From Macrostomum lignano (taxonomy: Eukaryota): a stretch of DNA of 64,000 nucleotides. The stretch lies in NCBI GenBank assembly GCA_002269645.1, contig NIVC01002109.1:78398-142397 (forward strand), in the 5' to 3' direction. The notes below the pieces were generated by a model. That model saw only the letters and a list, made by a program, of their open reading frames with translations. It made no database searches and had not been told where the DNA came from. Of this stretch, positions 1 through 64,000 are shown piece after piece (the stretch's first letter is position 1; each line of letters opens with the position of its first letter). The position numbers and the translations under genes are program-made.

Positions 1-54
1 TCCGGAAATTTAGGTTGATCAATAAAACTCAGAAATTTAGCTAGTTATTACATA

Positions 55-340
55 AGAGTGTGTGCATTCAATCGATAAATGGGGTGTCAGTGCATTTAAT
101 CGATAAATTGGGTGTGTGTACATCCAATCGATAAATTGGGTGTGTGTACATCCAATCGATAAATTGGGTGTGTGTACATTCAATCGATAAATGGGTTGTG
201 TGTACATTTAGTCGATAAATGGGGTTTGCGTACATTCAGTCGATAAATGGGGTGTGAGTAAATTCAATCGATAAATGGGGTGTGTGTACATCCAATAAAT
301 AAATGGGGTGTGTGTACATTCAGTCGATAAATTAAGTGTG
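55..340. repeat. ~28-bp minisatellite (aatcgataaatggggtgtgtgtacattc)
   Basis: Direct reading of tandem units. Confidence 0.9.
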
Positions 341-619
341 TTTACGAAGGGTGCGCAAAAAGTTTTGGCAACTGGTCTATAACTTTTTTATTAGACGTTG
401 AATTGTATCAATTTTTTTATCAGGTGACTATATTATCATGATACGCTCGTAAAAGTTTATTTGTGTATTTTCGATAAATAATAAATTGATAAATGAGGAT
501 GTGTGTAGATTCAATCGATACATGGGGGGTGTAGATTAGATCGATAAATGAGGGTGTCTACATTTAATCTAGAGTGTGTACAGTGGGAATGTTAGGAGAT
601 ATATTCAAGTGTCAGAAGA

Positions 620-920
620 GACAGTAAAGTGTCAGGAGAAACAGTAGAATGTCAGGATAGACAGTAGAAAGTCAGGAGAGACAGTAGAATGTCATAAGAG
701 TGGAATGTCAAGAGAGACAGTAGAAAGTCAGGAGAGACAGTAGAATGTCAGGAGAGACAGTAGAATGTCATAAGAGGTAGTGGAATGTCAAGAGAGACAG
801 TAGAAAGTCAGGAGAGACAGTAGAATGTCAGGAGAGGCAGTAGAATGTCAGAAGAGATAGTGGAATGTTAAGAGAGACAGTAGAATGTCAGGAGAGACAG
901 TAGAATGTCAGGAGAGACAC
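620..920. repeat. 20-bp minisatellite (gtagaatgtcaggagagaca)
   Basis: Direct reading. Confidence 0.9.
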
Positions 921-1263
921 TGGGGTGTCAGAGTTCTAAAAAAGCCATACTGTTAAAGCGAATGTATTTAGCACCAGTAAAAGCCCTTGAAAAGAAATCA
1001 AGCGGGCAGTGCAGAGTCGCTAAGATCCCAAGCAGTCCCTATTGGATCGTTGGGAGGAAGGAAAGCGTGGCCGGGAGCAGAAGCCTCTGATTGGTTGGTC
1101 GGGTGATTCAAGAGCACTCTGGAAGGGCTCTGCCATCCACTTCACAAAATTGCTTCCTTCCACAATTCCAATCTGCTATATGGGGCTGCTAGGAATTTCT
1201 TACTCGTAGAAATCCGTTAGCCGCAAGTTTAAAAACCCGGTCGAATTCGAATCTTATATCGAC

Positions 1264-19977
<18,714 letters not shown>

Positions 19978-19979
19978 GG

Positions 19980-20484
19980 ATCCCGGTGCAAACAATACCT
20001 AGGCCAAGAAGCGTCCCGGAGTCACTTGCGTCGCCTCAAAGTCTTTTCAGACGCGTTGCAGATTGCATATGTCAAATAGGAAAGAAGTGATTCTAAACGA
20101 CGATATGTCACGGTACAAGTCGCCAAAAAGTCGTCAAAGTGTCGCTCCAGAATTAATTTGAAGCGTTTTATTGTCTGCGACTCTGATACGATTCTGGCGC
20201 GACTCCAGTGACTCTCCGGGGCGACGGTATAACAATTCTGGGGCCGTAAAGGCGTATTTGAGGCGTCCCCAGAGTCGCATTAGAGTCACTGAGTTGTGTT
20301 TGAAGTGCATTTGCGTCGCTTGATAAATTAGAGTCACATTTAGAATCACGTGACGCGATTTTGTGATTCAACAGTCGCCTCTCCGTCGCATTTTATGCGT
20401 TTGAGTTGTTAAAAAGTCACATTAAGAGTGCCCTTAACATGACTCTTTAGCGATTCTTGTCACTGTATGGTTTTCAACGGGGAT
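19980..20484. mobile_element. MITE-like element immediately after the GPCR stop codon
   Basis: Imperfect terminal inverted repeats, atcccggtgcaaacaatac vs reverse complement atccccgttgaaaaccatac. The interior is rich in gtcgc/gcgac motifs. AT may be a TSD. Confidence 0.5.
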
Positions 20485-23400
20485 GGAACAAAAACTGATA
20501 AAATCCTATAAATATATCTGCACATATCCGTAACTCGGCAACGATAGAGCCAAATCTATCAGCAAAATATTTTGTTTTGTTGGATATAATTAAATTTAAG
20601 TCACGCTAGCAATCGACCTAGCTGTAGTGTTTAAAGTTTGTTTTCGATGTTAGGTCGATATTTGACAACAACAAAAATTATTAATCACAGATAACATATT
20701 AACGCCATATTTTTATGTATGCAATGTTTTATTTATTTTAACTCTAACTCTATTATAAATCCCTATAAATTTCTAACGAATATGATTAATTCGATTTTAA
20801 AAAGTTATTCTGATCTCGGCCGTATGTTTTATTTTCATCATTTCGTAAATATCCCTAAAGTACAACAACGATTTGTAATTTGCATTTCATTGTAACAATT
20901 AATTTGGCCTGAAATTAGAATGCGTTCATATTAAATATAAATTTGCGTGTTGCTACCTGTATATCAGCCGGTTCGCATTACCGCTGGTACGTGTACGTGT
21001 GTACATGTAGCTCCATGCTGGGTCAAAGATTGCTCGAATGAATGTTAGTTTTATATGGTTCCTCAGACCTTTAAAAGTGATTTGAGACCTTCTCTTAATT
21101 TTCCCCGCGGAGCTACTACAGCTATAACGTGATTAAGCGGCTTTAAAGTAAATACTGTTTGAAAAATCTGCTTATAAGTAGTAACGAACGCGCGTCTGCT
21201 GCTTCAATTCTAATTTTTTGGAATTATTTTTTCGTGAACTAGATTCTTTATGTGTAACATTTTAACATGCAATTCCTCTCTTTATTGACTAAAACATACC
21301 ACTATCGCATTATGTAAATTTAGTAAAAGTGTACAAACGTATTATCAAGTCTACGTACGGTGTACCAAGCATGCATTGTACATGTGCGTACATGCAGTAG
21401 TGCAAGGACCACACTGTAGCTATATACATGCACAGTGGTCTTTATATTGCAGTAGTGTACAGTGTACAACGTATAAACGTACTGGTGTCGCAAGCGAACG
21501 TACATGTAAAATATCACTTTTTTGTCCATAACGTGCGTAATACACTATTTGAAAGCAACAATCATAAAATAAACTACAAATATACGTACCCTGAAGATAG
21601 ACCGTGGCGCTTCTTCAATTACATACATCAATGGATAAAAACCTAATTCTTATATGTACTTGTTTTTTATATAAGTACAGTGTAACCGAACCGATATTTG
21701 ACTTTAAGTTATTTTTTGCTATATACTACATTGTTCACAGACACACAGACACACAGACAGACAGACAGAGTTTTGATTTTTATATGTATAGATATATACC
21801 TTTTGACTATTTTATTTCGTATGTTTGTATCTCTTGATGCAGAATCACTTAATTCAGGACACGTGCTTTTTATACAAAGAAACAAAATTTGTTTGATATA
21901 CTTCATTTCACGCTAAAACTGAAGTCATTTTTAAGACTTTTTGTTTTAATTTAATAAAATGTGCCGTATTTTCCTAGAAACCATCAGCTTCTCAGAAATT
22001 TATCTGCTGCTTTTAATGTATCGTGAAGGCAGATGGCAGTTAGCTCGGGTTGCACGTTTAAATCGAAAGTCAAATATCAAACTATTAGTTAAAATAATAA
22101 AAATAGTTGCAAAGCTTAACTAAATGCTATATTAGCTAATGAGCCAGACAGCCAGCAACCTTAGGATTCTAATTGCAGTACTAGTATTCATATTGTATTG
22201 TTAATTGTTAAATTGTATCTAAGTTATAAGTTATATCCTAAAAATATTTAATACTCAATTAGGTTTTTAAATGTTTTGTAAATCTATTGAAAGTATTAAG
22301 CATTGCATTAGCCAAGCTATATAGCTTTCAATAATCAGTAAGTGCCTAGGCCTAACCTATAGAGATCTATAGTCTAGAGTAATAGAGTATAGACTAGACT
22401 GTAGACAGATAGGCTTAATAAAATAGGTTTATATTTTTGTAGTTTAGTAAATAGGCCCCGCTTAGTAGATTTTACTGCTGAATTTCTGGCTGTTTGAGGT
22501 TGGTTGTATGAAATGTTTTACTAGGGTAGGCCTAAGCTTCAATCAATAGTGCGCAGTCATTTCATCTGCCACCTTTTTGTCTGCCAGCAGACAAAACAAC
22601 TTTTAAAAAATGAAAAGTAAAATATAGCTATGTAAATTTTAAAGCTCTTTTATTATAAGATATTGCAAGTCACACAAAAAGTTATTTTAGGATGTTTTTT
22701 TATATATGTAATATTGTTTAACAGTTTAACACAACATTTCAAAGAAATATTGTATTTAATTTAAACATCTGAGGTGGGGGCAGAGGAAGTTTTCTTTCTT
22801 GGAATAGGGTGTTTTGAAAATTTGTTGACACCAGTGAGGACATGAGGTGGGGTGGATGCCATGTTTGAATTTCCGCCAGCATTGCGTTCGCACAATTAAA
22901 GCTAGAAATCGCGCAGACAAATCAAAACAAATTTTTTTCCTCCTGTTTTACTCCAACAGCCAGGTTCTCAAGTCCGGGGGGAGGGTAGTTGTAATTGTAG
23001 TCAAGCGGTCGTAAGCGGCATAGTCATTTAGACTTTAGACTCAATGGTCTAGACACCGTAAATCTGTTTTCTGAGTTGCTGAATTGATTATTTTCAGTAG
23101 AGTAGTGCTGCCACTACCATAATTGCGTATTACGGAACATTGAAATCTCAGAGCTCCTTCAAAGATGAGATTAATTTGGTTGTTCAATGCCCCACAGGCA
23201 AATGACTCAAGATAAACTATTAAAGGCTTCAATTAACAAACAAACTGTTATTAATGTCAATTGTTACTATTATTATTATTAGCAGGCAGTATCAAATGAT
23301 TAAATTAGACTATTATTAAACAAAAATGATTGCGGTAGGTGCTAGGTGCCAATCAACCAAACCTAAAACCAAAAGAAAACAAAGCCAACAAAGAAAAAGA

Positions 23401-25986
23401 AAAGAAACGGAATGAAAAGACACGGAAAGAAAGACACGGAACAAAAGGGGGGAGGGAACAAAGGGAAGATAAACAACTAGCAGCCCAAATTGGCCTTATA
23501 AATAATGAAAGTGTCGTCTAGACAGGGATGGGGCAACAGATGTGGCGGCAAGGTAGGGGATGGGGCAGAAGATGGGGCAACAGACAACATTGAAACATAA
23601 ATGGGAAATAACAAAAAAACAACTTCGTCAAAAGATGGGGCGAGGGATGGGGCAAGGGGCGGCGCACTGGGTGACAAAAAGGAGTCATAGCAAAATTTTA
23701 CCACCTGACAAAATCTTGCTCAGACAGTGGTAGATTGCCTAACCACACATCTATTAAAAAAAGTTTTCTGATAGTCAATTAGAGTTGTTAGTGAATCAGA
23801 AGGTAGAGTAGTTTGCAGTTAAATATGATTGTGAGCATTGTTATGATCCCTAGCCCTATCACAATCTAATGATGATAACGCATTTGCTGTCTTGTTGCAA
23901 AATTTATTTAAACTTAACTTCAAATTATATATACATATATAAATCAAGTCAACCTTTGGTGTGTAACAGGGCTTTTACCTCCTACTTTATCAATTTTAAT
24001 CCTACTAAATGCCACCAAGTTGTATAGGTGTTGTTCCTGTCTGCTAACTAAAGTTTATCCTAATTGCACTTCTATTTTCACTCTTTAAATGTTTCTTAGA
24101 ATTTCATTTGAATATACTGGTAGCATTTTATGTATTAGTCTGGTAGCATTTTATGTTTTAGTCTGGTAGCGTCTTTTGTATTAGTCTAGTAGCATCTTAT
24201 ATATTGCCTGAGCAGTTTAATACTGGTACATGAACTTATTAGATTGTCCTAGTTGGGCATTCACTGGGATTAGAGGGTCACAGCGCAACTCTTTGAATTT
24301 CCTTTGTATATCTCCCAATCCCTTCTCTTAGCAATTTTCTGAGCACTGTAACTCTTCCCTCTTTCCTTAAAATGACTAGGGCCTAACTCAATAAGGTTTC
24401 AAAGTTTATCTGAGAATATAGAATGAATGAGCTAAGAGCAAGCAGCAAGTTAGCGAGTTTAGCAAGTTGGGTTTATTTGGGCAAAAATTGGCTCATATAT
24501 ATACTGTCTAGATGGCTACATTTATAACAAAAATAATTACGGATAATATTTTGTGTAGTAAAACAAAAGCTAAAATTAGTTTCTAGCATGCACGCAAATT
24601 TAACATGTTTATTAATCGGCTATTTTACATGCACAAATTGTAATGGTAATTATAAGCATTTTATTAGGCACAAAGAATAGTAAAAGTAGTTAACACAAGT
24701 ATACACTAGCACAGGTGGGTCTTAAAATAATATTTTTAGATACACTTGTACTTTAAAAAATGAGTTTGTTATCTTTACTTTTAAGTTTTTTTAAGATGTA
24801 CAATCTAGATTTCCATGATTAGACTGACGTTGTATTCAATATTTTTTGGCAAACAAAATGACTGCATCATATTTTTGTAGACAAAAGAGTGGCAGAAAAA
24901 CTGGCAATAGACAAAACAACCATCAACCGAGGCTGAGGCTACTATAACAATATGCTACTAATTAGATTGGCCAGTCATTATTTGCAGAGTACTATGTAAG
25001 TATTGCTGATGTTATTTATATCGTAACTAAAAATAAAATAGTATAATTAGTTATCCTATCAAGGACTATTTATATAGGTTAAGGACCCTATATCTTTTAT
25101 TTTCATAAAACATAATAACTTTTAGCAAACTAAAGTGGTAAATAAAGTTGAGCCATGATTTAGGCCCTATGTTTATTAGCTTAGCATTTTTATCAGCTTG
25201 TACTTGTAGTATTTGTACTATTAATAATGCAAAGTATGGAGGTTGTTTCGGAAGAAACAAATAACAATACAACTTATTTACCTTTAAAAGGATATATTTT
25301 TGGTAAAATATAATTGGACCATCAGGGTCCAGATGATTAAGTAGTGTACGGTTGAACAAGAATCCTATTTTAGCTAAATGTATGCCAGTATATGCCAAAA
25401 ACAAAAAATTTCCCTAAAATGTATGTCAAAATTTCTCCTAAAAAAGATCATTAAATTTTCATGGAGTAGAGTTTTCTAAAAAAAGCTTTTGTTTGAAAAG
25501 TATTTTTTAAATATTACAAATATTTTCATTTTTTAAAACCTAAATTATACATATAAAAATAATATTAATATAAAATTTACACTTTTAGCAATAACTTTTA
25601 CTAATTTTATTTATTGTTGAATTTACAGAAGCAAAAAGTAAATCCTGTCTTTATAGACTATATGAATTTTCCTGTTTTTTATGTAAAAGCATTAATTTCA
25701 AACTAAGCCATAATAGGCCAAATTTTTAACATGGGTTATGATTGAAAACAGATAAGAATTTTTTTTTCTGGATTTTAAATTAAAATACATACATGCCAAT
25801 TATAATGAAAATAATCAGTATATTACATACAGTATAACCAAATGGAGAGTGTATAAGATATGCCCCGATATTTTCTAGTGATGGACCAAATATAGATTTT
25901 TGCAAAGTTTCCAAAACCAAATACAAATGTACAAAAAAATTGAATCCAAATGTCCAAATGTGTTTCTAAATGTAAAAAAGTGAAAA

Positions 25987-26643
25987 GGTAAATGGCGGGA
26001 GTAACTATGACACCTTTCAGTAGAGGGCGACTGGGATGGCCAAAGTCAGGCCTGGGAATAAGGACTCGGGCCTGGGTCAGGCCTCACGAATTTGGGACAA
26101 GATCTTTAGGACAACTCAATAATTAGAAAAAAATCGTCAAATATTAAATAAAATAAAATAAATAAATATGTATTTATAAATTTATAAATAAATATTTATT
26201 TATATATTTTATATTTTATTATAAAACAAATTAAGAAAGAATAAATTAAAATATATTATAAAATTAATAAATTTTATTATTTAAATAAATTAATTATAAA
26301 TATATAAATAAATTTAATTAATAGATTAAATACAATAAAATTAAATATATAATAAATATATAATAAATATTATTATTATTTATTACATTAGTTAGGACTT
26401 AAGAATAGACAAGAGTTACATTACAAGACCTAATACTCAAATATTTGCATGCAGTTAGTGCCTTTAGGGAAAAAAGACTTGTCCCGATTTCCCGACTTTT
26501 TTAGGGTTGGGCCTGGGCCCAGGTTGGGCCTGGGCCCAGGTTGGGCCACGATTTTGGTCGATATTCCTGACTTTTTGAGCCCGGGCCTGGGCTAGGTCGC
26601 CCCCTACCTTTCAATGACAAAAATGCCTCATCATCTAATTAGT
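25987..26643 (+). other. Orphan 28S rRNA helix-69-region fragment (about 63 nt) split by a hAT MITE
   Basis: 25987-26011 GGTAAATGGCGGGAGTAACTATGAC matches the conserved 28S sequence at 24/25. 26621-26643 AAATGCCTCATCATCTAATTAGT matches at 22/23. Removing the MITE restores the correct 15-nt spacing. The 28S sequence is recalled, not searched. Confidence 0.8.
26021..26606. mobile_element. hAT-type MITE
   Basis: 11-bp TIR TAGAGGGCGAC / reverse complement TAGGGGGCGAC. 8-bp TSD CCTTTCAG (26013-26020) / CCTTTCAA (26607-26614). Subterminal gggcctggg repeats and an AT-rich core. Confidence 0.85.
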
Positions 26644-27510
26644 AATCATATTAGTGTTGTACATTAATTTATTGACAAGATTCAATCTATCTTGGGCTTA
26701 TATTATATCTATCTAGTATCTGAATTAAACTGAACTTGGACTTGGAATTGGACTTAGTTCTTATATATCTAATCTAACTAATTCCAATTACTAATAGGCT
26801 ACTAACTGACATTATGTTTGTGCGATTTGATAACTTTACCATGCTACTGCACATAAAGTCCATTGCATTTGCATTTTGAAAAAAGCAAAGTAATGATTAC
26901 ACTTAAGCAATCTAATAAACAATCTAATCTTCTATCTATCTTCTAATCTTCTATTCTAATCTTCTAATCTTCTTCTTCTAATCTAAGTATACTAAATCTC
27001 TAAAGTTTGTATGCTTGTCTATAATGCACTAGAGATTGCAATTCTTCACCAATTTCGATTGCATTTTTGCTAAAAGATATGTAATCAGCCCAGGATTGTA
27101 TAGTTAAAATCTTTTTAATCTGCTTCAATGCTAAAGGGATTAAATATTCAAAAAAACTGTTTTAAATGGGCTTTAAATGGGTTGAATATTGGCTAATATT
27201 GCAGATCACTTCAATAATATACTTACAAGTTAGATATTCACTCCAATTTCTAACCATTTGCTTTCACAATCACTTTGACACAAAATTTATTATTAAGTAT
27301 ATTTCAAGTGTCATTAAGCCTAATAAAATTATTTTTAAGTAGAGAATTTATAGTATATATGTTAATTGTAATTCAAAAAACATTTTTGCTAATTTGGTCA
27401 CTTTTAAAATTTATTTGTATACTAAATTTAGCCATTTTAAAATTTATATTACAAAAAGTATTATCATCATATACTGTAAAGCTCAACCACATTGCTATTT
27501 ACTGACAATA

Positions 27511-27801
27511 TACATGCGCAACCTCCAAAATTTGGTCAGCGATGCAACTTAGTTTTAACAAAAAATGTGATATCGTTTTTGGCCAAAAATGCAACTAACA
27601 TGTAAAAGAAACCCTAAAGCAAAATTAATGCAACTTTTGGTAAATGACAAGAGTTATGACTGTCTTATTAAGGCAAAATGCCTCATTATCTACTTAGTAC
27701 TACTTGGGTATTTACTTGGGTGGGCATTTTCGCAACTTACCTTGGTTGGCCACCAAATTAGTCGACTGGATTGGCCGACTTGGCTGACTATTGCGCATGT
27801 A
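27511..27801. mobile_element. TA-flanked MITE-like element containing a second degenerate 28S-like segment (27639-27698)
   Basis: Perfect inverted ends TACATGCGCAA / TTGCGCATGTA. Internal GGTAAATGACAAGAGTTATGAC-15nt-AAATGCCTCATTATCTACTTAGT. Confidence 0.6.
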
Positions 27802-27994
27802 TGACTGATATAAAAAATAATATAGCAAACAATTGTATTGACTTTTAAAAAGAGCCAAAGCTTTTGTATTACTTAAAAGATATTCATTATTACATGAAAT
27901 CTAGCATTCCTTTCAAGTCTAATTTATTTCAATGCTATATCTATATGGCTCGATGGATAAATGCTCTTTGATAAATTGTTTAAACAAACTCAAA

Positions 27995-29416
27995 TCCTAT
28001 ATACTAAAAATGAGTTGTCTGTATGTGGGTAGGTATGCGATAGATTTCAGAAAAAATGGCTCAACCGATTTTCTTCAAACTTGCACCATTTGATCAGAAA
28101 TTTTCCTGGGACGGTATATGCATCTTGGCTAAAAAATTGCTCAATTTTAAAGGGATTAAATATTCGAAAAACCTGCTTTTTTGCAAAGGTCAAGCAGCTC
28201 TTTCGACCTAAAATTCATTGTAAGAATGCTAGAGAAAAAACTGACTGGCTGAATTCCGATTGTGATAAAGATTGCATCACAACAAGTTGAAAACAGTGCC
28301 GAAGAAATGCACACACGACTTGATTTAAATTGCGTAACCAATATTGCTAACTTAAATTGAGACTGATACTGGCTGACTGAGAAATTGATTATGTCATTAC
28401 TTTTTACTTCAATTGACTTGCTGTAAGAATTGAATTATAAGGGCCACAATTCACGTTCTCCAATTGAAAAGAGATAGCCAAGATGCGAACAGACTGGAAT
28501 GCTAATGTAGCGACCTGGGTTCGAATCTTAGTAGTGCAAAAAGATTTTTTTATCAAAACACCTTAAAAACACAACAAAACTGCTAAACATAATAGAAGCG
28601 CAATGTCAAACATAGAAGAGCCACCATGTCGAACATTAAAAAGCCAACATTTCGAATATAAAAGAGTTACCATGTCAAACATAAAATAAGCACTATGTCA
28701 AACATATATGTGACTCCATGTCAACGATTAAAAAGCCACCATTTCAAACATAGAAGAGCCACTATGTCAAACCTAAACAAGCCACCACGTCTAACATTTA
28801 AGAGCCACCATGTCAAACATTTAAGAGCCATTATGTCAAACATTAAAGAGCCACCTTTTTAAACAAAAAAGAGACCCCATTTCAAACATAAAAGAAGTGT
28901 CATGCCAAACAAAATGGAACCATTATAAAGCTAAGGAAATTGTTGCACTAGCTACTTGTTCTCTGGTGGATGCTTGCTTTTTAAGGATGGATACTTGCTT
29001 ACAGGGGGATGCTTGCTCTTGTGGGTGGAGGGTACTTGCTATCTGAGAGGGGGTTGCTAGATATCTATAAGGTATCTTTGTATCCAGGTTATGCTTGCTA
29101 TCAGGGGTTGCTTGCTGTCTGGGGGATGCTTGCAATCTGGGGGATGCTTGCTATCTGGGGATGCTTGCTATCTGGGGTTGCTTGCTATCGGGGGGATGCT
29201 TGCTACCTGGGGGATGCTTGCAGTCTGGGGGATGCTTGCTATTTGGGGATCGATGCTTGAATGCTGTCTGAGGATGCTTGCTGTCTTGGGATGTTTTGTT
29301 TTTAGAGGGAATGTCTGTTGTTGTTTTTTGAAGGTTTTATTTCGCTGTCTATTTGTTATTTGTAAAGAACAAGGATTCTATCCAGATGTCCCCCATCGGG
29401 GGGCGAAGATTGCTAG
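27995..29416 (+). mobile_element. Non-autonomous Helitron-like element with internal ~21-bp (28610-28920) and ~18-bp (28960-29285) tandem repeats
   Basis: 5' end A|TCCTATATACTAAAAATGAG; 3' end has a C/G hairpin (cccccatcggggg) then CTAG|T at 29413-29417. The A|T insertion rule is met. Confidence 0.5.
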
Positions 29417-30054
29417 TAGTCTCTACTAAATTCTAAAACAATTTTTTTAACAACTTACTTTATTTTTCTTTAGGTACCAATAATTGATTATCTAGTTTAT
29501 CAAGTAGATAAAATAATGGGGCCATATAGATGTTTATACTAGCATAAATATGAGAATAAAATAGGAGTCTGTGTCTGGCTTACCATAGAGGATGCTATAC
29601 GCTCGTACTTAGATATCAAACTTGCTGATCTCTTGAGATGGAACTGCATCTTAATGCATTGACAGACTGCTGATTTAGTTCTTTGTAACTGTGGTGAACA
29701 TTTTTCTACACAAAATTTCGAGCTAGGGTTCTGTGACTCACAGTGAGTCTACTACCTCAGGTTTGGAAAGTGTTCGAGCACAATGTAGCAAATAGCATCA
29801 AAAAGCTTTGCATGCTGCTGCTTTGACAAGTCAAAAACTGTGTGAAGGGTTGTATTTTGGAAATAATTCCCTCAAATCACCTTGCAAGCATCGAATGCCT
29901 GAAGGCTCCACCAATCCACTATGACTTGCATTTCATAGAAAAACTGATATGGAATTCGCAGCCCTGCCATTATCGTGTGATGCAGCTTGCAGCTCATGGC
30001 AGTGGTTGCAATTGTCTGAAGTACAATAGACGTGGCACTCCTTCCTGCCACATA

Positions 30055-31365
30055 CGAGGGTCACTCAGAAAGTTCTTAGCTTGAACACGAAAACAGCAAC
30101 AAATGAACTAAAAAAAGACTACAAGTGCTCAAAATACTCTCCACCGGCATTGATACAGGCTTGCATCCTGTGAAACCAGCTGTCGAAGCACTGCCGCCAA
30201 TCCTCATCCCGGAGCTCCTCGATGATGTTTTTAAACTCATTCACAGCTTCTTCCGGTGAAGAAAAGACCTGGCCCTTCAGAATCTCCTTGCACTTCGGAA
30301 ACAGAAAAAAGTCGCACGGTGCCAGGTCTGGACTGTAAGCAGGGTGAGTCATCAGCTGGACCCCACAGTCAGCCAGAAACTCCAGAGTTTGAGCCGCCGT
30401 GTGCGCGCTGGCGTTGTCGTGGTGCAGAAGCACCCCACGCATTCCGCACCTTGGGCGCCTCTGGCTCACAGCAGAAAAGACCTTGGGCAGGCAAACCGTT
30501 GTGTACCAGTCAGCGGTGACTGTCTGGCGATCTTCAAGTGAAACGGAAGCCACATGCCCAGTGCGCATGAAGAAACAGGCCACCATCTGCTTGCCGACAC
30601 TCCGGCTGCGTCGAAACTTGGTGGGGCTGTCCTCGTCTCCAAAGGTCCACATGGCTGACTGGCGCTTGCTTTCGGGGTCGTATTGATAAATCCAGGTCTC
30701 ATCGCCCGTGAGGATGTCCCAGATACGCCGGCTGGTCCCGGATTCGAATTTCTGCAGCATGAATCGGCACCAAGCCACCCTGGTGTCCTTCTGCACGTCA
30801 GACAGCTGATGGGGGATCCACCTGGAAGCCAGCTTCCGCACTCCAAGGTGTTCGTGCAGAATGGCGTGCACACTCCCCGATCCAATACCGATCTCCTGCT
30901 GGATCTGCTGGTAGGTCACTCGCCGGTCAGCGGCAATCATGCTGGACACAGCGCAGATATTTTCTGGAGTCACTGCGTCACAGGGTCTCCCGGATCGATG
31001 TTCATCTTCGAGGCTTTCTCGACCTCGGCGAAACTCAGCGAACCAGTTTTTGACGGTTGCGTATGAAGGACATACATGGGTGAAAACGTTCTGTAAAGTT
31101 TGATACGATTCGGCCGGCGACTTGCCTTGCTTGAAGTGCAGGTACATCATTGCTCTGAAGTCGCGATTTTCCAGCTTCATTGTTGAATTGAAGAACTCAG
31201 GGGGGTGAACTGACTTTAACTCGCTGCAGTGGACTCAAAAGTGGCTGCTTCTGTTTGAAATTTTTGCTGCGATACTTTTAAAAGTTGGTCTTTACCATAG
31301 ACAAATTTCATGCTTCTACGTCTCGTGGATCCTACTCAGGCTAAAGACTTTCTGAGTGACCCTCA
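30055..31365 (-). mobile_element. mariner (DD34D) transposon, 1311 bp
   Basis: About 30-bp TIRs, cgagggtcactcagaaagttcttagcttga vs reverse complement tgagggtcactcagaaagtctttagcctga. TA at 30053-30054; the right terminus has lost the final G and TA. Confidence 0.95.
30119..31180 (-). CDS. Intact mariner transposase, 353 aa
   Basis: N-terminal HTH, WIPHQL, TGDETW, LHHDNA and YSPDLAPCDF motifs; no stops or frameshifts. Confidence 0.95.
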   Translation of the reverse strand: MKLENRDFRAMMYLHFKQGKSPAESYQTLQNVFTHVCPSYATVKNWFAEFRRGRESLEDEHRSGRPCDAVTPENICAVSSMIAADRRVTYQQIQQEIGIGSGSVHAILHEHLGVRKLASRWIPHQLSDVQKDTRVAWCRFMLQKFESGTSRRIWDILTGDETWIYQYDPESKRQSAMWTFGDEDSPTKFRRSRSVGKQMVACFFMRTGHVASVSLEDRQTVTADWYTTVCLPKVFSAVSQRRPRCGMRGVLLHHDNASAHTAAQTLEFLADCGVQLMTHPAYSPDLAPCDFFLFPKCKEILKGQVFSSPEEAVNEFKNIIEELRDEDWRQCFDSWFHRMQACINAGGEYFEHL

Positions 31366-32312
31366 ACACAACTTTGGCATCTAAATCGTCGATCTCATGC
31401 TGCAGACTCTACTTGCTACGAGTATGGTTTCAGCTTCCTCCTCCAATCCAAGCAGGTCCAAGCGCTGGTTTCAAGGGATCAAAATAGTTAATGAATGTGA
31501 TATGGGGTCCCAGCAGGCCTCATAAGCTTATAAGTTCTCTGGTCTTTTGCGGGTATCTAAAAAAAGACAAGTGGCTCCTATGCAGTTAGTACTTTGACGC
31601 TAGTATAAATTTTCAAAACAGCAACTTCAGGTATCATCAATCTGAATTCGAGGGATAAGAGTATCGATTGTAAGGTGCTCGAATTCGAGGTCTATCTGGA
31701 TTCATTGCACGGGAGTCCAGCATTGTGACATTGTTCAAATCTGCTGCCTTTACGTTGTCGGCTTGAGCCATTTACCGCAATTTTTTCCCAATAGAGCCGC
31801 TTAATGAGAAGAGTGGATTCTTTGGCTTGGTGTTGCATATCTTTAGTGAAGTCCTTGCGCTTAATAGCGTCCAACAATGGTAGAGGATGTTTGTGAGAGC
31901 CTGACACTGAGTTCACCAGGCCGTCTTTAACTTCAACTTCATGCTCAGCAGTTGCAGCCAGTCAGTTGACACTTGAAGTATAAAACGATTTCTGAAAATG
32001 TAGCTTTTTGTTCCTTCAGATAAATTCAGCCCTTTTATGTGGCCAGCATTGAGCCATTGCGCTTAAAAGAAGTAAAGAGAATTAGGACAGTATTGATTAT
32101 AGATTATACAGATTATACAATCAACCGGTCCTTTTTAAAAAGCAAAAAATCTATGCAATCAATTAAACTTGGATTGCTTAATAAACCAAACAATAGTTAT
32201 TGGAACAGTCATAAAGCCGACACTGTTATGTCGAATATATATGCTGTTATAAATGCCGCAATAAGAAGTATATAAATAAACAAGAGATCATTAAATGAAT
32301 GCTTTTCAGTCT

Positions 32313-35300
32313 ATGGCCGCCTCAACCAATCGTTGCCCAGTAAAAGGCTGCGACTCTCGCGGTCACGTGAATCCCTCAATTAGCCAGCACTGCACCCTGA
32401 CAGCCTGTCCGGCTTATAGAGACCGCACTGGTCAACCCTGCGAGCCAGATTTAAGCCGGGTACCGTTGGAGAATCGCCAATCTTTGCAGCTATTTCGCGA
32501 GGCTCAAAATGCTTTGGCTAGCGACGCTGAACAGGATATGCTGGCCCATTGGCGCATGCTGCCCTCCGAGTATCAGGTGGAACAGGTGGGTGGCGAAAGC
32601 TTTTTATCTACGAGCGTATGGATACTATTCAAGTCTATTCACATTGTTGATCTATGTGTAGATATCTATTATCTAGATTTGTCTAACCGTCTATCTACAG
32701 ATGTCTCTATCCATTCATCTCTGGATGTCTAAATATTTAGATATATCTTTAGATTCTAGATATCTAATATCTATAGACGTCTATATCCCTTCCCTTATCT
32801 AATATCTATAGTCATCTCTATGATTTCCTGTCTGATATCTATAGGCGTCTATGCCCCTTCCGTTATCCAATATCTATAGGCGTCTATATCCCTCATGTGA
32901 TATCTTTAGGCGTCTATATCCCTCATATGTGATATCTTTAGGCGTCTATATCCCTCATATGTAATATCTATAGGCCTCTATATCCCTTCCTTATCTCGCC
33001 TCTTTCTAAGCTCGTAGCATCGCTTCACTTAATATGTTCTTTAACCCTGTCTAATTGTCCTCTTTGTCCCAATACTTTACGTGTCAGAATAAACACAGAA
33101 ATTAGTTTAATGTCAACAGCCTCTAAGGAAGGGAAGGGATATAAGGAAGGGATATAGGCCTCTATATCCCTTCCTTATCTCGCCTCTTTCTAAGCTCGTA
33201 GCATCGCTTCACTTAATATGTTCTTTAACCCTGTCTAATTGTCCTCTTTGTCCCAATACTTTACGTGTCAGAATAAACACAGAAATTAGTTTAATGTCAA
33301 CAAAAAATCGCAGGTTGCCATTGGCAACGCTCTACTAGACGTCTGGTACAAATCCTGCCTGCCGGCCGATCTAGCCTGCGTACCAGTGCTGCACTATTGC
33401 GAATTCTGTCTGGCCTGCTTCACCCAGCGACTGTCCTTGACGAGGCATTCGAGAAAGTGCGCCTGCCGGCATCCGCCCGGTGTGGAGGTCTATCGGGAAG
33501 GTTAGCTTTTGTGAATACTTGATGTCTGATGCTTAGAGTGTGACGGTTCCAAATATTTGGGGTGGCCGCGGTGGTTCAGCAACTGGGGATCTGGTAGGCT
33601 GGCCCAGCAACTGAGAATCTGGGAGGCTGGCCCAGCAACTGAAGATCTGGGAGGCTGGCCCAGCAACTGAAGATCTGGGAGGCTGGTCCAGCAACTGAAG
33701 ATCTGGGAGGCTAGCCCACCAACTGAGGATCTGGGAGGCTGGCTCAGCAACTGAGGATCTGGGAGGCTGGCCCAGTAACTGAGGATCTGGGAGGCTGGCC
33801 CAGCAACTGAGGATCTGGGAGGCTGGCTCAGCAACTGAGGATCTGGGAGGCTGGCCCAGTAACTGAGGATCTGGGAGGCTAGCCCAGCAACTGAGGATCT
33901 GGGAGGCTGGCTCAGCAACTGAGGATCTGGGAGGTTGGCCCAGCAACTGAGGATCTGGGAGGCTGGCAGCCCAGCAACTGAGGATCTGGGAGGCTGGCTC
34001 AGCAACTGAGGATCTGGGAGGCTGGCCTAGCAACTTGAGGATCTGTAATTGTTCAAAGAAAGTGAAACTAGAAATCCGAGTAGATTTGATGAGCCAAAAA
34101 ATAGGTTTGTATTGGTGGAATTGGTGAAGCCAAATATGAAAAAAAACTTTTGTTTCTGTGCTCAAGTTTGACTCTGACTCCAACTGCAATCATTTTTACA
34201 CCGTTTCTTTCTTGCACTGCTGCTGCCCACGCAGGCCAGGTGTCGCTGTTCGAAGTGGACGGCCGGCATTTCCGGGCCTACTGTCAGAGTCTCTGCCGGC
34301 TGGCGAAATTCTTCATTCGTCACAAAACTCTTGTTGAAGGTGTCGAAGCTTTTGTGTTCTACGTGCTGACAGAGGCTGACCAGACTGGGTGTCGCCTGAT
34401 TGGCTACTTCTCTAAGGAGAAGAGATCACTGCTTAATTACAATCTGTCCTGTCTGCTGGTGAGATTCTGCTTGATTTTGTAGTTTGCTTTTCTATTGGCC
34501 TTTGTGAGATTGCTCTAGTCTAGGTTGAGATTCTGAAATCTCTATTATCAAGGGTGAGATTCTGAAATTTCTATTATCTAGGGTGAGATTCTGAACTCTA
34601 ATATTTAGAGTAAGATTCTGAACTCTAATATCTAGGGTTAGATTCTGAAATCTCTATTATCTATGGTGAGATTCTGAAATCTCTATTATCTAGGGTGAGG
34701 TTTCTGAAATCTCTATTATCTAGGCTGAGATTCTGAAATCTCTATAATCAAGGCTGAGATGCTGAAATCTCTATTATCAAGGGTGAGATTCTGAAATCTA
34801 TATTATCTAGAGTGGGATTCTGAAATGTCTATTATCTAGGCTGAGATTCTGAAATCTCTATAATCTAGGGTGAGATTTTGAAATCTCTATTATCTAGGGT
34901 GAGATTCTGAAGTCTCTATAATCTAGGGTGAGATTTTGAAATCTCTATTATCTAGGATGAGATTCTGAAGTCTCTATTATCTAGGGTGAGATTCTTAAAT
35001 CTAACGTAACGTTCCTAAAATACAGTAAGAATTCTCTGAATCCCGATTGAGTTAGTGGAATTGCATTTCCAGGTATTCCCAAACCACATGCGCAAGGGCT
35101 TCGGCTTCCTACTGATCGACCTCAGCTACCGCATCAGCCAGCTGGAGGGCAGCGTCGGGTCGCCCGAGCGGCCGCTATCAGACGCCGGCCTGGCCGCCTA
35201 TCGCAAGTACTGGACTCGAGCCCTGCTCACCAGACTGCTAGAGCATCAGGGCACCGATATTAGCGTTCGCGATCTCAGCCAGGAGACCGGCATTCACGCT

Positions 35301-35489
35301 AACGATATCGTGAGCACGCTGCAGTCTCTCGAACTATTAAAGTACTGGCGCGGCGAGCACTTTATACTGGCTGATAAAAACCGGCTGAGACAGAAGCTGT
35401 CCGCCTGTCTGTCCACCTACATGAGGCTGGCCGACCCAGCCTGTCTGAGCTGGCGGCCGGCTGACTATCTGACTGGCGGGACAGCCTGA
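32313..35489 (+). CDS. KAT7: MYST histone acetyltransferase, KAT7/HBO1(chameau)-like; exons 32313-32585 (alternative donor after 32576), 33314-33500, 34235-34458, 35073-35489
   Basis: N-terminal CPxxGCDSxGH...H...CP (C2HC finger as in HBO1), LFREAQ, YCEFCL...[27 protein letters not shown] and GSPERPLSD. Splice phases are consistent, giving about 366 aa. Confidence 0.85.
33575..34045 (+). repeat. 28-bp minisatellite (ggcccagcaactgaggatctgggaggct) in KAT7 intron 2
   Basis: Direct reading; its reverse complement array lies at 42735-43130. Confidence 0.95.
34505..35000 (+). repeat. 29-bp minisatellite (gggtgagattctgaaatctctattatcta) in KAT7 intron 3
   Basis: Direct reading. Confidence 0.95.
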
Positions 35490-35514
35490 GCTGCCGTCTG
35501 CTCGTTTGGGACTG

Positions 35515-35877
35515 TGTGAGTGTCTGCGTCTGTCTGTGTGTGTCTGTTTGTGTCTGCGTCTGTCTGTGTGTGTCTGTTTGTGTCTGCGTGTGTCTGCGTC
35601 TGTCTGTGTGTGTCTGTCTGTGTGTCTGTCTGTGTGTGTCTGTGTCTGTGTCTGTCTGTGTGTGTCTGTCTGTGTGTGTCTGTCTGTCTGTGTGTCTGCC
35701 TGTGTGTCTGTCTGTGTGTGTGTGTCTGTGTCTGTCTGTGTGTGTCTGTGTCTGTCTGTGTCTATCTCTGTCTGTCTGTGTCTGTGTCTGTCCGTATGTC
35801 TGTCTGTCTGTCTGTCTATCTCTGTGTCTGTCTGTCTGTCTGTCTGTCTCTGTCTGTGTCTGTCTGTCTATCTCTGT

Positions 35878-35911
<34 letters not shown>

Positions 35912-35990
35912 CTGTGTCTGTCTGTCTGTTTGTCTGTCCATCAATGTCTTTGTGTCTGTTGTATTTATCCGTCTGTCTGCCTTTTTGTCT
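35515..35990. repeat. (TG/TCTG)n low-complexity tract after the KAT7 stop
   Basis: Direct reading. Confidence 0.95.
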
Positions 35991-36494
35991 TATTGACTGT
36001 CTTGTAATATCTTGTCGTTCTATTTATATCTGTAGGCTAACGTAACTGTTTATATTTAGCTACTTTAAATTTCTGTTAATATTGTGTTAGTGCGTTGTCT
36101 CAAAATCATGCTAAACTAAGTTCTGGTATCTTCTAATTTCTCATGTTTTTGTCAATTGTATGCACTGTACAAAAAGTAAAAAACAAATCGACATCAAACA
36201 TCAAAAACAAAATATTGATTGGCATTTCAGCTTCCTGTCCGATTTAGCTTTGTAAACATGAAAATTTACATGTTAAACTAGTCTCTTTCTGTGTGCTTAT
36301 TTTCATATATCTGGAAAACTAGGTTTGTTAATAGATAGATTTGATGAATTAGCATAGTCACATATAGTGATGAGGTGATTTTACTATGCCATACTGACAA
36401 TCTAGACTAGACTAGCTTTCCATACTATACACAGACTAGTACTAAATAACTATATGTAGACTAGCAATCCATGCCATTCATAGACTAGTTAATT

Positions 36495-36792
36495 AATAAT
36501 TGATTACACCTGTCCTAATGGCCAGATGTGCAACCGACAGCTCAGCCGCAGCTATTGCGTGGCGCATCTGAAGGCTGCGTACGGCTGTTCAGTCCAAGCA
36601 CTGGGGGGTCGCCACACACACCCTCAATTACCCCAGCTAATGCTGGCACCCATTTTACAGCTGGGTAAACTGAAGCAATGCAGAGTTAAGTGTCTTGCTC
36701 AAGGACACAAAGCGTTGTGCGTGGGTGGAGAATCGAACCCCAGACCTTTCAGTCGTGAGTTTGACGCTCTAACCACTAGGCTGCAGGCCCCC
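36495..36792 (-). mobile_element. tRNA-derived CORE-SINE (MIR-like)
   Basis: On the minus strand, A box TAGTGGTTAG and B box GGTTCGATTC, then tgtgtccttgagcaagacacttaac...cagtttacccagctgtaaaatggg, which resembles the MIR/CORE domain consensus as recalled. Confidence 0.8.
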
Positions 36793-36799
36793 TACAACC

Positions 36800-37517
36800 C
36801 CCATAGACTAGCAATCCATACTATTCATAGACTAGCAATCCATACTATTCATAGACTAGCAATCCATACTATTCATAGACTAGCAATCCATACTATTCAT
36901 AGACTAGCAATCCATACTATTCATAGACTAGCAATCCATACTATTCATAGACTAGCAATCCATACTATTCATAGACTAGCAATCCATACTATTCATAGAC
37001 TAGCAATCCATACTATTCATAGACTAGCAATCCATACTATTCATAGACTAGCAATCCATACTATTCATAGACTAGCAATCCATACTATTCATAGACTAGC
37101 AATCCAATTCATAGACTAGCAATCCATACTATTCATAGACTAGCAATCCATACTATTCATAGACTAGCAATCCAATTCATAGACTAGCAATCCATACTAT
37201 TCATAGACTAGCAATCCATACTATTCATAGACTAGCAATCCAATTCATAGACTAGTAATCCAATTCATAAACTAGCAATCCAATTCATAGACTATCAATC
37301 CATACTATTCATAGACTAGCAATCCATACTATTCATAGACTATCAATCCATACTATTCATAGAGTAGCAATCCAGTTCATAGACTAGCAATCCAATTCAT
37401 AGACTAGCAATCCAATTCATAGACTAGCAATCCAATTCATAGACTAGCAATCCAGTTCATAAACTAGCAATCCAATTCATAGACTAGCAATCCAATTCAT
37501 AGACTAGCAATCCAATT
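36800..37517. repeat. 24-bp and 18-bp minisatellite (tagactagcaatccatactattca)
   Basis: Direct reading; between KAT7 and SDHAF3. Confidence 0.95.
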
Positions 37518-37586
37518 AATTAAGTAGCAATATTTTCTATGAATTCAGCAATCCTTGAAACCAGCTATCATTTCCCCCATCCCCAG

Positions 37587-37997
37587 TTCGGTCCAAGTCA
37601 CACCAGTCGGGTTCGTCAGCTGTACAAGCTGATTTTACGCCTGCATCGCTCGTTGCCAGGCGATCTCCGTTCCCTTGGCGACCATTACGCTCGGGCGGAG
37701 TTTCGTCGGCATTTGAATTGCACCGAGCCGCAGGCTGCCGAGTTCATGCTGCAGTGGGCGGATTACGCCTCCGTGCTTAGCAGGCAGATTAGCGACAGTT
37801 TAAAAGAAGCCGACAGATCTCTAATTGGTTCCTCTGCTAATCTTCAGTCTCCCATAGCAACCGTTGCTAATGAAAATTCTACGAGTTCGTATGGCGTCTG
37901 TTTAAATCGACAACAATTGGATCATCTGGCCGACCATCAATTGGCTCAATTGTTTGAATTGTACAAGCATACTACTAATAGTACTAGTACTCACTGA
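37587..37997 (+). CDS. SDHAF3: Succinate dehydrogenase assembly factor 3 (ACN9, LYR family); the ORF is open from ATG 37539 but homology starts at the acceptor 37586
   Basis: SHTSRVRQLYKLILRLHRSLPGDLRSLGDHYARAEFRRH matches the SDHAF3 N-terminus ([38 protein letters not shown]). Confidence 0.9.
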   Translation, partial: FGPSHTSRVRQLYKLILRLHRSLPGDLRSLGDHYARAEFRRHLNCTEPQAAEFMLQWADYASVLSRQISDSLKEADRSLIGSSANLQSPIATVANENSTSSYGVCLNRQQLDHLADHQLAQLFELYKHTTNSTSTH

Positions 37998-38129
37998 TTG
38001 CGATGTTTTTTTCAGTGTCACAACTTGTTACATTAATTTTTTAGTTTGCATAATAATTTACTGGTTGCGACTCTTATTGTGTTGAGCATAGGAAACTAGA
38101 CAAATGTCGATTGCAGTCCCGGCAATCTT

Positions 38130-39080
38130 CACCCTCCTAAAGTTTTAATTCTGGAAATCTCACCCTCCTAAAGTTATAATTCTGGAAATCTCACCCTCCT
38201 AAAGTTATAATTCTGGAAATCTCACCCTCCTATAGTTATAATTCTGGAAATCTCACCCTCCTAAAGTTATAATTCTGGAAATCTCACCCTCCTAAAGTTA
38301 TAATTCTGGAAATCTCACCCTCCTAAAGTTATAATTCTGGAAATCTCAGCCCCTCTTAGATTTATGATTCTGGAAATCTCACCCTCCTATATTTATGATT
38401 CCGGAAATCTCAGCCCCTCTTAGATTTATGATTCTGGAAATCTCACCCTCCTAGATTTATGATTCCGGAATTTCACCCTCTCACATTGACGATTCCAGAA
38501 ATCTCACCCTTTTAGATTTATGATTCCAGAAATCTCACCCCTCTAGATTTCTGATTCCGCAAATCTCACCCTTCTAGATTTACGATTCCGGAAATCTCAC
38601 CCTTTTAGATTTATGACTCCGCAAATTTCACCCTCCTAGATTTATGATTCCGGAAATCTCACCCTCCTAGATTTATGATTCCGGAAATCTCACCCTCCTA
38701 GATTTATGGAAATCTCACCCTTCTAAATTTATGATTCCGGAAATCTCACCCTTCTAGATTTATGATTCCGGAAATCTCACCCTTCTAGATTTATGGAAAT
38801 CTCACCCTTCTAAATTTATGATTCCGGAAATCTCACCCTTCTAGATTTATGATTCCGGAAATCTCACCCTTCTAGATTTATGATTCCGGAAATCTCACCC
38901 TTCTAGATTTATGATTCCGGAAATCTCACCCTTCTAGATTTATGATTCTGGAAATCTCACCCTTCTAGATTTATGATTCCGGAAATCTCACCCTTCTAGA
39001 TTTATGATTCCGGAAATCCAATTCTTTGTAGATTTATGATTCTGGAAATCTCACCCTTCTAGATTTTTATTCCGGAAATC
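38130..39080. repeat. 31-bp minisatellite (gaaatctcacccttctagatttatgattccg)
   Basis: Direct reading; between SDHAF3 and ELP5. Confidence 0.95.
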
Positions 39081-39874
39081 TCCTACTACATCTAAGTCAC
39101 AAAATTACATGTTTCGCTTTCGTTGTTTAACGTCTCTTTCGATTTGCGGAGATAAATTCAAAGAGTCGCAGGTGGAGGTTTTGATTTCGATTTTTCGTTG
39201 CTAATATTCTTTATTTTAAACTTTTAAACTTATTATCTTTCGTTTAATATTGATGTAAAACTTTAGCAGTAGAAGCATTAGTTACTACTGGTAGTGGTGT
39301 GTTATTTTTACACATTACCGTATAAATTACACTTTATCGCATGTTGCTGTGTTTGATGAAGTGAAAGGATCAGTCCATGGTAGATCTAACTAAAATCTAT
39401 TTCGGTAACAACTATGGAACACTTTTTAAGCTTGAATCAATTATTATTAATGAATAATTTGTGATGTATAATTAAACTGCCTGCATACCCTTATTTACCT
39501 TTTGTAGGTCTTTTACTATAAATGGAAATAGAAATTCTGTTTTTTCACTGTGCGGTTTTTAAAAAATTAACAGCAGAAAATTGTGTAAAAATTTCTGTTG
39601 GCCTTATTAACGAATAAAAATATCCTAACATTTGCGACACTAGCTATTCTTTTAGAGGCACAAATCCAAATGGTTAAATTCGTCATATGTAAGTTATATA
39701 AGCTCAATTTGTTGTAAAGAAAACCAATTATAAATCTTATAAATTGATCCATTGCTCAACAATTAACATTATTAAACGTGTTTCTGCGATTTTTTTCATA
39801 GACTTCTATATTAAAATGCGTTTTGTAATTACTTATTGGTTTTGTTCTAAAAATAGTTTTCTGTTTGCTTGCTA

Positions 39875-40770
39875 CAAGCACCCACCACCCCACATAGATA
39901 GGCCATAGATATCCCCAACACCAAACACAGAACACCCACCACCCCACATAGATAAGCCATAGATATCCCCCAACCCCAAAACAACACCCACCACCCCACA
40001 TAGATAAGCCATAGATGGCCCCCGACCCCAAACGCAGAACACCCACCACCCCACATAGATAAGTCATAGATGGTCCCCGACCCCAAAACAACACCCACCA
40101 CCCCACATAGATAAGCCATAGATGGCCCCCGACCCCAAACGCAGAACACCCACCACCCCACATAGATAAGCCATAGATGGCCCCCGACCCCAAACGCAGA
40201 ACACCCACCACCCCACATAGATAAGTCATAGATGGTCCCCGACCCCAAAACAACACCCACCACCCCACATAGATAAGTCATAGATGGTGTCCGACCCAAA
40301 AAAAACACCCACCACCCACATAGATAAGCCATAGATGGCCCCCGACCCCAAACGCAGAACACCCACCACCCCACATAGATAAGTCATAGATATCCCCAAC
40401 ACCAAACACAGAACACTCACCACGCCACATAGATAAGCCATAGATGGCCCCGACCCCAAAACGCAGAACACCCACCACCCCACATAGATAAGTCATAGAT
40501 GGTCCCCGACCCCAAAACAACACCCACCACCCCACATAGATAAGTCATAGATGGTGTCCGACCCAAAAAAAACACCCACCACCCACATAGATAAGCCATA
40601 GATGGCCCCCGACCCCAAACGCAGAACACCCACCACCCCACATAGATAAGTCATAGATATCCCCAACACCAAACACAGAACACTCACCACGCCACATAGA
40701 TAAGCCATAGATGGCCCCCGACCCCAAACGCAGAACACCCACCACCTAACATAGATAAATCATAGATGAC
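39875..40770. repeat. ~55-bp minisatellite (cacccaccaccccacatagataagccatagatggcccccgaccccaaacgcagaa)
   Basis: Direct reading. Confidence 0.95.
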
Positions 40771-40894
40771 TTCAACTCCAAGCGCAAAACACCCTCCACC
40801 CCAAAAAGCTTAAGTCATAAATCTTGTGTCTGAGCTAAAATGCCAGATTATTTAACCCATAATATTTTCAAAGTCGGATTGTCTTCAATAATTT

Positions 40895-41869
40895 ATGCCT
40901 CAGGTAGTATTATCTGACAAGTCGGAAGCGCTGCTGGCGGCAGCTCTTAGGGAGCCGGGCATCGTGACCTGTTTTGCCCAATCTCATGGCCGCTTAGAAT
41001 GCCTAGCAGCTGCCCTATCCTCCCTAGCAACCGCTTCAGCGTCCTTAGCAACCGTCTCGCCGTCCAAGCGTCAAACATTGGCATTGCATCTCGGCATTGA
41101 TTCGCGCCTATCAGTTGCTATGCACTGCTCTGAGGAGCTTCAACTCATCAACTGTCTGGAGGCGGATCTGTCCAAGACTCGAACTCGCGTTCTTCGCGAA
41201 TCTTTAGCCGCCAGTCGTCAAGGTGGTTTCGTAGTCCTATATCCGATTGGTCCCCTGCTGCAGATTCTTCAAGTTGAACAGCTTATTCAATTAGCAACGC
41301 TATTGGTTGCTAAGCAATCTTGTACGGTTGCTATGGTCATTGATCAAAGCTCGATTTCCGATTCAGATGCCGATTTGTTGCTAAGCTCAGCTGCTACTGT
41401 CGTACACGCAGATAATAGTCAACAGCTAACAGACAAAGCCGGTTGCGGTGGCTTCCAATTAGAAGTTGAGCGCCGTCTCTTGAGCGGAAAAATGCCAACG
41501 GAACGATTGCGGTTGCTATGCAACGCTGGGCGCTATAATTTACCGGCTAGGCTGTTTCTGCGCAGAGATGAAGTCGCTGAAGTCGCCGAAGCAACAGCAG
41601 GGGAGGAGGATAAAGAGAAATCTTTGAGCACTTCCGCTTCCGGTCAATCGGGAGCTGCTGCCATGGACTCATTGACTTCATTCCGGCTAGGCCTAACTAC
41701 GCAGGAAGTTAAAGAACGCGCCGATGTTGTGCTGCCTCATCATCGGCCAATTGAATCTTCTACTCATGCTACTAATAATAGAAGAGAAGGAGGAGGCCGC
41801 ATAGATTACTGCCCGCAGCCTGAGGACGACTGGGATGACGAGGATCCCGATGACGATTTGGGAATCTGA
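40895..41869 (+). CDS. ELP5: Elongator complex protein 5, single exon, 324 aa
   Basis: C-terminal SFRLGLTTQEVKERADVVLPH and IDYCPQPEDDWDDEDPDDDLGI match the ELP5 signature ending in DPDDDL(D/G)I. Confidence 0.85.
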   Translation: MPQVVLSDKSEALLAAALREPGIVTCFAQSHGRLECLAAALSSLATASASLATVSPSKRQTLALHLGIDSRLSVAMHCSEELQLINCLEADLSKTRTRVLRESLAASRQGGFVVLYPIGPLLQILQVEQLIQLATLLVAKQSCTVAMVIDQSSISDSDADLLLSSAATVVHADNSQQLTDKAGCGGFQLEVERRLLSGKMPTERLRLLCNAGRYNLPARLFLRRDEVAEVAEATAGEEDKEKSLSTSASGQSGAAAMDSLTSFRLGLTTQEVKERADVVLPHHRPIESSTHATNNRREGGGRIDYCPQPEDDWDDEDPDDDLGI

Positions 41870-42339
41870 CAAGTTTTTTAACTGCATTGGCTTTGCTTTT
41901 GCTTTGATCTGACCTGTGTAAAGTAATCAAATATACTACTGGCATTGTAAGATTACAATTAGAAAATATACTTCCCACTGCATTCTTTATTGCCGTTTGG
42001 ACTTCCTATTTATCTTTGAATAATTCCATGTTGATTTAAGCTTAATATCTATTTAAATAATTCCCATCTGAGCTTCTCATTCAGCTGATAAATAATTCCC
42101 TTCTGAGCTTCTCATTCATCTGATGAATAATTTCCATCTGAGCTTCTCATTCATCTGATGAATAATTCCCATCTGAGCTTCTTAGTCTTAGAAATAATTC
42201 CCCTATAAGCAGCGGTATAATTTGATTTGCCAACCTATCAACTTATTTTAAAAATTAACGACTAAAAACGATTTCAGGTTAATATAAAAATCTTGCATTA
42301 TAATTGATTCACTTTTCACTGCTGGCCCGAAATGCCCGC

Positions 42340-44624
42340 ATGCGGTTAACGCTGACCAGGCTTGCTGCTGCCGCTGGGGGCACCGCAGGCGGCGGCGGCG
42401 GAGGCGGCGGCAATCGGTTGAAGCGGCTCCGTCAGCTGACCGGCCGGTCTCTGCTGGATTGCCGGCAGGCCCTGGCAGCCTGCGGTCACAACATTGACGC
42501 GGCTGTTGGCTGGTTAAAGAGAAGCTCGGCTTGCGGCATTTCTGCCCAGGAGCAGCCCGTCGCTGCTGGCGCTGACGATCGGCGGCGAGGCGAGAAAGCT
42601 GCGTTGAAAAGACGGCAAAAGCCGGCGAGGCACGGCCTGCTGGGCGTCTCTGTGCTGCAGCTGCCGCTGCGATTGCCTCAGCAAGCACGGTGAATACAAC
42701 TTTGTGTTGCAAGTGTTTTGTGTGTGTGTCTTGACTCTCAGTTGTTGGGCCAGCCTCCCAGATCCTCAGTTGCTGGGCCAGCCTCCCAGAGTGTCAATTG
42801 CTGGGCCACCAGCCTCCCAAATCCTCAGTTGCTGGGCCAGCCTTCCAGATCCTCAGTTGCTGGGCCAGCCTCCCAAATCCTCAGTTGCTGGGCCAGCCTC
42901 CCAGATCCTCAGTTGCTGGGCCAGCCTCCCAGAGTGTCAATTGCTGGGCCACCAGCCTCCCAAATCCTCAGTTGCTGGGCCAGGCTCCCAAATCCTCAGT
43001 TGCTGGACCAGCCTCCCAGATACTCAGTTGCTGGGCCACCAGCCTCCCAAATCCTCAGTTGCTGGGCCAGCCTCCCAAATCCTCAGTTGCTGGACCAGCC
43101 TTCCAGATTGTTAGTTGCTGGGCTACTCAGTTCAATAATTAACCTGCGCTCCACTTCCCCAGCCGCCAAGCTGCATCACCGCAGCAGTCAGCAGCCACAG
43201 CCGTAGTTGTTGAACTCCGCTGTCAAACAGAATTCGCGGCCCGCAATCAGCTGTTCCAGCTGCTCCTGTCCACCGCCTGCCAAGCCGTCATGACATCGGT
43301 GCTGGCCGCAGACTCCGGCTCGGGTGGTGCGCTGCCGCCAGCCATAATTCTGTCTCCAGATCGACTTTTATCCCTGACCGTGCCAGCTGCGGCTAGCCGG
43401 GATTCCCATCGCGAGTCTGCAGCGCCCGCATCATCGGTGCTGACCATTGCCGACGCTCTGGCGGAGACGGCTTCAAGGATTGGTGAACGATTGACGCTGA
43501 TCCGAGGATTGGCGTTCACGGCTCCGGCTGGGACCAAACTGGCCGTGTACTGCCACCCACTCGAGAGCTGGCATTTGCAGCACAAGCAGATTGCTAAGTG
43601 CGTGCTCGGGGGTTATTTGTGCCGTTCTATAGCTGGGATTTTATTCCCCTTTGTATGGCTGGGATTTTATTCCCCTTGATGTCTTTCATAGCTGGGATTT
43701 TATTCCCATTAGTGTCTCTCATAGCTGGGATTTTATTCCCCTTTTTATGGCTGGGATTTTATTCCCATTAGTGTCTCATAGCTGGGATTTTATTCCCCTT
43801 TGTATGGCTGGGATTTTATTTCCCTTGGTGTCTTTCATAGCTGGGTTTTATTCCCCTTAGTGTCTTTCATAGCTGGGATTTTATTCCCCTTAGTGTCTTT
43901 CATAGCTGGGATTTTATTCCCCTTAGTGTCTTTCATAGCTGGGTTTTATTCCCCTTAGTGTCTTTCATAGCTGGGTTTTATTTCCCTTAGTGTCTTTCAT
44001 AGCTGGGTTTTATTTCCCTTAGTGTCTTTCATAGCTGGGATTTTATTTCCCTTAGTGTCTTTCATAGCTGGCTTTTATTCCCCTAACTTACTTCCCCATC
44101 GGAGGGATCATTGCTAGATCAATAAACTGCCTAACATTGCTTACTAGAGTGCCCAAATCAACCCGTAGGCTATAAAATGTGCACCCAATGAACTCTTCAT
44201 CAGGCCCGGCAGCACGGCACCATCGGCCAGCATCGGCCAGGGCTCCCCTCTGCAGCAGCAGCAGCCGCCGCCGGCTCCAACAATATTCGCTCGCTACGCA
44301 GCCGGTGTAGCATATCAGCTGCTCGCCGCCGAGCAGAAGCACAGACAGCAGCAGCAGCAGGCGGCTGCAGAGGCTGCTAGACGACTCGCTCAGCACGTGG
44401 TCGGCATGCGGCCCAGGTGTGTCGGAATCGACCCCACCGCTGCCGCCACTAGCTCCGCCGGTTTCAACGACGAGCGCCGATTCGAACTTCAGCCATTCCT
44501 ATTGGACGAGACGGTCACGGCTGGGGAATGGGCAGCGTCGCGGGGTATTCGGGTTGTCGATTTTTTTCGCGCCCAATCGGCGCCGCCTTCGTCAATCGAC
44601 GTGTCGATTGGGAGCGTCGGCTAA
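42340..44624 (+). CDS. TSFM: Mitochondrial elongation factor Ts; exons 42340-42689, 43163-43597, 44204-44624 (1206 nt)
   Basis: LKRLRQLTGRSLLDCRQAL...AVGWL (UBA-like domain), VVVELRCQTEFAARN, IGERLTLIRG, LAQHVVGMRP and QPFLLD...VVDFFR. Both introns are phase 2 GT-AG and the frame closes. Confidence 0.88.
42735..43130 (-). repeat. 28-bp minisatellite (agcctcccagatcctcagttgctgggcc) in TSFM intron 1
   Basis: The unit is the exact reverse complement of the 33575-34045 unit. Confidence 0.95.
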
Positions 44625-45550
44625 AGCTGTTCGGACGGAAATGAGCGAATCTCTAGGGTTTTTTTTAATCCCGTTTTGAAATCCTATGGCTGATGGTTCC
44701 CCAGCTTTAATATCCCATGGTGACTAATAGGGTTTTGTTCCCCAACTCTGAAATCCCCATACCCAGCTATTGAGATTTTAGTTTATTCCCCAAGATCTGA
44801 AATCCCCATACCCAGCTATAGGGATTTTAGTTTATTCCCCAGCTCTGAAATCCCCATACCCAGATATAGGGATTTTAGTTTATTCCCCAGCTCTGAAATC
44901 CCCATACCCAGATATAGGGATTTTAGTTTATTCCCCAGCTCTGAAATCCCCATACCCAGCTATAGGGATTTTAGTTTATTCCCCAGCTCTGAAATCCCCA
45001 TACCCAGATATAGGGATTTTAGTTTATTCCCCAGCTCTGAAATCCCCATACCCAGATATAGGGATTTTAGTTTATTCCCCAGCTCTGAAATCCCCATACC
45101 CAGATATAGGGATTTTAGTTTATTCCCCAGCTCTGAAATCCCCATACCCAGCTATAGGGATTTTAGTTTATTCCCCAGCTCTGAAATCCCCATACCCAGC
45201 TATAGGGATTTTAGTTTATTCCCCAGCTCTGAAATCCCCATACCCAGCTATAGGGATTTTAGTTTATTCCCCAGCTCTGAAATCCCCATACCCAGCTATA
45301 GGGATTTTAGTTTATTCCCCAGCTCTGAAATCCCCATACCCAGCTATAGGGATTTTAGTTTATTCCCCAGCTCTGAAATCCCCATACCCAGCTATAGGGA
45401 TTTTAGTTTATTCCCCAGCTCTGAAATCCCCATACCCAGCTATAGGGATTTTAGTTTATTCCCCAGCTCTGAAATCCCCATACCCAGCTATAGGGATTTT
45501 AGTTTATTCCCCAGCTCTGAAATCCCCATACCCAGATATAGGGATTTTAT
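43630..45550. repeat. 33-bp array in TSFM intron 2 (43630-44085) and a related 48-bp array after TSFM (44735-45550)
   Basis: Both share gggatttta...ttattcccc. Confidence 0.92.
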
Positions 45551-46030
45551 CCACCAACTCTGGAATTCCCATGGTGACTCGGGTGACTGGGATTATGATT
45601 TCATATCGTCTTGCGAAACATTTTTCAACATTAGAATTACCACTTTTGATATTTATTCTAGTTAATAAATTAGACAAAAATTTTGGCAGCAATTTTTTTT
45701 ACTTTTTTAATGTACATGCAGCAATAGTTAATCCCTAGGCCGCGCTAGGCTAACTTGCCAGCAAATCAGGAGTCAATGCATAAACATACATTCACATCTA
45801 TTGTGTCATCGATTGCTTGTTTCTTAGATTGATCATTCTGATTGACATGATAATACATTTAGAATGCACATTTAGAACGTCTCGGACGTCTTCTGTTCTT
45901 TGCACGAACTATGGCTCGTATAAAAATTACGTGTTTGTTTTGAACCATTTTTGTTTCATGTTTTATTAATATTTAGAAAGCAACTTATTATTGATAAATA
46001 ATGAGACAGATAACAGAAAGTTAGTTAGAT

Positions 46031-47806
46031 TGATGTAACCGCCTTTGATGACCGTCTGCTCAGCGGGGAGGATAGAGACTGACCATAGGGGGCAATGACC
46101 GTAGGCTGCCTATGACCGGGCAATGACCTGACGGACCTCCAACACCAGACTGTAACGCCCACATGATTGATAGCTTTGGTAACGCTTTTGTGACCAGAGG
46201 GCCAAGGACCCACATGGACCCCACCTGTAGCCAAGGTGCAATAGTTGGTCACCTGCCACCACGCTTTGTGACGTGGTGCACCTGGATCTTACGACCAGAT
46301 CTGTCGAGGCTAGAGCCCCGCCTGGATTGGTTACCAGGGGATTTAGGCTAACAGGAGAGACGGATGCAGCCGAGTACAGGGACTCTGCTTGGTGCATATT
46401 CGGGAACTGTGGGATCAATCTGGAGGATTTCTCAGCAGGGGATCCTTTTTGGCTATGAATGAGGCGGACTTGAGGCTTCAATTACTAAGAGTAGTGTGAG
46501 ATGAACATGTACTAGCTATAGTTTAGATTGCTCAGAGCGAAGGGACGCGTCAGCATGGGGTTGCAACCTTCCTGCTGCCATTCTGTGCCAAGACCCGCTA
46601 CTTCCCTCTACTGCCCGCACACTCGGACCCGCAGCACGCACACACAGGCGGGCTTGGCACGGGGATTGGCACTTGGCACTTGCCATTGGCTTACCTAAAC
46701 TTCCTTATGCTTTGCCACCCAGGGAGAAAGGCTCAGCAAGCCATTGAGTGAAATAATGGTGAAAGTGCGAAAAATGAGGAGTTTATTAGTGGTTATTAAT
46801 GATTAGGCCCTTAGGCAAAATAAACAGGCAATTTAGGTGGCTTCACTATTGAGCAAAAATACAGCAAAGATACGGTAACACAATTGGCTCAGCTCTCTAA
46901 TCAGTCCTCACGGCCGTCGCTCCAAGGTCGTTTCCATGACTCCCTCTCTCTGATTGGCTGCCGGGAAAATGACGTCAGAATGAGTCATGATAAGAAGCAT
47001 GAGAACGGCATAGCAACATGAGAAATGGGAGAATTGCGCAATCCGGAGGAGGGGTGGGGGGGAAATGAGCACAGCGGGGGGTCGACGAAGTGTTGCGCAA
47101 GCAAACATTAAGAACAATAAGATCTAGACCGAGAATAAAGGAAATAGAAATCGGGGATAATTGAGGAGAACCGGGAACAATAGAAAAGTAAACATTGGAG
47201 AAAAGGTGCTAATTGGGTGCGAAAAGGAGAACAATAGAACCAGAAAATCTGGGAAGATGTGATAATTAGGTGCGAAAACGATAACAAAAGAATCAAAAAC
47301 AAGAACAATAGGAGCGGAGGGGTGGGTGTCACATGAGAAATCTTGAGAAGAGAGCAATAGCATGAGAAAAGGTTGCGCGAGAGGGGGTGATGAGTCATCG
47401 GGGTGAGGGTTAGAAGCTTTGCGTCACCGTTTGGGATTCTAAAAGGAGATGGGGCGATGGTTAGCACAGGCAATACTGTAAGTAAGCACGGGATGAGAAG
47501 GGGACAGCGCAAGAAAAACGGGCTAAAACATGAGGAGAAACATGAGAAGTACATGATACTTGGGTGGGGCGCGTGAAAAATGGGGAAGGCAGACGAGGTG
47601 CACGAAATAGGGGCTCCGGAAAGGCACGTGTGGCTGAGTGGGAGACGGAACCGAGCCAGCAGGGGGATGCAGCAGAGCGGGAGTCAGTTGGCCTGGTCAG
47701 GGACCCGGCCCAGTCTCTACAGCTCTGCCCGGTGGGTCAAAAGAGATCAGAGAGATTCCGCAAAATTTCCCCCACCAGATCCCGCGACCAGAGCGTGGTT
47801 ACATCA
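46031..47806. mobile_element. Solo LTR (or LTR-bounded non-autonomous element), 1776 bp
   Basis: TG...CA termini with 10-bp inverted ends TGATGTAACC / GGTTACATCA. Perfect 4-bp TSD AGAT at 46027-46030 and 47807-47810. Confidence 0.8.
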
Positions 47807-47809
47807 AGA

Positions 47810-47873
47810 TAGATTGATTGATTGATTGATTGATAAACACTCGTAGATAGATAGATAGGTAAATAGATAGATG

Positions 47874-47904
<31 letters not shown>

Positions 47905-47924
47905 GGATAGATAGATGGATAGAT

Positions 47925-47965
<41 letters not shown>

Positions 47966-47992
47966 GGATGGATAGATAGATGGATGGATCCG

Positions 47993-48047
<55 letters not shown>

Positions 48048-48056
48048 GGATGGATG

Positions 48057-48111
<55 letters not shown>

Positions 48112-48129
48112 GGATAGATTAGATAGATG

Positions 48130-48188
<59 letters not shown>

Positions 48189-48196
48189 GGATAGAT

Positions 48197-48237
<41 letters not shown>

Positions 48238-48250
48238 GGATGGATAGAAA
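47810..48250. repeat. (GATA/GATG)n microsatellite
   Basis: Direct reading. Confidence 0.97.
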
Positions 48251-48742
48251 AATCAGTGAAAACAAGCCAAAGACTTTGAGCACATCTTCTGTGCAAACTA
48301 AATATGAAATCGCATTATAGTTGACGATGAAAGCAACTTTTTAAAATATTGTTTTACGAGCTATATGTTTACAGAGATAATAACAACATTATTCTGAATA
48401 TACATGGTAATTAAATATGCAACAGAATAATAAACCACGTGTCTATAATTTAGCCGTATTTGCTTAACTATCAAATCAATTTGCTTAAACGAGTACAGAA
48501 ACTTATAGAATATAAATTTACTGCAGGATATTAAACTTTTATCTGGAAATCTTTCTAATGAGAGAGATGCTAAAAGTCTATTAGCCTGACTTGCAATAAT
48601 AATAAATCGTCCTTACTGTGTTCTATAAAAAATTCAATGAGAGGTTACGTGTCTATACAGCAGAGAAAAATTCCAATAGTTAATGAAATCAATGTAGTAA
48701 GTAGTATAGTAAGCATCTGTACTGTGCCTTGTGCACGCCGGC

Positions 48743-51700
48743 TCACTTGGCACTGGCTGGAATCTTCGGCAGGCCGAATTCGTCCAGTTGAGCATCGCCC
48801 TGTAATTTTTTTATTGTTTATTGGTATTGACGTGACGTGCTACTCTGGTCTTTACCTACTCTGTAGTGTATTTAAATTCGCGATTTAATCACTCTAATCT
48901 CTAGCTAACTTTTACTCTAATCTCTAGCTACGAGCAACTATCACTCTTATCTTACTAAAATTCTTCACTGCTCCATTAAGCTGAACTCAAGCACTCACAG
49001 CAGCGGCGCTCTCAGCCCCGGGCTCCTTGCTGGGCACGCCGGGCGCATTCAGAGCCTCATCCAAATAAGAATCATCGCCAACTCCGATATCATCGCCAAG
49101 GGCTTCCAGCTCGGCTTCGAGCTCAGACTCGTCCACGTCTGGCATGCCGTAGCTGCGGCCCATGACCTCGTTGATCTCATTGGCCTGATCCATGAAATCC
49201 TCCAGATCGTCTTGCAGATCCTCAACCTTGTCCAAGTTGATACCTTTGTAGCTCTTCTTGAACTCTTTCACGCCGCCTTTCATAGCTTCAACGGTGGTCT
49301 TGGTGTCCTTCACCGTCTGGATGGCGAAGTTAGTCTGCTCCAGATTAAAGCTCTGCTGAGTCAGCTGGTCTCGCTGCTGCTCATAGGTTCGCTTCTGTTT
49401 GAGCACACGCAGCGCCTTCTGCTTAACAAGATTCTTAGAGGGGCCTTCGCGCATCTTCTTCATCTGGTCCCGGTATTTGGCCAGCTCAGCGTCTAGGCGG
49501 GCGATTTTCTTGTCCACGGATTCGCCGCGACTGTCAATCTGGCAATTGGGGGAATGAGAGTCCAATTAGATTGGACTGCAACTCGTTTGATATTAGGGTC
49601 TGAATCTATCTTTTTAGGATTAGACAAGCTTAGAATCCAATTCCCATCTCTATTTCCCTTTGTAGAACTGTTGACATGGAAATTCAGTGTATGCTTCCCT
49701 TGTATCAACCAATTTTTACACTTTTTTTCTGACTAACTTATTGGCTGCTCTTCTGCTACTTGCTTGTTTTTTATCCTCCTTTGTGTTTTTATCTTATCCA
49801 CTTGCATTGCTTTTTTCTTGCCTTTCTTATTTTTGTTTCATTATTTTCTAGTTAAGTTTAAACAATTACTTAGTGGCTGTGGCATGACGCGAATTCGCGA
49901 AAATAACGCGAATACGCGAATTCTATCACCCCGACGCGAAAATTGAGGGCAATGGAGAACGCGAAAAAAACAAAATGCTTCTTATAAGTTTTTCAAAAGA
50001 ATTGTGTTGTGTAATAGGCCTTCATACAAATGATTATTAAATAAATGACTATTGAATTCTTTATTGTGCAGTACTTAAATAAAATGAAGCTATCACCATG
50101 TTTTTTTATCGTCTTAATCAAACATTTTATTTTGTTAAATGTGTAAATTTTTAGGATTCGGCTAATAATAAATACCATGAGATAGACGTGTTATCTATGC
50201 AACTATGGATTTGTGAAAGCTAGTACAGTTTGCTTGTACCTTTCGTTTATCTTTTGACTCTTTCAACCATTCGACAACTCAGTCCAGCGCCTCCATGAGC
50301 CTAAGTAAAAGCCCGAGGTTACCGGTGGCTTGGAATGAAGACTGGCTGGAGCGCATTGATAACAATGGCGACAAGATTGGCATCTGGGCAAAGAAGCTCG
50401 ACAGCGAGGGTAGCACAGTGCGCTGCAACTGGTGTGCCAAAACTTTTGAAATCAAAAGTGGCCTGACCAACTTTAGAAGCCACGCAGAGGCTGCCAAACA
50501 AGCGCTGCTGAAGCCAGCTCAGGCAATACATTTGCTTTCACCACATTAGACACAAGCAGTACAATTGCTGATGCACGGGCAGCTGAGATCCGATGTGGTA
50601 CGAGACTCGTAATCAAGGCACGCAGCTTCGAATCAGAAGCAGATCTCGCTGAGGATATTGCTGCGATTTGTCCAGATTCAAAGATTCCTCCCCGTATGCA
50701 GCTCCATGAAAGCAAGATTGCTTACCTCCTTCGGGATGCATTGTTTCCATACATCAGAGAAGCAGTGCTGCAGGAGATCCGCGCAGCTGAATGGTTCTCG
50801 CTCCAAATCGATGAGGCTAATAAAGGATCCAAATACCTCGGAGTAGTTGCCCGCTTCCTGCCCAGCTCGTCTCTTGACGTTAAAGTGGTCTGCATCGACT
50901 TGTCTGAGTTAAAGTCCACAACAGCAGAGGCAATGGCGACTGCCGTCCGTCAGTCCATGTTGAAGTCTGGAATCAATAGCAACTACTGTCTCTCTATTAT
51001 GAGTGACAGTTGTAACGCTATGCGTGGTGCCAAGAGTGGTACAGTTGTTAGGCTAAAAACCGACGGGTTTCCTAACTTAATCGATCTAGGAGGCTGTTCC
51101 TTACACCATGTCGCTAACGTGGCTAGATACGCCTGTGGAGCTTCCGACCTTGGAGTGTCAGTAGAACGCTTGCTTAAGAAGATCTACGCCTTCTTTAAGA
51201 CAGTGCAGTCGGATGGTTTTGATGACGTTCTAGCTGACAGCTTCTGTGAGATAAAGAAGCTGGCATTCCTCCGACCTGTGGAGACCCGGTGGCTCCAAGT
51301 GCTGCCTGTCGTTGAACGAGTGCTCTATCTAGATGCACCGCTTGATAAGTTCTTTTCGGAACTGAACGTCAAGAGTAGGGACTCAGGGCCGCACGCTGGT
51401 ACCATAAAAAAGGCCCTGAGAGATCCAAAGACTGAGTTCTTTCTTCGCTTCATAGCAGAGGTTTTGAAGCCGCTTTAGCGTCTTGAGCTTCTCTTCCAGC
51501 AGGAAAGCTCCCAGCTCCACCACCTACACAGTCAAATGCTAGACTTAATGAAGCGCTGGTTGTTGCGATTTGTAGATTTGGCCGAACTTTCCAAGCGGCA
51601 TCTATGGAAAGTCAACTTGGATGATCTAGCTGTCTGGCTAGGGCCCTATAGCATTGGGATGGGTGAGCCAGCAAAGCCATTGTTTGTTGACATAACTGCT

Positions 51701-54700
51701 GACGACTAGCAAGTGTCTTCAAGCAATGAAAAAATTCTTCCGAGTTGGAACTGAAAACTGAGGGACTACCTAGCCCTTCAAGAGTTAGTTCCTCAAGGCC
51801 TGCAAAATGCTGGATCTGAAGGAGCAGCGTAATTCGTCCTATGTTAAGTGGGTTACAACCCTTATGGCGGAAATGTAATTTGCTTTCGCTGGCTGACATG
51901 GAGATTGGCAGCCTGAAAGTTGAGGCGCGTCTACACCAGACAGACACCAGACAGAGATTCCGGAGTCGGAGTTGTCAAATGTCATCGAATTTTGGGAGTC
52001 TGTATCCAAGGCTGGTAATTGTCCTCTACTCATTAGGCTTGTTAGAGCGCTTCTCGTTCTCCCACATGGGAACACTGAAGTTGAGCGAGTCTTCAGTCTG
52101 GTTTGGGACACGGTTACTAAGAAGCGGACAAGTTTGGCACCCTTCACTGTCAAGGCCTTAATTGTCACTTGTTCCTGTTTGTCTGTAAAGAAATGGACTG
52201 CTGCGAATCTGCTTTTCACCTTAGCTCTCTGGAACATGTGCACAAGTGCTCATTTGGCGTACCGACAGAGACTGAAGGATGAGGCGGTGGAAGCAAAGCG
52301 AGAGTGCCATGAAAAGCTAACAAAAGAGGTGCTCACTGAAGTAGAGGCAGAAAAGAAAGCTAGCAAGCAATTCAGCTCTTTGCAAATGGATATTGCATCA
52401 AATGCAATAAAAATTGAGAAAAAAATTAAAGAAAAGAGTGCTGCACTTCTGTTGCTTGAAGAAGCTTGGCTAAAAGCAAAGGTGCACAAAATGAGCTTGA
52501 AGAGCTTCGCAAGGTGCAGGATTGCATTCAAAAGAGGAAAGAAGAAGAGTCAAACCAAATTATGCAATCAGTTTTAAAGAGGAAGACTGCTGAGCTGGCA
52601 GCTGCGACGCCTCTGCCAGCATCTGTTGCGCAGATTAAAAAGTTTTGACGTGACTAACTTTTGACTGATCCTTTGCGTTAATAGAGACTGTGCTAGTAAA
52701 TAGCAGGACTCATTGACAGTTGACACTCTGCTTATTTAAGCTGTTTTTACCTAAGCAGTTGAAAAGCACTCATATATGTTGTTTCAATCAATGTTTCAAA
52801 AAAGTTTCAATTCAATCCAATTTTTAAGTAATTAAAATCCACATTTTACTCCTAACCCAAACTTGCTTGATTGTGTTAAACTCATAAGTTTCTTCCTCAA
52901 CAAAACAGAATCTTCTTCAAACCAAACCAAACAAACCAAACCTTCAAACACAAGGAAACAGCTTAACATGTAATGTCATGAATTCAAGAAACATTTTACA
53001 CACATTTTACATGTATCCTATGTACACTTTATTAAACTAGTACCTCTGCTTAATCATTCAGCTAATTTAATTGAGTTTCAAAAAAATTTAATTAATATTA
53101 TTATTTGCCTTAGCAAACTATTCCATAACTAAAGAAACCTCGTTGAAGCAAAATTGAGTTTTAAGTCAACACATTTTTTTGAAAAAAATTCTGGTGGTTC
53201 TTCAATAGTTGTTAATTGGCGTATAGTTGCCACAGCCACTGTTGACAAGGTCAAAAATAAAGTATATCATCTATAGTTAGGAAGGTGGCCTTTGCTATGG
53301 AAAATTATAGTACATACAAGGGGTCCTTAGCGCACTTGGCATACAATCATGGCACACACTAAGGTCCCTGGCATATGCGGTGCACAAATCATGGTGCACA
53401 CTGAGGTCCCTAGCACATGCAACACATAAGGTCCCTGACATATGCAGTGCTATGCACAACTTTGGTGTATAAGGAATCAGAATAGAATCTTTATTAGCAT
53501 AAAACTGGCATAGCATATTGAGTCTACATGAATTTTAAGAATTTTCAAACTTGTTGTAAAATACATAATTTACATAAATACATAAATTACATAAATTATA
53601 TAAAATACATAAAATAAGGACACAGACATGGCACACAGATGACACACAGATGGCACACAAATGGTGCATAGATGGGGTGCATAGATGGTGCATAGATTGT
53701 CCCAAAAAAATTATTCCAGTGCACATTGCCACCTTCCTGACTATGGTATCATAGATGTTTTAAAGTCTAAATTGCTACTATATAATTCTACAAGCAATCA
53801 TTAAAGCCATAGAATTAAAAAAACTAGATATAACTATTTATTGACTAGTTTAAGACATTTGAATAATGGATAAGAAATAATATTTTTGTATAAATTCATT
53901 CTAATATTATGAGCTAGACTTTAGCCTTAGGTTTTTTTAAACACCTTTCTCCTTGGCTTTAAACAAAAATCAAAAGAGATGTTATCTATATAAAATACAA
54001 ATATATAACTTGAAGCCAAAAATGACCCAATTTACAAATTGACTTAGATAAAAAAATCAATGATTTATAAGCTAAGGCTTATCGAATTAAACATTTGCAA
54101 AAGGCTGGGCCAATGATCAATATCATAAGATTTTTCACTTTTTACTTTTTTAAAATTGGGTTTTTTGTTTAGTTTGGATCTTAATGGGTTTCAATAAAGG
54201 CCTCAAGGTATAGGACACTGGTTTTTTTATTTTTCCTGATATAAAAGGCATAATATCTAAAATGCTTAGGGCCTATAATAGGCTCATAATGGCAATAAGG
54301 CCTATAATGGCAATAGGCTAATATGCTTAGGCCCTATAAGATATACCTGCAAGAATTTAAAATTAAAGAACTTTTATAGGATTACATTTTGACTTAGTGT
54401 TTTTATACTAAGACTAAGACTTAGTGTTTAGTCTCTTATAAAATAGTCTATTTTCATATAGCTTACTAACTTATTACATTGACATTGCATAATTATATTC
54501 ATATGTTCCGCCATAGCCATAGCTATGGCTATGGGATCCTACGGCAAAAATAGGTAAAATAGGTGCCTATGGCAGCTACGGATACGCCTACGGTAGCTAG
54601 CTGCTCTTACGGCTATGACTATAGAAATATGGTAGTTGTTGTCACATTCCATAGATTCCCATAGTCTGAGTTATTCATGTTAAACATTGATTGATTGAAA

Positions 54701-55514
54701 AAATATTTGAAACAGGTAGAATAAAACAAAGATACTTTTAGTAAACTGTATTATCAACTTAGAAACTTTTAAAATATACCTAAAAAAGTACAATAACACA
54801 CTAGCAAACTCTAATTTTTATTGATGTAAAAAAGTTCAGAATTAGTATTTTCAGTAAAGATTAAGTATTGTTGCTCTGAAAAAAGACAAAATATAATCTT
54901 ACAAAGGCAATTGAGTGTTTCTTTTATTTTCTAACTTAATTTGCAGTTGTTTAAGCACCAAGTTATCTTCTTGATTTAAAATATTTTGTTTTTTAGACTT
55001 TTTGTTAAAACTACAGCTATGGCTACAGGAACTATGGGAATATGGTAATATTAGGGTCCCTACGGCTATGGAATACAGAGAATTGGAATAAGCTATAGTT
55101 TTGCTTACAGCTACGGCTATGGTACATGGACCTTCCTTATGGCAGAACACTACCTATAGCTTAGGCTATACCTACTTTATTCTCTAGCCTATGGTATATC
55201 CTTTAGTTTTAAAAGGCATACATAGGTTTAGAATTATTGACTAAATTTGCATTTTAAATTAAATATGTTCATAACTATCTATTTCACACAATTAATTGGA
55301 CACAAATGCAAAAATGAAGGTAGAAAACAAAATAATGTATAAAAAATGTTTTTTTTTTATTATAGATAATAGAGTCAAATAAATTGTATCAAAAGATTAG
55401 AAATGCAGAAATTAGGTGTTTATAGTAAAAAATGTATAGACTTACATTGGAAACAGCATCATTAAGATTTGGTGGAGGTTGTTTTGGCTTTCCAGTACCA
55501 AAAAGTCTATTCAT
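48743..55514 (-). CDS. CHMP5: Charged multivesicular body protein 5 (ESCRT-III, Vps60); exons 55514-55446, 49538-48999, 48799-48743; 221 aa
   Basis: [23 protein letters not shown] | [19 protein letters not shown]...[21 protein letters not shown] | [18 protein letters not shown]. All introns are phase 0 GT-AG. Confidence 0.95.
49871..53241 (+). mobile_element. Decayed hAT DNA transposon in CHMP5 intron 1; transposase remnants about 50295-52577
   Basis: TIR TAGTGGCTGTGGCA / reverse complement CAGTGGCTGTGGCA and left subterminal CGCGAA repeats. Protein remnants include a BED-like CxxC..H, FSLQIDE, CSLH, VETRWL and [12 protein letters not shown]. There are frameshifts and a TAG at 51476-51478. 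No 8-bp TSD was seen. Confidence 0.85.
53273..53744. mobile_element. MITE in CHMP5 intron 1
   Basis: 17-bp TIR with 1 mismatch, ATAGTTAGGAAGGTGGC / reverse complement ATAGTCAGGAAGGTGGC. Confidence 0.7.
54504..55149. mobile_element. Possible MITE with ctacgg/gctatgg internal motifs
   Basis: 12-bp inverted ends with 1 mismatch (tgttccgccata / tgttctgccata); TSD unclear. Confidence 0.4.
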
Positions 55515-58043
55515 TATGATGCTTTATTATTGATGATCACACTGAGCAAAGCCTTTCTGTGAAATTATACACCAAAATCAAGAGTTTAGTCAAGTTAAAA
55601 TTCGCAACTGCAGAATAAGAACCTATAAATACCGATATCTGAAGAGTTATTAAGTAAGATTAGTTCAGCAGATCACTAGGCCTACCTCACTCAGCTCAAG
55701 AAACTGGCAAGTTAAATAAATTTATTTAGGTTTGTCTTATCTTGAAACTGTGCGTCATAATTAGTTATTAAAGAAATAATCATTGGCACCGAGCACAGAA
55801 ACACAACAGAAGATTTATTTCGCATAAATTAATATTGATAGAAAAATTAAGCGCCGGTTTAACTAAAGCAGTATTCACAATTTTTGTTTTAGTTGGAAGC
55901 TTTAAATACACGTGACGTAGTTTTTAGAGCCCCATTGGATTTACACAGATTGAATTTTATCGAAGATATTTTAGCTGAAATAATGGCAGGCGCTTTTGTC
56001 TATGGTAGCAATGGGGTAGCACAGCATCATTTGATTCGGTCCAATAATTCATGCATTTAATTATTACATGTAGCAGATGTAACTCGTGATTGCGCTTCAT
56101 ATCCGCTATATGGACCCAAATTTATTCAAATTTACATTGTAATTGTAAAAATTTCATTGTACGGCCTGTAGCAACAAGATGACATAAAAGCAGTCTGCTC
56201 TATCTACTAATAAAAATTTCGCATGGTTAAAACCTCCGATGCGCTTCGATCAAGACTCCTTTGACGTTTCGTTTGACAGTCCAAGTATAAACTGTAATTG
56301 CGTCCAACGATTCTGCATGGGGGCTTGATCTTGTTCCTCCACAGTAGTTGAAAATGAACCATTGCTTCCGTCCTCACTGCTTGTCAGTCATGTTTACAAT
56401 CTAAGGATGAAACTATATAAACCCACTTAAGCTCTTCGTGCTGCTGCTGGACGGCATGGGATGCTTTGATCGGACCGCGCCCGATCCCCTCGGCTGATAT
56501 GGCTTCAACTTCCTGCTGCACAAGACGCATCAGTTGCCGCCTCGGCGAAAAGCGCCCGAGTCGAGCGTGCAAATGGCTACGCCGACAACCTCGCGCTCGA
56601 TCTGTCCTCGTCCTGCCCAGCGCCAGATATGGACAGCAGGCTGGTCGAGGTGGCATCGAGTGTGTCCGCGGGCTGGTTGTCAACAGGCCGAGATGCTGAC
56701 TGTGCCGGCTGACATCCCAGCGGACCCGACGTGCCGCGGCGCAGACGGGCATACGACTAGGCTCGCACGCTGCAAGCGGTTAAATTACAAGTACCCCACG
56801 TGGAGAAAGACCTCGGTGGCGCAGAGGACTTGCCTGAGCGGCCTTCTGTTCGATCCGAGCCGCCCTCCAGTCCGAAATTCGAAGCGCTGCCCGACCACTG
56901 TCGAAACAATGCCGAGACGTGGACGCTGACGGCTACGCTGGAGCGGCATTTTGGACTTAGGTCTGCTCCGTGCGGCTTTTCGAGCTGACGCGAGAGCGTC
57001 GGGACCGAGGCCCTGTACGATCGGTGACTTCAACTGCATATGGCGGGCCACGTGATCATCCGGGCCGAGGGCTACTGCCCCCAACCTGTTCAGGACGTCC
57101 TGCTGCTCACCTTGCAGTAGGGCCCGTTCAGGCGGGGTCAGGCCCGAAATCCTCTGATACGTGGACTGCCTCCTGTACGACGCTGGAGCGCCCGACACCG
57201 CCGTCCGCTCTCAGGCTCTGCGATGCGCTGTAATTCTGCAACCTTTGCATGCGGGGCTGCGTGTTTTGTTGTAAGCCGAAACGAGCTGCAAAAGGCTGTC
57301 TGCTATATTATATATATAATACTGTTCCAAACATCCAGGAGACACAATGTTATTTGCTAAAAAAGTTGATAAAACTGGTGTTTATCAGTACAGTATTTTC
57401 TACTTACAGTAGAAGCAGCGCTAGTTGAGCCAATAAGAAACTTTTTTTAAACATTTGAAACTTCAGTAATTTACTGTTAAAATAGATAGTCGAGTGCAAC
57501 CGTATATTTTCTGATCGTGACCTCCTATTGAAATCAGAAAAAAAATTCAATTTTTTCAACTTAGAATCTATCTTTCTGCAACCGAAATTTACGCATTTTT
57601 ACAGTTTACTCAAAATAAATCGATAAATACTCGTAGATTTAAAAAGCTTGAGTGGCTAAAACCCCTATTTTTACACAATGCACCAACAATAAATCAGCAT
57701 TATTAAATAACTTGTGCGACGCATTGAAAACGTCGAGGCAATATTATTTAATCAGAATCAGCCAGTTGAATCAGACATGAGTATTATAACTGTATAGTGT
57801 AACTATTGTATCAGGAAAAAATTGAAGGCCTGGACAATTTTTGTCTAATTTCGATTTGAAAAAAATGTAAATAAGGTAATCATATCTCTAGAGTCACAAC
57901 ATTTTTTCGTTCCAATAATGTTCGTGGTAATAAAAACCTCTAAATTTGTAGCAATGCATTCTAGGCGGCCGTCAAATATAATGTCCAATTTAACTTACTC
58001 GTACATATAATTAGTCTTCATTCAGTACTAATTCATAAGAATT

Positions 58044-61000
58044 TCAATCTTCCGAAAGCAGATTCTCAGGTATGTCGGGCACAGCTTCCGCCCAAGCGAT
58101 CATGTCTGCACTCTCCATTTCCAACTCGGTGAGAAATTTTTTCGCCAGTTTCCACTTCTTCAAAGGGCCATGGACCGTTCCTGGGTTGCTTTTGTCCACA
58201 AACTTCACCTGTTGGATTTTCAGCTCGGGAAATGGCAGTTCCTGTTTTGAAATAAGATCAGGAAAAAAACATAATTGCAGATTTACGGTAATATTATTGG
58301 GTAGCAACATTTAACTTGAACAAAGAGAAATCAATTGAAACATAAAAAATTGAACTTTGACCTTGACCTCAAGTGTTAGACATCCTTTAAGTTAATTAGG
58401 ATAGTGAGTTTAACCCTTACCCGGCCTAAAATATCATACTCAACTTTTTGTTTTGACCTCAATTTAAGCACTAAACATTTGAAATTGAAAAAAGAGGGAT
58501 AAAATTGACCTAAAAAAGAAACGGTGACATTCATAATCGCCATTTTATTCACAAAATGAAGCAGGCTCAAAAATACACAATCTTCTCCTCTCCTCCATTC
58601 CTCTCCTCTCCTCTCCTCCATTCCTCTCCTCTCCTCTCCTCCATTCCTCTCCTCCTCTCCTCTCCTCCATTCCTCTCCTCTCCTCTCCTCCATTCCTCTC
58701 CTCCTCTCCTCTCCTCCATTCCTCTCCTCCTCTCCTCTCCTCCATTCCTCTCCTCTCCTCTCCTCCATTCCTCTCCCCTCCTCCATTCCTCTCCCCTCCT
58801 CCATTCCTCTCCCCTCCTCCATTCCTCTCCCCTCCTCCATTCCTCTCCTCCATTCCTCTCCTCTCCTCTCCTCCATTCCTCTCCTCCTCTCCTCTCCTCC
58901 ATTCCTCTCCTCTCCTCTCCTCCATTCCTCTCCCCTCCTCCATTCCTCTCCTCCATTCCTCTCCTCTCCTCTCCTCCATTCCTCTCCTCTCCTCCATTCC
59001 TCTCCTCTCCTCGCCTCCATTCCTCTCCTGCCAGACTCCTCCATTCCTCTCCTCTCCTCCCTTTCTCTCCTCTCCACTATCCCCACCTCTCCTCTCCTCT
59101 CCTCTCCACTCTTCTCCTCTCCTCTTCTTTCTCCTTTCCTCTCCTCTCCTCTCCACTCTTCTCTTCCTCTCCTTTCCTCTTCTCTCCTCTCTGCTGTCTT
59201 CTCTTCTCTCCTTCCCTATCCTCTCTCCGTTCTTTCCTCTCCTATTCAATACTCATCTCCTCTTGTTTCCTCCTCTCCTTTATTTTCTGATTCTCGTCTA
59301 GTTCCTTTCTCCTTTCTCCCTTTTCTCTTTTCCATTCTCTTTCCACTCTTCGCTCCCTAGAGCAACGCCTTTGGTGGCATCATCTTACTGTCTTACAGCC
59401 CCTTGACTTTCTAATCATGAAGCATGTGTAACAAAAGATTTCGAGCTAGCAAAAGCGGCCCCCCAAATGCCAACCGAGTCACCACCAACCTTAAATCGGC
59501 ACAGATTGGCCACGTGATTGCCGCACCGGCAGAGCAGGGCCACGCCAAGCGCAGTGAAGTTCGTGAAACTCTTGCTAGCAGATTGCTTTTTAGGCGTCAG
59601 CCGGTCAGTCAGCAGTTCAGCGTCCAGAGCCAGATGATGGCAGTCTTGAGCGATGCGCAGTTTGTCACTGCTGGTGAGCACTCTGTCGCAGCCCACGCAT
59701 TCAATGCTGAACACGGTGCCCCGATTCGCGTCGGCTTGAGCGGCGCGAATCTGGCGCTGTTGGCGAGCCTCTTGGCGTAACAAAGTTTGCTCTTGTTGAA
59801 CCTGCCGTGTAGTTTGATTTTTATTTCATTTTAAGGATCAATTTTAACTTGGATAGTTAAAAATTCTGAGAACAGCTAAGAGTCCCATTAAGACCTGAGA
59901 TACGAGGGGATTCATCATTGAGCCTTGGCAACTGAGAAATTCCACCAAGTAGCATGGGCAACTGAGAAATTCCACCAAGTAGCATGGGCAACTGAGAAAT
60001 TCCCCACATGGAGCCTCGGCATCTGAGAAATTCCCCCATAGAGCCTCGGCATCTGAGAAATTCTCCCATGGAGCCTCGGCATCGGAGAAATTCCCCCAAG
60101 CAGCCTTGGCATCGGAGAAATTCCCCCATGGAGCCTCGGCATCGGAGAAATTCCCCCATGGAGCCTCGGCATCGGAGAAATTCCCCCATGCAGCCTCGGC
60201 ATCGGAGAAATTCCCCCATGGAGCCTCGGCATCGGAGAAATTCCCCCAAGCAGCCTCGGCACCTGAGAAATTCCGCCAAGAAGTCTTAGTTTCTGAGAAA
60301 TCCCCCCCCCCCTAATAGAGCCTTGGCATCTGAGAAACCCCCCCCCTATTGAGCCTTGGCATCTGAGAAATTCCCCCCATAGAGCCTCGGCATCTGAGAA
60401 ATTCCAATGCCACAAACCTTGGCAACAAACTGTTCATCAGTTAATTGGTTTAATCGAGCCACAGCCTCCGTCATCATTGCGTCCCTGGACTGATTCAGTC
60501 GCTCCTTATCGCCCAGCCAGTTCATCTCGTCCGGCACGATCACGTGATACACGCTGCCCTCGGCGCGGCCCCGGCCCCGCTTTGCACCATAGCGATTTCG
60601 TTGGTCACGTGACAGAAACGGATAACAGCGTTGCACTTTTGCACGTCGAGGCCTCCTCTGTGACGCTGGTGCTGATGAGGATTTGCACCTTGCCGTTGCG
60701 GAACTGGCTTAGCAATTCCGATTGGCTTGTTTGGGTGATGCCGCCCTGGAGTGACGGTGGCGGCTAGTGAGCTGGCGTCTCCCCTACTGTCTCACCATTG
60801 CTCCCTCTCGTCTCACCATTGCCCCCTACTGTCTCACCATCGCCCCCTACTGTCTCACCATTGCCCCCTACCGTCTCACCATTGCCCCCTACTGTCTCAT
60901 CATTGCCCCCTACTGTCTCATCATTGCCCCTACTGTCTCATCATTACCCCCTACTGTCTCACCATTGCCCCTACTGTCTCATAATTGCCCCCTACTGTCT

Positions 61001-62421
61001 CACCATTGCCCCCTACTGTCTCACCATTGCCCCCTCCTGTCTCACTATTGCCCCCCCCTACTGTCTCACCATTGCCCCCCTACTGTCTCACCATTGCCCC
61101 CTACTGTCTCACCATTGCCCCTACTATCTCACCATTGCCCCTACTGTCTCATCATTGCCCCCCCCCCCTGTCTCACCATTGCCCCCTCCTGTCTCACTAT
61201 TGCCCCCCTACTGTCTCACCATTGCCCCCCCTACTGTCTCACCATTGCCCCCCCTACTGTCTCACCATTGCCCTACTGTCTCATCATTGCCCCCCTACTG
61301 TCTCATCATTTCCCTCCCTACTGTCTCATCATTGCCCCCCCCCTACTGTCTCATCATTGCCCCTCTACTGTCTCATCATTGCCCCCCCTACTGTCTCATC
61401 ATTGCTCCCCTACTGTCTCATCATTGCCCCCCCTTCTGTCTCATCATTGCCCCCCCCTACTGTCTCCAAAAATACTAAATAAACTTCAAAACTAGCGACG
61501 CTCACTGAGTCCCCAGAAGCATTGGCGCCGGTTATCACGCCGATTTGAACCCCGGCCGTACTCAGCTCGACAGCCTTGCTGACTAGAAAGCTTTTCACCA
61601 CGCCAGTAAAGCAGCGCTGCTGAACAAAGACCAACGCCCTGGAGTCCGGCTGGCGCTGGAACTGTTCGGCCAGGATCTGGCGCAGCTGATTCAGCGCTGG
61701 GCTGCAGCTGGCGGCGCTCAAGTTGCTGGCGCAGTAATCGCGCATCTGCGGCAGCAGGCGGCTCTGGAGGAGGTCGCGAAGTTCGGCGTCCAGCGGACAG
61801 GTTGGGTCTCTGTGGAGCGCGGAGATGAGGCTTATACGAGTATTATAGTGATGAAGCTGCTCTGATGCCTGAGGATCTCGGAGTCTGTCATCCCAATTCT
61901 GAGGATCTGTGGGAGTCTGTCATCCCAATTCTGAGGATCTGTGGGCCTGTCATCTCAAATTCTGAGGATCTGTGGCCTGTCATCTCAAATTCTGAGGATC
62001 TGTGGGCCTGTCATCTCAAATTCTGAGAATCTGTGGGCCTGTCATCTCAAATTCTGAGGATCTGTGGGCCTGTCATCCCAATTCTGAGGATCTGTGGGAG
62101 TCAAGTCATCCCAATTCTGAGGATCTGTGGGAGTCAAGTCAAACCCGAAACCCAAAGATAATCATAGCCCCACCTGCTAAGCACATTGGGATCGCACAGG
62201 TGCTCCTTAATATATTTCACAGCATCGTTGCTGCGGAACAGGCTCCATAGCAAGGTGGCCACATTGCAGTGGTGCAGCCGGACCCAAACTGCGGCTACTT
62301 CAACACTGCGAGCGACCAGTTTTGAGCGAAGTTCGCCGCAGAAATTCGTATAGAGAAAACTGCTGCGCGCTGGGGGAGTCGGCGCTTGCAGCCTCAGCTT
62401 CTCGCATGCGGTTGCTAGGCC
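58044..62421 (-). CDS. RIG-I-like receptor / Dicer-related helicase, 3' part; exons 62421-62174, 61809-61506, 60745-60418, 59801-59490, 58241-58044; two apparent 1-nt deletions in the 60745-60418 exon; 5' exons not found in the window
   Basis: Hel2i LHHCNVA..., motif IV ALVFVQQR, motif V LISTSVTEE(G)LD, motif VI MVQS(R)GRGRA, pincer region, and an RLR C-terminal Zn domain (CVGC...CRC, LPFPELKI...KKWK). Splice phases are consistent. Confidence 0.85.
58580..61465. repeat. Arrays in RLR introns: CT-rich 58580-59350, 30-bp 59915-60405, 21-bp cccctactgtctcaccattgc 60780-61465; a 30-bp array also lies at 61885-62140
   Basis: Direct reading. Confidence 0.92.
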
Positions 62422-63734
62422 CTGAAATTGCATGTACATCCTATCTATACTATATAGTAATTTAGTTTGTTAAATAAATAAAGTAAACAGGAAACTTAAA
62501 ATGTTTATTAAGTTGTTAGTGAATTAGAGTAGAGATAAAAAATGGGTTGAAAATTTAAGGAGGGTATGGAGGGGAAAGGAGGAGAGGGTATGGTGTGTTG
62601 TAACCCGGGTCGGCTTGGGTACCCAGTCCCGAGTACAATATATATTATATGTGATATAACAGGTGTTGTGACGCTCTGTCTGTACTTTTATGATACGACG
62701 AGCAGGCGTGGCGACGCTCTGCGATAATAATTCGATCCCTCTGGTGTTGTGACACTCAGAGTTCACGCTGCGGCTCGAGGTGTGGTGACACTCTCGAGTG
62801 CTTCTATTCTCTATACCGTAGGGCGTACGCAATATATATGGTAAACGGTACCGTACTACAGAAGCTATATGGTCTCCCGGCGTTATGACGCTCTGGCAAG
62901 AATACGGCCTAGCAAGCTTCCCGGAAAGAAAGGACTCAAACAGCAGGCGGCTTACCAGTGGCCAGATGACTGTTCACCGTTTATTATTCGCAGGTCTCAA
63001 GCGCAGTTTCCGACTTCTTCTTAATTCTCCAAGACTCTTCTCAATTAGGCTATTGTGTTTCTTTTATCCAAGTAGCTAATGTTGCTGTTTCTTTTATCGA
63101 AGTAGCTAATGTTGCTGTTTCTTTTATCAGGTCTCGCGCTTGCACTCTCGGAGCACACCAAAACACAAAAAGCACGCAGGAGGCGGGCAAGAGCCAGAGT
63201 CGCACCATAAATAGCACCCAAACCCTGGGCAGACGGCCGCCACCGGCTAAGCTCACCAAAACAAACCACGCCGGCCCAGCCAATCAAAAACCCCGCCTAA
63301 GGGGGAGGGGCTGCACCCGCGCCAAAGCTGGCCCGGCCGCAGCAACCAGCACCCTGAGCACGGGCAGGGCACGGCTGGGGAGGGGCACGCGCAAAGCCCG
63401 GCCGGGGCCAGACCCTGCCACGCCCGCCAACCCCCCAACCAGCCCAAAAGTGCAACGCGCCCTGCCAACTGACAAGGGCGCATGCACTACACCCTCCCCT
63501 CCTACAAAAAAAACAGGGGGAGCTCGAACCACGGCGACTGGGATTCCAAATTTTTTAAATAACAAAGCCAAAAAAAATCTAAAAACAACAAAAAAAATTG
63601 GGAACAAACTAATGCAACAGGAAAAGCAAAAAAAAAGGTTGCCGCAAGAAAAATATGAAAAAGGTACTAGTATTCTGCACGCGAGTTCGTCAGGAGCAAC
63701 CACGGGGCACGGAATAGGCTTTCAAAGCTGGCGG

Positions 63735-64000
63735 CACAGAAAACCATCGCAGGCGGCCGCAGGACGAGCAGATGGCCGGGCGGACGCGCAGGTTGCCGAC
63801 AGGACGCGCAGATGCGCGGGCAGGAAGCGCAGGTTGCCGACAGGACGCGCAGATGGCCGACAGGGCACGCAGGTTGCCGACAGGACGCGCAGATGGCCGA
63901 CAGGAAAGCCGCAGGTTGCGACAGACGCGCAGATGGCCGACAGGGCACGCAGGTTGCCGACAGGACGCGCAGATGGCCGACAGGGCACGCAGGTGGCCGG
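63735..64000. repeat. ~20/40-bp GC-rich minisatellite (gcaggttgccgacaggacgcgcagatggccgacagggcac), runs off the window
   Basis: Direct reading. Confidence 0.9.

What the first reader, a model, noticed from the sequence alone, without database searches (positions are those of the whole stretch)
32300..44624. Putative four-gene spliced-leader operon KAT7-SDHAF3-ELP5-TSFM with minisatellite-filled spacers
Seen: four functionally unrelated housekeeping genes are co-oriented with gaps of about 2.1, 2.9 and 0.45 kb, the two larger gaps made mostly of tandem repeats. Each start has an unpaired acceptor-like site: ttttcag at 32309 (3 nt before ATG), ccccatccccag at 37586, tttatgcctcag at 40903 or ttttcaaag at 40873, and atttcag at 42277. 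Established: flatworms and nematodes resolve polycistronic pre-mRNA by SL trans-splicing. Inference: this is one transcription unit coupling chromatin, tRNA-modification and mitochondrial functions.
Basis: partly seen in the sequence, partly recalled or inferred. Interest (0 to 1): 0.75.

Follow-up and report, generated by a model that had tools for sequence, protein, structure and literature searches.

The report
Known-type flatworm operon, repeat-swollen spacers
Four unrelated housekeeping genes lie head-to-tail in the flatworm Macrostomum lignano, separated by tandem-repeat-rich spacers; this layout is already documented genome-wide for spliced-leader operons in this species, so it is an ordinary, only partly proven example.

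Summary
The window is the last 64 kb of Macrostomum lignano contig NIVC01002109.1 (Mlig_3_7 assembly). It carries, on the + strand, KAT7-like, SDHAF3-like, ELP5 and mitochondrial EF-Ts genes. The gaps are 2.1, 2.9 and 0.47 kb, and 54%, 66% and 27% of them is tandem repeat. All cited acceptor motifs are at the stated coordinates.

M. lignano has one spliced leader (SL) ending in AUG. About 15% of its genes are assigned to operons, and published work already shows that repeats inflate operon spacers.

For this locus:
- The GenBank SDHAF3 CDS is 5'-partial and begins exactly after the CAG at 37586, so the SL AUG would supply the start codon.
- ELP5 and EF-Ts share a transcriptional-unit name prefix.
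- Two other copies of the locus keep gene order and a constant non-repeat spacer length, while total spacer length varies up to six-fold.

Against a single four-gene unit:
- KAT7 carries a different unit prefix.
- The KAT7 and EF-Ts acceptors are each destroyed in one copy.
- Both of these genes have a conserved TATA consensus just upstream.
- "Unpaired" is not demonstrable, because each spacer has donor-like motifs.

No RNA reads could be examined. Functional coupling is unsupported.

The parts
32236..32276 (+). Cluster of four TATAWAWR matches (TATATAAA at 32269-32276), 37-77 nt upstream of the KAT7 ATG. Candidate core promoter of the first gene.
   Evidence: 4 of the window's 34 matches fall here. 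Conserved in all three locus copies. Promoter function is inferred.
32303..32309 (+). Acceptor-like ttttcag, 3 nt before the KAT7 ATG. The SL AUG would be in frame here.
   Evidence: Matches YTNCAG. The AG is changed to TG in copy L003, so it is probably dispensable.
32313..35489 (+). KAT7-like MYST histone acetyltransferase gene, 4 exons (32313-32585, 33314-33500, 34235-34458, 35073-35489). Each of the three introns is 64-79% minisatellite.
   Evidence: Synonymous:nonsynonymous differences against copy L001 are 19:1. Not annotated in this contig's GenBank record.
35490..37586 (+). Spacer 1 (2097 bp). Contains (GTCT)n at 35521-35938, a tRNA-derived SINE-like element on the - strand at about 36583-36800, and a 24-bp minisatellite x32 at 36802-37514.
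   Evidence: No AATAAA or ATTAAA in any copy.
37575..37586 (+). Acceptor ccccatccccag. Best-supported SL trans-splice site of the four.
   Evidence: The GenBank CDS (P0012, 136 aa, 'FGPSH...') starts at 37587, immediately after this AG, with no start codon. Conserved in all three copies. SL-AUG + TTC is in frame.
37587..37997 (+). SDHAF3-like LYR-motif protein, single exon. The start codon is probably donated by the SL.
   Evidence: The 16 codons between the upstream in-frame ATG at 37539 and the acceptor carry 2 substitutions, both amino-acid-changing, among the copies.
37998..40894 (+). Spacer 2 (2897 bp). Contains a 31-bp minisatellite x31 at 38119-39082, an AT-rich unique block at 39083-39873 (holds the only AATAAA/ATTAAA of the spacer, two TATA-like motifs and GTAAGT at 39689), and a 55-bp minisatellite x17 at 39874-40819.
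40865..40903 (+). Two candidate ELP5 acceptors: ttttcaaag ending at 40873 and cctcag ending at 40903. The SL AUG is in frame at 40903.
   Evidence: The 160 nt upstream of ELP5 differ at only 1 position among the three copies. The annotated CDS starts at 40898, between the two sites and after no AG. This is unexplained.
40895..41869 (+). ELP5 (Elongator subunit Iki1 family), single exon.
41870..42339 (+). Spacer 3 (470 bp). Contains a 35-bp minisatellite at 42054-42182 (3.7 copies here, about 41 in L003, about 52 in L001), acceptor-like atttcag ending at 42277, and TATAAAAA at 42283-42290.
   Evidence: The CAG at 42277 is ATG in L001, while the TATA motif is kept.
42340..44624 (+). Mitochondrial EF-Ts (TSFM) gene, 3 exons (42340-42689, 43163-43597, 44204-44624), with its own ATG. 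Identical to GenBank PAA60814.1, BOX15_Mlig015035g3.
44625..45669 (+). Region 3' of the cluster. Contains a 48-bp minisatellite at 44734-45549 and the first AATAAA at 45664. Beyond it lies a convergent Snf7-family gene on the - strand (48990-49565).

Best explanation
The region is an ordinary Macrostomum lignano gene cluster of the kind already catalogued as SL-trans-splicing operons.

Most likely layout:
- KAT7 is the first gene, transcribed from the TATA-containing promoter directly upstream of its ATG.
- Transcription runs on through spacers that behave like introns: short unique flanks around a neutrally expanding minisatellite.
- The SDHAF3 and ELP5 mRNAs are released by 3'-end formation and addition of the single 35-nt M. 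lignano spliced leader. The terminal AUG of that leader supplies the SDHAF3 start codon, and possibly the ELP5 one.
- EF-Ts is the last cistron. It uses its own ATG and may also have its own promoter.

Shown: gene identities, layout, repeat content, three-copy conservation, and the annotated CDS boundaries. Inferred: co-transcription, use of each acceptor, and promoter positions. The grouping reflects shared housekeeping expression, not a functional pathway.
For: 1. Organism and published background. The window is M. lignano. The species has one SL, CGGTCTCTTACTGCGAAGACTCAATTTATTGCATG. About 30% of its genes are trans-spliced and about 15% are assigned to operons. Repeats inflate operon spacers, so operons are called on repeat-adjusted distances below 1 kb (PMC8629364).

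2. The non-repeat spacer lengths are 966, 987 and 341 bp, all under that threshold.

3. Three copies of the locus in the assembly keep gene order and strand. Total spacer length changes freely: spacer 3 is 470, 1772 and 2683 bp. The non-repeat part stays constant at 341, 348 and 322 bp. All copies are under purifying selection.

4. The GenBank SDHAF3 CDS begins exactly after the CAG at 37586 and has no start codon. This is as expected if the SL AUG initiates translation, a mechanism known for flatworm SLs (Cheng et al. 2006, as cited in PMC9851317).

5. ELP5 (Mlig015035g5) and EF-Ts (Mlig015035g3 and g4) share a name prefix. Prefixes denote clusters of RNA-seq-assembled transcriptional units, which are then cut into genes at SL and poly(A) signals (PMC5730564).

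6. Annotated CDSs of KAT7 (in the other two copies), SDHAF3 and ELP5 are all 5'-truncated.

7. No canonical poly(A) hexamer occurs in spacers 1 and 3 in any copy.

8. Each spacer ends with a minisatellite followed 72-95 nt later by the acceptor. The five true introns have the same geometry.
Against: - No SL-containing reads, poly(A) reads or 5'-end data could be examined.
- KAT7 has transcriptional-unit prefixes (Mlig017649, Mlig003136) different from ELP5 and EF-Ts.
- The prefix of the window's own SDHAF3 and ELP5 could not be read.
- Unit assembly allowed reads mapping to up to 1000 places. Repeat-derived reads could therefore bridge neighbouring genes artificially.
- The acceptors at 32309 and 42277 are each lost in one copy.
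- Conserved TATA consensus motifs precede KAT7 and EF-Ts. The AT-rich block in spacer 2 also has TATA-like motifs and AATAAA/ATTAAA signals. Internal promoters are therefore plausible.
- Non-repeat spacers of about 1 kb lie far from the roughly 100-bp mode of M. lignano operon spacers.
- The annotated ELP5 start at 40898 follows no AG.
Confidence: 0.55

Rival explanations
1. The four genes are independent transcription units that happen to be co-oriented. Each has its own promoter: the TATA cluster before KAT7, the unique AT-rich blocks of spacers 1 and 2, and the TATAAAAA before EF-Ts. SDHAF3 and ELP5 would be monocistronic trans-spliced genes whose outrons contain the minisatellites.
For: By the published count, 40% of trans-spliced M. 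lignano genes are assigned to operons, so the majority are not. TATA consensus motifs lie at plausible distances before KAT7 and EF-Ts and are conserved, while those genes' acceptors are lost in one copy each. TATA-like motifs at 39517 and 39695 and poly(A) hexamers occur in spacer 2. KAT7 has a separate unit prefix. Co-orientation of four genes has a chance probability of 1/8.
Against: ELP5 and EF-Ts share a transcriptional-unit prefix. The non-repeat spacer lengths fall under the published operon threshold and are held constant across three copies. No canonical poly(A) hexamer occurs in spacers 1 and 3.
Confidence: 0.3
2. Some of the acceptors are ordinary cis-splice acceptors of unannotated 5'-UTR exons, or of read-through chimeric transcripts. 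They would pair with the donor-like motifs in the spacers, for example 39689 GTAAGT with 40903, 41947 with 42277, or 35516 with 37586.
For: Conserved GT[AG]AG motifs exist upstream of every acceptor. Parasitic flatworms make extensive use of the same acceptors for cis- and trans-splicing (PMC12582326 abstract). The spacers have the same anatomy as the local introns.
Against: The donor motifs occur at about chance density. The annotated SDHAF3 and ELP5 CDSs are 5'-partial with no upstream exon assembled. With cis-splicing to 37586, SDHAF3 would still need a start codon from an upstream exon.
Confidence: 0.1

Closest known systems
Macrostomum lignano SL trans-splicing operons (Wudarski et al. 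2017, PMC5730564; Ustyantsev & Berezikov 2021, PMC8629364)
   Same: Same species and same assembly. Co-oriented, conserved housekeeping genes. The spacers are inflated by tandem repeats and transposons, yet are under 1 kb once repeats are subtracted. There is a single SL ending in AUG. Operons in this species hold 2-9 genes.
   Different: The two long spacers are near the upper limit of the criterion (about 1 kb against a mode of about 100 bp). Two of the four genes show signs of having their own promoters. Membership of this particular locus in the published catalogue could not be checked.
Caenorhabditis elegans SL2-type operons
   Same: A polycistronic precursor is resolved by 3'-end formation plus SL addition, and the grouped genes are functionally unrelated. 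(From established knowledge of C. elegans operons; searches cover spacing and SL types only.)
   Different: C. elegans has intercistronic regions of about 100 bp and a dedicated SL2. Here the spacers are 0.47-2.9 kb and the species has only one SL.
Flatworm SL 3'-terminal AUG used as initiator (Cheng et al. 2006, as cited in PMC9851317)
   Same: SDHAF3 has no genomic start codon downstream of its acceptor, and the SL AUG is in frame. The resulting N-terminus, MFGPSHTSRVRQLYK, matches the length of human SDHAF3 as I recall it. That comparison is from memory and is only a lead.
   Different: Shown experimentally in Schistosoma mansoni. Here it is inferred only from the annotated CDS boundary.
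Parasitic-flatworm operons and chimeric gene models (PMC12582326)
   Same: Operons of mostly two genes. Intergenic distances of up to several kb occur in chimeric models. The same acceptors are shared between cis- and trans-splicing.
   Different: A different flatworm lineage. Whether this gene order is conserved outside M. lignano could not be tested.

Membership tests
M. lignano SL-resolved operon (criteria of PMC8629364) | The organism uses SL trans-splicing and has operons | tested here: met
   The window is NIVC01002109.1 of M. lignano. Literature.
M. lignano SL-resolved operon (criteria of PMC8629364) | Adjacent genes on the same strand, not interrupted by an opposite-strand gene | tested here: met
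   Only a SINE-like element lies antisense in spacer 1.
M. lignano SL-resolved operon (criteria of PMC8629364) | Repeat-adjusted intergenic distance under 1 kb | tested here: met
   966, 987 and 341 bp after subtracting TRF repeats only, measured CDS to CDS. The first two are marginal.
M. lignano SL-resolved operon (criteria of PMC8629364) | Downstream genes carry the SL (SL reads at an acceptor upstream of the CDS) | tested here: inconclusive
   No reads were available. Indirect evidence: the SDHAF3 CDS starts exactly after the AG at 37586 and lacks an ATG. The ELP5 CDS is 5'-truncated near 40903. For EF-Ts nothing is known, and its acceptor is lost in L001.
M. lignano SL-resolved operon (criteria of PMC8629364) | One polycistronic precursor from a single promoter | not testable with these tools
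   Only a proxy is available: ELP5 and EF-Ts share unit prefix Mlig015035, while KAT7 has other prefixes. TATA motifs before KAT7 and EF-Ts suggest more than one promoter.
C. elegans-type SL2 operon | Intercistronic region of about 100 bp and a specialised downstream SL | tested here: not met
   The spacers are 470-2897 bp. M. lignano has a single SL.
KAT7/HBO1 subfamily of MYST acetyltransferases | N-terminal C2HC zinc finger + MYST zinc finger + MOZ_SAS catalytic domain, with KAT7 as the closest relative | tested here: met
   (KAT7 320 bits, KAT8 272 bits).
SDHAF3 (ACN9/LYRM10) | LYR-motif protein of the Complex1_LYR_2 family with SDHAF3-specific similarity | tested here: inconclusive
   Complex1_LYR_2 at E 3e-17. 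No named homologue was retrieved. The SDHAF3 assignment rests on similarity to the human sequence as recalled from memory.
ELP5 / Iki1 | Match to the Elong_Iki1 domain above Pfam's threshold | tested here: met
   25.2 bits against a cut-off of 22.5. The acidic C-terminal DDWDDEDPDDDL motif is shared with P0002.
Mitochondrial EF-Ts (TSFM) | EF_TS domain plus the N-terminal EF-Ts domain | tested here: met
   EF_TS at 40.2 bits against a cut-off of 27. EF-Ts_N is weak: 20.3 bits, below its cut-off of 33.2. UniRef names the identical protein as an EFTs/EF1B dimerisation-domain protein.

The most novel reading that the evidence does not exclude
All four genes are indeed made from one precursor that runs through kilobase-scale, hypervariable minisatellites. 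The three paralogous copies have spacers differing up to six-fold, and one copy each has lost the KAT7 or the EF-Ts acceptor. If so, they form a natural allelic series showing how much intercistronic length and acceptor loss an animal operon tolerates. The inverted 28-bp minisatellite arrays in the first and last genes' introns (33570-34045 and 42737-43125) could then pair within that single precursor.
Probability: 0.25. Interest if true: 0.35.

Novelty: new member of a known kind. Interest (0 to 1): 0.15.

Why it matters
It matters little beyond annotation. It would be one more instance among the roughly 10,000 M. lignano genes already assigned to operons. The locus does illustrate two known points cleanly: repeat expansion, not unique sequence, sets spacer length, and the SL can donate a start codon (SDHAF3). 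The three diverged copies could serve as a convenient test case for how spacer length and acceptor loss affect expression of downstream cistrons in a transgenesis-capable flatworm.

Tried and rejected
- The M. lignano SL sequence is not in the window. There are no Rfam families or tRNAs either, so there is no SL RNA gene here.
- An exact-protein look-up of the ELP5 ORF with its ATG found nothing. The annotated form lacks the M.
- Look-ups found these proteins on no transcriptome (Logan) contig: every M. lignano entry traces to a genome contig or a protein database. So no SL-junction cDNA could be retrieved.
- The only distant ELP5 hit, P0002, lies on a 5-kb contig from an unrelated sample, beside an SLC12 transporter. 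It says nothing about synteny.
- Full-text and supplement searches for Mlig015035, Mlig017649 and Mlig003136 found nothing.
- The SDHAF3 homology search and PDB searches for SDHAF3 and ELP5 returned nothing useful.
- Gene numbering (g3, g4, g5) could not be turned into a reliable gene order within one unit.
- Conservation of unique spacer segments against introns gave no clear signal. Divergence between copies is very uneven: 87-100%, with the EF-Ts region at 99.5%, possibly through gene conversion.
- The bacterial promoter/terminator scan was not used, as it is inappropriate for a eukaryote.
Full report
**What the sequence is.** The single-exon ELP5 ORF (40895-41869) is 98% identical to GenBank 'BOX15_Mlig015035g5 [Macrostomum lignano]'. 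An exact look-up of the SDHAF3-like product placed the window on contig NIVC01002109.1 of assembly GCA_002269645.1 (Mlig_3_7). Locus L002 is identical to window 27587-47997, and the window is the last 64,000 bases of that 142,397-bp contig, on the + strand.

**Checking the observation.** Pfam confirms all four gene identities:
- Gene 1 has zf-C2HC + zf-MYST + MOZ_SAS. Its best solved relative is KAT7 at 320 bits, against 272 for KAT8.
- Gene 2 is a Complex1_LYR_2 protein and is SDHAF3-like. The specific SDHAF3 call rests on my recollection of the human sequence.
- Gene 3 matches Elong_Iki1 (ELP5).
- Gene 4 matches EF_TS plus the mitochondrial EF-Ts N-terminal domain.

Exon models with canonical splice sites give uninterrupted ORFs. 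The EF-Ts model equals GenBank PAA60814.1 residue for residue. The gaps are 2097, 2897 and 470 bp, of which 54%, 66% and 27% is tandem repeat. Every acceptor-like motif lies at the stated coordinate.
- Only 32309 and 42277 match the published trans-splice motif [T/C]TNCAG, which occurs 1.9 times per kb on this strand.
- 'Unpaired' cannot be claimed. Conserved GT[AG]AG motifs lie upstream of each acceptor, at about chance density.
- Minisatellites are not a property of the spacers alone. All five introns of KAT7 and EF-Ts are 64-82% minisatellite, and the whole window is 27%.

**Surroundings.** Upstream on the + strand lies a rhodopsin-type GPCR gene (13.7-20 kb). A roughly 12-kb AT-rich gap follows, with no annotated gene. 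An intact mariner element (30056-31364, transposase on the - strand) sits about 950 bp before KAT7. Downstream, a Snf7-family gene on the - strand (48990-49565) converges on EF-Ts, and a hAT transposase remnant follows. The co-oriented run is therefore exactly these four genes.

**What is already published for this species.**
- M. lignano has a single 35-nt spliced leader ending in ATG.
- About 30% of genes are trans-spliced and about 15% are assigned to operons of two to nine genes.
- The authors state that repeats contribute substantially to intergenic distances in operons, and that RNA-seq transcriptional units tend to break in repeat-rich operon spacers. They therefore call operons on repeat-subtracted distances below 1 kb, where the distribution peaks near 100 bp.
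- The genome paper had already reported that about 7% of assembled transcripts are precursors with several trans-splice sites. These were cut into genes at SL and poly(A) peaks. Names share a prefix when the transcriptional units cluster at 95% identity.

**Evidence at this locus.**

*Annotation boundaries.* In the window's GenBank record:
- The SDHAF3 CDS is 136 aa ('FGPSH...'). It starts at 37587, the base after CAG 37584-86, and has no start codon. SL-AUG + TTC is in frame. This fits the known use of the flatworm SL AUG as initiator.
- The 16 codons between the upstream in-frame ATG (37539) and the acceptor carry two substitutions among the copies, both amino-acid-changing, which looks non-coding.
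- The ELP5 CDS is annotated from 40898 and lacks its M.
- KAT7 in the two other copies is annotated from one or two codons after its ATG.

These starts follow no AG, and I could not explain them.

*Transcriptional-unit names.* ELP5 of copy L001 is Mlig015035g5. EF-Ts is Mlig015035g4 in L001 and g3 in the window. Unrelated genes can share a prefix only if they were cut from one assembled unit. KAT7 carries other prefixes (Mlig017649g1, Mlig003136g1). This is suggestive but not conclusive, because read mapping allowed up to 1000 locations and repeat reads could bridge neighbouring genes.

*Three copies of the locus.* L001 (NIVC01000861.1) and L003 (NIVC01002702.1) carry the same four genes in the same order.

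| Spacer | Total length, window / L001 / L003 (bp) | Non-repeat length, window / L001 / L003 (bp) |
|---|---|---|
| 1 | 2097 / 1486 / 1423 | 966 / 868 / 877 |
| 2 | 2897 / 3607 / 2808 | 987 / 1050 / 1012 |
| 3 | 470 / 2683 / 1772 | 341 / 322 / 348 |

The 35-bp minisatellite of spacer 3 has 3.7, about 52 and about 41 copies. Coding sequences are under purifying selection, with synonymous:nonsynonymous counts of 19:1, 9:3 and 5:1. Repeat expansion is therefore neutral filler, exactly as published.

*Poly(A) signals.* No AATAAA or ATTAAA occurs in spacers 1 or 3 in any copy. In spacer 2 they occur only in the AT-rich unique block, more than 1.2 kb past the stop codon.

**Evidence against one four-gene unit.**
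- The KAT7 acceptor CAG is CTG in L003, and the EF-Ts acceptor CAG is ATG in L001. The SDHAF3 and ELP5 sites are intact in all copies.
- The same two genes have conserved TATA-box consensus motifs. A cluster at 32236-32276 lies 37-77 nt before the KAT7 ATG. If used, it would place a start site too close to 32309 to leave a functional outron. TATAAAAA at 42283-42290 lies 57 nt before the EF-Ts ATG. The motif occurs only 0.53 times per kb in the window.
- Spacer 2's unique block also contains TATA-like motifs and a GTAAGT.
- The two long spacers remain near 1 kb after repeat subtraction, far from the 100-bp mode.

**Most likely mechanism.**
- KAT7 is a promoter-proximal first gene and is probably not dependent on trans-splicing.
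- SDHAF3 and ELP5 are SL-dependent downstream cistrons. They are fed either by read-through from KAT7 (an operon) or by promoters in the unique spacer blocks (monocistronic outrons).
- EF-Ts is co-assembled with ELP5 but may also have its own promoter.

My probabilities: about 0.55 that at least part of the cluster is truly polycistronic, about 0.25 that all four genes share one precursor, about 0.3 that all four are independent units, and about 0.1 that unannotated cis-spliced 5' exons are the main explanation. The claim that the arrangement 'couples' chromatin, tRNA-modification and mitochondrial functions has no support. The literature read here reports only that trans-spliced and operon genes are mostly conserved genes.

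**Novelty and verdict.** The kind of feature is already known, and was described on this very assembly. This particular cluster is not mentioned in searchable text, so at best it is a new member of a known kind. Direct RNA evidence exists publicly (SL reads, T-fill poly(A) reads and RAMPAGE tracks) but could not be reached with these tools. Interest is low.

Noticed in passing
window 30056-31364: Intact mariner/Mos1-type transposon with 29-nt terminal inverted repeats and an uninterrupted 353-aa transposase ORF on the - strand (30119-31180). It is present only in this copy of the locus and is absent at the homologous point of L001 and L003, so it is a recent insertion about 950 bp upstream of KAT7.
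   Followed up: yes
window 33570-34045 and 42737-43125: The 28-bp minisatellite in KAT7 intron 2 and the one in EF-Ts intron 1 are inverted copies of the same family, about 90% complementary over up to 212 nt. The inverted pair is kept in all three copies of the locus. The arrays could pair if both lay on one precursor RNA.
   Followed up: partly
window ~36583-36800 (- strand): tRNA-derived SINE-like element with A- and B-box-like motifs in spacer 1. It is present at 93% identity in all three locus copies and is not recognised by ARAGORN or Rfam.
   Followed up: partly
window 42054-42182; L001 10923-12858; L003 19341-20764: The 35-bp minisatellite between ELP5 and EF-Ts has 3.7, about 52 and about 41 copies in the three locus copies. 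This changes the spacer from 0.47 to 2.7 kb while the unique flanks stay constant.
   Followed up: yes
window 40898; L003 10001; L001 1708 and 10001: GenBank 5'-partial CDS starts for ELP5 (window) and KAT7 (L003, L001) fall just after the genomic ATG and not after an AG. ELP5 of L001 starts after an internal CTCTGAG in mid-ORF. These may be imprecise transcript ends or a cryptic internal SL site. Unresolved.
   Followed up: partly
window 42278-42342: The EF-Ts leader contains upstream AUGs whichever 5' end is used. An SL AUG at 42277 would open a 10-codon uORF, and a genomic out-of-frame ATG at 42332 overlaps the main start at 42340.
   Followed up: no
window 13778-19974 (+), 48990-49565 (-), 50477-52574 (+): Neighbouring genes: a multi-exon rhodopsin-family GPCR, a Snf7-family (ESCRT-III, CHMP-like) gene convergent with EF-Ts, and a hAT transposase remnant with its C-terminal dimerisation domain.
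   Followed up: partly
window vs L001 and L003: Divergence between locus copies is very uneven. The window and L003 are 95-100% identical. L001 is 87-96% identical in most non-coding DNA, but 99.5% across EF-Ts including an intron, and 100% in the 75 bp before ELP5. This suggests gene conversion or local constraint.
   Followed up: no

Follow-up and report, generated by a model that had tools for sequence, protein, structure and literature searches.

The 64,000-nucleotide stretch of Macrostomum lignano DNA analysed here (the window) contains, in this order, a KAT7-like gene and the genes SDHAF3, ELP5 and TSFM. The SDHAF3 coding sequence is a single exon on the plus strand (37587..37997), defined by translation, by Pfam and by a deposited gene model, which comprises 136 codons and a TGA stop (37995-37997) and lacks an ATG at its start. 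Its product matched the Pfam family Complex1_LYR_2 with 63.5 bits against a gathering cut-off of 22.3 (E = 3e-17), and a HMMER scan gave 697 relatives at E <= 0.001, mostly unnamed, with a named one from Opisthorchis viverrini described as 'Succinate dehydrogenase assembly factor 3' (P0032, E = 3.7e-13). With the SDHAF3/ACN9/LYRM10 family the product shares the Complex1_LYR_2 domain, the L-Y-K and H-R-x-L-P blocks, the E-F, the W and the C-terminal LxxxQLxQLxEL, and it differs from the family in having no genomic initiator codon at the usual position. L28, Y29, K30 and F55 (numbered on a 152-residue product that includes an N-terminal extension, see below) are all present, with L28, Y29 and F55 invariant in a 12-sequence alignment, and the H-R-x-L-P block is invariant or nearly so among SDHAF3 homologues in the multiple alignment. 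On these sequence features the assignment to SDHAF3, rather than to another LYRM protein, holds. The closest relative outside M. lignano (P0002) was 46% identical, including a C-terminal LGVxLxxQQLDxLADHQ segment, and no relative was found among the solved structures of the PDB. The M. lignano gene has no intron, in contrast to several homologues, whose contigs carry one after E-W-T.

The exon starts at 37587 in phase 0, where the plus strand reads tttcccccatccccAG|TTC GGT CCA AGT CAC. Immediately 5' of it lies a candidate spliced leader (SL) trans-splice site (37565..37586, plus strand) made up of a polypyrimidine tract and a CAG acceptor with its AG at 37585-37586. Pyrimidines occupy 16 of the 19 bases upstream of this CAG; across the window, with both strands counted, only 0.42% of 8,551 AG dinucleotides reach that number. 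The acceptor hexamer CCCCAG is one position off the motif [T/C]TNCAG enriched at M. lignano trans-acceptors (PMC8629364). Neither of two further AGs just 5' of the acceptor (37547-37548 and 37563-37564) is in frame. Alignments of the 136-residue product to its homologues by phmmer begin at residues 1-4, so that the coordinates, the rank of the pyrimidine tract and the alignments all confirmed the original prediction that homology sets in directly after a strong acceptor in phase 0. It had also placed the next ATG far into the domain, and the sequence agrees: the only in-frame ATGs near the exon are at 37539..37541 and 37746..37748, and no ATG in any frame lies in the intervals separating 36678 from 37539 and 37539 from 37746. 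The second of the two is codon 54 of 136 and sits inside the Pfam LYR domain, 3' of the LYK tripeptide and the H-R-x-L-P block; a start there would lose LYK and half of the domain. The first is a rival start that adds 16 codons (MNSAILETSYHFPHPQ, ending in the tttcccccatccccAG text) with no intervening stop and gives a product of 152 residues, and the nearest in-frame stop 5' of the exon is a TAA at 37521..37523.

The region around the rival ATG is dominated by repeats. A 24-nt satellite array of 31.7 copies with 93% matches (36802..37514, plus strand) fills the presumed outron or intergenic space and contains no ATG and almost no GT. The next 58 bases (37515..37572), in which ATG 37539 lies, gave a local alignment score of 34 against the satellite, compared with 16.5 +/- 4.3 for shuffled sequences, only one in 2,000 of which reached 34, and are read as three decayed copies of the upstream unit (24/20-nt). 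The 16 extra residues are therefore encoded by satellite debris together with the pyrimidine tract of the splice signal; the number of residues had been predicted correctly. When the 99 bases 5' of the acceptor were shuffled, an in-frame ATG with its frame open to the acceptor arose in 13% of cases, and the ATG at 37539 is thus unremarkable. GC content at third codon positions did not differ between the extension (8/16) and the coding sequence (67/136), and only the G content rises sharply at 37587. A second satellite lies on the other side of the gene (38119-39082; 31-nt unit, 31.4 copies, 88% matches), and both flanking arrays also occur at the paralogous locus described below.

M. lignano has a single SL of 35 nt, CGGTCTCTTACTGCGAAGACTCAATTTATTGCATG, which terminates in ATG and contains no other ATG; it is trans-spliced to about 30% of genes and to 45% of those conserved with human (PMC8629364). 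All flatworm SLs reported end in AUG, and Macrostomum authors already term the final ATG of the leader a translation start codon, so that the literature bears out the earlier statement that flatworm leaders end in an AUG usable as an initiator. A search of the window with the last 12-35 nt of the SL revealed neither a gene for the SL RNA nor a leftover of the leader. Read behind the leader, the SDHAF3 exon gives AUG|UUC GGU CCA, with a codon boundary at the junction and no stop between the AUG and the reading frame. The putative SL-exon junction is ...TTATTGCATG|TTCGGTCCAAGTCAC, and the genome-colinear sequence across the acceptor is CATCCCCAG|TTCGGTCC; the corresponding predicted N-terminal peptides are MFGPSHTSR for a start at the SL AUG and MNSAILETSYHFPHPQFGPSHTSR for the longer, genomic-ATG product.

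The deposited model (P0001), encoded on NIVC01002109.1 of the annotated assembly GCA_002269645.1 (Mlig_3_7), is 136 residues long, identical to the exon product, begins at F with no Met, and spans 37587-37997. For this annotation, transcripts were assembled on the genome and cut at peaks of SL-bearing reads (TBONE), and reading frames were called by TransDecoder. With the frame closed by the TAA at 37521, a short way upstream, any transcript extending to 37539 should have yielded a complete 152-residue ORF; the coding sequence is annotated from 37587 without a Met, and the 5' end of the annotated mRNA therefore falls at 37585-37587, at the acceptor. This start makes an SL site at that position considerably more probable and is the strongest indirect support for SL joining at the SDHAF3 acceptor. 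It is good evidence and not conclusive, because other 5'-partial models in the same annotation (ELP5 in the window, and the paralogous KAT7 and ELP5) do not start exactly at acceptors. In a collection of 15 billion proteins only the 136-residue model was found, with no exact match to either the 137-residue SL-AUG product or the 152-residue genomic-ATG product, and the M. lignano supplements searched gave no SDHAF3/ACN9 entry.

The N-terminus offers a separate comparison. Aligned together, most relatives place their Met on the codon that the acceptor CAG occupies in M. lignano, and the 16-residue extension has no counterpart in any aligned homologue. We took the 143 best Met-starting relatives that aligned from their N-terminus and counted the residues preceding the position aligned to F1. 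One residue was the commonest value (25 proteins) and also the median, with zero next in frequency (22 proteins); the SL-AUG model has 1 such residue and a start at the genomic ATG has 16, with at least 14 found in only 12% of the 143 homologues. The expectation that the SL AUG followed by FGPSHTSRVR would restore an N-terminus of orthologue-like length was thus upheld, this being the modal length of the family, and one relative (P0020) begins MFPPNHSPRVR, to be compared with (M)FGPSHTSRVR in the predicted M. lignano product. The transcripts of the closest relative outside M. lignano, P0002 (Logan contigs L002/L003; SRR31412049, SRR31412026), assembled as short contigs, have an ATG of their own behind a leader longer than 100 nt, and nothing resembling an SL at the 5' end.

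A paralogous locus (L005; NIVC01000861.1:152025-172759) repeats the gene order KAT7-SDHAF3-ELP5-TSFM, with a minus-strand gene next in line, and its SDHAF3 region is about 97-98% identical to the window. The SDHAF3 copy (positions 5695-6153 of that locus) is intact, with 148/152 identities including the extension and TAA in place of TGA as its stop. It has no gene model; for KAT7 the reverse is true, with a model in the paralogue and none in the window, and the N-terminal exon of the window KAT7 used as a query matched no protein model. The paralogue of a neighbouring gene is named 'BOX15_Mlig015035g5, partial [Macrostomum lignano]'. Upstream of SDHAF3 the paralogous locus keeps the ATG, the open frame, the tract and the CAG, and in 72 nt it differs once, with G in place of C at the position that corresponds to 37574. 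Since no change separates the first 43 codons either, the paralogue is uninformative on whether the extension is coding. Between the two SDHAF3 coding sequences we counted 8.5 synonymous changes and 3.5 non-synonymous ones (pN/pS 0.12), so that the gene is under purifying selection and is not taken for a pseudogene.

Taking together the anatomy of the site, its frame, the leader of the species, the annotated start, the fit of the N-terminus and the purifying selection, we infer that the leader is joined at the SDHAF3 acceptor and that ribosomes start at its AUG. The main start of SDHAF3 is, on this sequence evidence, probably the AUG that ends the trans-spliced SL, joined at 37586|37587. In the proposed course of events, the intronless gene, its own initiator codon replaced by a trans-splice acceptor, would be transcribed from a promoter 5' of the satellite or else by read-through from the same-strand KAT7-like gene 2.1 kb upstream. 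The pre-mRNA would be cut at CAG|TTC (37586|37587) and joined to the 35-nt SL, whose terminal AUG would stand in frame before UUC GGU CCA, 32 nt of leader from the cap, as the first and only nearby AUG. Translation from there would give a SDHAF3 of 137 residues, M-FGPSHTSRVRQLYK..., with an N-terminus typical of the family. Once trans-splicing at 37587 is granted, there would be hardly any alternative to the SL AUG, since a start at the next AUG would cost the protein its LYK motif.

Three other accounts of the same start were weighed. The one that survives best, though we consider it unlikely, holds that the mRNA is unspliced, with a transcription start in or just 3' of the satellite, that translation begins at ATG 37539 to give 152 residues, and that the annotated start at 37587 is a truncated model. 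The ATG is in frame, without an intervening stop, and the first to follow an ATG-free stretch of 860 nt; the paralogue retains both it and the open frame, truncated 5' ends do exist in this annotation, and about 12% of the homologues have N-terminal extensions of comparable size (at least 14 residues). Against these points, a chance truncation would have to land within 3 nt of the strongest acceptor of the region, the extension consists of decayed satellite and pyrimidine tract and is unmatched in the aligned homologues, the frequency of such ATGs among the shuffles makes its presence unremarkable, and it has T at position -3, whereas the SL AUG has G there.

Slightly less likely again is a mixture of the two forms, in which most transcripts are trans-spliced and start at the SL AUG while an unspliced minority uses ATG 37539 as a fallback, with no strict dependence on trans-splicing. 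Ribosomes on any transcript begun in the satellite would meet this AUG first, and its conservation in the paralogue does not speak against such a role; the annotation, however, contains no unspliced isoform that includes the outron. Very improbable is a cis acceptor at 37586, with the ATG, or an ATG-bearing 5' UTR, supplied by an unannotated upstream exon, exons within KAT7 included: acceptors of flatworms can serve both cis- and trans-splicing according to the literature, and two GT[AG]AG matches lie upstream (35516 and 36755 only), but neither has an open phase-0 ATG, and between the KAT7 stop (35489) and the acceptor the 17 ATGs form 26 phase-0 ATG...|GT combinations, none of them with a consensus donor. 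The last 785 nt before the acceptor hold five GT dinucleotides, none in a GT[AG]AG context. The search for a donor-bearing ATG micro-exon that the original prediction had proposed as a check has thus been run, and between the KAT7 stop and acceptor 37586 it turned up no usable ATG-bearing phase-0 exon with a GT[AG]AG donor.

Returning to the SL AUG as the preferred start, the further step of making translation depend on trans-splicing, as had been suggested, can be followed only in part. A start at the leader AUG is likely, but strict dependence is too strong a statement, because unspliced RNA could make use of ATG 37539, an in-frame codon that the paralogue retains and that no other ATG precedes for 860 nt. 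As to how the arrangement arose, we lean, by a small margin, towards a history in which the ancestral SDHAF3 ATG was replaced in the Macrostomum lineage by the acceptor CAG at the same codon, leaving a gene that now depends on trans-splicing.

The acceptors of the neighbouring genes KAT7 and ELP5 had been cited as likewise in frame for an SL AUG. The arithmetic is right, but these claims are weak, since each of the two genes has a genomic ATG. The KAT7-like gene (Pfam zf-C2HC and MOZ_SAS) has its first coding exon behind the acceptor ttttcAG (AG at 32308-32309; feature 32303..32315, plus strand) and reads TCT ATG GCC, with its own ATG (32313) one codon in and another in-frame ATG upstream at 32295; the paralogous KAT7 model starts 9 nt 3' of the same acceptor. 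At ELP5 (Pfam Elong_Iki1; deposited model of 323 residues) the start region (40895..40903, plus strand) consists of an ATG at 40895-40897, an annotated coding sequence from 40898 and a candidate AG at 40902-40903. The model begins one codon past the genomic ATG, the preceding dinucleotide is TG and not AG, and the annotated coding sequence includes six bases that would be outron if the AG at 40903 marked the 5' end; from the coding start at 40898 it follows that the annotated mRNA 5' end cuts through, or lies just behind, the gene's own start codon. One idea for this oddity is that SL reads may have been multi-mapped from a paralogue that has an AG there. The paralogous ELP5 model is itself truncated by 240 nt. 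We also tried ELP5 as a retrocopy that had fossilised an SL ATG and rejected it, as the best local alignment to the SL scored 14 against a window background of 21-23. Any one site is in frame by chance in a third of cases, and three in-frame sites out of three (KAT7, ELP5 and SDHAF3) would occur about once in 27, which is too weak for a pattern to be read from them. At TSFM, an acceptor-like gatttcAG (AG at 42276-42277) precedes the start ATG at 42340, and an out-of-frame ATG is found at 42332; read from the sequence, an SL joined at 42276-42277 would open a 10-codon uORF (MVNIKILHYN*) before the TSFM ATG.

Initiation at the SL AUG has been established in flatworms since 2006, when Cheng, Cohen, Ndegwa and Davis (J Biol Chem) reported it for Schistosoma mansoni and S. 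japonicum. For S. mansoni, Cheng et al. (2006) put the share of trans-spliced transcripts with an in-frame SL AUG at 28%, close to one third, with more than 40 cDNAs depending on it to be initiated correctly. It was extended to Echinococcus granulosus and reported as conserved across Neodermata (PMC3510090). SDHAF3 resembles the class described in 2006 in its AUG-terminated leader, its phase-0 acceptor, the lack of an AUG in the exon near the 5' end, and an N-terminus that matches the orthologues only when the SL AUG is used. Like the E. granulosus NADH-ubiquinone oxidoreductase subunit and COX6B (PMC3510090), SDHAF3 is a small, conserved housekeeping mitochondrial protein. Unlike that class, it comes from a free-living macrostomorph and not from a parasitic neodermatan, it is known here from sequence and annotation, and its outron still contains a genomic ATG, in frame and 16 codons upstream. 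In the slORFs reported with slORFfinder (PMC9851317) the leader likewise supplies the start codon of an ORF, but for SDHAF3 the leader start would open the main conserved ORF and not an alternative one. In the literature searched, we found no paper naming SDHAF3 in this context and none counting the M. lignano genes that depend on the SL AUG.

The SL-AUG mechanism is thus already known in flatworms, and what is new is SDHAF3 as a candidate case, in a free-living species; it opens no new kind of biology. If it is confirmed, the deposited 'partial' SDHAF3 model would be complete apart from a leader-encoded Met, and the same correction would probably fit many other 5'-partial gene models of M. 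lignano. A core mitochondrial assembly factor would have ceded its start codon to the SL, and the leader AUG would act as an initiator in Macrostomorpha, beyond the parasitic flatworms where this has been demonstrated. Such an early-branching, free-living example would argue that initiator use explains the conserved terminal AUG of flatworm leaders. M. lignano is tractable for transgenesis, and a reporter test of the case is therefore feasible.

Like genes in downstream positions of M. lignano operons (Ustyantsev and Berezikov 2021, PMC8629364), SDHAF3 has an upstream neighbour on the same strand, the KAT7-like gene, and it may be fed by read-through from it. Tandem repeats account for 1,131 of the 2,097 nt that separate the two genes; with these subtracted about 966 nt remain, only marginally under the repeat-adjusted operon criterion of 1 kb, and the distance is far above the 100-bp mode of M. 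lignano operons (PMC8629364). Directly 3' of the KAT7 stop, the spacer holds a (GTCT)n-type microsatellite of about 418 nt (35521-35938). Further along, within about 36500-36800, the stretch 36717-36788 looks like a reverse-complemented tRNA (...GGTGGAGAATCGAACCCCAGACC...CTCTAACCACTAGGC...) and may be, by its sequence, a tRNA-derived SINE in antisense orientation; ARAGORN found no tRNA, and Rfam gave only a sub-threshold match to Plastid-ycf2 5'UTR RNA (28.5 bits against a gathering threshold of 65.7) and nothing at the gathering threshold across the window. Elsewhere in the window, the region 4001-6000 has 64% G+C, a strongly negative GC skew and a number of long, overlapping ORFs, the largest of 476 aa, without a Pfam match. 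Just upstream of the KAT7-like gene, and missing from the gene list, a minus-strand ORF of 353 aa (30119-31180) carries Mos1/mariner transposase domains (HTH_48, 6e-12; Transposase_1; DDE_3).
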